Source: Candidatus Zhuqueibacterota bacterium
GTDB taxonomy: Bacteria; Zhuqueibacterota; Zhuqueibacteria; Thermofontimicrobiales; Thermofontimicrobiaceae
Assembly: GCA_049322915.1 (NCBI GenBank)
Contig: JBMOPW010000004.1
Coordinates: 1-64,000, forward strand
DNA: 64,000 nt
Reading direction: 5' to 3'
Shown: positions 1 to 64,000 of the stretch, piece by piece
Numbering within the stretch: the first letter of the stretch is position 1
Layout of the letters: each line of letters starts with the position of its first letter
Notes under the pieces: generated by a model
What the model saw: the letters and a program-made list of their open reading frames with translations, nothing else
What the model was told of the DNA's origin: nothing
The model's database searches: none
Program-made: the position numbers and the translations under genes

Positions 1-283
1 TTTTTTTTAAGGCAACATGTTCACCCATCAGTTCAGCCAGCACTTCATTTTTCTGGGATAGCTTCTGTTCTAATTGGGAAATCGTCTTGTGCGATGTGTC
101 CCTTTCTGCCCGAGCAAACGCTAAGTGCCCCTGTTCAAAGAACTGTTTTTGCCATTGATAAAACAGGACTGGCTGCAGTTGATACGTATCGCAAATATCA
201 GAAACAGGTTTGTGGTCGAGTAAGTGATCTTTTAAAATTTTTACTTTTTGTTCCGGTGTAAATGTTCGTCTTTTATTAGCCAT
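1..283 (-). CDS. IS3-family transposase OrfA (partial; not in ORF track)
   Basis: Manual translation: MANKRRTFTPEQKVKILKDHLLDHKPVSDICDTYQLQPVLFYQWQKQFFEQG...ISQLEQKLSQKNEVLAELMGEHVALKK, i.e. HTH_Tnp_1-like plus leucine zipper. TTAAAAAAAA at the end is the usual -1 frameshift site. Confidence 0.85.
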   Translation of the reverse strand, partial: MANKRRTFTPEQKVKILKDHLLDHKPVSDICDTYQLQPVLFYQWQKQFFEQGHLAFARAERDTSHKTISQLEQKLSQKNEVLAELMGEHVALKK

Positions 284-353
284 GGATTTTCCTCCTGTTT
301 GATTTTTTTTAATATAAGAAATTTAGAGGAAAATTCCAATTCCATCTGAAGCA
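1..353 (-). mobile_element. IS3-family insertion sequence, left end (runs off window edge)
   Basis: Minus strand begins TGCTTCAGATGGAATTGGAATTTTCC at 353 (IS3-type 5'-TG terminus), then AGGAGG RBS (291-296) and an OrfA-like HTH ORF ending in an A8 run. Confidence 0.75.
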
Positions 354-845
354 TTATATAAATGCTTGGCTTAAATATGATAATATAGATACATTATGAG
401 TAATTTTATAATATCCAAAAATATAGATATTTAATAAGGTCATTAAAAAATAGATACAAATGAAAGAAAATATCCATATAAAAATTGAACCAAATTTTAA
501 ATTCTTAAATAATCTTGTATTTAATATTTTCCAAGTAATGAACATAAATAACCCGATAGCAATAAACCAAAATGAATTTCTAATTACTATCTTTGCTGAA
601 CTATGATTAAACCAAGTCAATATTAATATAAATGAGATAAGTATACCTATATAGAAAAAATCCCGAATTTTTCGAAACTCTAAAAGATTGAATAGAATAA
701 TTGCAGTAAGTCCAAAAATTTTGAATGTAAATCCAGTGCTGTTAGTATCAAAGATAGGATAACCAAGTACAAAATATCCAATTGTTAATAAGCAGAATAT
801 TTCAAGAAAAATAAAGCAGGATGCTTTTATAGCTTTTTCCTTCAT
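354..845 (-). CDS. AT-rich hypothetical multi-pass membrane protein (gene-cassette-like)
   Basis: 163 aa, about 5 hydrophobic segments, much more AT-rich than flanking genes. Its TAA abuts the IS end. Confidence 0.7.
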   Translation of the reverse strand: MKEKAIKASCFIFLEIFCLLTIGYFVLGYPIFDTNSTGFTFKIFGLTAIILFNLLEFRKIRDFFYIGILISFILILTWFNHSSAKIVIRNSFWFIAIGLFMFITWKILNTRLFKNLKFGSIFIWIFSFICIYFLMTLLNIYIFGYYKITHNVSILSYLSQAFI

Positions 846-887
846 CTATTCACCTTTAATATTTTGTGTAGTTTTATTCCTTAATAG

Positions 888-906
888 GGCTAACAAGAAT
901 TTAGAT
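888..906 (-). other. Integron attI-like recombination site (putative)
   Basis: Minus strand ATCTAAA-TTCTT-GTTAGCC, the same CTAAA-N5-GTT layout as attI1 (CCCTAAA-ACAAA-GTTRRRY), about 42 bp upstream of the ATG of the AT-rich ORF. Confidence 0.4.
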
Positions 907-1196
907 GTTCATTCCTGTATTATGGTTTAACAGATATGTAAGAAATTTTCAGCGAACCGATATCACAGCCGTCTGGTTCTCAGGTGGCTGTAAGTTCTTT
1001 GCCGGGAAGGAATCCTTTGCAACGGAGATTCCCTCGCAGCGCACAATTCTTCGTGTTGCGTAAATGATGTTAATGTTACAAATTATAATAATTTGTTTTT
1101 GAAATGTCAAGAACAATTTGCTTCCGGAGAAAAAATGTCGGGATGGATTGGCTGGAGCAACCCGTTCGGCGAATCCGTCGTAGCGTGACGGTCAGT

Positions 1197-2180
1197 TCAA
1201 TACATCTTGCCTTCGAACAGTGTTTTTATTTCCGGGACGTGGCGGGTGAATCCGAGCGCGATCATCAACTTGATGCGCGCTTTCTGGCCGGAAAGATCAC
1301 CGCCATAAATAATGCCGGCGTCGTGCAATTTTTTCCCGCCGCCGGTGCCGCCGTAGACCCCTAACACGCGCCCTTTGAAACAACGCGACGTGAGCACAAC
1401 CGGAATATTGAGATGAATGGCGCGGAGCGCCTGCTCAGCAGCCGGTGTCGGTAGATTGCCGCGACCGAGACCCTCGATGACCAATCCTTTCACGTGATTT
1501 TCAATGGCGTATCGGATCTGCGCGCCGTCATCGCCAGCCGTCATTTTGAATAGCGCAACGTGGGACTCTATCTGTTCAGCCGGGATGGTCTCACGAATCA
1601 GCGATTTTCGGAAAACAATCACCCGATCTTCGTCAACAATTCCCAGCGGTCCGTATCCCGGTGACTCGAATGTTGCCACGTTGCTGGTGTAGGTTTTTCG
1701 GACTTCGCGCGCCGAATGAATTTCATCGTTGAGAACAACAACCACGCCGGACTGCGGGCAGGCGTTTGAGGCCGCGGCTTGGAATGCTGCTAATAAATTC
1801 GTGGGAACGTCAGTCCCTGGTTCGTCAAAGCTTCGCATGGCCGCCGTGAGAACGATTGGCTTGGGAACGTCAACCAACAAGTCGATCATATAGGCGGTCT
1901 CTTCAAGCGTATCGGTGCCGTGGGTGATGATGACGCCGTCGATGTCGTGTCTGAGGACGTGATTTTTGACGTGCTTCGCCAGATCGAACATCATTTCTGG
2001 CGTCATTTCAGAGCTGTCGATATTGGAAAATTCAATCAGCTCGAACTCGGCGTATTTCTTCAACCGGGGCACAGAGTCCAGTAACTCGCGACCGCTTTTT
2101 GCTGGCGTGATTGTTCGGGTTGACGGATCAAGTTTCATGGCAATAGTGCCGCCGGTCGTGATGACAATGAGCTTCTTCAT
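1197..2180 (-). CDS. L-asparaginase
   Basis: TGGTIAM and HGTDTLEETAY catalytic Thr motifs; no signal peptide. Confidence 0.93.
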   Translation of the reverse strand: MKKLIVITTGGTIAMKLDPSTRTITPAKSGRELLDSVPRLKKYAEFELIEFSNIDSSEMTPEMMFDLAKHVKNHVLRHDIDGVIITHGTDTLEETAYMIDLLVDVPKPIVLTAAMRSFDEPGTDVPTNLLAAFQAAASNACPQSGVVVVLNDEIHSAREVRKTYTSNVATFESPGYGPLGIVDEDRVIVFRKSLIRETIPAEQIESHVALFKMTAGDDGAQIRYAIENHVKGLVIEGLGRGNLPTPAAEQALRAIHLNIPVVLTSRCFKGRVLGVYGGTGGGKKLHDAGIIYGGDLSGQKARIKLMIALGFTRHVPEIKTLFEGKMY

Positions 2181-2347
2181 GAAAATCCTGAAAATTAGAA
2201 TTGGAGACTGGTAACGGGATCCGCCCTCGCTTCTGACTGAATCTTGGGGGAGGTTTTTTCATCTAAGTAGTTTTAAGGAACTGCGACCCTGAATATGAGT
2301 AAAATTAAAGTCAAAATCAATAGCCAAAATTTACCTGGAGTGAATGT

Positions 2348-4165
2348 ATGAGGAAAAATGCTGTGAAGTTGTTAGCGGTTCTGATGCTGTTTGCAGTTCA
2401 ATCGGTATCATTTGGACAGGAAGGATTTGAAACCAACTTTGTCTCTGTCACTGGTGAGGTAGCGTACCATAAAGTCCAGGCTGGCGCTGAAGTCGACATT
2501 GCCCTGATTGCTGATATTCAACATGGATTCCATATCAATGCCAATAAGCCGACCGAGGAGTATCTCATTCCAACTGTCGTCAAGTTCAACCCAATGGAAC
2601 AGGCGTCGTTCGACAAAGTCATTTATCCCCAAGAAAAGATGGTGCGGTTTTCATTTGCCGAAGAGGACCTCGCGGTGTACGAAGATCGCGTTGTTTTCTT
2701 TTCAAAAGTGACGTTGTCCGGTTCCATGCCCGTCGGAAAAACGACCATTGCCGGGGCATTCAGCTATCAGGCGTGCAATGAACAGAACTGTTTCGCGCCG
2801 ACTGAAGTGCCATTTGAAATTCCGATAGAGATCGTTGCCACGGCCGGAGAAATACAGAAAAATGACTCCGGGGTTTTCTCGAATCTGCCGACCTCGGAGC
2901 AAGTCGAACCGGAGAAGGGAGAGTCAAAGTCAGTCTTCACGTCGGATGAACTCAGAGCGAAACGCATTCTGGAGAAGGGATTGCCGTACGCGATCCTCGC
3001 GTTCTTCGCGTTCGGTCTGGCATTGAATTTAACGCCCTGCGTCTATCCGGTCATTCCGTTGACCATCGGCTATTTTGGCGGTCAGAGCGATCGCAGCAAA
3101 GGATCGAACTTCATCATGGCGTTGTTTTATGTGCTGGGCATTGCCCTCATTTTCGCAGCGCTGGGACTTGTTTCCGGTCTGGCGGGCAAGCAATGGGGTT
3201 TCCTGTTTCAGAATCCCTGGTTCGTCATTGTCATTACCACAGTCATTCTGGCCATGGCGGCCAGCATGTTCGGCGCATTTGAAATAACCGTGCCTGCCTG
3301 GATGACATCATCCCTGGGCAAATCCCGCGAAGGCGTCGTGGGAGCGTTCATAATGGGATTGACGGTGGGAGTCGTCATCGCGCCGTGCGCAGCGGGAATT
3401 ATCATCGGTCTGGTTGGGCTTGTCGCTAAATTGGGAATCGTGGCAAAGGGGACGTTATTGTTTTTCATTATGGGATTGGGCCTGGGTCTACCCTATTTGA
3501 TTCTGGCGACCTTTTCGGGTCTGCTCAATAAACTGCCGCAGTCGGGCATGTGGATGGTCTGGATTCGGAAGCTGTTTGGAATTTTATTAATCGGCGTGGC
3601 CCTGTATTTCTTCCTGCCGCAGGCCAAACACATTTACGATCAGCAGGGCTTTTTCTTCGGATTGCTGGGCATTTTTGGAGGCCTGCTGTTGGGATTCCTT
3701 GACCATGCGCCGGGTTATTCTAAGGCCTTTAAAATTGGGCGTGCGGTTTTTGGAATATTGCTGATTAGCTTGGGAATTGTGTTGACGAATAATGCGCTCA
3801 ATGCGAAACCTTCTGCCATTCAATGGATTCATTACGAACAGGGTACAATCGCGCAGTTGCAGGAAAATGGCAAGCCGGCATTCATCGATTTTTATGCGGA
3901 CTGGTGCGCGCCCTGCAAAGAGATGGATAGAGAGACGTTTAGGGATGATCGTGTTGTCGAACTGGCCAAGCAATTCACCATGATCAAAGTGGATTGTACG
4001 TCTCCGGACGACAATGTGAGAAAATTCATGCAGCAATTCGATGCGACGGGAATGCCCACGTTTGTGTTCATCAATAAGCACGGGGAAGAAGCGACAGCGC
4101 TGAGGGAAATCGGTTTCGTTGGCCCGGACAAATTTCATGAAAAGATGAATCAATTGCTTGAGTAA
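2348..4165 (+). CDS. dsbD: Thiol:disulfide interchange protein DsbD
   Basis: Signal peptide, N-terminal Ig domain with CNEQNC, TM domain with TPCVYP and APC, C-terminal thioredoxin with WCAPC. Confidence 0.92.
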   Translation: MRKNAVKLLAVLMLFAVQSVSFGQEGFETNFVSVTGEVAYHKVQAGAEVDIALIADIQHGFHINANKPTEEYLIPTVVKFNPMEQASFDKVIYPQEKMVRFSFAEEDLAVYEDRVVFFSKVTLSGSMPVGKTTIAGAFSYQACNEQNCFAPTEVPFEIPIEIVATAGEIQKNDSGVFSNLPTSEQVEPEKGESKSVFTSDELRAKRILEKGLPYAILAFFAFGLALNLTPCVYPVIPLTIGYFGGQSDRSKGSNFIMALFYVLGIALIFAALGLVSGLAGKQWGFLFQNPWFVIVITTVILAMAASMFGAFEITVPAWMTSSLGKSREGVVGAFIMGLTVGVVIAPCAAGIIIGLVGLVAKLGIVAKGTLLFFIMGLGLGLPYLILATFSGLLNKLPQSGMWMVWIRKLFGILLIGVALYFFLPQAKHIYDQQGFFFGLLGIFGGLLLGFLDHAPGYSKAFKIGRAVFGILLISLGIVLTNNALNAKPSAIQWIHYEQGTIAQLQENGKPAFIDFYADWCAPCKEMDRETFRDDRVVELAKQFTMIKVDCTSPDDNVRKFMQQFDATGMPTFVFINKHGEEATALREIGFVGPDKFHEKMNQLLE

Positions 4166-4260
4166 AAATATTAAAAAAATGTTCTGCCTCGAAGGTTCAA
4201 AAACTTGAAAAGTGAATTTTTCCCCTTCGCAGAACAATGTCGATCAGTTTGATTTTTAAA

Positions 4261-4294
4261 AAAAAGGCTTTCATGTACGGTGAAAGCCTTTTTT
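4261..4294. terminator. Bidirectional intrinsic terminator
   Basis: AAAAAGGCTTTCA-tgtacgg-TGAAAGCCTTTTTT between convergent dsbD and symporter genes. Confidence 0.85.
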
Positions 4295-4379
4295 GTCTGA
4301 ATCACGTATGTCTGAATTTCAGAACCGCTGTCGTGGATTTTCAGATCTGGATAAATGCAAATTTTAAGAATTGGAATCA

Positions 4380-6008
4380 CTACCAGGTCTTTCGGTAATG
4401 CGGCGTGGTGAATAGCGTGAGCAACAGCCCCACGCTGATATTGACCGCCGAGCCGATGAATACGTACCAGGGCCAGAAAAAGGGTATTGGCTCCACGTAG
4501 CGAATCAGCGCAACAATGGTGACGAGAAGCAAAGTCAGGGCAATTTGTTCCTTGCGCTCATGGACTCGTGTGAAAATCCAGATGAAGGCCAGCACATTCA
4601 CAACGATGATGCCCAGTTTTGCCGTTTCTGAAATTTTCCCTCCAATAATCCATGTCATGAAAAAGATTGCGCTCCACATAGAGATGATGGCCGTATTTTC
4701 CCGCACCTGTTTGAAGAGCATTCCCATCAAAAACGCGCCCAGTAAACCTCCGTAGGTGAACGAGGCGATTTCCAATCCCAGCTCGACAACCGGATTGTTT
4801 TTGTCCTTGAACAGCATAGCGCCGCCGATGAAGATGAGTCCCCAGCAAGCTGTGGCGATTTTGGAAATCAACAGGTCATTACGCGGTGAGTTGTTTTTGC
4901 CGAAATGAACCTTGTAAATATCCATGATGGTGGAAGATGCCAACGAATTTAAAGACCCGCTGAGCGAGGACATAGCCGCCGCGAAGATACCGGCGATGAT
5001 CAATCCGGACAGGCCAGCGGGCAGCTCTTCGATGATGAATTTTGAAAACACTTCGTCCGAACTGGTGACGAAATTGCTATCCGGGCCAATCGCATGACCG
5101 TGATAAAACGTGTACAGCATCAGGCCAATGACGAGGAACAGCGCGAACTGCAGCATGACAAACACGCCGCTGGCGATGAGCGCTTTCTGGCTGCTTCGGA
5201 CGTTGTTGCAGGTGAGCAGTCGCTGAACGATGATCTGGTCGGTCCCGTGAGAGGCCATGGAAAGAAACATCCCGCCGATGATGCTGGTGATGAAATTGTA
5301 GCGGGATGTGAAAAAGGCGCGCACTCCATTTTCAAATCCGGGGTAGAAAATCTGCAATTTATTATCGGCCTGGGCTGCGGTCACGATGTCATTCCAGCCG
5401 CCAGGCAGGAGATTGTACAGGTAGATGGCCGCAAAAATAGCCCCACTCAGATAGACGACGGTCTGAACGACATCCACCCACACGACCGCACGGATGCCTC
5501 CCAGGTAGGTGTAGACGATGGTCAGAATGCCCATCACAGCGATGGAAACCGGGTAGCTCCAGCCGGTGATGAGGCTGAGCGGAATAGCTGTAGCGAATAG
5601 GCGAACGCCATCGGCTAATAAGCGGGTCAACTGAAAAATGATGGATGAAAAATTCCGCATACTCAGGCCAAAACGATTGCCTAAGAACTCGTAAGCGGTG
5701 GCCAGGTCCCCGCGATAATAGGCCGGCAGGAATAAGAAACTGACCAGGATTCGACCCAGTAAATAACCCAATGTGAGTTGCAGGAAATTTAAGTTGGTCA
5801 GGTAAGCCAGGCCGGGAATGCTGATGAACGTGAGCGTGCTCGTCTCGGTAGCGACGATGGAAAAACACACCGCGCCCCAGGGAATGTTGCGGTCGCCAAG
5901 AAAATAATCACGCGTGCTTTTTTGATTGCGGCCTAACCAGGAACCCAACAGAGTGACGCCAATCAGATAAATGAAAAGAATACCATAGTCATATGGAGAA
6001 AAACCCAT
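4380..6008 (-). CDS. Sodium:solute symporter (SSS/SLC5 family)
   Basis: DYFLGDR, SIVATETSTLTFISIPG, GGIRAVVWVDVVQ, DQIIVQRLL, AAAMSSLSGSLNSLA motifs; many TM helices. Confidence 0.92.
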   Translation of the reverse strand: MGFSPYDYGILFIYLIGVTLLGSWLGRNQKSTRDYFLGDRNIPWGAVCFSIVATETSTLTFISIPGLAYLTNLNFLQLTLGYLLGRILVSFLFLPAYYRGDLATAYEFLGNRFGLSMRNFSSIIFQLTRLLADGVRLFATAIPLSLITGWSYPVSIAVMGILTIVYTYLGGIRAVVWVDVVQTVVYLSGAIFAAIYLYNLLPGGWNDIVTAAQADNKLQIFYPGFENGVRAFFTSRYNFITSIIGGMFLSMASHGTDQIIVQRLLTCNNVRSSQKALIASGVFVMLQFALFLVIGLMLYTFYHGHAIGPDSNFVTSSDEVFSKFIIEELPAGLSGLIIAGIFAAAMSSLSGSLNSLASSTIMDIYKVHFGKNNSPRNDLLISKIATACWGLIFIGGAMLFKDKNNPVVELGLEIASFTYGGLLGAFLMGMLFKQVRENTAIISMWSAIFFMTWIIGGKISETAKLGIIVVNVLAFIWIFTRVHERKEQIALTLLLVTIVALIRYVEPIPFFWPWYVFIGSAVNISVGLLLTLFTTPHYRKTW

Positions 6009-6114
6009 GTGTTCTCCTAATTATCAGATCCGTTTCAATCATGAATTAAGTGATTAAGATAAGAATTAATTGCAAATAATCAAGGCAAAATTTCGGGCGT
6101 CGTGAAATTAGTAC

Positions 6115-6142
6115 TTGACATTTAATATTAAATGATTAATTT
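6115..6142 (+). promoter_or_regulatory. Sigma70-like promoter with overlapping perfect 16-bp palindrome (putative operator)
   Basis: TTGACA 6115-6120, TAATTT 6137-6142; CATTTAATATTAAATG palindrome at 6119-6134. Confidence 0.55.
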
Positions 6143-6186
6143 TATGGAGAGATTTTTTCAATAGGATTTGAGATTTTAAAACGAAT

Positions 6187-6552
6187 ATGCCTAACATAAA
6201 TAAAATACTTGCAGTCTTCGTCTGTCTGCTATTGTTGTTTTCTTCGATTGCTGTTTATACCAATCTCCATCTTCATCGAGTGAACAGTGACTTCATTATT
6301 GTGCATGGCCACCCGTTCCATGACTGTGAACAAAATCCAAGCCCGTTTAAAAGTCATTCCCATTCTGCGATAGATCTCCTCCTTTTTTATTTCATTTTTT
6401 CAATCGATCTCGTCCTTGTGCTGGCAGTGATCATCTGGTTCGTCCGTCGCTGTAGTGATTCCCTTGTTGACCGGCACCGCGATGGGTTCATCTCCACAAT
6501 CGTTTTCAAAAATCCGCTGCTCCGAGCGCCTCCGATTTTCCTTTCTGAGTGA
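6187..6552 (+). CDS. His-rich membrane leader protein with C-terminal RAPP motif (DUF2946/CruR-like architecture)
   Basis: TM helix, HLH..HGHPFHDC..HSHS, second TM helix, LLRAPPIFLSE-stop; first gene of the metal uptake operon. Confidence 0.7.
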   Translation: MPNINKILAVFVCLLLLFSSIAVYTNLHLHRVNSDFIIVHGHPFHDCEQNPSPFKSHSHSAIDLLLFYFIFSIDLVLVLAVIIWFVRRCSDSLVDRHRDGFISTIVFKNPLLRAPPIFLSE

Positions 6553-6711
6553 TATCTTTTCACACCCTTCCATTTTAGTCACGGCAGGTCTGTTTCCATC
6601 CTTAAAATTTGTCCCGTTGGCTGCGATTATTGCAGTTGCAACGAGAAGTATTTGAATTCTGACGGATGGTTTTATCCTGCGGGTATGTTCATTTTACAAG
6701 CGAGGAACGAC

Positions 6712-8037
6712 ATGTTGAAAAAAGTGATTCTCAGGAATTGCTGTCTACTTGTATTCCTGGCAGCACTGTGCCAGAATGCTTTTGCTCAGAGCGCCGATTC
6801 CCTTCGCGCGGAATTGGCCTGGATAAAAAAAAATCAGGAAACAAAGTTGCAGGAACTCGATGCTCTTTTGCAGGAGTTGAAGGCGAAAATCGAGCGGCAG
6901 GAGAAACAGGATGAAATGAAAAAGCTGCTGGATGAAGTCACCAAGCTTTCAACGCTGGAACGGAAAAAACAGGATGGGCTGGGCAAGAAATTCTATTCCG
7001 GGACCAGGCAGCAATCCGGGTTGAATCCCAACATCAGCCTCGGAGGCGACTTCTTTTCGGCGGTGAGTTCATCCCACGCTGAGTTCATCAACGAGCCGAG
7101 CGAGATTTCCTACGGCAACAATCGTTTTGCGCTGCGGGAAGTGGAGCTGAGTCTGATTGCGCCGCTCGATCCGTTCACACGGGGGAAAACGCATTTATCC
7201 TTGAGCGACAACGGTCTCAGCATCGAAGAAACCTACATGGAATGGTTGAATCTGCCGGCCAATCTGAACTTGAAAATTGGCGTGTTTTACGCTGAATTCG
7301 GGATACTCAATCGCTATCACGACCATGCGCTGCCTCAATTCGACCGACCGAAAGTGTTGCTGACCATGTTTGGAACGGCGCCAATAGGCGGAATGGGCTT
7401 TGCCGGTAATTTTTTGCTGCCGACCATGTTATTCTCAGACGCCTCATCTCTTGAGCTTGCCGTCGTACGCGGCGGCGATGATATCAGTTTTACCAGCGAA
7501 GGAAAATTTAATCTGCTCGGAATTGGGCACTTCAAAAATTATTATGACATCACCCGAAATACCTATGTTGAATGGTCGGTCAGCGCGGCAGCCGGGAAAA
7601 ACGATCCGGAAGAGCGCTATGCAAGTTATATCGGCGATGTGGGACTCAGCGTCCGATGGGTGCCGATCGGTCGGGACAAATACCGAACAATCGATTGGCA
7701 GACGGAATTTCTCTTCAGTCGGAGAGAAACGCCGGCCGGGGAAATCAGCAGCAAGGGCATTTATACATCGCTCCAGAATAAAATTAATGCCCTGTATTGG
7801 GTGAGCGGACGAATTGGCTACGCAGAACTCCCATTCGACCATAGCCAGAACGTGTGGGATTTTACAGCCACGTTCGATGTGTGGCAGAGCGAATTTGTCT
7901 TTTATCGGTTTCAATACCAATACACACAGCGTCAATTCACCAATTATTTACAATTGGCTGGACCATACCCGGACGATCACACATTTTTATTCCAGGTGAG
8001 CTGGGCAATGGGACCGCATAAGCATGAGAGATATTAG
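6712..8037 (+). CDS. Outer-membrane beta-barrel associated with Zn/metal uptake
   Basis: GAGGA RBS then ATG 6712. Signal peptide, coiled coil, NPNISL, FGILNRYHDH, amphipathic strands, C-terminal GPHKHERY; lies upstream of a ZnuA-like gene. Confidence 0.7.
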   Translation: MLKKVILRNCCLLVFLAALCQNAFAQSADSLRAELAWIKKNQETKLQELDALLQELKAKIERQEKQDEMKKLLDEVTKLSTLERKKQDGLGKKFYSGTRQQSGLNPNISLGGDFFSAVSSSHAEFINEPSEISYGNNRFALREVELSLIAPLDPFTRGKTHLSLSDNGLSIEETYMEWLNLPANLNLKIGVFYAEFGILNRYHDHALPQFDRPKVLLTMFGTAPIGGMGFAGNFLLPTMLFSDASSLELAVVRGGDDISFTSEGKFNLLGIGHFKNYYDITRNTYVEWSVSAAAGKNDPEERYASYIGDVGLSVRWVPIGRDKYRTIDWQTEFLFSRRETPAGEISSKGIYTSLQNKINALYWVSGRIGYAELPFDHSQNVWDFTATFDVWQSEFVFYRFQYQYTQRQFTNYLQLAGPYPDDHTFLFQVSWAMGPHKHERY

Positions 8038-8230
8038 ACTCAATTCATTCAGCGATAAAATGCGCATCCCGTCTATCTGAATGCTCAGCGGAGTGACAGG
8101 CTTGATTACGTCAAAGTGCTTTAACCCAGTCGTGAATTGGTTCGGACGGAATCCACCTTCTGCCTGGAACATAGTGTGCAATTTATATCTGTTTCAAAGG
8201 AATAGCTTTTAACTTGTAAAGGAGTTAAAA

Positions 8231-9313
8231 ATGAGAATTTCATATTTACTTGCTCAGCGATGGATATCTTTATATCTCCTGATCGTATTTTTTACTTCGC
8301 CTGCAATGGCGCAGCATAATCGTTATCGACATCAGCACGGGCAATCGCCACACCACACGCTGAATGTCGTCTGCTCTTTTTCTGACTATGCATCGATTGC
8401 AGCGTTCTTAGTCGGGGACCTGGCCAATGTCAGCTACATTGCATCCGGCGAACAGGATCCGCACTTCGTGCCGCCGAAACCGAGTTACGCCATGAAACTG
8501 CGCGATGCGGATATGTGGGTCACCACGGGTCTGGATTTGGAGGGATGGGCGCCAACGCTGCTGGATAAGGCGCGGAATAAGAAAATAATGGATGGCGAAA
8601 TCGGATTTGTAGCCGTGGCTGATGGGGTGACTCTGCTGGAAAAAATTGATGTCGCTGACCGAACCGAGGGCGATATCCATTTGATGGGGAATCCCCATTT
8701 CAATACCGGCCCGCTGAAGTGGAAGCAGATTGCGATCAACATCACCATTGGCCTGCAAAAAATTGACCCGGATAATGCAGAATTTTATCTCGCCAATCGG
8801 GATAAATTCATCGATAAAGTCGATCGGTCGCTCTTTGGCGATGAACTGGTGGAAATGTTTGGCGGTGAGCGATTGGGTAACATGCTGGAAAATAAAACAC
8901 TGTTCACTTTTCTGGAAACGGAATACGGTGATGGGAAGCTCATCGACAAGCTAGGCGGCTGGCTGAAAAAAGCGCTGCCATTTCGAAATAAAAAAGTGGT
9001 CACCTACCACAAAAACTGGACCTATTTTGCGGACACATTCGGGGTGGAAGTCATCGGGTATATTGAACCCAAACCGGGCATTCCACCTTCGGCAAAACAT
9101 GTGCAGCACATGATTCAACTGATTCAGGACCAAAAAATCAGCATCATGATCGTTGCCAATTATTTTGAGAAAAGAACCGCGCAAATGATCGAGAGCAAAA
9201 CCGGGATTCGGGCCGTATTCCTGCCGTTGTTTGTGCACGGCGTTCCGGAAGTGACCAATAATTTTGAACTGGTTGACTATTGGATCAACCAGATCAATGC
9301 AAACCTCAATTAG
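8231..9313 (+). CDS. Metal ABC transporter substrate-binding protein (ZnuA/TroA family)
   Basis: QDPHF, GDIHLMGNPH, YHKNW, EPKPGIPPS motifs; His-rich N-terminus. Confidence 0.9.
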   Translation: MRISYLLAQRWISLYLLIVFFTSPAMAQHNRYRHQHGQSPHHTLNVVCSFSDYASIAAFLVGDLANVSYIASGEQDPHFVPPKPSYAMKLRDADMWVTTGLDLEGWAPTLLDKARNKKIMDGEIGFVAVADGVTLLEKIDVADRTEGDIHLMGNPHFNTGPLKWKQIAINITIGLQKIDPDNAEFYLANRDKFIDKVDRSLFGDELVEMFGGERLGNMLENKTLFTFLETEYGDGKLIDKLGGWLKKALPFRNKKVVTYHKNWTYFADTFGVEVIGYIEPKPGIPPSAKHVQHMIQLIQDQKISIMIVANYFEKRTAQMIESKTGIRAVFLPLFVHGVPEVTNNFELVDYWINQINANLN

Positions 9314-9356
9314 GGAATCGATGGGATTGGACACCTAAAATTGTGCTGGAGTGACC

Positions 9357-10190
9357 ATGATTGAAAATTTAAAATTTTTATCCGTTCCAATTACGGCGTG
9401 CATTTTGATGGCTGGAATTTTATCCTACTTTGGCAACCACATCCTCTCGCGCGGTATCATTTTTATCGACATTGCATTGGCGCAGATTGCTGCACTGGGG
9501 ACGATGATTGGGCTGCTCATGGGATTTGCCGAGGGCTCGACGTCGGTGGAACTCATTTCGCTGGTGTTCACGCTGGTCATTATTTCGATTTTTGCTCTGA
9601 CAAAATTCGAGAAACAGGTGGTTCCGCAGGAGGCAATCATTGGCATTATTTACGGACTGGGACTGGGAGTGGCCATGCTGCTGGCAGAGAAAATTCCCGG
9701 CGGATCCAATTATATTACGAAGACGATTAGCGGCAACCTGTTGTGGACATCCTGGGATGATGTCCTTTCCAGCGCAGTCTTGTTTGCCATCATCGGGGTC
9801 ATTCATATCCTGTTACGAAAGCCGTTCATCAAAATTTCTGAATCCAAAGAAAACCTCCCTTTTTCAATTCAGAAAGTCAGGCTGTACGAATTGGCCTTTT
9901 ACATCACCTTCGGGATAATCGTCGTACGGTCTGTACCCATCGGCGGCATTTTCCTGGTCTTCTCGCTGCTCATTGCCCCCACAGCCATGGCGACGCTGTT
10001 TACACAAAAGTGGCACTATCGGTTTTTGTGGAGCTGGCTCATTGGGATTGTTGGTTCTGTCCTGGGAATGTACATTTCCTTCGACTGGAATGTCTCCAAC
10101 GGCCCGACTATTGTCGCCTTGTTGGGGGTAATGGTTTTCATCCTGGCGTTTGTGAAAATAGTCTTCTGCAAAACCCGGTCACCGCGCTGA
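9357..10190 (+). CDS. Metal ABC transporter permease (ZnuB/ABC-3)
   Basis: RGIIFIDIALAQIAALG, EAIIGIIY, VFSLLIAP, GPTIV motifs. Confidence 0.88.
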   Translation: MIENLKFLSVPITACILMAGILSYFGNHILSRGIIFIDIALAQIAALGTMIGLLMGFAEGSTSVELISLVFTLVIISIFALTKFEKQVVPQEAIIGIIYGLGLGVAMLLAEKIPGGSNYITKTISGNLLWTSWDDVLSSAVLFAIIGVIHILLRKPFIKISESKENLPFSIQKVRLYELAFYITFGIIVVRSVPIGGIFLVFSLLIAPTAMATLFTQKWHYRFLWSWLIGIVGSVLGMYISFDWNVSNGPTIVALLGVMVFILAFVKIVFCKTRSPR

Positions 10191-10389
10191 GTAAATACGA
10201 TTACTCCGGGTTCAGTCAAGTGGCAGGAAGAATGATTACTCTTCCGGGAAACGGGGGGCGATCATTCGTCGGCGCGGAAAAATGATGCCTCGTCACACGG
10301 CTAAAACCAGGCAGGCGAATTGGTCAGGTGACGAGGCGCCAAATTCAGAACATACTGATTTTCATTTCCTCAATCCACGGAGAAAAAAA

Positions 10390-11238
10390 ATGACAGCAAT
10401 CGAATTCATGTTTGCACCTTTTGTTGTATGCATTCTCCTCATTGGCATAAATATTTATTTTGGCATTCATGTGATCAAACGGGAGATCATTTTCATCGAT
10501 ATAGCCTTGGCGCAAATCGCCGCGCTGGGTGGAATTTTTGCAACGGTGTATCATCATATCGTACAGAGCAGCGCCAGCCACTCCCACGAGGAGCGGACTG
10601 TGTTAGGTTACCTGCTGGCTCTGGGATTTACTATTCTGGCCGCGGCGATTTTCACCATACTGAAAAGCAAAAAACTGCCCATTCCGCTGGAGTCGCTCAT
10701 TGGTATTGCTTATGCCGTGGCAGCAACCGGCTCGGTGATTCTGTTGGATAAAGCTGCCGGCAGCGATGTCCATTTTCATGATATGGTCGCCGGGTCGATT
10801 CTCTGGGTTACATGGGGACAAATTGTGGAACTGCTCATTGTCTTCAGTATCGTTGGCGGATTCCATTTTATATTCCGAAAAAAATTTATCGCCCTGACTG
10901 ACAATTACAATAAAAGCCAGGGATTTAGTTTTCTCTGGGACTTTCTGTTCTACGCCAGTTTCGGCATTGTTGTGGTCCACTCCGTGGCAGTCGGAGGCAT
11001 TCTGACAATCTTCGCTTTCCTCATTATTCCGGCCAGCATCTCGGCTTTGTTCAGCGCGAACTGGAAAGCGCGGATCATCACCGGCTGGATTCTGGGCACA
11101 GTGGTCACTGTCTGCGGACTGTACCTGTCGTGGATTATGGATGTGCCCAGCGGCCCGACTGTCATACTGTTCCTGGGCGTCGCGTTGATTCTGGCGCTTG
11201 GTTTGAAATATCTCGGCATTACAAAAAGCCCGCAATGA
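10390..11238 (+). CDS. Second metal ABC transporter permease (ZnuB/ABC-3)
   Basis: Paralog of the previous gene (REIIFIDIALAQIAALG); start moved to ATG 10390 after GGAG; His-rich loop HHIVQSSASHSHEE. Confidence 0.88.
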   Translation: MTAIEFMFAPFVVCILLIGINIYFGIHVIKREIIFIDIALAQIAALGGIFATVYHHIVQSSASHSHEERTVLGYLLALGFTILAAAIFTILKSKKLPIPLESLIGIAYAVAATGSVILLDKAAGSDVHFHDMVAGSILWVTWGQIVELLIVFSIVGGFHFIFRKKFIALTDNYNKSQGFSFLWDFLFYASFGIVVVHSVAVGGILTIFAFLIIPASISALFSANWKARIITGWILGTVVTVCGLYLSWIMDVPSGPTVILFLGVALILALGLKYLGITKSPQ

Positions 11239-11428
11239 GATTGGGCGCGGCTATTTCCATCTTATATCTTAATGATTTTTCCTTCGGATTCTCACATGAA
11301 AGTTCTTGACATTTTAGTTTTTTTTTATTTTATTGAGACAACTTGGTTATCACTGAAGAAGTAGCGATTGTCAGGAGTTGGTTAATTTGAATGTCATTTT
11401 GCAACGAAATAATTTCAGGGAGTTTGAA

Positions 11429-11773
11429 ATGGATATCAAACATGAGAAAATGGATGATGTCACAATCATTAAGATCGATAAGGAACGTTTGGATTCAATG
11501 CTGGCGCCCATGCTGAAATCTGATTTACTGGTATTGGTCAATGAAGGCGTAAAAAAAATTTTGATTGATTTGTCCAACGTGACCTATGCCGACAGTTCGG
11601 GACTGGGGGCGCTGCTGTTTGGACTACGGCAATTGAAGGGCACCGAAGGCCAGCTTAAGTTGTTCGCTGCCAACGACCGCGTGATGAGTTTGGTGCGCAT
11701 CGCCCGACTGGATGACTATCTCCATAATTACGACGATCGGGACCAGGCAATCCAGAGTTTCGCTCAGAATTAG
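11429..11773 (+). CDS. STAS-domain anti-sigma factor antagonist
   Basis: DLSNVTYADSSGLGAL with phosphorylatable Ser; GGAG RBS before ATG 11429. Confidence 0.9.
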   Translation: MDIKHEKMDDVTIIKIDKERLDSMLAPMLKSDLLVLVNEGVKKILIDLSNVTYADSSGLGALLFGLRQLKGTEGQLKLFAANDRVMSLVRIARLDDYLHNYDDRDQAIQSFAQN

Positions 11774-11828
11774 TCATTTGCAAACCACAGATCACTGCAT
11801 CGTTGCACGAATTGGAGGAGGTTTTTGT

Positions 11829-12437
11829 ATGGTGTTGAACAAGTCATTTTGTTTGTGGGTTATGGTTGGATTGTTGTATGGGTCCGTTTTTGGCCAGAGT
11901 GAAATTTCCGATACCATTGAAGAAGCAAAGCAGCTTTATATACAGAAGAATTTGCTGGAGTCGGTCAACCAATTATCCCGGGCATTGGAGCTCGTCAATC
12001 AGGAACTGCTCACCCAGATCGAAACGATTTTTCCTGAGCCGCTGACGGGCTGGCGCGCTGAAACACCCAGCAGCCGCGTAAAAAAGGGCGCCTATACCAC
12101 CGGGCTTTTTTCCACGCGCCAATATTTTAAGAGCGGCGGAGGACCGTCCATCACCATGGAGATCGAGACCAATACGCCCAGAATTTCCAATTTAAAACAG
12201 GTGTTCGTCAATCCTTCCATGTTGGAGCAAATGGGCGGAGAAGCGAAAATTTCGACCGTGGCCGAACGTCGCTGCATCGAGCGGTTCGATGCCATCGATA
12301 AATTCGCCGAGCTGATTTTCATCCCTTCGTCCACTATGCTCATCAGCATTCGCGGACAGGATATGAAGGACATGGAGGCTGTCGCGAAGTTCGCTGAGAA
12401 AATTAAATGGAATTCGCTGGAAATCATTTTCCCATGA
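11829..12437 (+). CDS. Hypothetical exported protein
   Basis: GGAGG RBS then ATG 11829; signal peptide; FPEPLTGW motif. Confidence 0.7.
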   Translation: MVLNKSFCLWVMVGLLYGSVFGQSEISDTIEEAKQLYIQKNLLESVNQLSRALELVNQELLTQIETIFPEPLTGWRAETPSSRVKKGAYTTGLFSTRQYFKSGGGPSITMEIETNTPRISNLKQVFVNPSMLEQMGGEAKISTVAERRCIERFDAIDKFAELIFIPSSTMLISIRGQDMKDMEAVAKFAEKIKWNSLEIIFP

Positions 12438-12771
12438 GCGTGTTGAAGTTGATCGCCGATTCATCTCCGACAATGCAGTTACCCTCTTTTAATCCACCAC
12501 TATGGTGGATTAATTTTTTCTGTAAAACAATTTCAGCAGCCGGGCAATTACAGGTTGAATTTGAAGAAAAGAAATGTTAAATTCCTTGGATTCGAAATAG
12601 CGAACGCGCGCCCCGGAAGTCATCATTGAAAAGAGCCATGACAGAAAGCGATGCGGCGGAGCGGGTGGCGGAAGAAGCGGCTTTCCATGGATTCCGCGTC
12701 CCACGCTGGATTGATTTTTATCCTTGTGTGAATAACAGAAAATTTATCCTTCAGGTCATTTGATCAAAAGC

Positions 12772-14544
12772 ATGAATTCATCAGCAAATAAAATACGAGT
12801 CCTTTCCGAGGATTTGACCAATAAAATTGCGGCCGGGGAAGTCGTTGATCGGCCGGCGTCTGTGGTGAAGGAACTGGTGGAAAATTCGATCGATGCCGGC
12901 GCCGATGAAATTACGGTGGTGCTCCGACAGGGCGGTAAATCATTGATTCACGTGGTGGATAATGGCGCGGGCATGTCGCGCGAGGATGCGATTCTGGCAA
13001 TTCAGCGGCACACGACAAGCAAAATTGAATCGTACGACGACTTGCACAATATTCGCACGCTGGGCTTTCGCGGGGAGGCGCTGGCGAGCATTGCTTCGGT
13101 GTCCCGGCTGGAATTGAAAACCATGGTCGCCAAGGAGACCATCGGCACCATGTTGAAAATAGAAGGCGGTCTCGTCGACGCCGTAGCGGATTCCGGCGGC
13201 ACTCGCGGGACAACCATTTCAGTGAAAAATCTATTTTACAATACACCGGCCCGGCGCAAGTTTTTGAAGACCGATGAGACAGAATACCGTCACACGCTGG
13301 GCGTGCTCCAGCGATACTCGCTGCCGTATTTTCAAGTCAGTTTCAACATTTATCACAATGACCAGCAGATTTATTCGCTGAAACCGACAGAACCCAGGCA
13401 GCGCGTTATCGACGTGCTCGGCAGCCGATATGCGGATAAACTGGTGACGGTGGAAGATAAAGGCACATTGCTGACGATATGGGGGTTCATCGGCAACAAG
13501 GACTCTGCGAAAAAGTCGCGCGGCGATCAATTTCTATTTCTCAATGGCCGGTACATTGTCAACCGCGCGTTGAATCACGCCATTGTTTCGTCCTACGGCG
13601 CCATCATACCCCGCGGCGAATTTCCCATGTACGTCCTTTTTCTGGAGATCGAGCCGCGACGCGTGGATGTGAATGTCCACCCGACCAAGATGGAGGTTAA
13701 ATTTGCGGATGAACGGCTGGTTTATAGTCTCCTGCGCGCTGCCGTGAAACGCGCGCTAGCATCCGAGCAGATCATCCCGGCCCTGTCACCGAATTTTTCT
13801 GTCACGCCGCAGCCTTTTTCCCGTCCTCCGGAGGACTGGTATGCTCAGCAAACGGTGATTCCCCTGTACGAGACGGCGCCGAATATCGAGCGACCAATTT
13901 TTTCTCCAACGCCATCGACCGGGGCTGGCGAACAGCGGCCCGGCGCGATTCAGCTCCCGCGGCACGAATCGAAATTCGAGCGCCAAAACGTGTGGCAGAT
14001 TCACAATCAGTACATCGTCTCCGAAATAAAAAGCGGATTGATTGTCATCGATCAACATGTGGCCCATGAGCGGATTCTGTATGAGCGCGCGCTGAAGAAG
14101 TTCGAGGACAGTAATCCCGGCTCGCAGCAATTGCTTTTTCCCCAGGTGATCGAATTGACGCCGGAAGAGTTGACGTATCTGATGGAGATTCTGCCCTTCC
14201 TGGAAAAGATTGGATTCGTCGTCAAAGGATTTGGCGGCAATACCGTGGTACTAGAAGGCGTGCCCTCCGGATTGAAGATAAGCAAGCCGGAGACGATCAT
14301 CATAGAAATTTTGGACGAGTTCAAGAGCAATAAAGGAACCAGCCTGGATATTCGGGATAACGTGGCGAAATCATATTCGTGCAAAATGGCCATCAAAAAG
14401 GGGGATCCGCTTTCGCGGGAAGAGATGAATATGCTGATCGACCAGTTGTTTGCTACGCAAAGTCCATATTTTTGTCCCCATGGCCGGCCGGTGATCGTGA
14501 ACATTTCTCTGGAAGAACTGGATAAACGCTTCGGTCGGATTTGA
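12772..14544 (+). CDS. mutL: DNA mismatch repair endonuclease MutL
   Basis: IAAGEVV, GFRGEALASI, DVNVHPTK, endonuclease motif DQHVAHERILYE, CPHGRP. Confidence 0.97.
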   Translation: MNSSANKIRVLSEDLTNKIAAGEVVDRPASVVKELVENSIDAGADEITVVLRQGGKSLIHVVDNGAGMSREDAILAIQRHTTSKIESYDDLHNIRTLGFRGEALASIASVSRLELKTMVAKETIGTMLKIEGGLVDAVADSGGTRGTTISVKNLFYNTPARRKFLKTDETEYRHTLGVLQRYSLPYFQVSFNIYHNDQQIYSLKPTEPRQRVIDVLGSRYADKLVTVEDKGTLLTIWGFIGNKDSAKKSRGDQFLFLNGRYIVNRALNHAIVSSYGAIIPRGEFPMYVLFLEIEPRRVDVNVHPTKMEVKFADERLVYSLLRAAVKRALASEQIIPALSPNFSVTPQPFSRPPEDWYAQQTVIPLYETAPNIERPIFSPTPSTGAGEQRPGAIQLPRHESKFERQNVWQIHNQYIVSEIKSGLIVIDQHVAHERILYERALKKFEDSNPGSQQLLFPQVIELTPEELTYLMEILPFLEKIGFVVKGFGGNTVVLEGVPSGLKISKPETIIIEILDEFKSNKGTSLDIRDNVAKSYSCKMAIKKGDPLSREEMNMLIDQLFATQSPYFCPHGRPVIVNISLEELDKRFGRI

Positions 14545-14616
14545 CCGTTGCACCAGGGAGCAAATGAATGAACTTGCCTGGATTGGCTATTCTCAAACGC
14601 TGAGCTGTGAATCATT

Positions 14617-15564
14617 ATGAAAAAAGTGATTTTTATCGTGGGTCCCACAGCGGTCGGGAAAACCGGTTTCTCCCTTCAATTGGCTGCACAATTTGAAAGT
14701 GTGGAGATCATTTCCGCCGATTCCCGCCAGGTGTACAAACTCATGGATATCGGGACGGCCAAGCCATTGCTCTCAGAGCGCGCGCAGATTGTCCACCATT
14801 TCATCGATTGTAAATTGCCTGATGAATATTTCAGCGCCGGCCAATTTGGCAATGAGGCCCGCCGCGTGATCGATGCGCTTTTCGCCGGCAGGAAGACGCC
14901 GATGGTCGTTGGCGGCTCAGGCTTGTACATTCGCGCCCTTGTCGATGGTCTGTTCGAGCGACAGGTTTCCAGCGACGTTGTGAAACGGCAACTGAAAAAT
15001 GAAATCAGGGAGAAAGGTCTCCCTGCGCTGTACGAGCGCCTTCAGGCGATCGATGCAGCGTCCGCAAGACAGATACATCCGAATGATGGGCATCGCATTG
15101 TCCGGGCGCTGGAGGTTTACGAACTGACCGGCACGCCAATCTCCGAATTTTACAAAAACAGCACGGAGCCCATTTCCTTTCAGCCGGTATTCATCGGGCT
15201 GAACCGGCGCCGGGAAGAACTGTACCGCATCATCGAGGAACGGGTGGACGCCATGATCCGCATGGGACTTGTGGAGGAAGTCGCGCAGTTGCAGCAGGCT
15301 GGCTTTGGTTCCAATCTGAATAGCATGCAGACCGTGGGCTACCGAGAAGTCTTTGATTACCTTGAAGGTCGATGCGACTCCGACGACATGGTTCGCCTCA
15401 TCAAGCAGCGGACCCGAAATTATGCCAAACGCCAACTGACCTGGTTCCGCAATGACCCAAGAATTAAATGGTTCGACATAGATACATCAGAGGAACCGCG
15501 GAGATTGATGCTCCGGGTTTGCGATTATCTGAAATCGGAGGATTGCCCATGCGGCAGGATTTGA
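14617..15564 (+). CDS. miaA: tRNA dimethylallyltransferase
   Basis: GPTAVGKT, ADSRQVY, DIGTAKP, GGSGLY, YAKRQLTWF; follows mutL. Confidence 0.97.
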   Translation: MKKVIFIVGPTAVGKTGFSLQLAAQFESVEIISADSRQVYKLMDIGTAKPLLSERAQIVHHFIDCKLPDEYFSAGQFGNEARRVIDALFAGRKTPMVVGGSGLYIRALVDGLFERQVSSDVVKRQLKNEIREKGLPALYERLQAIDAASARQIHPNDGHRIVRALEVYELTGTPISEFYKNSTEPISFQPVFIGLNRRREELYRIIEERVDAMIRMGLVEEVAQLQQAGFGSNLNSMQTVGYREVFDYLEGRCDSDDMVRLIKQRTRNYAKRQLTWFRNDPRIKWFDIDTSEEPRRLMLRVCDYLKSEDCPCGRI

Positions 15565-15902
15565 ACGCTATTCTGGATAAAATTAAAAGATTCCGCGACG
15601 ATCGGGATTGGATGCAGTTTCATTCTCCGAAAAATCTGGCAGTCTCTGTGGTGCTGGAAGCGTCGGAACTGCTGGAGCAATTCCAGTGGAAAACGGATGA
15701 AGAGGTCGAAAGGTATCTCAAAGCCAACCAGGTCGCCGTTGAAGAGGAAGTTGCCGATGTCGCTATTTATCTGCTGGAACTGGCGGATAAACTGGGCATC
15801 GATCTGATCGATGTCATGGAACGAAAAATCGAAAAGAATGAAATCAAGTATCCTGTTGCCAGAGCCAGAGGGAAGGCGGCCAAGTACACGACCTTCCAGT
15901 GA
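15549..15902 (+). CDS. MazG-like nucleotide pyrophosphohydrolase (dCTPase-like)
   Basis: RDWMQFHSPKNLA..EASELLE..EEVADV..KNEIKYP; overlaps the end of miaA. Confidence 0.9.
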   Translation: MRQDLNAILDKIKRFRDDRDWMQFHSPKNLAVSVVLEASELLEQFQWKTDEEVERYLKANQVAVEEEVADVAIYLLELADKLGIDLIDVMERKIEKNEIKYPVARARGKAAKYTTFQ

Positions 15903-15956
15903 AAACCTGAATGATCTGGTTTAACCGGAGCGATTCAAAATAACCGGAGTGAAAAG

Positions 15957-16733
15957 ATGAAAAGTTTGAAAATGATTGTGGTCGCGACGCTGCTGGGAAT
16001 GACTGCCGGCTGCGGCAATAAGGAATCGGCGCCGGATATCAATGTCGAGACGCTGAAGCAGGGCATTTCGGATCGGCTGAGTCTGCGGGCCCAGGCCATT
16101 ACGGATTATTCCTGTGATTTGGAGTCGAAGTTGACAATGCGCTCTGAGGGCAGTGACCGGTCCAGCGAAATGAGTTTGAAACTGACCATGAAAAATACCG
16201 GTGAATCCAAACTGGAATTCATCAAAGGCCATCGCGGTGGATTTGAATTAACGAAGAAAGACTACGAGCAGTTAGAAAGGCGAAAACACAACCCGGAGAG
16301 TCGGGGCGCTGATCAGTCCGGTGAGGAAACTCAGGTGTTCGAGTTCAAAAAGTACCTGCCGGATATGAAGCTGATTTCTGCAGAAAAGCTGGATAAAACG
16401 AAAACATATAAGCTGGAAATTGAGCCGCTCAAAACAGCGGACAAATTCAAAAAGATAACACTCTGGGTCGACACGGTGAATTTTGACGTCATCAAAATCA
16501 TCGCTGAAATGCACACCCGGAGCGCCAATGACGTGAGCGAAGTGGTTGAATATTACAGCCCGATTGGTCCAAATAACCTGACGATGAAGGTCGCTCTGCA
16601 GAGTCGCACAGTCCGCTCCTTTGAAACACCGCGGGGGAAAATGACGATGGACCTGACGGCAAAGAAAAGCTACTCCAACTATACGTTCAATCAGGGATTC
16701 GCAGTGGATTTCTTTGAAAAGCCGGCGAGATGA
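15957..16733 (+). CDS. Lipoprotein, LolA-like/outer-membrane lipoprotein-sorting fold (putative)
   Basis: Lipobox TAGC; YKLEIEP..KITLWVD and YSNYTFNQG..FF patterns. Confidence 0.55.
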   Translation: MKSLKMIVVATLLGMTAGCGNKESAPDINVETLKQGISDRLSLRAQAITDYSCDLESKLTMRSEGSDRSSEMSLKLTMKNTGESKLEFIKGHRGGFELTKKDYEQLERRKHNPESRGADQSGEETQVFEFKKYLPDMKLISAEKLDKTKTYKLEIEPLKTADKFKKITLWVDTVNFDVIKIIAEMHTRSANDVSEVVEYYSPIGPNNLTMKVALQSRTVRSFETPRGKMTMDLTAKKSYSNYTFNQGFAVDFFEKPAR

Positions 16734-16761
16734 TCGCGCGGAATGGCTGGCATCGGACGAG

Positions 16762-18102
16762 TTATTTTTCTTGAATGTGCAACCGCTGGATCATGCGGCG
16801 GAGGGTGCCTTTGTCGATCTTCAATTCCCGCGCCGTGGCCATTTTTTTCCAGTTGTTGCGAATCAGCGCCTGCTCGACGGCTCTCTTTTGAATGGCATCC
16901 AGTGACAGCACCGCGCCGACGTCCTGTTCGTCGACCAGCGTCTTTGGCTGGAGAGGCTCCGGCAGATGCTGGACGTGAATCGTATCGCCGCGGCAGAGAA
17001 TGAAGGCGTATTCAATGATATTTTCCAGTTCCCGCACATTGCCCGGAAAATCGTGACGCATGAGAGTGGCCAGGACTTCATCGGAAACCGACGCTATATT
17101 TTTGCTTTTCAGCCGATTGAATCGCTGAATGAAATGCTCGACCAGCAGGGGAATGTCTTCTTTCCTCTCGGCCAGGGGCGGCAGCAGGAGGGTCACCACA
17201 TTCAGGCGATAGAAGAGATCTTCCCGAAAACTTCCTTCAGCCACCATTTTGGTTAAATCCCGGTGCGTCGCGGCAATAATGCGGACGTCAGCTTTGAGCG
17301 ACTGCGTGCCGCCCAGCGGCTCGTAGATTCTATCCTGCAGCACGCGCAATAATTTCACCTGCAGCGCCGGCGAAATATCCCCAATTTCATCGAGGAACAG
17401 GGTCCCCCCTTGAGCGAGTGCGAAACGGCCGGGTTTATCTTTTTTCGCGTCGGTGAACGCCCCGGCTTTGTAACCGAACAATTCCGATTCCAACAGCGTA
17501 TCCGGCAAGGCGCCGCTGTTCACAATGATCAGCGGCTTTTTGTTGCGCTGACTCAGGTTATGGATTGCCCGCACAAATAATTCTTTCCCGGTTCCACTCT
17601 CCCCAAGGATTAATACTGTACTTTCGCTATCAGCAATGTCCGGCAGGATGTGAAAGATTTTCTGGAATTTCCTGTTTTTGCTGATGATGTCCTGAAACGA
17701 AAATTTCTGCTCCAGTTGCTTGCGCAGTTCGGTGACCTCGGACATATCCCGAAATGTTTCCACCCCGCCGATGATGGCGCCATTGGCGTCCTTCAACGGT
17801 GCGGCGCTGATGCTCACCGGCAGTTGATTGCCCTGGGCATTGACAATGTAGATGGATTTATTGACAATGGGCTGGTTAATTTCGATGCTGCGCTTCAGGG
17901 CGCATTGGCTGTCGCAGATGTTGGAGTGAAACACATCGCGGCACGTGCTGCCGAGGGCGTCGTCCCGGGAGACGCCGGTAATTTTCTCGGCAGCTTTATT
18001 GAAAGACGTAATTCTGAAATCGCAGTCGACGGTGAAAACGCCATCCGCAATGCTGTCCAGAATGATGTTGGTGTGGGTTACGTGAAAATTGGAATTCGCC
18101 AC
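16762..18102 (-). CDS. PAS-domain sigma54-dependent transcriptional activator
   Basis: PAS domain, GESGTGKE, ESELFG, GAFTDA, LFLDEIG, FREDLFYRLNV, PGNVRELEN, Fis-type HTH. Confidence 0.93.
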   Translation of the reverse strand: MANSNFHVTHTNIILDSIADGVFTVDCDFRITSFNKAAEKITGVSRDDALGSTCRDVFHSNICDSQCALKRSIEINQPIVNKSIYIVNAQGNQLPVSISAAPLKDANGAIIGGVETFRDMSEVTELRKQLEQKFSFQDIISKNRKFQKIFHILPDIADSESTVLILGESGTGKELFVRAIHNLSQRNKKPLIIVNSGALPDTLLESELFGYKAGAFTDAKKDKPGRFALAQGGTLFLDEIGDISPALQVKLLRVLQDRIYEPLGGTQSLKADVRIIAATHRDLTKMVAEGSFREDLFYRLNVVTLLLPPLAERKEDIPLLVEHFIQRFNRLKSKNIASVSDEVLATLMRHDFPGNVRELENIIEYAFILCRGDTIHVQHLPEPLQPKTLVDEQDVGAVLSLDAIQKRAVEQALIRNNWKKMATARELKIDKGTLRRMIQRLHIQEK

Positions 18103-18298
18103 AGATGACTCGTATTTTTCTTTTTGCTCAATGAAGATGAAACGGTCGCAGATGCAATTCCGACAATTACCATCCCATGAAACGCTGCACTCTTTTTACG
18201 CTCGGCATTTCTTTTTAATCGAAATGACAGGTGCGACCGATTGACGGACGCTTTACCTCCCGCCGGCAACTCGGAGGCAGCGCATTTCCAGGAGAATA

Positions 18299-18985
18299 TT
18301 AATCAGCTTTTTTGTAAAAATCAACTATTTTTTGAACGACTTCCTCAGGCGTATCTGCAATCATGAACAGATCGAGATCTTTTTCACTGATTTTTCCATT
18401 CGCCAGCACAGTATTTTTGATCCAGTCGAGAAGGCCCTGCCAGTAATTTCGTCCGACAAGGACGACCGGGAAATTGTATATTTTATGCGTTTGAATGAGT
18501 GTCACCGATTCGAACAATTCATCCAGCGTGCCAAAGCCGCCGGGCAAAATGATAAACGCCCTGGCATACTTCACGAACATCACTTTTCGGATGAAGAAAT
18601 AGCGAAAGTCCACCTGAACGTTGGCGTAGAGATTAGCTCTTTGCTCGAATGGCAAATCAATGTTCAGTCCCACAGAGTCGGCGCCGCCTTCCTTTGCCCC
18701 GCGATTGCCAGCCTCCATAATTCCCGGCCCACCGCCGGTAATTGTGCCATAGCCGGCTTTGGCAAGGTGAAACGCGATGCTCCTGGCCAATTCGTAGTCG
18801 CTGTCACCTTCCTTTGAGCGGGCAGACCCGAACATGGTGACGCAATCGCCAATCCTGGCAAGTTCTTCAAAACCTTCCACAAATTCGGAAATGATACGAA
18901 AGACACGCCATGTATCTTTAATGAACAGTTTTTCAATCTGACCGTTAACAGGTTCGTCCTGTTTTTGCTTCATAAAATTCTCCAT
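18299..18985 (-). CDS. LOG-family (TIGR00730) phosphoribohydrolase
   Basis: TGGGPGIMEA, RKVMFVKY, PGGFGTLDE motifs. Confidence 0.93.
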   Translation of the reverse strand: MENFMKQKQDEPVNGQIEKLFIKDTWRVFRIISEFVEGFEELARIGDCVTMFGSARSKEGDSDYELARSIAFHLAKAGYGTITGGGPGIMEAGNRGAKEGGADSVGLNIDLPFEQRANLYANVQVDFRYFFIRKVMFVKYARAFIILPGGFGTLDELFESVTLIQTHKIYNFPVVLVGRNYWQGLLDWIKNTVLANGKISEKDLDLFMIADTPEEVVQKIVDFYKKAD

Positions 18986-19076
18986 AAGTATTGAGGCTAT
19001 CGGAAGTAAGAAGTACTATCATTTTAACTTTTATGTGGCAGCGATGGGTGGCTGTTCCGTATCATTGCTAAAAATC

Positions 19077-19212
19077 TGCCTCTAAGACACGAAGCCGCTA
19101 AGAGAGTAAAATCAACCAACGTGTACCGAATCATTCCTCTTGTTGTATTTATTTTCAGTCACGAATTACAAACTGTTCGAGGTTGGCTTGGTGTCTTAGC
19201 GCCTTTGAGGCA
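19077..19212. repeat. Inverted repeat made of 8-bp periodic units (REP/MITE-like)
   Basis: Left arm TGCCTCTAAGACACGAAGCCGCTAAG; reverse complement of right arm TGCCTCAAAGGCGCTAAGACACCAAG. Confidence 0.6.
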
Positions 19213-19376
19213 ACGAAGATTTCCAGATGTAAAATTCATCGGTATGCCACTCAAAGGTTAACATGATAAAAGATTGATTGTATAATGAGCGGTATAATGG
19301 GATCCGCCTCCGGATCGACTGTGATCGTCGCCGCATCCAACACCGTTCCAATTGAACTGCCAATGGCCTGTTCGCT

Positions 19377-22028
19377 TCACTTCAAATAAATCATCCGTCG
19401 GGTTTGTTTAAATGTTCCACTGGTCATCTGGTAAAAATAAAGGCCGGAGGGTACGTGGGCGCCTCGTTCATCGCGGCCATCCCAGGATATCCGATGCAGT
19501 CCGGCGGGCTGGAACGCAGTTGCAAGCCTTTTCACCAGTTCGCCCTGAATGTCATAAATCTGAATGGTCACAACGCCGGGTTGCGCCAGACTATACTGAA
19601 TATTCGTCCTTCCATTAAACGGATTCGGGTAATTTTGGTTCAGCGACCAATTCGTCAAAACGGATGGCGACTCAGTAACGCCGGAGAGGGCAATGTCAAA
19701 GGACCAACCGGCAACTGTGGTGAAGCCGGGATTGTTCCGCACCATGACTTTCACCTGATGCGTCCCGGGCAGAAGATCGACGTCCGGGACAAAGGTGATT
19801 TTCGAGGCAGCGATGGTGCTGCGCTGGGTGATATTTTCGCCGTCCAGAAAAAACTTCAGGGAATCCAGTTCAATGCCGAAATAGTCGTCTTTGAATCGGA
19901 CACTGATTTGCGGTCTGGCGGTGCTAACAATGGATTCCATCGAAGGTTCGAATCCATAAATATGAGGATAGCCTTTCAGCACAAATAATTTATAGGCGCG
20001 GTTATTGGACTCTGACGTCTCTTTGACGGAGTCCTCCTTGTCGATGAACGCCCCCAGCGCGTATTTCTTGCTGATCAGGGAATCCGGCAATTTGATGAAA
20101 GTGGAAATGATCTGGGTGTCGACCGGGGCTAATTGCGTGACAGCCAGTTTTCCCAGGAAATAATCGCTATCGCTGAAATAATTGTTCGGGGATAAATAAA
20201 AACTGATGGCAGTCGAATCAACGTTATCGAAACCGAAATTGTACACAGAGGTCTCAAATGGCACCACATCGCCCACCGTCAATGTGTCGGCCAGTTCGAA
20301 CGGTGCAATGGACAGGTCTTTCCCTGCCTGCATGTAAATAAGGCAATGGACGATGTTCAAATTGGAGTGCCCGCTGTTGTAACCAGGCCAGTCATAGATG
20401 ACATTTTTTCCGGAGTAATTCACGTAGCCGCTGTTCTTGTTGCCGTAGGGATCATTGATAACGACGCTGTGCTGCGTTTGATTATAGCCAATGCCCAGCA
20501 CGTAGTGACCGGCTGTCGTGAGGCTATTCAGGATGACGACCGGATATAAATTATCCGTCTCAGTGCACAGCTTGGTATACGTGGGATCCCAATCGACCGA
20601 AGAAGCGACGCCATGCTGGTTGGCGTATTTTGCCATATTGGATTTTGTATCCTGCCAATTATTCTGAATGATAAAACCATAGCCGCCGTAGGCCATCGTG
20701 CTGCTGGCGTCGAGGCCGCCGATGTTGTATGTGTAATTATTGAACGTATAAATTTCGCAGATATATCGGCCGTAATCGCTCGTGTGGAAGTAAGGATAGG
20801 AGCAGTTGCACGACCAGGCCGGCAAAATTTTATAATAGGCCAGCGCCATCATGGCCGATGTGGCGCCACAGGCCCAGTCGCCATTGAACCAGTCCGGCGT
20901 ATCATAAACCTGGTGCAGATAGGGTGCGTCGAACGATTGGATGGTCATTTGTTCGAACCGGGACTCTGTCTGCGGCGATTGCGATTCCGAGCCAGACAGC
21001 GGCGCTGAACAATCCTGAATGGGGTAGCTCTGTACCGGTGAAAGAGTTAGCTTTTTCACATCGAATGAATCCACAGCAATGTGCCTGTCGGACAGATAAA
21101 TCAGTCGTCCGGAAGCGGTTGAAAAATGCGGATGAGTGACATTCCCTTTCCACGATGTCTGAACTTGCTGCTTCACGTTTCCATTGAACTTAGTCACGTA
21201 AATTTGCGACGAGACAATTTGATAGTGGTCATCCCAGACTTCCCGGCAGTACAGCAGTTCATCGTTTGTCTGCCAATGGCCGGAACTGCCTCGATCGATC
21301 TCGTACAGCTTCCCGGACGGAACATCGTAAGTGTAGAGGTAGCCGGTGAGACTGGAACAGATCATTCTATCGCTGGATGGCGACCACTGCGGATCGAAAA
21401 ATCCACCTGGCCCGTTCGTGATTTGTTTCGTAGCGCCATTGTCCAGAGTGAGAAGCCAGAGCTGGTCGTGTTCATCGTTGAAGATGACTTTCTTGCCATC
21501 CGGCGAAATGGGCGCGAGGTTGGCATAATGACCGAGGTTGATTGCGTGCAGAGGCCTGAGGTCTTTATCCACAATGATCAGTTGCTCCCCGACGGTGAAA
21601 GCGATTTTACCGTCGTTTGAAAATGTCGGTACGCCTGTGGCCATAGTCTCGGGATGAACCGGAATGATTTTGCTGGCTGCGACATCGTAAAACACAGGCT
21701 GTTGGGCGCCGTTCTCGTGAATCAGTTTGAACCCGATGCGCTGTCCATCCTGCGACCAGTTGGCGCGATAGCCGGCGCCGGCTGCTGTGCTGATAACGAT
21801 AGCCTGATCGGAGCCGACTGTTTTAAGCGCCAGCCCGTTGTAATCCGCGCCGCAGTAAATGAATCGGGCGCCGTCCGGTGAAAGGCGCGGCTGAACAATA
21901 GCTGGCAGAAACGAAGTCATCGACGAAATCGCCTGGCTCTGACTAAAAAGCGCTGTGCGCAGCAGGATGAAGAAGAGAAGGAAGAAAAAAAGTTGTTTCG
22001 GATGAGAAGGGAAACGATTATACTTCAT
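19377..22028 (-). CDS. Secreted multidomain protein: TolB-like propeller, C39-like peptidase, CARDB/Ig, FlgD-Ig/T9SS-type C-terminal domain
   Basis: SPDG/WSQDG repeats; CGATSAMM, GHYVL and NDPYG catalytic-like motifs; ETSESNN; C-terminal QNYPNPFN..WDG..SGLYFY. Confidence 0.8.
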   Translation of the reverse strand: MKYNRFPSHPKQLFFFLLFFILLRTALFSQSQAISSMTSFLPAIVQPRLSPDGARFIYCGADYNGLALKTVGSDQAIVISTAAGAGYRANWSQDGQRIGFKLIHENGAQQPVFYDVAASKIIPVHPETMATGVPTFSNDGKIAFTVGEQLIIVDKDLRPLHAINLGHYANLAPISPDGKKVIFNDEHDQLWLLTLDNGATKQITNGPGGFFDPQWSPSSDRMICSSLTGYLYTYDVPSGKLYEIDRGSSGHWQTNDELLYCREVWDDHYQIVSSQIYVTKFNGNVKQQVQTSWKGNVTHPHFSTASGRLIYLSDRHIAVDSFDVKKLTLSPVQSYPIQDCSAPLSGSESQSPQTESRFEQMTIQSFDAPYLHQVYDTPDWFNGDWACGATSAMMALAYYKILPAWSCNCSYPYFHTSDYGRYICEIYTFNNYTYNIGGLDASSTMAYGGYGFIIQNNWQDTKSNMAKYANQHGVASSVDWDPTYTKLCTETDNLYPVVILNSLTTAGHYVLGIGYNQTQHSVVINDPYGNKNSGYVNYSGKNVIYDWPGYNSGHSNLNIVHCLIYMQAGKDLSIAPFELADTLTVGDVVPFETSVYNFGFDNVDSTAISFYLSPNNYFSDSDYFLGKLAVTQLAPVDTQIISTFIKLPDSLISKKYALGAFIDKEDSVKETSESNNRAYKLFVLKGYPHIYGFEPSMESIVSTARPQISVRFKDDYFGIELDSLKFFLDGENITQRSTIAASKITFVPDVDLLPGTHQVKVMVRNNPGFTTVAGWSFDIALSGVTESPSVLTNWSLNQNYPNPFNGRTNIQYSLAQPGVVTIQIYDIQGELVKRLATAFQPAGLHRISWDGRDERGAHVPSGLYFYQMTSGTFKQTRRMIYLK

Positions 22029-22221
22029 GCCGATGTGCTCTCGATTTGGTTAAGATTCCGGACTTTATTTCAATGGGTCTTAAATGTATCATAAAACAAT
22101 AATAAATGCAACAAATAATTTGGCTGATTTTTTTGGTTGTTTCAGAGGAGATTAGTTCTTATATTATATCGGTTTTTTTGAGAAAAAATCTCGGGTTGAA
22201 GTATTTTGAATTGGAGAAAGT

Positions 22222-22629
22222 ATGAGCGAGTCTTCTGAGAAAATGATTCGATTGGATAAATGGTTGAAGATTAGTCGACTCATCAGGGCGCGCACCAAAG
22301 CCAGTGAAGCGTGCGGCCAGGGACGGGTGAAGGTGAACGATCAGGTGGCAAAAGCCTCGAAGTTAGTGAAAATCGGAGATAAAATCTCCATCAAATTCCG
22401 GGAGCGAACCCGGACGTTTGACGTGCTGGACATCCAGCAGAAAAACGTCAAGATTGCTGATGCGGCGCTATTGTATCACGAGCATGAGATGACCCCGGAA
22501 GAAAAAGAAGCGGAAGATATTCGGAATCTGTTCTACCAGGCGACCCGGCTGCAGCGCCCGAAATTCAAAGGACGTCCCACGAAAAAGGATAGGCGCGAAT
22601 TGGATAAACTGCGCGGACAGGAGGAGTAG
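22222..22629 (+). CDS. hslR: S4-domain ribosome-associated heat shock protein Hsp15-like
   Basis: RLDKWL, GRVKVN, KGRPTKKDRR motifs. Confidence 0.85.
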   Translation: MSESSEKMIRLDKWLKISRLIRARTKASEACGQGRVKVNDQVAKASKLVKIGDKISIKFRERTRTFDVLDIQQKNVKIADAALLYHEHEMTPEEKEAEDIRNLFYQATRLQRPKFKGRPTKKDRRELDKLRGQEE

Positions 22630-23047
22630 TTCGTCCGACGCGAGAATGACAAAGGACGGGAAAGAAATTTCAACTGCCGGTCGGCGTTCCCCCACCTCAA
22701 TGCGAAAGCCACTTGATCACGCTGGATATTCATCCAGCGCGGGCAATAGCCTGGACGAATGCCCCCGAACATGCGCACCGTTCGGGATGAATATCCCGAA
22801 CGATCCCGAAATGTAATCTGATGCGCGATGCGGGGCGTTGACTTCACATGGACTCGCCTCTGCCCTGAGCGATTGGCGTATTGGAGCTTTCCAATTCAAT
22901 CATCGGGGAAATAGTAAACCAGTTTGTGGTTCACGCTGCTTTTCGATCAGGGAAAATAGCGTCGAATCCTGATTTCATGGAGCGCAGTTCCAAAGAAGAG
23001 TAGCCCGGCAGCTACATTCACCCAAAACTCATTTCAGAGAAAATTTT

Positions 23048-24052
23048 ATGCAGCGTTTATCGATACCACCGCTTGTTTCCGGCGGACTGATTTTATCCTA
23101 CACGTGCACCAGCGCATGCCAGCATTGCGTCTATGCATCGTCTCCAAAGTGGCGCGGCTGGATGAGCGAAGCAGAGGCCGGGCAGGTGATCGCCCAGATC
23201 GGCGAGCACGCTCCAGATCAACGCGGACTCCACATCGGCGGCGGCGAACCGTTTCTGAATTTCGACCTGGTCCTTCGAGCGGTGGAAATGTGCATTGAGG
23301 CTAATGTGCCCATTCAGTACGTGGAGACAAACGCGTCCTGGTGCGTGGATGATGATCTTGCATACGCTCAATTGACAGATCTGAGGGATTCAGGATTGCC
23401 GGCTATCCTGATCAGCGTCTCTCCGTTTCACAATGAATTCATTCCGTTTGAACGAACCAATCGCGCCATCGAAATTGCCCGCTCCATCTACGGCCACTAC
23501 AATGTCTTGGTGTACACTCAGTATTTCTATGAACAATTGCAGCAACACGAAGCAACCGGGAAAATCCCGCTGAGCCGGTACCTGAATACCGTTGGCCATG
23601 AGAACGCTGCCCGGTCGTTTTTGCAGTTTTATGATTTGATCCCGTGTGGCAGGACTGTCTCGCGATTGAATTTTCTCTATCAGAAAAATCCGGCAGATGC
23701 TTTTTTCAACACTAACTGCCTGGTAGAAATGACCAACCCGGAGCATGTGCACATCAATCTTTATGGAAATTACATTCCCAGTTTTTGCGCAGGGTTATCG
23801 CTGGGCAAATCGTGGGATCTGGGACGTATCTATGCCGGGATCGATCTGTCAGCGCTGCCAATCATTGAGATATTGGTGGATAGCGGCGTGGAGGGATTGT
23901 TGAAATTTGCGCAGGACCAGTTCGATTACCGCGTCCGCGAGGACGGCTACATGGCGAAATGCCACTTGTGCCAGGACATTCGCGCGCACATTGTGTCGCT
24001 GACCGACCAGTTCGAAGAGCTGGCGCCCATTGATTTTTATCGGAATTTGTAG
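23048..24052 (+). CDS. Radical SAM protein
   Basis: CTSACQHC (CxxxCxxC), GGEPFL, ETNASW; C-terminal CHLC. Confidence 0.88.
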   Translation: MQRLSIPPLVSGGLILSYTCTSACQHCVYASSPKWRGWMSEAEAGQVIAQIGEHAPDQRGLHIGGGEPFLNFDLVLRAVEMCIEANVPIQYVETNASWCVDDDLAYAQLTDLRDSGLPAILISVSPFHNEFIPFERTNRAIEIARSIYGHYNVLVYTQYFYEQLQQHEATGKIPLSRYLNTVGHENAARSFLQFYDLIPCGRTVSRLNFLYQKNPADAFFNTNCLVEMTNPEHVHINLYGNYIPSFCAGLSLGKSWDLGRIYAGIDLSALPIIEILVDSGVEGLLKFAQDQFDYRVREDGYMAKCHLCQDIRAHIVSLTDQFEELAPIDFYRNL

Positions 24053-24408
24053 GAGCGCCGACCGACCGAATATCGGAATGAGCCGGTATGGCCTGAGTAT
24101 TGGACGCAGTACCCCTGTTTCCTGCGCGCAACTACTCAGCCGCGAAGCCTCAAATGCGCCAAGAAAAAAAATTTCTAAAATACCCGATTCTGAAAAGCTG
24201 AAATTGGTATTAATAAAAGTATTGAATATTGCATTAAAAGATGGAATTAAAAAAAGGACATCATCGTGTCACTTGGTGACTTGGTATCTTCGCGACAAAA
24301 ATACATGCCTGAATAGTTGCCCCTGCGCCGCCTGACGAAATGAATTCCGGCCAACGGAATAGCCTGTGGGCAGCGGTCAGAATTTTTCAGACCATCCGCC
24401 TGCATTGC

Positions 24409-25524
24409 TCAGTCCTCCTCCGTCAGGTAGCCCAGCCCCAATTTCTTGAGCCTCTCTTTATCGAGTTCCCCGGTTTCAATGCTGTCAATGTACCGCTCGA
24501 ATTCCACCGGGAGCGTGCCCAGAGTGGCGCTGAAGCCTGGCCGCTCGCCGCTGGCATCGACCTGCGTCATTTGTGTGGTGAGATAAAATACCTGCGGAAA
24601 CAGGCCTTCGATGTGGCGCGAATCCAGCTTGATCAGGGTCTCGTGACTCACATTGCTCAGCGTCAGACTCACCAATGCCTGGTCCAGGTCTGGCGTGGAC
24701 ATCTTTTCCATCGCAGCATAGATGAGATTTGCATTGAGCGAGCGGCAGTCAATGGGTCCCAATTTAACCATGGGGCGCGCCGGCGTTGCAATGAAAGTCG
24801 TCGTCGTAGCAGCCAGGTCAACGAGGACAAAACCGTTGATATTGCCGGTTTCATTGAAGCTGGTTTTTTCCGTGGAGCCGGAATAGACAATCGTCGGACT
24901 GATTTCAAGATGCCGATGATAATGGCCAAGCGCGATATAGTCGAATCGAATGTCCAGCATTTTATCAAGATCCGGGAGTAACTGCTCATTGAATTCGCCC
25001 ATGGAGTATGTTTTTTGTCCGGCCCAGGAACCGTGGGTGACCAGCACGTGATATTTCAGCGCCGGGTCGGCTTTGATTTTTTCAAACTCGGTTTTCAATG
25101 TCTCGGAGAGCGAGCAATGGGGGATGCAATGAATTTCGCAGTCACCGATTTTAAAACATTCATACATGCCGGAGAAAGCTGCGTGAACCTGGGGGAATAG
25201 CGAGATGGCTTCGAAAATCGAGCCGGTGGCGCGAATCTTTGGCGTGGAATGATTGCCGGAAATGAGAATGAATGGAATGCCGCGCTCGCTCACGCGCTGA
25301 ATTCCTTCCATGGCCACAGCAATGGCTCGGTTCGTCGGGCGCGTCGTGTGAAATAAATCGCCGGCGTGGACGACAAAGTCCGGCGACAGTTCCAGCACGC
25401 GATCGATGACATGGAACCAGGCATTGTAAAAATCCTGTTCCCGTTGATTGATGCCCGTCGACGGGTCGATTTTGTGATAATCAGAAAAACCCAGATGGGT
25501 ATCGGATAAGTGAATGAATTTCAT
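24409..25524 (-). CDS. sbcD: SbcD/Mre11-family DNA repair exonuclease
   Basis: Metallophosphoesterase motifs DTHLG, GDLFH, GNHS, ALGHYH, YSGSTE. Confidence 0.85.
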   Translation of the reverse strand: MKFIHLSDTHLGFSDYHKIDPSTGINQREQDFYNAWFHVIDRVLELSPDFVVHAGDLFHTTRPTNRAIAVAMEGIQRVSERGIPFILISGNHSTPKIRATGSIFEAISLFPQVHAAFSGMYECFKIGDCEIHCIPHCSLSETLKTEFEKIKADPALKYHVLVTHGSWAGQKTYSMGEFNEQLLPDLDKMLDIRFDYIALGHYHRHLEISPTIVYSGSTEKTSFNETGNINGFVLVDLAATTTTFIATPARPMVKLGPIDCRSLNANLIYAAMEKMSTPDLDQALVSLTLSNVSHETLIKLDSRHIEGLFPQVFYLTTQMTQVDASGERPGFSATLGTLPVEFERYIDSIETGELDKERLKKLGLGYLTEED

Positions 25525-25785
25525 CGACAACTCCCGAATTGAAAATTGAAGAACAGATATTCGACAGGAAAATCGCTGCTGCTTTGGCTGGTTGCCATCC
25601 TTCCTTCCGTCCTTTGATAATTGGACGAGATCAGGTCGGAAAGTCTATTTTCATTTCAAAAGATGAGAATTAAAATTGGCATTTCAATTTAATACTATAA
25701 TCTTTTGAATACAAGAATAAAATTTCAAACATGAAATTGACCTCCCAAACAGGGGTTGATTATTTTGCAACATTCGACATTTTTC

Positions 25786-25814
25786 TTGACAATAAAGGGA
25801 TAATAGGTTATATT
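25786..25814 (+). promoter_or_regulatory. Sigma70 promoter
   Basis: TTGACA-17 bp-TATATT. Confidence 0.7.
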
Positions 25815-25858
25815 AGCGGATTCAATTGAAACCATTGAACACCAAAAATCAGGAAAAA

Positions 25859-26434
25859 ATGCTCGATTATAGAACTATTGAAATCAAGCGATTAGTTAAT
25901 ACTGACGGTCAGGAAGCGAATGTCCATTTGTTTGAACGGAGATTGGGTTTGGACCTGCTTCAAAAGGTGGAGCAACTCGCCGCAGAACTGGAACCGCCGG
26001 TCGTTTTTTATCTTGATTTTAGTGATGTCTCTTCAATTGATTTTTCCTGCGCCGATGAATTTTTGGGCAAACTCATTTCCAGGTCAATTTCTGACGAATA
26101 CGGGAGGCACTATTTTGTCCTGCAGCAATTGAACGAAAATCATCAGGAAAATATTCAGGTCGCCCTGGACCGCAGAAAGGTCGCCTGTCTTCATCGCCAT
26201 TCACAGTCCACGTGGAGCTTGTTGGGTCATACGAAAACTTACCTGGTGGAGACGCTGAATATTGTGATGGAGCGGGGGCAAATCACAGCCAGGGAGTTAG
26301 GTGATTTGCTGAACCTGGAACTCACGACGAGCAGCACTCGTTTATTTCATTTATTCAAGGCGCATCTTGTGTACCGAAAACAGGACATTGTTGATGGCGG
26401 GGGCCATGAATATATTTATTTCAAACTGTTTTAG
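25859..26434 (+). CDS. STAS-like (DUF4325-like) plus winged-helix protein, putative regulator
   Basis: LDFSDVSSIDFSCADEF STAS-like segment; C-terminal ITARELGDLLNLELTTSSTRL..LVYR..GGHEYIY wHTH. Confidence 0.6.
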   Translation: MLDYRTIEIKRLVNTDGQEANVHLFERRLGLDLLQKVEQLAAELEPPVVFYLDFSDVSSIDFSCADEFLGKLISRSISDEYGRHYFVLQQLNENHQENIQVALDRRKVACLHRHSQSTWSLLGHTKTYLVETLNIVMERGQITARELGDLLNLELTTSSTRLFHLFKAHLVYRKQDIVDGGGHEYIYFKLF

Positions 26435-26488
26435 TCGATAACAAAAATTAAAGAACAGAGTACATTTAAAAAAACTCAGGAGAGGAGT

Positions 26489-27607
26489 ATGGCGAAATAC
26501 AAAATAGCCTGGTTGCCCGGCGATGGTGTCGGAAACGACGTGATGGACGCTGCTAAAATTGTGCTGGACGCTTTCAAGTTCGATGCGGAATATGTCCGCG
26601 GTGATATTGGGTGGGAGTTCTGGTGCAAAGAAGGGGACCCACTTCCGAAACGTACAATTGACATGCTGAAGACCACGAACTGTGCATTGTTTGGCGCTAT
26701 TACCTCCAAACCAAAAGAAGAAGCAGCAAAAGAACTGGCTCCGGAATTGCAGGGCAAAGGGTATGTGTACGCAAGTCCAATCGTTCGGCTCAGGCAGGAG
26801 TTTAATTTGCGGACAAACCTGCGGCCGTGCAAAGCGTACGTTGGGAATCCGTTGAATTATCGGGACGGCATCGATATCACCGTATTTCGGGAAAACACCG
26901 AAGACCTTTATGCCGGTGTGGAATTTCACCCGGTGCCGAAAGATGTGGTGGACGTCCTGAATAAAAATCATCCGAAGATGAAACGATTCGCAGCGGTAAA
27001 TCCTGAGGATATTGCCATTTCATTGAGAATAATCACGCGCGCCGCTGCCCAGAATATCATCCGCGATGCGTTCGAATACGCCAAAAAATATGGCAAGAAA
27101 AATGTGACCATCGTCGAGAAACCCAATGTTATCCGGGAAACGAGCGGATTGATGATCCGTGAAGCCCGGAAAATCGCGCGAGACTATCCCGGCATTGAAC
27201 TGTGGGAGACGAATATCGACGCCCAATGCATGTGGCTCCTGAAAAATCCTGAAGACTACAGTGTGCTGGTGACGTCCAATATGTTCGGAGATATCATTTC
27301 AGATTTAGCAGCGCAACTGGTCGGCGGCCTGGGATTTGCAAGCAGCGGTAATATTGGCGACAACTATGCCGTATTCGAACCCACGCACGGCTCGGCGCCC
27401 AAATATGCCGGCATGTACAAAGTAAATCCAGTCGCCATGTTGCTGTCAGTGAAATTGATGTTCGATTGGCTTGGCGAGACCGAGTCCGGGCTGCGGCTGG
27501 AAAATGCATTAGCCAAAGTGATTCACGAGGGCAAGGTGCGAACGTATGACATGGGCGGGAAATCTACCACGCTGGAAGTTGCCGAGGAAGTAGCCCGCAA
27601 GCTGTAA
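26489..27607 (+). CDS. Isocitrate/isopropylmalate dehydrogenase family protein
   Basis: LPGDGVG, RENTEDLY, NMFGDIISD, FEPTHGSAP; substrate not assignable by eye. Confidence 0.9.
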   Translation: MAKYKIAWLPGDGVGNDVMDAAKIVLDAFKFDAEYVRGDIGWEFWCKEGDPLPKRTIDMLKTTNCALFGAITSKPKEEAAKELAPELQGKGYVYASPIVRLRQEFNLRTNLRPCKAYVGNPLNYRDGIDITVFRENTEDLYAGVEFHPVPKDVVDVLNKNHPKMKRFAAVNPEDIAISLRIITRAAAQNIIRDAFEYAKKYGKKNVTIVEKPNVIRETSGLMIREARKIARDYPGIELWETNIDAQCMWLLKNPEDYSVLVTSNMFGDIISDLAAQLVGGLGFASSGNIGDNYAVFEPTHGSAPKYAGMYKVNPVAMLLSVKLMFDWLGETESGLRLENALAKVIHEGKVRTYDMGGKSTTLEVAEEVARKL

Positions 27608-27669
27608 AGCGCATCGTCGAATTTTAAATCATTGTCATTTTAAAAGTATCTTATAATTTGGTGGAAGTG

Positions 27670-29832
27670 ATGTCGAGAAAAGTGAAATTAGCAATTGGGA
27701 TTCATAATCACCAGCCGGTTGGCAATTTTGATTTTGTCTTTGAAGAGGCTTACCACAAGGCTTATTTGCCATTTCTGAATATCCTTGAAAAGCACCCGAA
27801 GATAAAGATTGCCCAGCATTTCACCGGTGTTTTATTTGAATGGTTGTTGCAACGCGACCCACAATTTGGTCCCCGTCTCCGCGCGCTCGTTCAATCGGGA
27901 CAGGTGGAAATGATGAGTGGAGGGTATTACGAGCCAATTCTCGTCAATATCCCGGACGAGGACAAATTGGGGCAAATCCAAAAATTGAATGATTTTATCA
28001 AAGAGCATACCGGGTATGAGCCAAAGGGAATCTGGTTGGCGGAACGAATTTGGGAGCCGCAGTTGCCAAAGCCGATCTCGCAAAGCGGCGCTAAATACGT
28101 GGTGATTGACGATTCTCACTTCAAGTCCGCCGGTCTGGAAGAGAAGGATCTGTTCGGTTATTACGTCACCGAAGAGACGGGCCATGTCATCAATCTCTTC
28201 CCGATCAGCGAGCAACTTCGCTACACTATCCCGTTTCAGAATCCGGAAGTGACGATCGATTATCTGCGTTCGATTGCCACGGAGAATGGAGATAAGCTGG
28301 CAGTCTTCGCCGATGATGGAGAGAAATTTGGAATCTGGCCCGGCACGTACAAGCACTGCTACGAAGACCGCTGGATGGAACGGTTCTTCTCGTTGCTGGA
28401 GGCCAATCTGGATTGGATTGAACTGGTTCATTTCTCGGAAGTGATCGAGACCATGGCGCCGGCTGGTCGCGTGTATCTGCCAACCGCCTCGTATCGGGAA
28501 ATGATGGAATGGGCGATGCCCGCCCGGGCAATCGAGCGTTACGAAAGTTTCGAACAGCGACTGAAACAACACACCATGTACGATGAGTACAAGGTTTTTG
28601 TGCGCGGTGGATTCTGGCGAAATTTTCTGGCCAAGTATCCTGAGTCAAATAACCTTCACAAAAAATCGCTCTGGGTGAGCAATAAAATTCAGAAACTTAT
28701 GGGAGATAAAAAATACGACCAGACGTTATTGAGCCAGGCTCAGGATAATTTATGGGCCGGACAAACGAATTGCCCCTATTGGCACGGCGTCTTTGGCGGA
28801 TTGTATCTGAACAATTTACGCTACGCGGTGTACAATCGCATGATCAAAGCCGAAGCCATTCTGGATCAACTGACGCGGACAAATTCCACCTACGAGAAAG
28901 GCTGGGTCGATGTTCAGTCGGCAGATCTGGACGCCGATGGAAATGACGAATTGATTATCGAATCGAAATTCTATAATCTTTATTTTTCGCCGCAAATTGG
29001 CGGAACCTTATTTGAGCAGGATTATAAACCAAAGGCCGTGAATCTCCTGGATACGATGACGCGCCGCAAGGAAGCTTACCATGCGAAATTGCTGCAGATC
29101 AATGAAAATAAAAACGATCATTCCGGAGTGGCCAGTATCCATGATCTGGTTGTTGCTAAAGAACCTGGCCTGGCGCAGCGGTTAAAATATGACTGGTATC
29201 GACGCTCCTCCTTCATCGATCATTTCTTTGCCCAGCAAACAACATTGGAGGAGGTGGCCAATTGTGAGTATCGCGAACTCGGCGATTTTGTAACCAGTCC
29301 GTTTGGGTATGAAACTGCACAGAATCCCAATGGTTTAAAAATCAGACTTGCGCGCGAAGGGGTTGTCATTGTTGAAAATGCCAGGCGGAATATTTCCCTT
29401 GTCAAAGCGATCCAGGTGAATCGCGCATCAGCCGAGCTGGGTATTCGGTATGAAATAACAAATCTCGATCAGGCTCCGTTGCACCTGTGGTTTGGCATTG
29501 AATTCAATTTTGCGCTGTTAGCGGGTAATGCGCCGGACCGATATTATTATTTCGATCAAAAATTTGACGGCGAAAAAATTCTCGCGAGCAAAGGCAGCGT
29601 GGACAACGTGAGCGCAATGGGTCTTATTGATGAGTGGATGAAACTTGATATCCAGCTTGCGTATAATAGGCCTGCGACTGTCTGGCGTTTCCCGATTGAG
29701 ACAATCAGCCAATCCGAGGGCGGATTCGAGCGCGTTTACCAGAGCTCGGTGGTGCTGCCCAACTGGCAGATAAGTCTCAAGGAGAAAGAGACATGGTCGA
29801 TTGAAATCACCCAAAAAGTAATTGATTTATAA
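27670..29832 (+). CDS. GH57 alpha-amylase/4-alpha-glucanotransferase
   Basis: HNHQP, WLAERIW, DDGEKFG, YWHGVFGGLY, C-terminal SQSEGGFERVYQ. Confidence 0.93.
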   Translation: MSRKVKLAIGIHNHQPVGNFDFVFEEAYHKAYLPFLNILEKHPKIKIAQHFTGVLFEWLLQRDPQFGPRLRALVQSGQVEMMSGGYYEPILVNIPDEDKLGQIQKLNDFIKEHTGYEPKGIWLAERIWEPQLPKPISQSGAKYVVIDDSHFKSAGLEEKDLFGYYVTEETGHVINLFPISEQLRYTIPFQNPEVTIDYLRSIATENGDKLAVFADDGEKFGIWPGTYKHCYEDRWMERFFSLLEANLDWIELVHFSEVIETMAPAGRVYLPTASYREMMEWAMPARAIERYESFEQRLKQHTMYDEYKVFVRGGFWRNFLAKYPESNNLHKKSLWVSNKIQKLMGDKKYDQTLLSQAQDNLWAGQTNCPYWHGVFGGLYLNNLRYAVYNRMIKAEAILDQLTRTNSTYEKGWVDVQSADLDADGNDELIIESKFYNLYFSPQIGGTLFEQDYKPKAVNLLDTMTRRKEAYHAKLLQINENKNDHSGVASIHDLVVAKEPGLAQRLKYDWYRRSSFIDHFFAQQTTLEEVANCEYRELGDFVTSPFGYETAQNPNGLKIRLAREGVVIVENARRNISLVKAIQVNRASAELGIRYEITNLDQAPLHLWFGIEFNFALLAGNAPDRYYYFDQKFDGEKILASKGSVDNVSAMGLIDEWMKLDIQLAYNRPATVWRFPIETISQSEGGFERVYQSSVVLPNWQISLKEKETWSIEITQKVIDL

Positions 29833-29853
29833 AACAAATTTATAGGTTGAATC

Positions 29854-31449
29854 ATGCGTATGATAAAGAAATCCTGGCTTCTGTGGACTGTATTAATGAT
29901 CGTCACGATCGTAGGGGTGGTCAATCTATCCCAGCGTTTTCTATTTTCAGCCGATAATTCGTTCGATCAAATTAAGCGGTTCATGAATGTATTCAAGATC
30001 GTTGAGACGTATTATGTAGAAGAAGTTGACACTGAAAAGCTGATTACCGGAGCGATACAGGGGATGCTTGAAGAATTGGATCCGCATTCAGTTTATATCG
30101 AGCCGAAAAAATTGAAAGAGATCACTGAACAGTTTCAGGGAAGCTATGAAGGAATCGGGATTGAATTTATCATACAAAATAAAGTCCTCACGGTGGTGGC
30201 TCCCATCGCCGGCTCTCCATCTGAAGCGTTAGGCTTGCTGCCTGGCGATCAAATTATCAAGATCGAAGGTAAGAGCGCGTATGGCATTAAAGAAGAAGAT
30301 GTGCAGAAAAATCTGAAGGGGCCCAAAGGCACCAAGGTGACGGTTACCATCCGGCGGCCGGGTTTCGATCAGCCATTCGACATCACCATTGTCCGCGACA
30401 GGATTCCGATTTACAGCGTCATGGCGAAGTTCCTCATCGACGATCACATCGGGTATATTTACGTGGGCCGATTTGCCCAGACAACTTCCGATGAGGTGGA
30501 GAAAGCGCTGAAAGAACTGGAAGTCCAGGGGATGAAATCATTGCTGTTGGACCTGCGTGGAAATACCGGCGGCTACCTGGATCAGGCTTTCAAAATTGCT
30601 GATAAATTCATCGGTGGCAGAAAGATGATTGTCTTCACCAAAGGCCGAATCCCTGAGTCCAATGAGGAGTTTCTATCGACCAGCATTGCTACGAATCCGA
30701 AATTGCCGCTCATCATTTTGATTGATAAAGGTTCGGCAAGCGCGTCGGAAATTGTTGCCGGGGCCATTCAGGACTGGGATCGCGGACTTGTCGTCGGCGA
30801 GACGAGCTTTGGCAAAGGATTGGTTCAGACGCAATTACCGCTGCAGGATGGCTCGGCCCTGAGAATAACCACGGCTCGTTACTACACACCGAGCGGGCGA
30901 CTCATTCAACGTTCCTATGAAAATGGACTGTGGGAATACTATGCCGGCGAAGATGAATCCGATGGCGAGACCTTTGCGTCGGCGGATAGTTTGAAGGAGA
31001 AGCCGGTCTTTTTCACCAGCGCTGGCCGAAAGGTCTATGGCGGCGGTGGAATCAACCCTGATGTAGAAGTGAAATCGAAGCGCATCAGCAAGCTCACCAG
31101 CGAGTTGATTTTTAAGCGGTTATTTTTCGAGTTTGGCTCGAAATACGCTGGCAAGCATCCTGAACTCAAAAATAAATTTGACTATTTCCAGAGACAGTTT
31201 GATATCGATGCAGCCACTCTGGAGGAGTTTAAAGCCTTCATTAAATCGAAAGAGATCCTGTTCAAAGGTGATGAATTTCAGAGCGATTTGCCCTACTTGA
31301 AATTGATGATAAAAAGTGAAATCGCCCGGAATTTGTGGGGTTCGCCGGCATATTACCAAACGCGACTCTCCGGAGATGAACAGGTGCAGGAAGCCTTGAA
31401 ATATATTACCCGTGCCGCTGAACTGTCCCAGTTGCCCGGAAAAAAATAA
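29854..31449 (+). CDS. S41 carboxyl-terminal processing protease
   Basis: LDPHS, PDZ domain GIGIE, DLRGNTGG, SASASE, FGKG, TARYYTPSG. Confidence 0.95.
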   Translation: MRMIKKSWLLWTVLMIVTIVGVVNLSQRFLFSADNSFDQIKRFMNVFKIVETYYVEEVDTEKLITGAIQGMLEELDPHSVYIEPKKLKEITEQFQGSYEGIGIEFIIQNKVLTVVAPIAGSPSEALGLLPGDQIIKIEGKSAYGIKEEDVQKNLKGPKGTKVTVTIRRPGFDQPFDITIVRDRIPIYSVMAKFLIDDHIGYIYVGRFAQTTSDEVEKALKELEVQGMKSLLLDLRGNTGGYLDQAFKIADKFIGGRKMIVFTKGRIPESNEEFLSTSIATNPKLPLIILIDKGSASASEIVAGAIQDWDRGLVVGETSFGKGLVQTQLPLQDGSALRITTARYYTPSGRLIQRSYENGLWEYYAGEDESDGETFASADSLKEKPVFFTSAGRKVYGGGGINPDVEVKSKRISKLTSELIFKRLFFEFGSKYAGKHPELKNKFDYFQRQFDIDAATLEEFKAFIKSKEILFKGDEFQSDLPYLKLMIKSEIARNLWGSPAYYQTRLSGDEQVQEALKYITRAAELSQLPGKK

Positions 31450-31617
31450 AGGATTGACAATCGCTTTTACTAGCCCAAAGTGAGGAAGATGTCAGAGCAA
31501 CCTGACGAGTCTGGGGGAGAAAGCAGTGTTGTTTAAGTAACCGGTTATTTCTCATGTTCAAATACTTAATTAACTTAAATCTTCTTAGCACTTACCAATG
31601 ATGGAGGGGTTTAGCTG

Positions 31618-32232
31618 ATGATCGAATTGTTTGTAAAAGGCGGCGGAATGATGTGGCTAATTTTGGGTTGTTTAATTCTAGGGCTGGCAATTAGCTTCGA
31701 GAGGCTGTATAGTTTAGTGCGCGCTTCGGTGAACACAAAAAAGTTCATGGAAAAAGTTCAAACTGCGTTGAAAGAAGGTGGCGTTGAAGCAGCAAAAGAA
31801 GTCTGCGAGAATACACGGGGCCCGGTGGCGTCCATTTATCATGCCGGCCTAGCTCGATTTCATTACGGCATCGATCATGTGGAAAAAGCGATCATGAACG
31901 CCGGCTCAATTGAAATGGCCTTCCTGGAACGCGGGTTAGTCTGGTTGGCGACAGTCGTGTCCATTGCGCCGATGTTGGGATTCCTGGGCACAGTCTGGGG
32001 CATGATCATCGCATTCGATGATATTGCCAAAGCCAATGACATTTCCCCGATGATCGTCGCCAATGGCATCTCGATTGCCTTGATAACCACGCTGTTTGGG
32101 CTGATTGTCGCTATCATCATTCAGTTTTTTCACAACCTGTTTGTCTCGATGATCGATAGATTGATCATCGAAATGGAAGAAAGCTCTGTTGACCTGGTGG
32201 ATAATTTAATTGAAATTGAAAAGTCAAAGTAA
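31618..32232 (+). CDS. exbB: MotA/TolQ/ExbB proton channel
   Basis: APMLGFLGTVWGMI, ALITTLFGL. Confidence 0.9.
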   Translation: MIELFVKGGGMMWLILGCLILGLAISFERLYSLVRASVNTKKFMEKVQTALKEGGVEAAKEVCENTRGPVASIYHAGLARFHYGIDHVEKAIMNAGSIEMAFLERGLVWLATVVSIAPMLGFLGTVWGMIIAFDDIAKANDISPMIVANGISIALITTLFGLIVAIIIQFFHNLFVSMIDRLIIEMEESSVDLVDNLIEIEKSK

Positions 32233-32258
32233 ACAACACAGAGCACGGGGAGAAAGTT

Positions 32259-32660
32259 ATGTTCGCTGATAGGAAAAAATCACGACCGTCCGAAATCCCA
32301 ACAGCCTCGTTGGCAGACATTGCGTTTCTCATCCTGATATTTTTTCTGGTGACGACGACCATCGATGTGGACAAAGGGATCAGCCTGGCCCTGCCGCCTC
32401 GGGGAGAGCATAAGGAAGTGCCCAGGAAAAATATATCGAGGCTTTTGATGGATGAGTCCGGGCGCGTGATGATCGATGACGAACTGGTCGAAATTCCGAT
32501 GATCAAAAGTGACATTCAGACAAAGCTGCAGAAAAATCCGAATCTCATCATCTCGGTGAAGACAGCCCAGGATACGGAGTATCGCTATTTCGTACAGGTG
32601 TTGGATCAGTTGAAACAGGCCAAAGCGACGCGGATTTCCATCGCTGAGCCGGAGCAGTGA
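32259..32660 (+). CDS. exbD: ExbD/TolR family protein
   Basis: ASLADIAFLILIFFLVTT with conserved Asp. Confidence 0.9.
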   Translation: MFADRKKSRPSEIPTASLADIAFLILIFFLVTTTIDVDKGISLALPPRGEHKEVPRKNISRLLMDESGRVMIDDELVEIPMIKSDIQTKLQKNPNLIISVKTAQDTEYRYFVQVLDQLKQAKATRISIAEPEQ

Positions 32661-32715
32661 TTCGCATGGATTCTCGGAAGACACGAAATATTACAGCAAA
32701 GGGGAGAATGAAGCG

Positions 32716-33138
32716 TTGAGGTTCTACAAGAAAACAAGAGTTGAAGGGAGCATTCCTACTGCGTCGCTGCCGGACATTGTATTTATGCTTCTCATCTTTT
32801 TTATGGTGACCACGCAGTTCAAGGAATTTCGGGGAATTCCAGTTCGGTTGCCTTCGGCGCAGCAGATCGAGAAGTTACCTGGCAAACGAAATGTGGCGTA
32901 CATTTGGGCTGACGACCGCGGTCGCGTTTCAATTGATGATAAATTTGTCGATACCAGTGTGATTGCAAAAATCATGACTGATAAATGCAATGACCCATTG
33001 CATCCGTTGCGGGTTGTCTCCATGAAAATCGATCAAAATGTGAAAATGGGACTGGTGACCAAAATCCATGAGGAGTTGAGAAACGCAGGCGGCGGCGCGC
33101 TAAATCTCAATTATTCAACGAAAACGCTGGGTAAGTGA
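32716..33138 (+). CDS. exbD: Second ExbD/TolR family protein
   Basis: TTG start; ASLPDIVFMLLIFFMVTT. Confidence 0.88.
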   Translation: MRFYKKTRVEGSIPTASLPDIVFMLLIFFMVTTQFKEFRGIPVRLPSAQQIEKLPGKRNVAYIWADDRGRVSIDDKFVDTSVIAKIMTDKCNDPLHPLRVVSMKIDQNVKMGLVTKIHEELRNAGGGALNLNYSTKTLGK

Positions 33139-33223
33139 GTGCGCCCGGGCTGGATTTCTAAAACGGATAATCGAGTTGTTGGTCTTTTCACAAGTTGCTT
33201 TTCGCCAATCGGAAGGAGAAAAA

Positions 33224-33409
33224 ATGACGCACAAAACGCGATATACCATTGGATTGGTGATTGGGATTCTCGGCATTGTGTTCCTGCTTCTCAATGCTGC
33301 TGACTACGTGATGAGATGGAACCAGATAAGCTCTGGAATTTCAGGGATCGGAATTGCATTAACTGTCATCGGCGCAGGTCTCATGGTGCGCACAAAGGGT
33401 AACAGATAG
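33224..33409 (+). CDS. Small two-TM hypothetical protein
   Basis: AAGGAG RBS, ATG 33224, two hydrophobic helices. Confidence 0.6.
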   Translation: MTHKTRYTIGLVIGILGIVFLLLNAADYVMRWNQISSGISGIGIALTVIGAGLMVRTKGNR

Positions 33410-33747
33410 ATACAGTCGTTCGGCAATTGGTGAATCATCGGGTAAGCTTCTGACTCGCGATGAGTTGAGTGCTTCACGACAGATACCATTGCGGTGGATG
33501 CGGGCCATGTGTCGTTTCTGGTCGTGGATGGGCCGCTTGGATTAAGCATTCAGATCGTCGTTGGTTAGCGGCGAGGTTCGGTCAATTCATGCCGCAGCAG
33601 GCCGACTGAATTCAGCGTGCTCTTCCGGCAGGTTTCATTGCATCAATAACTATCCGGCGATGAATGCAATAAAAACAGGCCGTGAAATACTGGTCTATCT
33701 GAGCGGTTCAGTAACTTTGGAATAATTTTTCTTGAATAAAAAAATTG

Positions 33748-33788
33748 AAAGCGGTATATTGGCAGTGGCCGGTATACCGCTTTTTATT
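33748..33788 (+). terminator. Intrinsic terminator-like hairpin overlapping the -10 of a TTGAAT-17-TATATT promoter
   Basis: AAAGCGGTATA..TATACCGCTTT followed by a T tract; promoter elements at 33732-33760. Confidence 0.6.
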
Positions 33789-33805
33789 GGATGTCGCGAG
33801 GGTGA

Positions 33806-34327
33806 ATGAAGTCAACAACTGTAAAAAATTTTGTGAATGTCGCCGTGTTCGCTTTGGCGCTGAGTTGCTTCAATCCCTTTGCTCCAAAACTTGAGGACGC
33901 CGGCGAGACCGATTTGATCATCACCGAACAGAGAAGTCCGGATGAGGTGCTGCAAAATTTTAAATACTCTTATGTATTCAAAGACTCGGTTTTATACAGC
34001 AATATTCTGGACAGTTCCTTTGTTTTCATCTATTTCGACCCGACCATCGAATCGTCCGGCCGGTTTGTGAGCTGGGGCCGGGATGTTGATCTGAAAACGA
34101 CCGGTCGTCTGTTCCGAAATTTTGATGTCATTGACTTGATCTGGAATAGCACCATTTACCAGTTCGATGAAGAAGATCGGTCGGAAGTATCGAAAAGCTT
34201 CAATCTTTCACTGATTAAAAATGACGAGACGCTGAATATTACCGGGAACGCAATATTCATTTTCAGGAAAAGCGCCTATGATAACAAGTGGCGAATTGTC
34301 CAGTGGAAGGATGAATCGGATTTATAA
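33806..34327 (+). CDS. Hypothetical lipoprotein (possibly NTF2-like)
   Basis: Lipobox ALSC-FNPFAP; C-terminal WRIVQWKDES. Confidence 0.7.
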   Translation: MKSTTVKNFVNVAVFALALSCFNPFAPKLEDAGETDLIITEQRSPDEVLQNFKYSYVFKDSVLYSNILDSSFVFIYFDPTIESSGRFVSWGRDVDLKTTGRLFRNFDVIDLIWNSTIYQFDEEDRSEVSKSFNLSLIKNDETLNITGNAIFIFRKSAYDNKWRIVQWKDESDL

Positions 34328-34350
34328 ATTGTTGAAAAATTCAGCAGTGT

Positions 34351-34390
34351 AAAAAAAAAGCAAAGAGCCAAATGACTCTTTGCTTTTTTT
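34351..34390. terminator. Bidirectional intrinsic terminator
   Basis: A9-GCAAAGAG-ccaaatga-CTCTTTGC-T7 between convergent operons. Confidence 0.85.
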
Positions 34391-34494
34391 ATTTTCTTTC
34401 ATGAACCCATGCCAGAGAGGGCGAATCGAAAATCATCGGATTGAATTCGGCCTCATGCTTGTACGATTGGAACGCGGGCAGCGGCGTCGATATG

Positions 34495-35865
34495 TCAGCT
34501 TAGCTTTGTGAATACGAATGGGAAGACCATCGTCACATTGCCGGATGAAATTGGCTCGAACTTAAGTCGCTGAACGAGACTGAGAATATCCCGTTCCAGT
34601 TGAGGATGGTCAATGGTCGATTCAAGAATTTTTGCGCTGGTCACAAATCCGTTCGCTGCAATGGTGAACTCGACGGAAATTTTACCGCGTAAATTGGGAT
34701 TTCGCTTGAGATACTTTTCGTAGAAATATGTAATTTGGCCCTGCCGCTGGAGAATGACCTCCATCACCGATTGATCAGTCCGTTGTCCCAACGCTTCAGC
34801 GCTGCCTGTCTTTTTGCTCGGCTTAACCAGGTCCACTTTCGCCTGTTTTGTGAGCGTCACCTGGGGCACGTCCTCATCCATGTCCGCAATGAAATCGTCG
34901 ATACCGCCGGAGCTGCCATCTCCACCGAGTCCGATAAGCTGATCCAGCGGATCGCCTGCATCTTTTGTGTTGCCCTTACCGACTTTCAGATTAGTCCCGC
35001 CACCCACAATGCTCTGTAAATCTGCAACCAGCCCGCGGTCGACAAGAGCGTCAACAATGGAACTGGCATTGTTCGAAGCGCCGGTGCCGCCGATGAGGCC
35101 TAACAAGCCCGATGAAGCAGCCCGATTGCCACCACTGTTTCCGCTGTTTCGCCGGCTTCGATTGCCTGAAGACGACTTGCTGTCTGAACTTTTTTGGCCA
35201 TCTTTATTCTCATCGGTGGTCTCAGTATTCGAAGATAGTGATTTCGTATCAAATTGTAAAGGTTCCGTGGGAGTGACATTGATGTATCGCGCCAGGCGTT
35301 CCGGGATTTTATCTAAATCGAGCTTTTGTTCGATGTTCACCTTATAATCTTTTAATGAATAGATGATAAGAGAATTCAGCGTTAGCAACACCAAAAAGAT
35401 CGACTTGAATACCAAATCCGATGTAAGATTTCGGACCATCGCCCGATGCCATGAAAACTCCGGCAGACTTGAAAGCTCAGCAGTGGTTTGCACGGCTACT
35501 TGTTTGAAATAGAAGTCGATTTTGACATCGTCAAAGGCAATGTAACCTTCCTTTCCCGGGGATAAGTTCAGCAATCGCGTGTTCCCCTTGCGAGGCAGGA
35601 TATCGTGCTTCAGCAAATCGTGGATCTGCAGCGTGGAATCCTGCATCGAAATTTTGCCATCAATGAACGGCTGAACATTCAGAACATAGGACCCGTTCAT
35701 CTGTTCGATCAGGGTATACCGCCGGGGATAATGCTGGCCGTACAGGGTGAGGTCATTGTCTCCTCGCTGGCCAATGGTGAATTTTCCGCCGGGCGGAATA
35801 ACCACCTGGCGTCCCTGACCAGCTTGCTCAATATGTAAAATAAGTTGTTTGTATGTTTTTGTCAT
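34495..35865 (-). CDS. GltG/PglI/AgmX-like protein (FHA-like, TM, linker, TonB_C-like)
   Basis: N-terminal FTIGQRGDNDL FHA-like domain, one TM helix, low-complexity Gly/Ser linker, C-terminal YEKYLKRNPNLRGKISVEFTIAANG..FPFVF. Confidence 0.8.
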   Translation of the reverse strand: MTKTYKQLILHIEQAGQGRQVVIPPGGKFTIGQRGDNDLTLYGQHYPRRYTLIEQMNGSYVLNVQPFIDGKISMQDSTLQIHDLLKHDILPRKGNTRLLNLSPGKEGYIAFDDVKIDFYFKQVAVQTTAELSSLPEFSWHRAMVRNLTSDLVFKSIFLVLLTLNSLIIYSLKDYKVNIEQKLDLDKIPERLARYINVTPTEPLQFDTKSLSSNTETTDENKDGQKSSDSKSSSGNRSRRNSGNSGGNRAASSGLLGLIGGTGASNNASSIVDALVDRGLVADLQSIVGGGTNLKVGKGNTKDAGDPLDQLIGLGGDGSSGGIDDFIADMDEDVPQVTLTKQAKVDLVKPSKKTGSAEALGQRTDQSVMEVILQRQGQITYFYEKYLKRNPNLRGKISVEFTIAANGFVTSAKILESTIDHPQLERDILSLVQRLKFEPISSGNVTMVFPFVFTKLS

Positions 35866-35907
35866 AGAAGAATTTAATGTTTAGAAGTACCAATTCTATC
35901 GCGATTT

Positions 35908-36417
35908 TCATTCGGGTTTAATAGTTGCCAGAAGCATGTCGTTGTACCCGACTTTCCCACAGGTGTACATGATCTTTTTAATGACAAGATAGGGAAGTTC
36001 ACGGTCGCCCTGTATGGAAATTTTACCGGTGAATCCCATTTCTGTATTTATTTCGCCGACGCGTTCGCTGAGCTTTTTAATCTGCTGAAGTTCGGCCAGT
36101 AATTCGGGGATAATCAGGTCTGTTCCCTTTATAACTTTATCGACAGTGGTTACTTTTCTCCCATCGAACATAAGAGACTCCTCGGTGATAGCAATGATGG
36201 ATGTCGTTATTGGAAGTTTTTGCGCTGTTGACTCAGGCAAGTTTAAATCCGGAGCAACAGACATGATCTGCCCTTCCACCGAAAAGTTTTTTAAAAGAAA
36301 CACTAACAGAATCGTGAACATGTCGATCATGGAAGTCAGCTTCAAAGCAACTTCCCGGCGTTTCTTTTTCCTTGTAATGGGTTTGAATGATGTATTCAAT
36401 GATGTTAGATTTGCCAT
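35908..36417 (-). CDS. ExbD family, AglS-like
   Basis: LTSMIDMFTILLVFLLKNFS; IQGDRELPYLVIKKIMYTC. Confidence 0.85.
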   Translation of the reverse strand: MANLTSLNTSFKPITRKKKRREVALKLTSMIDMFTILLVFLLKNFSVEGQIMSVAPDLNLPESTAQKLPITTSIIAITEESLMFDGRKVTTVDKVIKGTDLIIPELLAELQQIKKLSERVGEINTEMGFTGKISIQGDRELPYLVIKKIMYTCGKVGYNDMLLATIKPE

Positions 36418-36451
36418 AATTTACTCTTGACATAGATGTGATTGAATTAAA

Positions 36452-36922
36452 CTAACCGGAAAGTGAAACGTTTAAGAATCCAGTTTCCCGGCATTGATCC
36501 ATAACCTTGATTACAACGTCATACTTAACCTTTGCATCTGGCGCGACAATAATGTCTTCAGCAAATGGGAATTGGCTTTTCAAATTCTTTAATTGTTCAG
36601 CCAATTTGCTGTAAATATACTCTGTTCCATTTTTGGCAATCGGATCGAACTTGATGTTCGTATCTTTGATCGCCTTGAGCTGAAAACCATCTTCTTTTAT
36701 CGCGAGTACAACCAGAATCAAGTTTTGCTTCGGCGTTTGGGTTATATCACCTCCCCCTTTGCTCAATGAAGGCAGGGAAAGTTCCACAACAGCAATCTGG
36801 ACAAAGGCTGCTGTCAGCAACAAAAACGGGATCAGAAGCAAAAAGATGTTCATGACAGCAATGATATTGACGTCGTCATCGCCTGCGGATCGGTCTCTTC
36901 CTAATGATTGCTTCAGATTCAT
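36452..36922 (-). CDS. ExbD family, AglQ/AglV-like (Asn at the conserved Asp)
   Basis: VNIIAVMNIFLLLIPFLLLTAAF; PDAKVKYDVVIKVMDQCR. Confidence 0.82.
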   Translation of the reverse strand: MNLKQSLGRDRSAGDDDVNIIAVMNIFLLLIPFLLLTAAFVQIAVVELSLPSLSKGGGDITQTPKQNLILVVLAIKEDGFQLKAIKDTNIKFDPIAKNGTEYIYSKLAEQLKNLKSQFPFAEDIIVAPDAKVKYDVVIKVMDQCRETGFLNVSLSG

Positions 36923-36923
36923 G

Positions 36924-37550
36924 TCAATAACCTTTAACCATAATTAGACGTTTATAGATACGCGCGATATTCTGATTGATTTCATCGATGAGTTCATTGG
37001 TTTTTTCCTGAAAGATGGAATATCCGATCAGGCACGGAATGGCTGCGATCAGCCCGAATGCGGTGGTATTCATAGCCTGGGAAATGCCGTTGGAAAGAAG
37101 AGTTGCTTTCATGGCGGCATCAGCTTTGGCGACCGCTTCAAAGGAGGCGATCAGACCCGTGATTGTTCCCAGCAGGCCTAACAACGTGGCCACATTGGCA
37201 ATGGTGGACAGGTATTGCGTCCGCTTTTCGAGTTTGGGAATTTCAACCATGGCAGCAAGTTCAAATGCATTTTGTACATCGGCAGCAGATTTGCTCGGTT
37301 CTTCGAGTCCGGCCCGGGCAATATTAGGCAGAGCGGCTTTTGACACACTGCAAAATTCGACTGCGCTTTTTATATTATCCCGCTGGATCAAATCGAGCAC
37401 GCGATTCATGAATGCCGCAGTATCAATTCGGTTCTTTATCAAAATGAACATTGACCGTTCAATGATGATTGCAAAACCGGCGATCATGACCAAAAGAATG
37501 ACGTACATGAACGGTCCCCCGAGTCTGAAGAAAGTGACAATAGAATCCAA
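36924..37550 (-). CDS. MotA/TolQ/ExbB family, AglR-like
   Basis: AAGGAGG RBS, TTG start; ANVATLLGLLGTITGLI and ISQAMNTTAFGL. Confidence 0.88.
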   Translation of the reverse strand: MDSIVTFFRLGGPFMYVILLVMIAGFAIIIERSMFILIKNRIDTAAFMNRVLDLIQRDNIKSAVEFCSVSKAALPNIARAGLEEPSKSAADVQNAFELAAMVEIPKLEKRTQYLSTIANVATLLGLLGTITGLIASFEAVAKADAAMKATLLSNGISQAMNTTAFGLIAAIPCLIGYSIFQEKTNELIDEINQNIARIYKRLIMVKGY

Positions 37551-37708
37551 AGTGACAACCTCCTTGAATAGAATGAGATGGTGTTGATTATAAGCGAATA
37601 GTATGAATTAAAACTAGAAATTAGCTTTTTGATTGTAATGTCGATGTAAATAGTGGCAGAGGATATTCAGAAAAAATCCAGCCAGGATTACTTACCGCCC
37701 CGGAATGC

Positions 37709-38113
37709 CTACCAAAGAATGTGATCCCTATCTTTTTCCTGTTTAATCCTATCGCGACGCAGCGTGCTTTTTTCAACAGGTCTGAAAATGTGGGAGAAAA
37801 AATGCCGATTGATCAGGAGTCCATCGACGCGCGGATCAGTGCCCGGAATGATGAATACGGTTTGTGGTTTGGCGATTGAGCCATACACCTCAATACCCTT
37901 CAAAAACACTTTTACCTGGTCATTGGAAATGACAGCCTGATCCGGCTCGGTCGTCTTTTTATCCTGCATGGATTTTTCCTGCGCAGACAAGGGGGCTGCC
38001 GCAGGCTTTTCCGGTTCTTCAGCCAGGACATGAAGCGTCTGACTGATGAGTAACATCGAAAAAACAACGGCGCTGATTAATTTTTTATTGGCCTTGATGT
38101 GAGTGCTAATCAT
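37709..38113 (-). CDS. GltF/CglF-like small exported protein
   Basis: Signal peptide; IEVYGSIAKPQTVFII resembles the GltF motif; ATG overlaps the upstream TPR gene end. Confidence 0.6.
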   Translation of the reverse strand: MISTHIKANKKLISAVVFSMLLISQTLHVLAEEPEKPAAAPLSAQEKSMQDKKTTEPDQAVISNDQVKVFLKGIEVYGSIAKPQTVFIIPGTDPRVDGLLINRHFFSHIFRPVEKSTLRRDRIKQEKDRDHILW

Positions 38114-41072
38114 GATCTGTTTCCCTTTGGCTTGCTGGCACAATCTTCGTGTTATTTGAATTGCCGGAACTGTTCAGGCCTGTGCCCAGCCCCAGTTCGA
38201 TAATTAATTTTTCCATTCGCTGCTTGCTATTTTCTACCCATTCGTTTTGAATGTTGTTCTTTTCAGCGCTGGCAACGTTGGCTTTGTAATATTCAAGCGC
38301 TTTTCTTTTCAATGGAATTACCTGCTGTTCATTCAATTTGAGCATGTATTCCTTTTTTTCCTGAGGATTCAGTTCGTCCGGTGTGGGCGAATTCAATACT
38401 GCCTCTGCCAGATTCTCAACGGTTATCCCTGATTTATAGAGAGCCGCAGTCGTCCAGTCCGCGACTTTGAATTTGCCGGCGTTGCCATATTCATTCAAAA
38501 CCACCTTGAGCAATTGGGTCTTTTTATTGAACGACACATCCAGCGGTGGAACAATTTGTACGGCCTTATATTTTTCAAAATTAATCTCAGCGATCATGTA
38601 CTGCGCCTTAGCCGGGATATATTCATCCACTTGTTTTCGGGCTGTTCTGAACTCTTTAAATTTAGTAATGACTTCACCAAATTCCTTCAACGCGTTGGTC
38701 GTACTCCCCTGGTTATGGGAAATCTCAGCAATATTGTAGAGGCTTTCGATATATTCATCCGGGTCGTCCAGCGGATATTCATTGACATATCGCTGGTACG
38801 TTTCTTTCGCTTTGTTCATCAGTTTCATCTGCTCGTAGCACTTGGCCGCATAGAGTAACGCGCTCGGAGCAAACTTGGACCTGGGATGCAGTTGAACCAT
38901 TTTGATATAGTTGTCAGAAGCGCGAACGAAGTTTTGCATCTTTTCATAAAGCAAGCCGGATTTGACATAGAGCTCATCGACAAATGAAATATTCGGCTGC
39001 TCATCAATCATCCGTTCGTACGATTTCACTGCTTTATCCAGATCGCCGGCTTGCTCAAATTGACCGGCAGCTTGTGTGAGCGCTGCTTTGGCAATTTCAG
39101 GATCCGATGTGTTAAAGGCAATGGTCAAAAATTTCACTGCCGCTTTTGTGGATTCCCCGGTGTCGCGCATCTGCTCGGCAAGTTTGAAATTTGCCGAAGC
39201 GACCATCGTCCTGGCCTTTTTGACATACTGCGTGGAGTCAGGGAAAGCGACGGCGATTTTATTGAACCACTTTTCCGATTCCTGATAATCCTTCAATTTG
39301 AAATAGGTCTGGGCGACCATGTTCATGGCCTGACCATAATAGGGGCTATCTTTGAATTTATCGTCGGCGACTTTCTCGTACGTCCTGGCAGCGAGACGCC
39401 ACTGCTGAAGCTCATACAACGTTTCGGCATATTTCATCAGCACTTCAATGAGGTTTTTGCTGTCGGGCAGATTTTTCACAAAGTCGTTGCAGGCTTTCAG
39501 TAAATTTGCCTGAGTCTCACAACTCACCTTGACCGGCGTGAGCGCGCCGCCACTGGCCAGGAAATCTTCGATATAGAACGTCAGCGAATCCTTTTTCGAA
39601 ACGGTCTTGAGCAATTGATAATAGGATAGAATGCGATTATATGCAGCAGCGTCCTTGTATTCTGTGCTATCGTAGAGCGTCATGACATTATCATACTCGA
39701 CCGCGGCTTTATCATATTCTTCGATGGAATAATAACATTCGGCCAGGTAGTAGTTCACCTTGGCGGCATTTTTTCCATGCTTGAATTTGTTCAGAAAATC
39801 TTCATATTTTTGAATGGCGATTTGATACTCGCGCTTCCTGTTTTTCTCCTGAGCCTGTGTCTGATAATAGGTCCCCAAAGAGAAAAGCATTTCCTCGGAG
39901 AGTTCAATGGCGTCGTTTCGCACTTTGCCTTCAGGATAATTGTTGATCCACTGGCTGTTAGGCCCGTATTTTTCAACGAACACGTCCTTCGCCTGAATCG
40001 CCTTTTCTTCCTCCATGTCCTTTTCGTAGCATTGAATGATCTCTTTTTGAATGAGCGGCGCCTGTGGATAAAGCGGGAAAAGCGCTAACAGGCTCTCGTA
40101 TGTTTGAATCGCCTCGGTGAAGAAATTTCGCTTCTTGTAGATTTCACTCATTCTGAGAAATACTTCGACGGAATAGCTCTGCGTGTCTTTCGCTGAGAAA
40201 AGCTTTTTTGCAGTCTCCGGGCCGCCGTATTCAGTCAGCGAATGGGCGATATATTCGATGGCCTCGTTCCGCACGTCTGCTTTGGTTTTCCCCAGAAGCT
40301 CGGTGTTCATGCTCTCGAGAAGTGAAATATCGCTGATTAAATAGATGTACGTGCTGATGGCATTGGAATAGTCATTGATATTGAAATATGCCCAACCCAT
40401 TTTATATAATGCCATATTGAAATAGGGATCGTTCCAGTGCTCCAAAAGGTAACTATAATGCTCGATGGCCTTGTGAAAATCGCGCTGGTTAAAAAAATGT
40501 TCGCCGAGTCGAAAATGGCCTTCTGAAATTTTAGCGCTCTGCGGCGTTTCAAACAACAGCCGCTGGAAATACTCTTTGGCTTTCTCCTGGTTCCCCTCGT
40601 CCAGGTGGCAGATGGCCAGCCGATACAACACTTTATCTTTAAATTGGATGTCCGGGTATTTTTCCAGTAACTGATAGCACAATTCAATCGTCTGCTTGTA
40701 GCTGACCCGCGGCAAGAAGGGTTCAGTCAGAATTTCGCCTTTTTCAAATTTGGTGATTTCCGTGTCGTATGTTTTCATGAATTGTTTGAATTCAAATTGG
40801 GACTTGCTGGCATGGGACTCAGCCAGCTCGAACAGCATGAATGGAATGAACGGTTCATCCGGATATTGTTCGATGATTTTGATATGATGGTCAATCGTCT
40901 TCGACAAGCCCTCAATATCGATGGAAGCGGTTGTATCCGCTAATTCATATTTCTGATTGGGTCGATAATTTTTCGACTTGCCGGCGCTGTTCTGCGCCTG
41001 ACTATTTTGAAAAACAACCCCTATCATTAAAAATGTAAATATGCTAATAGACTGAATTCGTGTTACTTTCAT
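38106..41072 (-). CDS. Large exported TPR protein, GltD/AgmU-like
   Basis: Signal peptide, many TPRs, ALYKMGWAYFN, C-terminal WTTAALY..PTPDELN..Y..L..KA..NEW. Confidence 0.75.
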   Translation of the reverse strand: MKVTRIQSISIFTFLMIGVVFQNSQAQNSAGKSKNYRPNQKYELADTTASIDIEGLSKTIDHHIKIIEQYPDEPFIPFMLFELAESHASKSQFEFKQFMKTYDTEITKFEKGEILTEPFLPRVSYKQTIELCYQLLEKYPDIQFKDKVLYRLAICHLDEGNQEKAKEYFQRLLFETPQSAKISEGHFRLGEHFFNQRDFHKAIEHYSYLLEHWNDPYFNMALYKMGWAYFNINDYSNAISTYIYLISDISLLESMNTELLGKTKADVRNEAIEYIAHSLTEYGGPETAKKLFSAKDTQSYSVEVFLRMSEIYKKRNFFTEAIQTYESLLALFPLYPQAPLIQKEIIQCYEKDMEEEKAIQAKDVFVEKYGPNSQWINNYPEGKVRNDAIELSEEMLFSLGTYYQTQAQEKNRKREYQIAIQKYEDFLNKFKHGKNAAKVNYYLAECYYSIEEYDKAAVEYDNVMTLYDSTEYKDAAAYNRILSYYQLLKTVSKKDSLTFYIEDFLASGGALTPVKVSCETQANLLKACNDFVKNLPDSKNLIEVLMKYAETLYELQQWRLAARTYEKVADDKFKDSPYYGQAMNMVAQTYFKLKDYQESEKWFNKIAVAFPDSTQYVKKARTMVASANFKLAEQMRDTGESTKAAVKFLTIAFNTSDPEIAKAALTQAAGQFEQAGDLDKAVKSYERMIDEQPNISFVDELYVKSGLLYEKMQNFVRASDNYIKMVQLHPRSKFAPSALLYAAKCYEQMKLMNKAKETYQRYVNEYPLDDPDEYIESLYNIAEISHNQGSTTNALKEFGEVITKFKEFRTARKQVDEYIPAKAQYMIAEINFEKYKAVQIVPPLDVSFNKKTQLLKVVLNEYGNAGKFKVADWTTAALYKSGITVENLAEAVLNSPTPDELNPQEKKEYMLKLNEQQVIPLKRKALEYYKANVASAEKNNIQNEWVENSKQRMEKLIIELGLGTGLNSSGNSNNTKIVPASQRETDHD

Positions 41073-41096
41073 ATCCCCGTTGTCCAGTTGAATGAA

Positions 41097-42548
41097 TTAT
41101 TTTCCCTGAGCTTTTAATTCCATTTGCTTGAGGAACATTGCCCGTGACGTTCCGTACTCAGCGTATCCACGCCAGTTTTTCCGACGCTCTCTGCGCTCGG
41201 CTAATTTTTTGAGTGAATTAATATTATCCTGCATAAGAAGCAGATTATCTTTTTCACCTAACAGATTCTTTATCAGTTGCTCTCTGAAATCTCTCAGTTC
41301 TTTTTTCTCTTCGATCAAATAATGAGGCACATTCTCGCCGTACCCATTCATTGCGATGGCGTCTAACAGTTTGGTCTCCTCGATCAGGACTTTCACTTTG
41401 AGTTTTTCGACTCGATCTTCTTCGATTTCCAGACCGCTGTTTACCTTCTTGATGATATTGGGCACTTGAAAATCGTCCGGGTAATTTTCGACAATCGTTT
41501 GATACGATGTTATGGCTTCATCATATTGTCCCAGAGCAATGTTCGCCTGGCCCAAAAGAAAGTAGGCTTCTTCAGCATTTTCACTATCCGGGTACAGCTC
41601 GATCAATTTTTCCAGATATTTGATAACGTTCTCGTTGTCCTCTACTTTGAGATAGCACCAGCCTAAACCCAACAGAGCGTCCTGGTAATGTTCATGCCTG
41701 TCGGAAATCCCTAAGAATAATTTTGTGGCTGGCTTGAATGCGTTCAATTCATAATACATGAATCCCAATGTCAACCGGGCATTATCAATAATATTCCGTC
41801 TTTCCCCGCTGATGTTTGGCAGAACGATGATTTTGCGCAAATAGTCAATCGCAACAGAGACGTTTGATTTCTTCAAATATGCCAGAGCTGTGTTATACAG
41901 CGCCGCATCATAGTAGCTACTATGGCTATCAATTTTCTTGAGCAAGCTGATTGCCATATCATAATTTTTCAGATTGAAGTGACTCTGGCCGGCAAAATAG
42001 CTGGCCGCGTTAAGTAATTCTTTATCTTCGGGTGTTCTTTTTACCAGTGCAAAATAAACGCGCAGCGCCTGTTTATAGTCACTCTGATGAAAATAGGCTT
42101 TTTCCAGTCCAAGTAATGCCGCCGGAACCATGGGGCTCTTGGGAAATTTCTTGAGGAGATAGGCAAACATACGAGTGGATGCCACACCCAATTCCTCTTC
42201 AAAAAGACACTGACCCAGGTAATAAACCACTTCATCCAGTTTTTCATACGACGAATGGTAATCCATCAGGATTATCAGCTCGCGGGCGCAATCCCAGTAC
42301 GCGCCCTCTTTATAAAGCTCAATGCTGCTGCGAAGAATCTGATTTGCGGCATGCTCAATTTCCTTATCAATCTTCTTTTCGCTGTGTGATGGGTTTGGAT
42401 CTTGTGTGTCTGAAGCAAAATTCGTTCCTGAACTATGCGCCAGGACAGCTATATTAAATACGAATATTATGTTTAATGCATACACACTAACTCTTAAATA
42501 TTTTAATGTTTTGGGCATCTTCATGAGGGGCAAAAACCTGGTTGTCAT
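41097..42548 (-). CDS. Exported TPR protein with C-terminal coiled coil, GltC-like
   Basis: TPRs, ARLTLGFMYYE, ALLGLGWCY; lies upstream of the GltD-like gene. Confidence 0.65.
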   Translation of the reverse strand: MTTRFLPLMKMPKTLKYLRVSVYALNIIFVFNIAVLAHSSGTNFASDTQDPNPSHSEKKIDKEIEHAANQILRSSIELYKEGAYWDCARELIILMDYHSSYEKLDEVVYYLGQCLFEEELGVASTRMFAYLLKKFPKSPMVPAALLGLEKAYFHQSDYKQALRVYFALVKRTPEDKELLNAASYFAGQSHFNLKNYDMAISLLKKIDSHSSYYDAALYNTALAYLKKSNVSVAIDYLRKIIVLPNISGERRNIIDNARLTLGFMYYELNAFKPATKLFLGISDRHEHYQDALLGLGWCYLKVEDNENVIKYLEKLIELYPDSENAEEAYFLLGQANIALGQYDEAITSYQTIVENYPDDFQVPNIIKKVNSGLEIEEDRVEKLKVKVLIEETKLLDAIAMNGYGENVPHYLIEEKKELRDFREQLIKNLLGEKDNLLLMQDNINSLKKLAERRERRKNWRGYAEYGTSRAMFLKQMELKAQGK

Positions 42549-42550
42549 TG

Positions 42551-43585
42551 TTACTTCTTCTCTTCTTGTTTTTTATCGAGAATATTTTTCATATTCTTGA
42601 GATCTTCATTTGCTTTTTCACGGCGCTTCCGAATTTCCTCCAGCTTCTCCAACTCTTCTTTTTGTTTCTGGCGTTCAAGCTTGGATGTCTTGTCAAAATA
42701 TTTGAAGACAGAAAATCGATGGGTCACCCCAACAGCGACTTTCCACGTGAAATATTCTTTATGAAACACGTCTTGATTTTTCAGAGAATCATAATCTGTG
42801 AAAGCAAAATCAAAGGCAATGTCAATTGTATTTTTCCATGGTCCCAAAAATTTTACACCTGGAGTAATTCGCATGGAATTTTGATTGAATGGCACGAGAT
42901 CGGAATTGTTAGTGAATATTTCCCCGGAGTATTCTGTATAAAATTGGAGTGAGCGAATCGAAAATTTGAAGCCCGAACCAATGAACAACTGGTCAATGTC
43001 CGCTTGAAAATAACGATCATAAATGCTATGATCGATGTAGCCAACATTGAAATTCCACATGAGCGGAAAATTAGGGAATAGTTTGATGAAATCGAGCGAC
43101 AACAGAGCTCGTAACTCCCATGCAGGTTTCGATGAGGAAAAAATTTCGTACGGAACGTTGGGAACTTCGGCCGTCGGAAATTTGTAATAGCCCATTAAAC
43201 CCAGTTTAAAACCGTCTGTAGACAAGGGAGTCAAATATTTTAAACCGAGTTTTGTGTCGCCAATTCGTCCTAAAATATGGTACTGATCATCCTGATAAGG
43301 CACGAAATTGGCGATGAGCTCCAGATAGTGGGCTAATCCCACGGTTGCATGTAAATTGACCGCATAATATTTAGCCAACTGCTCCGGCCCTGTCTGCTCA
43401 AAGAAAGTAGAAATATTAGCTCCTACAAATATATCGGTCGGATTGACCGGCTCGGCTGATAATACTCTCCATAATCCCTTTCCCCCGAACATTGAGACTT
43501 GAGAATATACTTTTTCTGAGAAACTGAAAAATACCAATGCGATGATAAAGATGATGAAAGTATTTCTCTTCAATGCGCTACCCAT
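42551..43585 (-). CDS. Outer-membrane beta-barrel-like protein with C-terminal coiled coil
   Basis: Signal peptide, GGKGLWRVLSA, GDTKLGLKY, amphipathic strands, charged helical tail; first gene of the operon. Confidence 0.6.
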   Translation of the reverse strand: MGSALKRNTFIIFIIALVFFSFSEKVYSQVSMFGGKGLWRVLSAEPVNPTDIFVGANISTFFEQTGPEQLAKYYAVNLHATVGLAHYLELIANFVPYQDDQYHILGRIGDTKLGLKYLTPLSTDGFKLGLMGYYKFPTAEVPNVPYEIFSSSKPAWELRALLSLDFIKLFPNFPLMWNFNVGYIDHSIYDRYFQADIDQLFIGSGFKFSIRSLQFYTEYSGEIFTNNSDLVPFNQNSMRITPGVKFLGPWKNTIDIAFDFAFTDYDSLKNQDVFHKEYFTWKVAVGVTHRFSVFKYFDKTSKLERQKQKEELEKLEEIRKRREKANEDLKNMKNILDKKQEEKK

Positions 43586-44261
43586 GATTAAATTAAATTG
43601 ATTTTGAACCTATGATGAATTAAATAAAAATTTTAAAGGAAGTAAACAATCGAAATTTAATATAAATGACCTTTAATTGCAAGGACATTTTTAGTAATTA
43701 ATTCTTAAAAATGTTTAAATTAACTAATATGGTAATTTACAAAAAATTAACAATATAGATTTTAGGATTAAAAATGGTTAGCCTCCAGCTTGCAAGAGAA
43801 AATTGTGGCCATATTCAGTATCCTGTTTTTTGATCATATTGTTTAATTTATGGTTAAGAATGAGTTAGATATTTTTTCAAAATTAATGTATTGTTAATCA
43901 ATTATTATGCCACAAAAAATATACAAGGCTTTTTTTTGCAATACTTGTATTTCTTTGAAATTTAAAGAATTGGTGATGAAGTAAATGTTACAGGAAAAAT
44001 TCATTTCTCAGGCCGCCAGAGAGGTACTGCTTCAAATTGATACAATCAGGAGAGGTTGTCTTGATTTGATTAAAAATTTTCAAATTAGTAATTGCGTGAG
44101 TGCCTGTAATGTTTTAAATTATCTTTCACTGCGAATGAGTTTTTCATACCCATTTCATTCTGATATATAAAGTACATAAATGTAATTTCGTCGACAGGCA
44201 TTGTCCGAACTCGAAAGAAATGTGAATGGGTAGTTTATTGAAAAAAACTTCAGAAGTTATG

Positions 44262-44289
44262 CAAACCATTTTTCGATTGTTGTGTCTAA
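44262..44289 (+). promoter_or_regulatory. Putative autoregulatory ECF sigma promoter
   Basis: CAAACC-16 bp T-rich spacer-GTCTAA, about 25 bp upstream of the ECF gene. Confidence 0.5.
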
Positions 44290-44313
44290 CTATTCGGATT
44301 CAAGGAATGACGG

Positions 44314-44889
44314 ATGGAGAAGAGCGAAAAACTGTTAATTCTGAAAGCACAGCGCGGTAGCCAGAGCGCGTTCGAATCGCTGGTAGCCAATTATGATGCT
44401 CGAGTACTGGGCTTAATCTATTCCATGTTGAATAATTGGGAAGATGCACGCGACGTGTACCAGGATGTGTTTTTAAAAGTCTTCAAGTCCATAGGTAATT
44501 TTCGATTTCAGAGTGAGTTTTACACCTGGCTCTACCGAATTGTTGTGAATGAGTGCATCAATTACAGAAGAAAGAGATCACAAAAAATGCACGATTCTAT
44601 CGATGATGTGGTGGAACAGATGGAGAGTGATTTGAAATTCGTGCATGATGAAGTAATTTCCAATCCGGAGCGGAACATGCTCGAAAAAGAATTACAACGC
44701 GAAATCAGTCAGGGCATTGAACATTTGTCGCCGAAACAAAAAGCCGTGTTTACATTGCGGCATTACCACGGTTATAAATTGTCAGAGATCGCTGAGATTA
44801 TGAACTGCTCTGAAGGGACGATAAAAAATTACCTGTTCCGGGCCCTTCAAAAGATGAAGGAACAGTTGCGTGACTATTATCAAAATTGA
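44314..44889 (+). CDS. ECF RNA polymerase sigma factor
   Basis: DARDVYQDVFLK, FYTWLYRIVVN, LSPKQKAVFTLR, EIAEIMNCSEGTIK. Confidence 0.95.
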   Translation: MEKSEKLLILKAQRGSQSAFESLVANYDARVLGLIYSMLNNWEDARDVYQDVFLKVFKSIGNFRFQSEFYTWLYRIVVNECINYRRKRSQKMHDSIDDVVEQMESDLKFVHDEVISNPERNMLEKELQREISQGIEHLSPKQKAVFTLRHYHGYKLSEIAEIMNCSEGTIKNYLFRALQKMKEQLRDYYQN

Positions 44890-44899
44890 ATGGTGAATC

Positions 44900-45847
44900 A
44901 TGAAGAGCTGCAAACATTTCAGGAATATGATATGGCTCAGGATATATGGGGAGCTTTCCGAGCAGGAGAATGCTGAACTCGCTGAGCACATTGCGCAGTG
45001 CACCTCATGCCAGTTGGATTATGAAGAAGCGCTGAGTATGAACAAGGTTTTGGATAAGAAAATCCAGTACGCCCCGGATGAAAATGTGCTGAAAGAATTG
45101 CGGAATGATCTCCATTTACGGCTATTGTCGGTCAGGAAGCCGAACCGACAGATCGCCTGGACTGAACGACTCTGGCGCATTATTTCACTTGATTTTTCGC
45201 CCTTCATTAGAATGGGAACGGCTGTTGCTTTAGTGATCGTTGGAATGTTCATCGGCAGCAAGTATTTTCAGATGAAAGGTGGCAGTCCTGATGCGCTAAA
45301 AAAAGTATCGGATAATTCAATCCCGAAAGTGACCGGCGTTGAATTCATAGATTTTAATCCGGCGACACATCAGATTGAAATCACCTTCAATACGATGCAG
45401 GATGTCACTGTGGAAGGTGATCTGAATACGCCCGAGATTCAGAAAATATTAGCTCAGATGCTGATGGCTGACAATAGGCCAAATTTCAAGCTACGGACAG
45501 TGAGGGCGCTGGAGAGCAGCGCGCGCCTGGAAAATGATGTGCTTCAGGCTCTGGCGACGCTCGTTGAGACAGATGAGAATCCGGGCATTCGCTTGAAAGC
45601 GATGAAAGTGCTGACGGCCGCGCCCGTAACGCCCAAGATGAAAAATCTAATGACAAAAGTAGCCGTCAAAGTGTTGTTAAATGATACCAATTCCGCAATG
45701 CGAATAGAAGCGTTCAATTACCTCGGCAGGATCAATAACGGTTACATGGAATCTGATGTGTGCCATGCAGTAAAAGCAGATTCGTCCGAGTATATCCGAA
45801 CCAAATCATCGCATCTTTTGGATCGAAGAGAAAATCCACAATTTTAA
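44900..45847 (+). CDS. Anti-sigma factor (zf-HC2, TM, HEAT-like repeats)
   Basis: HIAQCTSC (HxxxCxxC), TM helix, DENPGIRLKAM and DTNSAMRIEA repeats. Confidence 0.85.
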   Translation: MKSCKHFRNMIWLRIYGELSEQENAELAEHIAQCTSCQLDYEEALSMNKVLDKKIQYAPDENVLKELRNDLHLRLLSVRKPNRQIAWTERLWRIISLDFSPFIRMGTAVALVIVGMFIGSKYFQMKGGSPDALKKVSDNSIPKVTGVEFIDFNPATHQIEITFNTMQDVTVEGDLNTPEIQKILAQMLMADNRPNFKLRTVRALESSARLENDVLQALATLVETDENPGIRLKAMKVLTAAPVTPKMKNLMTKVAVKVLLNDTNSAMRIEAFNYLGRINNGYMESDVCHAVKADSSEYIRTKSSHLLDRRENPQF

Positions 45848-45887
45848 TAAACCACATGTTACATAAATCGAATTGGAGGAACAAACC

Positions 45888-47150
45888 ATGAGAAACAAAT
45901 TCATTATCGTGCTGTTGCTTGGATTTCTTCTGCCCGTCTTAGTGGTCGCGCAGGAATTGAAGAAGGAAGATAAATACTATGTGGCTGATATCACAAAGGA
46001 ATTCGATGTCTCCGGAGGCGGGAATCTCATCATGGAGAAAATTCGCGGCGATGTCTATGTGACCACCTGGGACAACGCAAAAGTGAAGATCCACGAAATC
46101 CGAAAAATGGATGTGTACACGAAAGAGGAGGCCAACGCGCTGTTAAAAGAAAGCGCCACAATTTACAAACAAGAAGGCAATACCATTAAAATTGGAACAG
46201 GGAATGAATACCGGTCATACATGCAAAGTCGCTTTGAAATCACCCTGCCGAGGGAATTCAATGTCACAATCGGCACAAGTGGAGGTGATATTTCGGTGTC
46301 TGATTTGCGCGGGAAAGTGATCCTGAAAACCTCGGGTGGCGACATTGAGCTGCTGGCAATCGATGGTGAGGTCGAGGCTACTACGTCCGGTGGCGACGTG
46401 ACTGTAAAAAAGAATACACAAATGGTAACGATCAAAACATCCGGCGGTGACATTGAGATTATCGACGTCGAAGGAGCGGTTGAAGCCCATACATCCGGCG
46501 GCGATATTGTCGTCAAGAATAACAAGGCCATTGTCAATGTCGCCACGTCCGGTGGGGATATTGAGCTATTTGATGTCGGTGAAAAAATTTCAGCTCGCAC
46601 GTCCGGTGGAGATATTCTGGTTGATGGGACCAAAGGCAGCCTGAATGTTTCAACTTCTGGCGGTGACGTCACACTAAAAAATATTGGTGATGTGATAGAT
46701 GCTGGCACGTCCGGCGGAGATATTGAAGCGGATAATGTGAAAAACGGTATCAGTGCAAAGACTTCCGGCGGTGATATTAGCCTGGTTAATATTCAGGGAT
46801 ATATTGAAGCACAGACATCCGGCGGCGATGTGGATGCCGAGATGCAGTTGACTGATTTTTCGAAAGATCATCATGTGGAAATTGGCTCTTCCGGAGGTGA
46901 TATCACGCTGTATATTCCTGAAAATCTTCCGGCTACCATCAATGCGGAAATCAAACTCAGCGATTCATCCATGCGCGATTACAATATCTATTCAGACTTC
47001 TCCATAAAAATCGAAAAAAGCGATGATACTGAAAAGGGAAATCGGCGTCGCAATGAAGTGATTCATGGACAGGGTAAAATCAACGGCGGCGGCGATTTAA
47101 TCCAATTGACTACTTCCAATGGAAATATTAACATCAAAAAATTGAGATAA
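45888..47150 (+). CDS. DUF4097-family beta-solenoid exported protein
   Basis: Signal peptide; TSGGD repeats; C-terminal INGGG..LTTSNGNI. Confidence 0.85.
   Translation: MRNKFIIVLLLGFLLPVLVVAQELKKEDKYYVADITKEFDVSGGGNLIMEKIRGDVYVTTWDNAKVKIHEIRKMDVYTKEEANALLKESATIYKQEGNTIKIGTGNEYRSYMQSRFEITLPREFNVTIGTSGGDISVSDLRGKVILKTSGGDIELLAIDGEVEATTSGGDVTVKKNTQMVTIKTSGGDIEIIDVEGAVEAHTSGGDIVVKNNKAIVNVATSGGDIELFDVGEKISARTSGGDILVDGTKGSLNVSTSGGDVTLKNIGDVIDAGTSGGDIEADNVKNGISAKTSGGDISLVNIQGYIEAQTSGGDVDAEMQLTDFSKDHHVEIGSSGGDITLYIPENLPATINAEIKLSDSSMRDYNIYSDFSIKIEKSDDTEKGNRRRNEVIHGQGKINGGGDLIQLTTSNGNINIKKLR
46275..46868 (+). repeat. Intragenic 54-bp (18-aa) tandem repeat, 11 TSGGD units
   Basis: TSGGD codons start at 46275, 46329 ... 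46815. Confidence 0.9.
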
Positions 47151-47178
47151 TTCGAACCGTACTTTTGATGTCCACCTG

Positions 47179-47212
47179 AAAGGGAGATATGGAATCCATA
47201 CCTCCCTTTTTT
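47179..47212 (+). terminator. Intrinsic terminator
   Basis: AGGGAG-ATATGGA-A-TCCATAC-CTCCCT followed by a T tract. Confidence 0.75.
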
Positions 47213-47322
47213 AATGGCTTGACTCATAATAGTTTTTTCGCTATATTATCACCGTGAAAATCATCCGGCAGAGTAGGGGGACAATATAGCTGGAGTTCAA
47301 TTTTTTGTATGAGGTAGCACCG

Positions 47323-48273
47323 ATGAACGATGTGCAACGTGTCATTGTAACCGGGGGTTCTGGCTTTATTGGGAGAATGTTGTGTCAAGCGCTGATTGAA
47401 AAGAATTATGAAGTCATTGTCCTGACGCGCTCTGAGCAAAATACTCAGCAAAGATTGGGGGACCGGGTCCGCGTGCGACAATGGGATGGCGCATCGCCAG
47501 AGCCGGTAGCTGATTTGCTCCATAAGCAAGTGGCGATCATAAATCTGATTGGCGAGAATATTGGTTCCGGCCGGTGGAGCGCTGCGAAGTTGAAACGAAT
47601 CATCGACAGCCGCGTGTCTGCCGGAAAGGCCATCACCGAGGCCATCCGCGAAAGCAATCGAAAACCGGCAGTCCTGGTGCAGGCTTCGGGCATCGGATAT
47701 TATGGCAATCAGGGCGATATTTTACTGAACGAGAATTCGCCATCGAAACCATCGACGCTGACAGATATCGCCACGCAATGGGAACAGTCTGTGGCGGCGA
47801 TCCCGGGCATGGGAGTCCGCTTGGCCATTTTCCGGCTTGGCGTTGTTCTGGCCGGGCATGGAGGATTTTTGTCCCGGGTGATGTTGCCATTCAAGTTCTT
47901 CCTGGGAGGTCATCAGGGAAGCGGAGAGCAGTGGATTTCATGGATTCATCTGAATGATGTGGTTCAGGGGATTTTGTACCTGTTGGAAGACCCGAAGCTC
48001 AGCGGCATTTTCAACCTCACGTCGAATTCGCCGGTCAAAGCCAGGGAATTTTATCGCGTACTGGGCGAGGCGATGAATCGGCCTTCCTGGCTGCACGTCC
48101 CTGGATTTGCCATGCGCCTGCTGTTGGGAAAAATGGCCGACGAGCTGATACTCACAGGTCAGCGAGCGGTTCCGAAGCGTATGCTCGAAGCCGGATTTCA
48201 GTTTGAATTCGGGGATTTGAAACAGGCTCTGACGCATGTGCTGAGTCCCGCAGACTCGGTCAAACCAAGGTGA
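47323..48273 (+). CDS. TIGR01777-family NAD-dependent epimerase (YfcH-like)
   Basis: TGGSGFIG, ASGIGYYG, GEQWISWIH motifs. Confidence 0.92.
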   Translation: MNDVQRVIVTGGSGFIGRMLCQALIEKNYEVIVLTRSEQNTQQRLGDRVRVRQWDGASPEPVADLLHKQVAIINLIGENIGSGRWSAAKLKRIIDSRVSAGKAITEAIRESNRKPAVLVQASGIGYYGNQGDILLNENSPSKPSTLTDIATQWEQSVAAIPGMGVRLAIFRLGVVLAGHGGFLSRVMLPFKFFLGGHQGSGEQWISWIHLNDVVQGILYLLEDPKLSGIFNLTSNSPVKAREFYRVLGEAMNRPSWLHVPGFAMRLLLGKMADELILTGQRAVPKRMLEAGFQFEFGDLKQALTHVLSPADSVKPR

Positions 48274-48289
48274 TTGCAGCGATACGTAT

Positions 48290-49642
48290 ATGAATGTCCC
48301 ATCGATCCGCATTTTTCATAATTCAGCAGAATTAAAAACGTTTATTGCCCGCAGTTGGTCCGTAAGCTGGCCCATAACGCTCATCATGTTTTTCGAGTTT
48401 TTGATCAACCTGACAGATGTTTTCATCGCCGGGAAAATCGGGAAAGAGGTTCAGGCCGCGTACGGCTTTGTCACGCAGATCTATTTCATCTTCACTGTGA
48501 TTGGCAATGCGCTGACTGTGGGAACCGTGTCGGTGATCTCCCGGCTTTGTACAACAACGGAAGAGAAGCTATTCGCCGACTCCATTGTGTCTTCAGTGGC
48601 GGCTTCCCTGTTTGCCGGGATATTATTGGGCGCGACCGGGATTGTATTCACGCCCGTGCTGTTTCAAATGCTCAATGTGCCGAATGCGATAAAAGAATAC
48701 GGACAGCCATTGGCGGTTATCTACGCCAGCGCGTTGATTTTTCATTATCTGCTCATCAGCACGAATGGAATTTTACGATCGTGCAAAGGGATAAAAAAAT
48801 CGCTGCGCACCATGGCGATTGTCTGTCTGCTGAATGTGGGGCTCAATTTTCTGCTGGTGTTTCACACGTCCCTCGGGTACAAAGGAATCGCTCTGTCAAC
48901 GGCTATCAGCGTTCTCATTGGAAGTCTGTTGAATTTATGGATTGTCCGATCGTTTTTCAACTCGCTCAGGCAAGTCACCTGGTCCATTGTAAAAAAAATC
49001 ACTTCAATTGGCTGGCCATCCGGTTTGCTTCAGATAATCTGGCAGCTTGCCTCGATGGTGCTGTTCATTATTCTGAGCGCCCTGCCGGAAAATAATATTG
49101 AAATCATCGCCGCGTTCACCAATGGTTTGAGAATTGAGGCCGCGATCTTTTTGCCGGCGTTCGCGTTCAACATGGCCAATGCCGTCATTGTGGGAAATGT
49201 TCTGGGGGAACGAAGGAAGGAAGATGCATTTCGGGCTGGCCTGACGACCGCTTCCCTGGGAGTGCTGCTGATCATTTTTCTCTCGGTCGTGGTGCTTTTC
49301 AACGCAAAAGGCATCGTGACACTCTTGTCGAACAACGAAATTGTCGTTCGGGAAAGCGTCCGTTATTTATATATCTGCTTGATTTGCGAACCCATCATGG
49401 CCTGGGGAGTGATTCTTGGGGGCGCGTTGAACGGAGCGGGTGATACGCGGAGCATGATGAAAATAGTCGCTCTCAGTGTCTGGCTCGTTCGGATCCCATT
49501 CGCCTATGTGCTGGGCGTTGTGGCGGATTGGGGCGTCACCGCGATCTGGTGGTCGATGAATGCGTCTCTCATTGCGCAGGCGTTTTTCATCACCCGAAGA
49601 TTTTATCTGCGAAAATGGCTTCCCGGCGATAGCGAAAATTAA
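48290..49642 (+). CDS. MATE family efflux transporter
   Basis: About 12 TM helices; TDVFIAG, GIALST, GALNGAGDT. Confidence 0.9.
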   Translation: MNVPSIRIFHNSAELKTFIARSWSVSWPITLIMFFEFLINLTDVFIAGKIGKEVQAAYGFVTQIYFIFTVIGNALTVGTVSVISRLCTTTEEKLFADSIVSSVAASLFAGILLGATGIVFTPVLFQMLNVPNAIKEYGQPLAVIYASALIFHYLLISTNGILRSCKGIKKSLRTMAIVCLLNVGLNFLLVFHTSLGYKGIALSTAISVLIGSLLNLWIVRSFFNSLRQVTWSIVKKITSIGWPSGLLQIIWQLASMVLFIILSALPENNIEIIAAFTNGLRIEAAIFLPAFAFNMANAVIVGNVLGERRKEDAFRAGLTTASLGVLLIIFLSVVVLFNAKGIVTLLSNNEIVVRESVRYLYICLICEPIMAWGVILGGALNGAGDTRSMMKIVALSVWLVRIPFAYVLGVVADWGVTAIWWSMNASLIAQAFFITRRFYLRKWLPGDSEN

Positions 49643-49717
49643 ATTTGATTCCTCAATGAACTACCGATAGCTTTGCCACGCTCTTTCTACCTGACACTTT
49701 TTTAATAGTTGGGCCTG

Positions 49718-49883
49718 ATATGTCATCCCTATGGAATTTTAATTTATTTTGCTGTATTTCTATAAACATTTCATCCCTAACGGGATTATTCAACTGGATG
49801 TTATATTGAAATAACCGCGTAGCGGTGAGATGTTTGTAGAAAAGGATCGATCTATTCCCTTTTAATCCCGCAGGGATGATATA
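49718..49883. repeat. REP/REPIN-like nested inverted repeat
   Basis: TATGTCATCCCTATGGAATT pairs with AATCCCGCAGGGATGATATA; TTCTATAAACATTTCATCCCTAACGGGATT pairs with AACCGCGTAGCGGTGAGATGTTTGTAGAA. Confidence 0.7.
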
Positions 49884-49933
49884 AAAATGATAAATGAAAA
49901 AGAGTCCGGTAGCAAAGCCACGCTAATCAAATT

Positions 49934-51427
49934 TTATTTCATAAAAAATTTGATTGAGAAAATGACTCCCATCATATCCCGAATTGCATTGCCGGGAGTG
50001 TCCGTTGGCCTTTGTCGACCGATGTAAGCGTATAGATCGGACTCCATGCCTTCCCGCGACAGACCCAATCCCCAGGTGAAAATGTGCGCGCTGTGTGCCG
50101 GGAGAAATTCACTGAAGTCAAGTAACGCCGCCTCTGTTTCATTCTCGCGATACAAATACCCGGCCCTAATCGCCCAACCCTGTAACAGGCGAACTTCGGC
50201 GCCACATTTCAATTCCCGGCCGGTGACATCGCCATTGGCAAACAGGTGGCTGACATAATCCTTCTTGTCGACTGAGGCAGCGCTCCACGATGCTTCGATG
50301 CCGGCAGAGAGAGGCATCGTTTCCGGCTCAAAGGCAAGGCCACAGCCAACCACGTTCTGAGCAAAATGGTCATCGCCCAGCAGCAGGTCGAACCGCGGAT
50401 GTTTCGCCCAGTCGTTGTAATAAATTCGATCTATTGAAAATCCCAGGAGGAACGGTACATTCGGCGCATGCAACCGGTTCGCCCAGTGAATTTCATAGCC
50501 GCCCAATTCCCATGTCCCATCTTTCACCGGTTTCGAACGGCTCTCGGTGGCGTCCAACGTCGCCAGCGTGGAGCGGACGTTGACAGCGGATTCCACAAAT
50601 TCCACCGGCCGGTAATTGGATTGAAAACCGATCTGGTAATGGGCGGTTTTTGTGAATCGTTCCATTTCGCCAATTCGCTCTGAACCCATGGTCTCGCCGC
50701 GGAATTTCATGACGATGATGGACCTCGGATCGTTGGAACTGGGCGGAATACATTCCGTGAATTCCTGAGTGTGCGAATACGTGAAGGTAGCGCCCAGGGA
50801 TAACTGATCATTCACGATGTAGGCCAGTCCTGTACCGAGGCTGGCGTAGCGGTAAAGCGTTCGGGATTGAGGAAAATAGTCCTTCAGCCCTGTTTCAATC
50901 TGATATTCGAGTGAAGCGCCAAAAAACAATTTATCCTGAAAAATATTTCTGCTGTATTCGGCTGAGATAGTGGGCCCCCAGTAGTTAATCGAGCCAGTGG
51001 TATTATCGGCCAATCGGAACGGATGCGCTTCGTAGGGATTACGGTTGATCGCCTGATAGACGTTGTTGATGCTCAAATTGTGATAGTCGACCACGCCATG
51101 GAATACCTGATTTTTACCCATCACTTTGACGCCCTCAACAAATGCGTTCAGGTCAACAGTCGATTCAGGGTCATAGATTCGCCTGAAATCGCCGGTGAAC
51201 ATATCGGTGGTGAAATACGACCGCAGCCAGGAACGCGTCTGGTCTTTGATGAGCCAGGCGGGATTGGCGCCAAAATCATAAAGGTTGAGCTGATTGTCTT
51301 TATCTTCGAGGATGAGCTTCAACTGCCCCATGGATTGTACCCGCAGATCCGATGCAGCAAGCGTCGCTGATAGAGTGAGAATGACAATAATAATTAAGGC
51401 TTTGTGCGCATATCTGTTGATGACCAT
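49934..51427 (-). CDS. Outer-membrane beta-barrel, DUF6850-like
   Basis: Signal peptide, FGANPAWL, amphipathic strands; context downstream of DUF4876-like genes. Confidence 0.6.
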   Translation of the reverse strand: MVINRYAHKALIIIVILTLSATLAASDLRVQSMGQLKLILEDKDNQLNLYDFGANPAWLIKDQTRSWLRSYFTTDMFTGDFRRIYDPESTVDLNAFVEGVKVMGKNQVFHGVVDYHNLSINNVYQAINRNPYEAHPFRLADNTTGSINYWGPTISAEYSRNIFQDKLFFGASLEYQIETGLKDYFPQSRTLYRYASLGTGLAYIVNDQLSLGATFTYSHTQEFTECIPPSSNDPRSIIVMKFRGETMGSERIGEMERFTKTAHYQIGFQSNYRPVEFVESAVNVRSTLATLDATESRSKPVKDGTWELGGYEIHWANRLHAPNVPFLLGFSIDRIYYNDWAKHPRFDLLLGDDHFAQNVVGCGLAFEPETMPLSAGIEASWSAASVDKKDYVSHLFANGDVTGRELKCGAEVRLLQGWAIRAGYLYRENETEAALLDFSEFLPAHSAHIFTWGLGLSREGMESDLYAYIGRQRPTDTPGNAIRDMMGVIFSIKFFMK

Positions 51428-51578
51428 TCTGGTTTCCTGCTACGTTAGGTGTCAATTGAATTGTTATTACACAGCGTAATGTTACATAAAACAGCTCTTA
51501 CATTTTCGCATTTGTCTGATCTGCATCACCTGAAGCATTGCCGCCTTGATTCAATGTCATGACGGACGTAAAGTGGTT

Positions 51579-52772
51579 TCATCGTTGCTTTTTCAAAGGC
51601 GCCAGCAGATCGGACTGACTGTGCTGGTATCCCGGCGTTGGGCTGAGGAGGCTGACGAAATCGAACGTGCTGTTATTGGTGTCGTAGCCCGGCCCACCCG
51701 TCTCCGGATTTTCCCGCTCGGTGGAGTGACCGCTATATTTTTGAATGCCATTTCCTGCCAATCCGGTATCGAGACGCGAGTCCATCTCTTTATTTGCATC
51801 CGGCGACGTCGCATATTCGACGCCATCCAGTACCTCGGCAAAGTTGAGCAAAATATAACCCTCGTCGGTGTAAACAAACTGGGCCACATCAGCGACTCTG
51901 GCCAGGATAACGCCATTGTGGGTGAGCGATGTCATGAAATCCACCGGGCGGTTGGGATTGACGTTGATTAAATTCGGCACATTGGGATTGTCCAGGTCGT
52001 TTCCCAATTGATTATAACATTCCCAGTCAGCGTGGGACAGGTCGATGCTGCCGGGCGCTCCGCCAACGGCCACATGATCCAGGGCATCCTGGGCGACGAC
52101 GATAAATTGTCCCGGTTGAATAGGATTGTCCGTGCCATTGCCGGGGAATTGATAGACGTAAAAAACTTCAGCAAATAGCCCCAGATAATCCAATCGCGTG
52201 GAAGCGCGGCACAGGAGCAATCCATCCAGATATTGTACTGACTCCGAAGCATTGTACAGCTCGACGAATTGATCCGAGTAATATATGCCGCTGGATGCCG
52301 GGCCACTGTAGTAAATTTCGTTCATTACGATGGATGATAAGGTATTTGCTCCCATGTAGATGACATACCGGCTACTGGGATCAGGCGTCCTGCTCAGGTC
52401 CAATTCAATGGAGCCTGTTAATTGTACGGCAATGGCGCGCTGATTCAATTCCAGGTTTGTTTCTAAGGAAATGAATTTATCAGCGGAAATGCGGTAGCGC
52501 GCGGCGCGAACATTGTCAAGTTCGAAAAAACCATTTTCATCGGTTTCCAAATCCAAGGGAGCCTGATATTCCACGCAGGTAGCGCGGACGCGCGCGCCGG
52601 GCACACCGGTCAAATCCGAAAGCGATTTGCCAGCTAATGTGCCGGAGGTGTCAATGACGATGAAGCCAGCGCTGACTGTCCCGTCGATGGCGGTTGGTTT
52701 CTCTGCAGAGCAGTATAAAAAAAGAAGATAGGCTGAAGTGATTGTCCAGATTTTCAATGCGTGAAATTTCAT
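51579..52772 (-). CDS. DUF4876-like lipoprotein (copy B)
   Basis: Lipobox-like FLYC; NEIYYSG, DQFVELYN, DLSHADWE, DTNNSTFDF..PTPG. Confidence 0.75.
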   Translation of the reverse strand: MKFHALKIWTITSAYLLFLYCSAEKPTAIDGTVSAGFIVIDTSGTLAGKSLSDLTGVPGARVRATCVEYQAPLDLETDENGFFELDNVRAARYRISADKFISLETNLELNQRAIAVQLTGSIELDLSRTPDPSSRYVIYMGANTLSSIVMNEIYYSGPASSGIYYSDQFVELYNASESVQYLDGLLLCRASTRLDYLGLFAEVFYVYQFPGNGTDNPIQPGQFIVVAQDALDHVAVGGAPGSIDLSHADWECYNQLGNDLDNPNVPNLINVNPNRPVDFMTSLTHNGVILARVADVAQFVYTDEGYILLNFAEVLDGVEYATSPDANKEMDSRLDTGLAGNGIQKYSGHSTERENPETGGPGYDTNNSTFDFVSLLSPTPGYQHSQSDLLAPLKKQR

Positions 52773-54640
52773 TCAATGTCTCTGTTATTTTCGGGGAATG
52801 ATATCCTGTTCAGAGTGCTGCCAGCCCGGCGTTGGATGATACAGACGGACAAAATCAAACGTGCTGTTGTTGCTATCGTAACCCGGACCGCCTGTTTCCG
52901 GATGATGGCGCTCAATGGATTTTCCTGAGTACGCTGAAATGGTATACCCGGCCAGTCCGGCGTCAATTCTGGAGTCGAGCACTTTCACATGGTCGGCTTC
53001 CGGTGCATATTCGACGCCGTCCACAATATCCTGAATGTTAAATAATTTATTCGACTCGTCGTAAAAAGGAACAGCATCCAGATCGTCCACCTGGATGAGA
53101 CATACTTTATCGTAAAATAAATTCATAAAGAAATCCAAATAGTCGGGTATCGGCTCGGCGTTGAGAACATTCGGCACATTGGGATTATCCAGATCGGAAG
53201 AGAGTTGATTATAGAATTCCCAATCGGCATGGGATAAATCGATGCTGCCGATCGCGCCGCCTGCATTCACATGATCGATGGCGTCCTGCGCCACAACGAC
53301 AAGTTGGCCCGGTTCGATGGGATAGTCCGTCCCTGAGCCGGGAAATTGGTAATAGCAATACGCGGCATGTTGGTTGGCGAACACCGCTTCGCTGTACATC
53401 CGGCAGATGAGCAACTGGTCCAGGTATTGGATGGAATCCGATGCATTGTACAACTCGATGAATTGATCCGAATAGTAGATGCCGGAGTTCGGTGGGCCGC
53501 TGTAATAAATTTCGTTCATTACAATCGATGATAAGTTGGTCGCTCCCATGTAGATGACATAGCGGCTGTCGGGATCTGGCGTCCTGCTCAGGTCCAATTC
53601 AATGGAGCCGGTTAATTGTACGGCAATGGCGCGCTGATTCAACTCCAGGTTTGTTGCCCGGGGAATGAACTTATCAGCGGAAATGCGGTAGCGCGCTGCG
53701 CGAACATTGTCAAGTTCGAAAAAGCCATTTTCATCGGTTTTCAAATCCATAGGGTCATAATATTCCACGCAGTTAACGCGGACGCGCGCGCCGGGAACGC
53801 CGGCCAAATCAGAAAGAGATCTATCAGTCACGGTGCCGGATGTATCGATGACGATGAATCTGGCAATGACAGTACCGTCGATTGCAGTGGGCTTATCAGC
53901 TGAACAGTATAAAAACAGCAGATATGCTGAAAAGAAAATGATGAATTTTGCTTCGCGGAATTTCATTCAATGTCTCTGCTATTTTCGCGGAATGATATCC
54001 TGTTCAGTGTGCTGCCAGCCCGGCGTTGGATGATACAGACTGACAAAATCAAACGTGCTGTTGTTGCTATCGTAGCCCGGACCGCCTGTTTCCGGATGAT
54101 GGCGCTCAATGGATTTTCCTGAGTAGGATGAAATGGTATACCCGGCCAGTCCGGCGTCAATTCTGGAGTCGAGCACTTTCACATGGTCGGCGTCCGGCGA
54201 ATATTCGACGCCGTCCACAATATCCTGAATGTTAAATAATTTATCTGACTCGTCGTAAAATGGAACAGCATCCAGATCGTCCACCTGGATGAGACATACT
54301 TTATCGCTATTCAAATTGATCATGAAATCCCAGCCTCCTGATATCGGCGAAGCATTGAGCACATTCGGCACATTGGGATTATCCAGATCAGAATAAAGTT
54401 GATTATAGAATTCCCAGTCAGCATGCGATAAGTCGATGCTGCCGACCGCGCCGCCAACGTTCACATGATCGATGGCGTCCTGCGCCACGACGACAAATTG
54501 ACCCGGTTCGATGGGATAGTCCGTCCCTGAGCCGGGAAACTGATAGTACCGAATTGCAGCATGCTGGTTGGTGAACTCGGCGTGGCTGGACATCCGGCAA
54601 ATGAGCAATTGGTCCAGGTATTGCGTCGTATCCGAGGCAT
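52250..54640. repeat. Tandem duplication, period 1194 bp (boundaries approximate)
   Basis: TTTCATTCAATGTCTCTG at 52767 and 53961; GCTCCCATGTAGATGACATA at 52348 and 53542. Confidence 0.85.
52785..53966 (-). CDS. DUF4876-like lipoprotein (chimeric middle copy)
   Basis: N-half nearly matches copy B, C-half nearly matches copy A. Confidence 0.75.
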   Translation of the reverse strand: MKFREAKFIIFFSAYLLFLYCSADKPTAIDGTVIARFIVIDTSGTVTDRSLSDLAGVPGARVRVNCVEYYDPMDLKTDENGFFELDNVRAARYRISADKFIPRATNLELNQRAIAVQLTGSIELDLSRTPDPDSRYVIYMGATNLSSIVMNEIYYSGPPNSGIYYSDQFIELYNASDSIQYLDQLLICRMYSEAVFANQHAAYCYYQFPGSGTDYPIEPGQLVVVAQDAIDHVNAGGAIGSIDLSHADWEFYNQLSSDLDNPNVPNVLNAEPIPDYLDFFMNLFYDKVCLIQVDDLDAVPFYDESNKLFNIQDIVDGVEYAPEADHVKVLDSRIDAGLAGYTISAYSGKSIERHHPETGGPGYDSNNSTFDFVRLYHPTPGWQHSEQDIIPRK

Positions 54641-55187
54641 TGTACAACTCGATGTATTGATCGGAAAAATAAAGCCCGCTATTAGCCGGGCAGGCATAGT
54701 AAATCTCATTAATCACAATGGATGAAAGGAAAGAAGCGCCGACCGGAATGAAATAATAATTGTTCTCTTCCTGATGTTCCGAAAGATCGATTTCTACGGA
54801 GCCGCTCAACATCACATCCTGCGCTTTTTGGCCGACGGCGACCATGGAATCGCTGGGGAAAAATTTATCCGCAGAAATGCGGTAGCGACCGGCGAGAATA
54901 TCTTTTACTTCCAAAAAGCCATTTTCGTCGGTTTCGTACATCAACGGCGAGGAATAATCGATGGCGCTCAGCCGAACACGCGCACAGGGGACGCCAATCA
55001 ATTTTGATAATGAAAAGTCGGCCAATGTGCCGGAGGTGTCCACAACCATAAATCGTACGCTGACCGTTCCATCGACTGCGGACGGCTTTTCAGTGGAGCA
55101 GTGGAAATGCATTGAAACAATGAGCAAAGATCCAAGGCCGAAGATTATTTTGTTGAAGAACGAACGAGTCATTGACATGAATCTCAT
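53979..55187 (-). CDS. DUF4876-like lipoprotein (copy A)
   Basis: Same NEIYY, DLSHADWE and DSNNSTFDF motifs. Confidence 0.75.
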   Translation of the reverse strand: MRFMSMTRSFFNKIIFGLGSLLIVSMHFHCSTEKPSAVDGTVSVRFMVVDTSGTLADFSLSKLIGVPCARVRLSAIDYSSPLMYETDENGFLEVKDILAGRYRISADKFFPSDSMVAVGQKAQDVMLSGSVEIDLSEHQEENNYYFIPVGASFLSSIVINEIYYACPANSGLYFSDQYIELYNASDTTQYLDQLLICRMSSHAEFTNQHAAIRYYQFPGSGTDYPIEPGQFVVVAQDAIDHVNVGGAVGSIDLSHADWEFYNQLYSDLDNPNVPNVLNASPISGGWDFMINLNSDKVCLIQVDDLDAVPFYDESDKLFNIQDIVDGVEYSPDADHVKVLDSRIDAGLAGYTISSYSGKSIERHHPETGGPGYDSNNSTFDFVSLYHPTPGWQHTEQDIIPRK

Positions 55188-55192
55188 TTAGG

Positions 55193-57919
55193 TTAAAACA
55201 GTTTATCGATGAGCATGCTGATTTCCATGCCGTAAAAAATTTCCGGATTGCCGGGCAGGTAATAGCCGGGATAACGCGGATCTTCATAAAAGGCGCGATC
55301 ATCTAAAAAATTGTTCACAAAAAGAGACACCTCCGCGCCGCGGAACAACGACTTGCTCACGCGGACATTGAACAGCCACTTGTTGGGATAGAAGAACGTC
55401 ATATAATCGATCGGGTTACGGGTGAGGCGATAGTTATCATACTCCGGATTCATGCGCTCGTGATTGGGAATTTGCACGATCTCGTTGGTCAGGCCATTGT
55501 AATAGGCTACTGCCAGAGAGTCGCTGTACCCGACTGTTTTGGTCTTGTAATGCGGCCGTTGCTGCGCTGTGAGAGAGACCCAGATGCCCAGGGGCTTTGA
55601 CACGTAATTCACCTGATAGGTCAGTAATAATTTTTGCGTCCAGCGTTTGGTGGGATTGTAGATGGGAATGGTGTAATCAGAACGCACCGAGCCCCAGCTC
55701 AATCCGTCCGATCCGCTCTCCACGTGATGGTAGGTCGCGTTGAAATTGAAATCCATATTGAGCTTTTTCAATCGGCGCGTTTTAAACGTGAATTCGAGTC
55801 CGTCAAAATTGGACCAGCCGCCATTGATCGTTGTTCGCGTGACATCCATCAGCGTATCAGCAATGGATTCGCCTTCTGTGCTCGGCCAGTTGGGTCGGTT
55901 ATATTTGAAATAGACGTAAGGCAATGTCTCGCTGATCGGCTCGTCCGCTCGCTTCGAATAAAATCCTGTGAGGGAAAGGCCGAAATCGCCAATCTGATGG
56001 TCGAGGCTCAGTTCCACTTTGTTCTCCTGGTAGCCCTTTAAATCCGGATTGGACAGGTCGAAAATGTAGGTCGTAACGAGGCTATCGCGCACAAACAGCG
56101 TATCGGTCTCACGAAAAACCGGCACAATATCCAGCACATCCAGATAATAGGGATCCGGGAAAATTTGCATCAGGGCCGGCGACTTGGAGGAGGCGCCATA
56201 ACCCAGACGCACTTGTGTATTCTCACTCAGATAATAGGCCAGATTGATCCGCGGATTGAAGAACGTACCATTTTTCGTTTTCAGCAGATTGAGCCTATCA
56301 AAACGTCCGGTTGAATACCGCTCCAGCCGAAATCCCAGATTGAGCGTAAAGGCTTTCCACAGCGTGCCGCTAATCTGGTCGTTGAAATAAACACTATGCT
56401 GGAACGTGCCGGGCACATCGTCGAATGAACGGGGCCGGTCGCTCGCGCTGCTGGGATACAATAAATCAAACTTTTTGCCTTCGCCAAAGTTATCATCGTA
56501 CTGAAAATTATTTCCAATGTCAAATTTATTCAAATAGCTGCCGGTATAAAACTGCCGCGACCATTCCAGCGTATGGCCAATGCTGACCTCGTCGCCAATG
56601 GTGGTGTAACGGTAAATGTACGGCCCGTATTGGCGAATTCCAATTTGGGTCCCTTCATTGAGCAGCGTCGAGGTGACCCGGTTATCGGCCATGCGGCGAT
56701 ATTGCTTGTATGAATTGACGCGCCGGTAATTCACAAAGAAATTGGAAAGGAGCTCGGTGATCGGATCCAGTTTGTAGGTCAGTTTGTTGCCATAAATGAA
56801 GCGATAGCCTTTATTGATGCTCTCCAGAGCGTCCGGGTCTTCCGGGTTCTGGTGTATCTCCTCGAACAGGGTCGAATATTTGAATTGATTCTTCATCGCC
56901 AAACGCTTGTCGAAAAGATCGTTGTCCAGTATGAGTTGAGCCGCTAAACGCTGGGTGTTATCATAATCTTTCCGAATGTCCTGTTCGCTGTATCCCCAAT
57001 TGACATTGTAATTCACTCCGGTCGCGCCCAAAGGTAAACTGCCGCCCCAGTTGAGTTCTTTCGTGTCCGGATTATTCTTTCCTTTCAGTCGGCTGGTGGG
57101 CTTCATGCTCGTCTTTGTTTTGACATGGATGAGTCCGCCCACGTAATCGCCATGATTCGCCGGGGCGATACCCCGTACAATTTCCACGGATTCAATATTG
57201 TCCGCCGGAATTTCGCGCAAGTCGAGACCATTGGACGTGCCGGTGTAAACGCCGCTGAGCAGCCCACCCTGCATATTGGAATTATTGGAAATAGGAATAT
57301 CGTCGATGACCACTTTTGCGCCAAACGAAGTGACAGAGTTATCGCTTCGGGGATCGCGGATTTGTACCTTGACCGGTTCTTTCAGCGCTGGCTGGTTTTT
57401 CATTTCCACGCCGGGAACAAGGTCCAGGACGTCCCCCAGACTGGTTGCCTGAATATGTTCGATATCGCTGGATTTAATTTGAGTGACGGTTTCCACTTTT
57501 TCGGGCAGCAGCGCTTTTTCAGCGGTAATTTCGATGCCGCCGATGAAGAAGAGGACTTCCTCGGCGTTGGCGCCGGCGACCAGTTCAACGCGGATATTTG
57601 TTGTTAAGCCTGCGGAAATTTTCTGGCGCGGGATGATGGACTTTTGATAGCCGTCTTTGATGAATTCGAGATTATAGGTGCCGGCGGGAATATTCAGAAA
57701 TTCGAATTCCCCTTTTGCATTGGACACGGCCTCAGCGGAAAGATTCTGAATTTTGACGAGAACATCGTTGATAGGTCGAAGGGTGGTCAGATCAACGACT
57801 TTGCCCGTGAGATTGCCAGTTGTTTGCTGTGCAAAACTCCGATTGGAAACAAGTGTGAGAGAAATGAATATCCAGAAAATGCAACGATAGGGTAACCTGA
57901 GATTTTTGAGCACATGCAT
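55193..57919 (-). CDS. TonB-dependent receptor with N-terminal carboxypeptidase-regulatory-like domain
   Basis: SLGDVLDLVPG, GLDLREIPADNIESVEIVRG plug motifs, NPRINL, NPDLK, C-terminal FYGMEI. Confidence 0.92.
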   Translation of the reverse strand: MHVLKNLRLPYRCIFWIFISLTLVSNRSFAQQTTGNLTGKVVDLTTLRPINDVLVKIQNLSAEAVSNAKGEFEFLNIPAGTYNLEFIKDGYQKSIIPRQKISAGLTTNIRVELVAGANAEEVLFFIGGIEITAEKALLPEKVETVTQIKSSDIEHIQATSLGDVLDLVPGVEMKNQPALKEPVKVQIRDPRSDNSVTSFGAKVVIDDIPISNNSNMQGGLLSGVYTGTSNGLDLREIPADNIESVEIVRGIAPANHGDYVGGLIHVKTKTSMKPTSRLKGKNNPDTKELNWGGSLPLGATGVNYNVNWGYSEQDIRKDYDNTQRLAAQLILDNDLFDKRLAMKNQFKYSTLFEEIHQNPEDPDALESINKGYRFIYGNKLTYKLDPITELLSNFFVNYRRVNSYKQYRRMADNRVTSTLLNEGTQIGIRQYGPYIYRYTTIGDEVSIGHTLEWSRQFYTGSYLNKFDIGNNFQYDDNFGEGKKFDLLYPSSASDRPRSFDDVPGTFQHSVYFNDQISGTLWKAFTLNLGFRLERYSTGRFDRLNLLKTKNGTFFNPRINLAYYLSENTQVRLGYGASSKSPALMQIFPDPYYLDVLDIVPVFRETDTLFVRDSLVTTYIFDLSNPDLKGYQENKVELSLDHQIGDFGLSLTGFYSKRADEPISETLPYVYFKYNRPNWPSTEGESIADTLMDVTRTTINGGWSNFDGLEFTFKTRRLKKLNMDFNFNATYHHVESGSDGLSWGSVRSDYTIPIYNPTKRWTQKLLLTYQVNYVSKPLGIWVSLTAQQRPHYKTKTVGYSDSLAVAYYNGLTNEIVQIPNHERMNPEYDNYRLTRNPIDYMTFFYPNKWLFNVRVSKSLFRGAEVSLFVNNFLDDRAFYEDPRYPGYYLPGNPEIFYGMEISMLIDKLF

Positions 57920-58214
57920 GTTCTTACTCGCTTCGTAAAGAATAGCCCGATTTATAGGATTATATAAAACCTGGGTGGGATGGACAGTTGCCTTCAACCG
58001 ACCTGATCGGAATTTTAGACAGGGTAAGTTGAACCACGGTCTGAAAATGTTAAAAAAATATAATCAGAAAAATCAGGAAAGTCAACAAAAATTTCCGGCG
58101 GTACTTTTAGCCCATCGTGTGTTGGAAAGGAATTGTGAAGAGATTAAATTGAAATGGGAAAGTCGTGGAATTCATTCTGCCAGGAGTGATTTCAGAAGAG
58201 AACCAGCCACAGCA

Positions 58215-58571
58215 TCATTTCAGTGTAGCCGAATAGTCTCTGAATTCCTGTAATTCAGCTTTGAGTTCACGAAATAAATCGAATAACGTCCCGGAGCTAG
58301 ACAGGTCAGTGGCCCTGTGCTCAAGTCGTTCCGATATCGCCTGCAACGAGGAAACGCCCAGATTGGCCGCGCTACCTTTGATGGAGTGTGCGGCAAATTT
58401 CACTTTTTCATGTTCATCAGAGGCAATTCCATCTTCGATGTTTTTGAGATACTCATGCAACGTGTCGAAAAACAATGTGATCATCTTGAGATAAAACTCA
58501 AAATTGCCGCGAAACCGATTGTGAATGACATCCTGAATGGATGCATGATTTTTATATTGATCTGGAAGCAT
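58215..58571 (-). CDS. Standalone Hpt domain protein
   Basis: AAHSIKGSAANLG. Confidence 0.9.
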   Translation of the reverse strand: MLPDQYKNHASIQDVIHNRFRGNFEFYLKMITLFFDTLHEYLKNIEDGIASDEHEKVKFAAHSIKGSAANLGVSSLQAISERLEHRATDLSSSGTLFDLFRELKAELQEFRDYSATLK

Positions 58572-58620
58572 GCTACTCTCGGTTTTTTAATGAGATCAAC
58601 TATTTCAGTCCATGCAAGAA

Positions 58621-58971
58621 TCAGCCTTCGTTGTGCCAATATCTTTTCACCCGATTAATTTCCATTTTGAGCGTCGAAATGGCTTCTTCAGCGCGATCCA
58701 GTTGGTTTTCAAAACCAATTTGTTCCAGCACTAGCGCAGACTGATGGACAAAGTTCACGCCTAAATTTCCGGCAGCGCCTTTGATACTATGAGCAAGTTC
58801 GCGAATGGATTGCGCCTGCTGGTTTTTAATGGCATCGTCCAGAGCTTTGATCTGCTCCTCTGATTGTTCGAAGAATAAATCCATGAGTTCATGATATAAT
58901 TCAAAATCACCGCCTGTCCGCCGGATACCGCCTTCTTTGTCGATGAGCAAATCCGAATTCGTTGTTACCAT
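58621..58971 (-). CDS. Standalone Hpt domain protein
   Basis: LAHSIKGAAGNLG; GGDFELYHELMDLF. Confidence 0.9.
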   Translation of the reverse strand: MVTTNSDLLIDKEGGIRRTGGDFELYHELMDLFFEQSEEQIKALDDAIKNQQAQSIRELAHSIKGAAGNLGVNFVHQSALVLEQIGFENQLDRAEEAISTLKMEINRVKRYWHNEG

Positions 58972-59339
58972 GTCCCGCCTTTCAGAAATGTTGGCTTTGT
59001 TTCATTGTATCCTCATTCTCGCGCCGTTGCCGAATAAAACCTGTCCCTTGCTGCGAATGAGAATATACCAGCAAAGAGATACATGCTGCTTTGTTATAAA
59101 ATCGGTTTATTTTGACAAATGTTTAGTGAAAAAATTCCTCATTCGTTCAGAGTGGCGATAGGACTGAATTGCCGATGAGTTGAAGGATAACAGATATGTT
59201 AAATCAATAAAAATTACTTGAATTTTTCACTAAATATTCTATATTTGATATTGTTTATTTTCGAGCATGGTTTACGGAAAACTGACTGAGGCGTACTCAA
59301 TATTTTTTGAATGCAGTATTGAAAAGCGAAGTTACACCT

Positions 59340-60317
59340 ATGACTCACTATTCTGAACATACAATTGCCACGAAAACCGCTTACAATCGAATCGCGAAAT
59401 ATGTACGGCATACGCCGATGGAAATCTGTCGGTCATTGAGTCGATTGTCGGGCGGAACAGTGTACATGAAAATGGAGCACTGGCAACACACTGGTTCATT
59501 CAAAGTCCGCGGCGCGTTGAGCCGCATGATGACGTTATCCGAGGCGGCGAGAGAGAAAGGCATTATTACGGCATCGGCTGGCAATCACGGACTCGGGGTT
59601 GCCTATGCCAGCGAAATATTAGGCATTCGGTCCCGCATTGTTTTGCCTGTCACTGCTTCGCCCACGAAATTGCGATTGCTCAAATTTTACGGGGTGGAGA
59701 TTGTCCAGGCCGGCGAGGACTATGACGAGGCCGAGGATATCGCCCATCGAATCGAAGCGGACTGCGGTCTCACATTTGTCCATGCGTTCGACGATGCAAA
59801 AATCATCGCTGGCCAGGGCACGTTAGCGCTCGAAGTATTGAAGGACCTGCCCGATCCGGATATCTTTCTGGTGCCGCTTGGCGGCGGCGGACTCATTTCC
59901 GGCATGGCCATCACACTGAAAAAGTACTGTCCTCATGCGAAAGTCATTGGCATTCAGAGCACGGCCTCACCGGCGGTGTACCGCGCGCTTCAGGCGAACC
60001 AGGTCATCGAAACCCCCATCGACGAGACGATTGCCGATGGATTGGCCGGCCGATTGGTCAGCCCCAAAATCTTCGAGACCATTCAAAAGTACGTCGACGA
60101 CGTGATTCTTGTCGACGAGAAAGACATTGTCCTTGCCATCCTGTATTTGTTGCAGCAACAACACACGCTCATTGAAGGCGCGGCTGCTGTGGGAGTTGCT
60201 GCGCTACTCTCCCATAAAATCTCCATCACCAACAAAAAATGCGTCGTTCTGCTGACCGGCAGAAATATCGATGTGTCCACTGTCAAAACGGTGATGAACC
60301 ATAAATTCGAAATATAG
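59340..60317 (+). CDS. PLP-dependent threonine/serine dehydratase (catalytic domain only)
   Basis: GSFKVRGA, ASAGNH, GQGT, GGGGLISG; no ACT domain. Confidence 0.9.
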   Translation: MTHYSEHTIATKTAYNRIAKYVRHTPMEICRSLSRLSGGTVYMKMEHWQHTGSFKVRGALSRMMTLSEAAREKGIITASAGNHGLGVAYASEILGIRSRIVLPVTASPTKLRLLKFYGVEIVQAGEDYDEAEDIAHRIEADCGLTFVHAFDDAKIIAGQGTLALEVLKDLPDPDIFLVPLGGGGLISGMAITLKKYCPHAKVIGIQSTASPAVYRALQANQVIETPIDETIADGLAGRLVSPKIFETIQKYVDDVILVDEKDIVLAILYLLQQQHTLIEGAAAVGVAALLSHKISITNKKCVVLLTGRNIDVSTVKTVMNHKFEI

Positions 60318-60448
60318 CACGAGTTGAAAAAAAGCGGGGAGTGTTTGTTTCGGCGTCCCTGTCAGAAGGCGAATATTACAGGCATCTCCCTTTGCGCTGA
60401 ACTTGATAAAGCAGAACAATTTCCAGGATATTCAGTTTGGAGATTGAA

Positions 60449-61234
60449 ATGACGGATGTTCTTCACAGCATCGTCGCCTCGCTGGACGGGCGCGATGACG
60501 AGATTTTCCCGTTTATTCCCCACATTCTTCAGGACTTGTGGGAGATTGGATCGAATCCGGCAACCATCAGCGATATGATGAAGCGGCATCAACTGGCGGC
60601 AGGCGATCCGACCCATGTGCTGGATCTGGGCTGTGGCAAAGGGGCTGTGTCGATTCGCCTTGCCAGAGAATTTCCCACGGTTAGGATCCTGGGTATCGAC
60701 GCGATGGAGCCTTTCATTCAGGATGCAACGCGATACGCGGAAGAATATGGTGTGACTGATCGATGTCGCTTCCGCATTGGGGACATTCGAACGGAAGTGC
60801 CTCAACTGACAAATTTCGATGTCGTCATCCTGGGCTCAATCGGCCCGGTGTTTGGAACTGTCGGGCGCACCCTGCTTGCGTTGAGAAAATGTTTGAAAAA
60901 TAACGGAACCATCATTTTGGATGACTGTTACATCCCGGATACAAGTCCTGACCAGGTGGGGAATTATGAAAAACGCGCAATGATTGTCAAGCAGTTTCAG
61001 CAGAGCGGATTTGAAATCGCTGAAGAGTGGTTTTGCGGGGAAGCGTCTATCAAGGATTCCAACGAGGCGATGTACACGGCGATAGAGAATCGCTGCAAGG
61101 AACTCATTGCCCATCATCCGGAAAAGACGGAGCTTTTCGAAGGCTATCTCCGGGCGCAGATTGAGGAGAACGAAGTTCTGGAATGTGAGGTCATCGGTGT
61201 GACATGGTTATTGAAATATCGGGAGTTGATGTGA
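60449..61234 (+). CDS. Class I SAM-dependent methyltransferase
   Basis: VLDLGCGKG motif I. Confidence 0.88.
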   Translation: MTDVLHSIVASLDGRDDEIFPFIPHILQDLWEIGSNPATISDMMKRHQLAAGDPTHVLDLGCGKGAVSIRLAREFPTVRILGIDAMEPFIQDATRYAEEYGVTDRCRFRIGDIRTEVPQLTNFDVVILGSIGPVFGTVGRTLLALRKCLKNNGTIILDDCYIPDTSPDQVGNYEKRAMIVKQFQQSGFEIAEEWFCGEASIKDSNEAMYTAIENRCKELIAHHPEKTELFEGYLRAQIEENEVLECEVIGVTWLLKYRELM

Positions 61235-61261
61235 GAAAAAATCGCGGTAAGTCAAGAAGGT

Positions 61262-61933
61262 CTATTCCACGTGGGTGATTATTGACTGCCGCGACACGGA
61301 GAATTCCTTGCTCTTCCCGGCGATCACCCGGTCGCCAAAGCCGGTGAGCGCCATGAGCATTTTGAAAATCCCGCCCTTTATCTGCTTCTCCTGCTGATCT
61401 GCATCTCCCAATTTTTTCAACTGAAAACTTTTAACCTCGCCGCCAAGCCAGTTTTTGATCTCCTGGTAATTTTCCACAGATAATGGCCGCAGAACCACTT
61501 TGACGGTGACGAAGTAGTGCGCGGCGCTGTCCATCCGGCTGATGAAGTGAATAGGGCTATTGGAAATGATCGAGCATTTGTCGCGCACGGTCTCGATTGA
61601 GCTCGTCATGCGCGTTTCGTCCCGGCTTAAAATGACGTATTTGTTCTCCCAGTTGTCATAATAGACTTTCATGCGAACGGCGTTTTCAGCGATGAGATTG
61701 TTGATCCAGCCGCTCTTCTTCTCCCATAATTGAATCTGGTATTCAAGCGTGCTGGTCAATCCCTTCTGCAAGCCTTCGGAAATTTTTTGATCGATGATTC
61801 CTTCCACAGTGAAATCAAGGAGCAGGACATCCGCTTTGACTTTCACCGAATCGATGAGAACCCGTTTGCTGGCGCCAAACGCGACACCAGTCCCGATCGT
61901 ACAGAGCAAGATTGTCAGTATGATTTTTCTCAT
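61262..61933 (-). CDS. DUF4390-like exported protein
   Basis: Signal peptide; LQKGLTSTLEYQIQL..W..YDNWENKY pattern. Confidence 0.6.
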   Translation of the reverse strand: MRKIILTILLCTIGTGVAFGASKRVLIDSVKVKADVLLLDFTVEGIIDQKISEGLQKGLTSTLEYQIQLWEKKSGWINNLIAENAVRMKVYYDNWENKYVILSRDETRMTSSIETVRDKCSIISNSPIHFISRMDSAAHYFVTVKVVLRPLSVENYQEIKNWLGGEVKSFQLKKLGDADQQEKQIKGGIFKMLMALTGFGDRVIAGKSKEFSVSRQSIITHVE

Positions 61934-62043
61934 GGAAGGAAAGATATTTTGACTCCATAATTCCGATGACCGGACTATCAGAACACGCTCCGAATCTGTC
62001 CATTGCGTGCGCTTTCCGCATCGGATAATTTAAAATTCACAAA

Positions 62044-62220
62044 TAAAGACGCGATCCTACTCCTGCCGGGATGTAATCACCCCGGAAAACCGCGTTCCGG
62101 ATGAGGGCCTGGCCGCGAACTCGGTGCGTCGCTCCCGTTTTTTTACCCACGATGCAAGCGCAACTCTCCCGACTCATTGAACCGTGCCCTTTCGGCGCCT
62201 GGTGCCGAAACAGGCGCTGT
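62044..62220 (-). ncRNA. Candidate structured RNA or leader (unassigned)
   Basis: GC-rich stretch with several hairpins, downstream of an ECF-like promoter; no known family recognised. Confidence 0.3.
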
Positions 62221-62452
62221 AATTTTCTTATACATAACGAAAAGACGCTGAAAAGGTTCACACAAATCAGGCGAAAATCGAAGGAGTCGTGCAGATGCCG
62301 GATCCGGAACGGGATCGAACGATGATTCCCCAGCAGGAATTTTAGTTCAGCAATGTATCGACGAACAGCGTTTGCGCCTGCCGGCCGCGTCAATCCCCCA
62401 TTTCCCGCGCCGGATGGAATTGATCCAACTGGGTATAGCATCCGAATTCAGT

Positions 62453-63319
62453 CTAAATTTTTTGGATGACAAGCCCGATCCATTCGTCCTGTCTGGATTC
62501 CTCAATCACCTGAAAACGACCGGTCAGCTCAGATAAAATTTTCTCCCGCTCATCGAAAAGAATGCCTGAAAGAATGGCGATCCCTGACGACTTCAGGCGC
62601 GCCATCAGGCTATTCAAATATTCTAAAATGATTGTCCGATTGATATTGGCCAGGATCAGATCAAACGATTGTTTGTGTATCGCATCCAGCGCGCCGCAGA
62701 AAAGTCGGATTCTTTCTGCAACATTATTGTTAAGAAAATTCTTTTGGGCTGTCTCCGCGGCGATGGGATCATTGTCGAACGCAACAATTTCTCCGTCTGA
62801 AAGTTGCGCCGCTGCAATGGCGAGAATGCCTGTCCCTGTGCCAATGTCCAGAGTTCGGTGGTGAGGCTGAATGTATTTGAGCAGAAACTTCAATACCAAC
62901 TGCGTGGTGGCATGGGTGCCGGTGCCAAATGCCATTTGAGGATCAATTTCAATGACGCGAGTCCCGGGCGGCGGCGCATAGTCGGACCAGCTCGGCTTGA
63001 TGACGATTCGTCCTTCAATGTCGATCGGCTTGATCGACTTTTTCCAGATGGCATTCCAGTCCTTATTTTCGAATTCCTGATGAGAGACTTTTTCCGGCTG
63101 CACAGGAAAGCCCATTTCTTTCAACTGACCGAGATAGCCGATCAATTGCAGATATTTTTCTTTATTCCAATTCTGGTATTTGAAATACGCGTGAAGATGG
63201 TTTTCAAAGGTGGAACAGCCGTCGGCGCCCAATTCGAAAAGAAAATTGGAAAGGATTTCCTCCATTTCCGGGGAGATGGTCAGACCGACTTCTATCCAGG
63301 TATTTTTTGTTTTGTTCAT
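62453..63319 (-). CDS. prmA: Ribosomal protein L11 methyltransferase
   Basis: DWNAIWK, IDPQMAFGTGTHATT, LDIGTGTGILAIAA, LILANI. Confidence 0.95.
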   Translation of the reverse strand: MNKTKNTWIEVGLTISPEMEEILSNFLFELGADGCSTFENHLHAYFKYQNWNKEKYLQLIGYLGQLKEMGFPVQPEKVSHQEFENKDWNAIWKKSIKPIDIEGRIVIKPSWSDYAPPPGTRVIEIDPQMAFGTGTHATTQLVLKFLLKYIQPHHRTLDIGTGTGILAIAAAQLSDGEIVAFDNDPIAAETAQKNFLNNNVAERIRLFCGALDAIHKQSFDLILANINRTIILEYLNSLMARLKSSGIAILSGILFDEREKILSELTGRFQVIEESRQDEWIGLVIQKI

Positions 63320-63342
63320 GACACAATCACGTTTAGGGTGAA

Positions 63343-64000
63343 TTACCAGTTCCCGCGCAGTCCAATCTCGAAGTAGATGCCGGTCCCGGCGTAGCCTTGC
63401 CACGGTTCGTTTGTCTGGTTGAGAAGATTTTTGCCATTGATGAAACCGATCACATGCGTGTGAACTTTCATCTCCACGAGCAGGGAGAGCAGGCCGTAGC
63501 CAGCGAGGGTGTCAGTGGAATTGAGCGCATAATAACGCGGGCCGATCCATTGAAATCCCAGTTTGGCTGAAGTCATCTTCGTGATCTGATATCCCAGATT
63601 GACAGGAATTTTATAGCGTTCCAGGTATGGAATATGGTCGACCGAAGAGGCTGAACTATCGCCCGGAACGCCGTACAGCCATTGCAGACCGACATCGAAC
63701 AGAATGTCCGGTGAGAGGTTCATTTTGCTCTTCACGGTGAGAGATGTGAGATCGACGGAATTCATGTCCGACAGCGAAATAAGTCCGGTGCTCACATCGC
63801 GATGCCAGAAGGCGTAATGAGCCCAGTCCTGATAGGCAGCTTCGGCCATAAAAGTGATCGCGTTCGTGGGACGATATTCCATGGAGGCTTTCAATTCCAG
63901 ATCTTTTTTCGCCGGGATAAAATCGAAGGCGTGCGAGATGAACGGATTGGTCTTCCACTGCTGCGAGAAAACCAATGGCGAATACTCCCGTCCGGCACTG
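63343..64000 (-). CDS. C-terminal part of an outer-membrane beta-barrel (TonB-receptor-like); start outside window
   Basis: NGKNLLNQ..W.GY..G..FEIGLRGNW terminal strand. Confidence 0.65.
   Translation of the reverse strand, partial: SAGREYSPLVFSQQWKTNPFISHAFDFIPAKKDLELKASMEYRPTNAITFMAEAAYQDWAHYAFWHRDVSTGLISLSDMNSVDLTSLTVKSKMNLSPDILFDVGLQWLYGVPGDSSASSVDHIPYLERYKIPVNLGYQITKMTSAKLGFQWIGPRYYALNSTDTLAGYGLLSLLVEMKVHTHVIGFINGKNLLNQTNEPWQGYAGTGIYFEIGLRGNW

Follow-up and report, generated by a model that had tools for sequence, protein, structure and literature searches.

A putative proton-driven envelope machine of the Agl-Glt core-complex class in a KSB1/Zhuqueibacterota genome

Introduction

An operon of eight co-oriented genes in an uncultured KSB1/Zhuqueibacterota bacterium raises the question of what kind of machine its products form and which process that machine might serve. 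It is found on the minus strand at 34495-43585 of the window, the 64,000-nucleotide stretch of DNA analyzed here. An initial annotation of the same DNA had described a Glt-like machine in an FCB-lineage genome, with surface transport, outer-membrane assembly or motility as candidate functions, and the host indeed belongs to a phylum of the FCB group (PMC11683472); its own genome is 96% complete. Luciano et al. (2011, PMC3169522) describe a core complex of aglR, aglQ, aglS, gltC, gltD, gltE, gltG and one additional gene, found in Gamma-, Beta- and Deltaproteobacteria and in Fibrobacter succinogenes; this complex is the ancestor of the Myxococcus gliding machine. We consider it probable that the operon encodes a self-contained, proton-driven and envelope-spanning machine of this class, with seven of its eight products (P2-P8) being homologues of Agl-Glt core complex parts, in the case of P4 by profile comparison.

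Results

Gene content and conservation

All eight open reading frames are present at the coordinates listed below, with a spacing that ranges from overlap up to 158 bp. Pfam detects TPR repeats (P2, P3), MotA_ExbB (P5), ExbD (P6, P7) and TonB_C (P8), and yields no match for P1 or P4.

P1, 42551..43585, minus strand, 344 aa: exported, predicted 12-stranded outer-membrane beta-barrel with a C-terminal helix 299-343
P2, 41097..42548, minus strand, 483 aa: exported TPR protein, GltC-like
P3, 38106..41072, minus strand, 988 aa: exported TPR scaffold, GltD-like
P4, 38143/38113..37709, minus strand, 144/134 aa: small exported protein, putative GltF/CglF family; start at TTG 38143 or ATG 38113
P5, 36924..37550, minus strand, 208 aa: AglR-type MotA/TolQ/ExbB channel subunit
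P6, 36452..36922, minus strand, 156 aa: TolR/ExbD-type subunit, transmembrane Asp replaced by Asn
P7, 35908..36417, minus strand, 169 aa: TolR/ExbD-type subunit, transmembrane Asp retained
P8, 34495..35865, minus strand, 456 aa: GltG-type transducer with FHA fold, transmembrane helix, linker and AgmX/PglI tail
34353..34390, no strand assigned: terminator-like hairpin, 15-bp stem with A/T runs on both sides, predicted by a consensus scan

The hairpin is located between the end of the operon and a convergent lipoprotein gene.

All 21 distinct KSB1 loci sampled (22 were fetched, two of which are the same contig) have the eight genes in identical order, which is beyond chance. Note that these loci were picked by the presence of P8, so that the count bears on the other seven genes. 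Of 167 genomes of the phylum, 163 give a match of some kind for a P8 relative, among them all 105 of high quality. Counted from the match table, about 110 of the 167 have a match that is nearly full-length, at E<=1e-50; G158 and G162, two unpublished genomes, are included in these tallies. Loci outside KSB1 that were retrieved via the motor protein show the order GltC-like, GltD-like, GltE-like, small ORF, motor, GltG-like. Their hosts, which are Gammaproteobacteria, Myxococcota, Nitrospirae, Zixibacteria and Thermodesulfobacteriota, overlap largely with the core-complex taxa named in PMC3169522.

The motor proteins P5, P6 and P7

P5 matches Pfam MotA_ExbB with 100.7 bits and contains the motif AMNTTAFGL, but scores only 83 bits against the TolQ model (cut-off 221) and 52 bits against ExbB (cut-off 206). 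Its closest relatives outside KSB1, at 42-50% identity, are found in Glt-core loci of Gammaproteobacteria, Myxococcota, Bdellovibrionota and others. The initial annotation had named clustering with ordinary TolQ or ExbB proteins as one of three outcomes that would speak against its reading; in the motor tree P5 instead falls inside the core/Agl-type clade (UFBoot 97/SH-aLRT 89), and NCBIfam-certified TolQ forms a separate clade with support 99/96. A P5-derived HMM likewise assigns 197-223 bits to core-type motors and at most 112 bits to the 19 remaining ExbB-like proteins in four reference genomes. As evidenced by tree and profile scores, P5 can be assigned as an AglR-type channel subunit, which would be expected to form a pentamer.

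P6 and P7 match Pfam ExbD with 70 and 52.5 bits, respectively. All 22 KSB1 sequences of P6 carry the motif VMN[ILMV]F, with an asparagine in place of the transmembrane aspartate, and among 80 P6-type proteins of loci L042-L121 the same position is occupied by Asn in 66, by Asp in 12 and by Ser in the remaining 2. The aspartate of P7 is retained in 22 of 22 KSB1 sequences and in all 76 P7-type sequences of L042-L121, and stand-alone motors of Myxococcota and Bdellovibrionota possess Asp in both ExbD-like subunits. The replacement of the proton-carrying Asp by Asn in one of two ExbD-like subunits seems to be a new point.

The transducer P8

P8 comprises a cytoplasmic FHA fold (residues 1-125), a transmembrane helix at about 150-175, a periplasmic linker rich in Ser, Gly and Asn with conserved motifs (alignment A1), and an AgmX/PglI-type, TonB-CTD-like domain (364-452). 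The presence of this last domain, whose absence the initial annotation had listed among the outcomes against its reading, is borne out by 86.2 bits against NF033768 (cut-off 40); Pfam TonB_C is reached narrowly (25.2 bits, cut-off 24.6). The NCBIfam GltG model aligns over its positions 220-646 of 650 at E 8.8e-27, although its score of 93.9 bits is far from the cut-off of 650. Pfam FHA does not reach the window protein. The FHA label is supported by weak Pfam FHA matches in 5 of 22 orthologues and by the model of residues 1-135 (pLDDT 91), for which most of the PDB matches listed, and all of the first 28, are FHA or YscD-type domains. Together, profile and model identify P8 as a GltG-type protein.

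The TPR proteins P2 and P3

P3 contains TPR, YbgF-type and BamD-type repeats. The KSB1 P3 HMM scores 322 and 352 bits against the proteins at the GltD position in two Myxococcota Glt-like clusters, aligning end to end (HMM positions 36-943 of 960), and 108-554 bits against the large TPR protein of at least 60 non-KSB1 core loci. This homology marks P3 as a GltD-type TPR scaffold.

For P2 the match to NCBIfam GltC is at 27.5 bits (E 1.2e-6), far under the cut-off of 450. Among five KSB1 orthologues tested, three match GltC and none GltE, at thresholds of E<=0.01 for the window protein and E<=1e-6 for the other four. The P2 HMM assigns 50-65 bits, in a single domain, to the GltC-position proteins of a Myxococcota Glt-like cluster, against 17-20 bits for the GltE-position proteins of the same cluster, and P2 precedes the GltD-like gene just as the GltC-like gene does in proteobacterial core loci. 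P2 can be assigned as a GltC-like TPR protein, albeit on weak scores and within a repeat class prone to mutual matches. The core comprises seven genes, of which GltE was found neither in the operon nor in this genome.

Note that every protein of the operon stays below the NCBIfam equivalog cut-offs set for Glt proteins (GltG 93.9 of 650, GltC 27.5 of 450). The reference Glt-like cluster, taken from Myxococcota MAGs and not from M. xanthus, is itself mostly sub-equivalog (GltC 212/450, GltE 113/225, CglF 57/90, GltG 353/650), and CglE alone passes (94/70).

The small exported protein P4

P4 alone has no family match. Its KSB1 family shares the motif KvFLkgIEVyGsiaKPQ, present in the window protein as IEVYGSIAKPQ; this string and the P5 motif had both been picked out correctly by the initial annotation. 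In hhalign comparisons the P4 family matches the small ORFs of other core loci (probability 98.4, E 7e-15), which in turn match GltF-like proteins (94.7, E 5.8e-8). The direct comparison to GltF-like proteins gives a probability of 64 (E 6.4e-5) over the motif, against 0.16 (E 0.37) for an unrelated control. NCBIfam CglF is the top match for 4 of 12 core small ORFs (E 0.001-0.024), and in a test with 52,600 ORFs the only cross-matches were syntenic small ORFs. Profile comparison thus places P4 with GltF/CglF, and GltF appears to be part of the ancestral core, seemingly a new point. The Glt homology proposed for the TPR and small genes is end to end for GltD, weak for GltC and profile-based for GltF.

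The outer-membrane barrel P1

P1 belongs to no Pfam or NCBIfam family. Its AlphaFold2 model (pLDDT 86, pTM 0.74) shows 12 strands and a long, Lys/Glu-rich helix, and the top Foldseek matches, FapF (E 2e-7, TMt 0.62), OmpG, a COG4313 channel, Tsx and NanC, are 12-14-stranded outer-membrane barrels, in agreement with the barrel that had been suggested. P1 is upstream of P2 in 21 of 21 KSB1 loci, a P1-type ORF is absent from the 73 non-KSB1 loci fetched, and the 66 relatives retrieved by a one-pattern search are all from KSB1-type MAGs. P1 is thus predicted to be a 12-stranded outer-membrane barrel confined to KSB1-type loci.

Discussion

Proposed mechanism

By analogy with TolQ5R2-TolA and with the Myxococcus machine as modelled by AlphaFold (PMC11761067), from which the contacts are inferred, a P5 pentamer would enclose a P6/P7 heterodimer with a protonatable Asp on P7 only. 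The FHA domain and transmembrane helix of P8 would dock on this stator, and its linker would pass the peptidoglycan and run along P3. The C-terminal domain of P8 would pair with a beta-strand motif that is conserved in P4. P2 would connect the periplasmic assembly to P1, whose long C-terminal helix may extend into the periplasm. In this proposed arrangement proton flow would therefore be converted into mechanical work at the outer membrane.

Alternative readings

The operon might instead be the lineage's equivalent of Tol-Pal, its motor energising outer-membrane tethering and invagination at division, with the barrel taking over the anchor role of Pal and the YbgF/CpoB-like TPR proteins coordinating with the cell wall. 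The tol_pal_ybgF cut-off of 90.1 is passed by P2 (96.6 bits) and P3 (137.9 bits), the best named match of P5 is TolQ, and the host genome holds nothing above the TolQ, TolB or Pal cut-offs, its other annotated ExbB loci being ordinary TonB sets; the very wide retention of the cluster in the phylum would also fit. The YbgF matches are, however, repeat-level and also given by GltD-like proteins of Myxococcota, and P5 stays far below the TolQ cut-off in a different clade. TolB exceeds its cut-off in 46 of 167 KSB1 genomes (20 of 21 in family f7, 19 of 19 in f15), and both families retain the full eight-gene cluster as well (e.g. L029, L030, L037, L038), so that Tol and core systems coexist. Core-bearing Gammaproteobacteria and Myxococcota also carry certified TolQ. 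As TolB coexists with the cluster in many KSB1 genomes, we regard a Tol-Pal substitute as unlikely. Even less can be said for an ordinary ExbB-ExbD-TonB energiser of TonB-dependent uptake beside unrelated TPR and barrel genes: TonB_C is reached, and public annotations call P8 orthologues 'TonB family protein' or 'energy transducer TonB', but the eight genes stay together in all 21 distinct KSB1 loci and across phyla, the P8 tail is of AgmX/PglI type, P5 sits within the Agl/core motor clade, the same genome has separate ordinary ExbB-ExbD-TonB sets, and P1, with its 12 strands, does not correspond to a plugged 22-stranded receptor. We consider this reading very improbable.

The operon might also encode a genuine machine for surface transport or gliding, as Agl-Glt and Nfs are, moving an adhesin or surface polymer along the cell. 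This would be consistent with the homology to the Myxococcus machine, with an own outer-membrane component, and with the proposal of Wartel et al. that the core may be basal transport machinery (PMC3858216). Against it, the genome search found neither a GltA/B-type barrel above the TIGR04565 cut-off nor CglE/GltH, and the cluster contains no adhesin gene. The Asn in the first ExbD-like subunit is shared with core-type loci, unlike stand-alone Myxococcota and Bdellovibrionota motors. Luciano et al. hold the core by itself unlikely to drive motility (PMC3169522), and a text search of the two KSB1 genome papers lists no occurrence of 'gliding'. Such a machine thus appears unlikely. Because the genome search for GltA/B-, GltH- and GltE-type parts found none of them, our best guess is that the core-complex-class machine serves some general process of the outer membrane or surface, and not gliding.

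Comparison with known systems

FapF and barrels of the COG4313/Phenol_MetA_deg type resemble P1 in combining 12 strands with a periplasmic helical extension (Foldseek; Atlas lead), at 9-16% sequence identity. The coiled coil of FapF is N-terminal, whereas the long helix of P1 is C-terminal, and no amyloid or aromatic-uptake genes are found near P1. With Tol-Pal (TolQ5R2-TolA, TolB, Pal, CpoB/YbgF) the operon shares an expected 5:2-type proton-driven stator, a TolA-like P8 (transmembrane helix, long linker, C-terminal globular domain), YbgF-like TPR repeats and the envelope-spanning logic. It differs in having two distinct TolR-like proteins, presumably as a heterodimer and not a homodimer, in lacking TolB and Pal in the cluster, in the clade of its motor and in its coexistence with TolB in the KSB1 genomes counted above.

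To our knowledge, the core complex has no characterised example outside Myxococcus in any lineage. With the Agl-Glt and Nfs systems of M. xanthus (PMC3169522, PMC3858216) the operon has homologous motor, GltG, GltD, GltC and GltF parts, and P8 corresponds to the part of GltG described as central FHA, TM helix, linker and TonB-CTD, model positions 220-646 (PMC11761067). P8 lacks the first FHA domain of GltG and the operon lacks GltE; a genome search for GltA/B- and GltH-type outer-membrane parts found neither. In one stator subunit, Asn takes the place of the Asp seen in stand-alone Myxococcota-type motors, and the barrel serving as outer-membrane part is unrelated.

Closest is the core complex itself (PMC3169522), likewise a single operon with an AglR-type channel, two TolR-like proteins, GltG-type, GltD-type and GltC-like proteins and a small exported protein, and in the proteobacterial core loci fetched the gene order is the same. 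The initial reading as a Glt-like machine therefore stands; the novelty it implied was too high, as PMC3169522 had earlier described the core complex in Fibrobacter succinogenes, which belongs to the FCB group. In contrast to the core complex, the KSB1 operon has no GltE-type gene, is headed by the gene for the 12-stranded barrel, which the 73 non-KSB1 loci lack, encodes a P2 of 483 aa against 620-870 aa, and occurs in a phylum that is not among the hosts named in PMC3169522. The own barrel and the missing GltE, both seen by the initial annotation, hold, and the operon seems to represent a new core-complex variant defined by these two features.

The operon and its occurrence in the phylum

All eight co-oriented ORFs of the initial annotation were found on the minus strand between 43585 and 34495, as were both motifs quoted from the small exported and the ExbB-like protein. 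The genes, designated P1 to P8 in transcription order, either overlap their neighbours or leave gaps of at most 158 bp. The features considered are:

43585-34495, minus strand, operon of outer-membrane barrel (P1), 483-aa TPR protein (P2), 988-aa TPR protein (P3), small exported protein (P4), ExbB-like protein (P5), two ExbD-like proteins (P6, P7) and GltG-type protein (P8)
34353-34390, terminator-like hairpin, 3' of the last operon gene (P8)
44314-47150, plus strand, ECF sigma factor, zf-HC2 anti-sigma factor and 425-aa ORF, divergent, upstream of the operon
31618-34327, plus strand, second ExbB-ExbD-ExbD set (204, 133 and 140 aa) and 173-aa lipoprotein-like ORF, convergent on the operon end
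49934-57997, minus strand, DUF6850 outer-membrane barrel gene, then, likewise on the minus strand, three ORFs of similar size (about 400 aa) and one of 934 aa

Pfam and NCBIfam label P2 and P3 as TPR, the 208-aa P5 as MotA_ExbB, P6 and P7 as ExbD and P8 as TonB_C, while P1 and P4 match no family of either collection. A promoter scan yielded sites no commoner than in shuffled sequence (25 versus 23.5 +/- 5), and a search for RNA sequencing runs covering the whole operon yielded none.

The nearest public loci lie in metagenome-assembled genomes (MAGs) labelled candidate division KSB1, Candidatus Zhuqueibacter or Coneutiohabitans, and in evidently mislabelled bins. The host had been taken for a member of the FCB lineage, and correctly so, as Zhuqueibacterota (KSB1) are included in the FCB superphylum in the accessible text of PMC11683472. 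In tallies that take in the unpublished genomes G158 and G162, 163 of the 167 genomes of the phylum, among them all 105 of high quality, contain a P8 relative; the match is nearly full-length (E<=1e-50) in about 110 of the 167, weaker and mostly restricted to the tail in the remainder, and missing from four. We fetched 20 regions from 12 families and two public loci, 22 in all with two on one contig, and P1 to P7 were present in the same order in 21 of 21 distinct KSB1 loci.

Of the 22 fetched loci, 6 (two being the same contig) from several families have the sigma/anti-sigma trio, or at least the pair, close to the cluster on one side or the other, which may reflect a regulatory link to the operon. 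Adjacency of the 31618-34327 set is seen in close relatives only (5 of 22, again with two on the same contig), and no TonB-like gene was seen adjoining this set.

The core complex outside the phylum

A search of public genomes with the P5 alignment returned 592 relatives, of which the best 80 after the KSB1 loci were taken further. These 80 share 42-50% identity with P5, and their hosts include Gammaproteobacteria (Marinobacter, Microbulbifer, Cellvibrionaceae, Alteromonas, Paraglaciecola) as well as Myxococcota, Bdellovibrionota, Nitrospirae, Zixibacteria, Gemmatimonadetes and Thermodesulfobacteriota. As evidenced by the KSB1 HMMs, most of them share one gene order: a TPR protein of 620-870 aa, a large TPR protein, a third TPR protein, a small ORF, the motor trio and a P8-like gene. 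The large TPR protein scores 108-554 bits against the P3 model, and NCBIfam recognises the first TPR protein as GltC in three of six tested and the third as GltE in six of six. These loci are the core complex of Luciano et al. 2011 (aglR, aglQ, aglS, gltC, gltD, gltE, gltG and one additional gene), as described in the accessible text of PMC3169522, where it is already known from one FCB member.

Searches of the window's own genome (96% complete) for gliding-specific parts (GltA/B, GltH/CglE and GltE) found none: neither the GltA/B barrel (TIGR04565) nor GltH/CglE (NF033755) occurs over cut-off. Note that the control genomes also lacked a GltH/CglE match, and that NF033755 does match a Myxococcota protein at 94 bits. 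The indexed text of the two KSB1 genome papers makes no mention of gliding.

P8 and the TPR proteins

A search of 101 genomes from the phylum to which a Myxococcota MAG belongs, with 10 candidates scored per genome, found no equivalog-level GltG at E<=1e-150, and therefore an NCBIfam-recognised Glt-like cluster from a Myxococcota MAG, rather than named M. xanthus sequences, served as the reference for the Glt parts. According to NCBIfam it holds two OMP_myx_plus barrels, GltC (212 bits), GltE (113), CglF, that is GltF (57), GltG (353) and CglE, that is GltH, which at 94 bits is its sole protein over cut-off. GltD was assigned by its position between the recognised GltC and GltE; none of the scans returned an NCBIfam model named for GltD.

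The AgmX/PglI-type C-terminal domain sought in P8 (34495-35865) is there, at 86.2 bits against a cut-off of 40 for NF033768. P8 further matches the GltG model at E 8.8e-27 over positions 220-646 of 650, with 93.9 bits far under the equivalog cut-off of 650; relative to Myxococcus GltG, all but the first FHA domain is matched. The KSB1 P8 HMM in turn scores 90-93 bits against GltG of Myxococcota Glt-like clusters, and the GltJ model matches the tail of P8 only (21.7 bits). For a model of residues 1-135 (pLDDT 91) the PDB matches, the first 28 listed included, are mostly FHA and YscD-type domains. A protein search with the P8 alignment returned 98 proteins, the named organisms being mostly KSB1 with one Nitrospirota, and did not reach Myxococcus.

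Among the TPR proteins, the KSB1 model of P3 matches the GltD-position proteins of two Myxococcota Glt-like clusters end to end at 322 and 352 bits. P2 matches the GltC model weakly (27.5 bits, E 1.2e-6, equivalog cut-off 450), and at the thresholds used GltC is matched by three of five KSB1 P2 orthologues (the window's P2 and two of four others) and GltE by none of the five. The KSB1 P2 model gives 50-65 bits, in one domain, against GltC-position proteins and 17-20 bits against GltE, and the place of P2 in the gene order likewise favours GltC. Since the GltC-position scores exceed those of GltE and no orthologue matches GltE, P2 is best read, tentatively, as a short GltC. A GltE had been reported missing, and indeed no gene occupies its position and neither P2 nor P3 matches it at E<=0.01; in the whole genome the GltE model finds repeat-level matches only, all under cut-off and of a kind also seen in 12 of 14 control genomes. 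The Glt homology proposed for the TPR and small genes is borne out for the GltD type (322-352 bits), through the profile comparison given below for the GltF type, and weakly for the GltC type (27.5 bits).

The motor

When 59 ExbB/TolQ-like proteins are placed in a maximum-likelihood tree, the KSB1 P5 proteins form a group (100/99) inside a 37-row clade of 36 core-type motors and one long-branch paralogue (UFBoot 97/SH-aLRT 89, in a bootstrap that is not fully settled). The four TolQ proteins over the NCBIfam cut-off form a separate clade (99/96), the remaining paralogues encoded by the window's genome branch elsewhere, and the stand-alone Myxococcota motors in the clade are candidate AglR only, as named M. 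xanthus AglR is absent from the tree. The separation of the motor from ordinary TolQ was thereby upheld.

Two different TolR/ExbD-type genes, P6 and P7, adjoin the channel gene, as AglQ and AglS do in the core complex. At the position of the proton-binding Asp of TolR/ExbD, P6 carries Asn in 22 of 22 KSB1 sequences, whereas P7 retains Asp in all 22. Among the 80 P6-type subunits of loci L042-L121, 66 carry Asn at this position, 12 Asp and 2 Ser, and the P7-type subunit has Asp in 76 of 76. The P6-type subunits with Asp belong to stand-alone motors of Myxococcota and Bdellovibrionota, apart from one in a Zixibacteria locus and one ExbD that is unrelated. Asn in the P6-type subunit separates core-type operons from these possibly gliding-type stand-alone motors; the residue could serve as a marker, and it hints at a one-site stator.

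P4, GltF and the additional gene of the core complex

In 16 of 16 inspected non-KSB1 core loci a small exported ORF with the motif of P4 lies directly before a motor gene. A strand motif ..V.G.l.KP....l..R followed by an R..F..e..q.V segment marks the family, whose genes lie between those for the TPR proteins and either gltG or the motor. Profile comparison by hhalign links the KSB1 P4 family to the core-locus small ORFs (probability 98.4, E 7e-15) and these to GltF-like proteins (94.7, E 5.8e-8); the direct comparison of the P4 family with GltF gives 64 (E 6.4e-5) over the 23-column motif, and a control with an unrelated profile 0.16 (E 0.37). CglF is the top NCBIfam match for 4 of 12 core small ORFs (E 0.001-0.024). 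Among 52,600 ORFs the core-ORF model recovered 28 of 122 GltF-like proteins and the window's P4 (E 1.6e-6), the sole ORF of its genome at E<=1e-3, and the best matches of the GltF model beyond its own family are small ORFs of motor-bearing loci, first from Bdellovibrionota and then from KSB1 and the core. P4 itself does not match the CglF equivalog model at E<=10, and the relationship is therefore one of remote homology to GltF/CglF (NF033764) rather than equivalog membership.

We infer that the additional gene of the core complex is this small ORF, because it is the sole conserved ORF left over in the inspected core loci, and we conclude from the profile comparisons that P4, the additional gene and GltF appear to be one family. 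The accessible text of PMC3169522 gives GltF as restricted to Myxococcales and Bdellovibrionales; contrary to that 2011 listing, GltF is probably part of the ancestral core. A one-family reading was not found in the main-text portions consulted on GltF, GltG, AglR and the core complex (including PMC3169522, PMC11761067, PMC3858216 and PMC13104615).

In the Myxococcus model, according to the accessible text of PMC11761067, GltF contributes a beta-strand that pairs with the GltG tail sheet, and GltC accommodates the C-terminal helix of GltF. By analogy, the conserved motif of P4 is likely the counterpart of the GltF strand that pairs with the GltG tail. A complex prediction for the P8 tail (320-456) with P4 (60-134), both entered as alignments, gave 0.01 against a mark of 0.32 and carries no weight either way.

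The barrel and paralogous systems

P1 is modelled (pLDDT 86) as a barrel of 12 strands with a helix of 45 residues after it, and its nearest solved folds are FapF, OmpG, the COG4313 channel, Tsx and NanC. Atlas look-alikes, which provide a lead only, are barrels of the Phenol_MetA_deg type and fusions of a barrel with an OmpA domain. As judged from a collection scan with one pattern, P1-type ORFs occur in KSB1-type loci only. Two P1 paralogues of the window's genome (147 and 110 bits; G000:C44:89069-92012 and G000:C16:222151-225469) each adjoin a large OmpA-domain protein.

A second and diverged copy of the system is encoded in the same genome (G000:C32:159691-171906, L223). Directly after a bactofilin gene, it specifies two TPR proteins (967 and 1546 aa), a small exported protein that shares the GltF-type motif, an ExbB, a pair of ExbD proteins and a GltG-like protein of 395 aa that lacks the FHA domain. 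The motor of this copy falls into the core-type clade without a resolved partner in the careful tree, and groups weakly with Bdellovibrionota-type motors in a quick tree only. Further large TPR paralogues lie at G000:C7:217911-220985, G000:C4:65029-68049 and G000:C14:319325-323813; of these, a solitary one resembles P3 very closely (830 bits), another follows shortly after the window end and a third immediately precedes another ExbB-ExbD pair. At G000:C4:95016-101573 (L221) an SprA-type gene (type IX secretion translocon) neighbours both an M28 peptidase gene and an ordinary ExbB-ExbD-TonB set.

Function and comparison with known systems

The TonB_C match of P8 is barely over its cut-off (25.2 versus 24.6), the ExbB model on P5 stays under (52/206), and the cluster holds no 22-stranded receptor. 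An ordinary TonB uptake system is considered very unlikely, given the occurrence of the cluster across phyla, the separate TonB sets of the genome and a motor of the core clade.

A replacement for Tol-Pal was likewise considered. The own genome contains no TolQ, TolB or Pal at equivalog level, and its other annotated ExbB loci are ordinary TonB sets, which together suggest a Tol-like role for the cluster. Within the cluster itself the Tol models remain under cut-off (TolQ 83/221, TolR 39/127), and neither TolB nor Pal is present. Of the 167 genomes of the phylum, 46 have a TolB over cut-off, families with the full cluster included, and core-bearing Gammaproteobacteria and Myxococcota also possess TolQ. 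This coexistence weakens the replacement and points to a system other than Tol-Pal, not simply Tol-Pal in another guise.

Beyond the core-complex assignment, a more far-reaching joint reading seems unlikely to us as a whole, namely that proton-driven envelope machines include a fourth class besides Mot, Ton and Tol, of which the locus encodes a complete and minimal form with eight proteins. Just as doubtfully, this form would possess its own outer-membrane anchor, and most of the phylum would keep it for some housekeeping process at the outer membrane or cell surface. GltF would act as a TonB-box-like adaptor of ancestral origin that clamps the GltG tail to the TPR scaffold, and the Asn/Asp heterodimer would provide a single proton-carrying site with a stroke unlike that of symmetric 5:2 motors, both equally speculative parts of the same reading.

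The compact KSB1 variant, the probable extension of the core by GltF, the Asn marker and the limit set by TolB are handles for work in tractable core-bearing gammaproteobacteria. The core complex is the ancestor of two Myxococcus machines, and the question of its own function dates from 2011; the KSB1 locus is a compact variant of this core with its own outer-membrane barrel, found across most of an uncultured FCB phylum.
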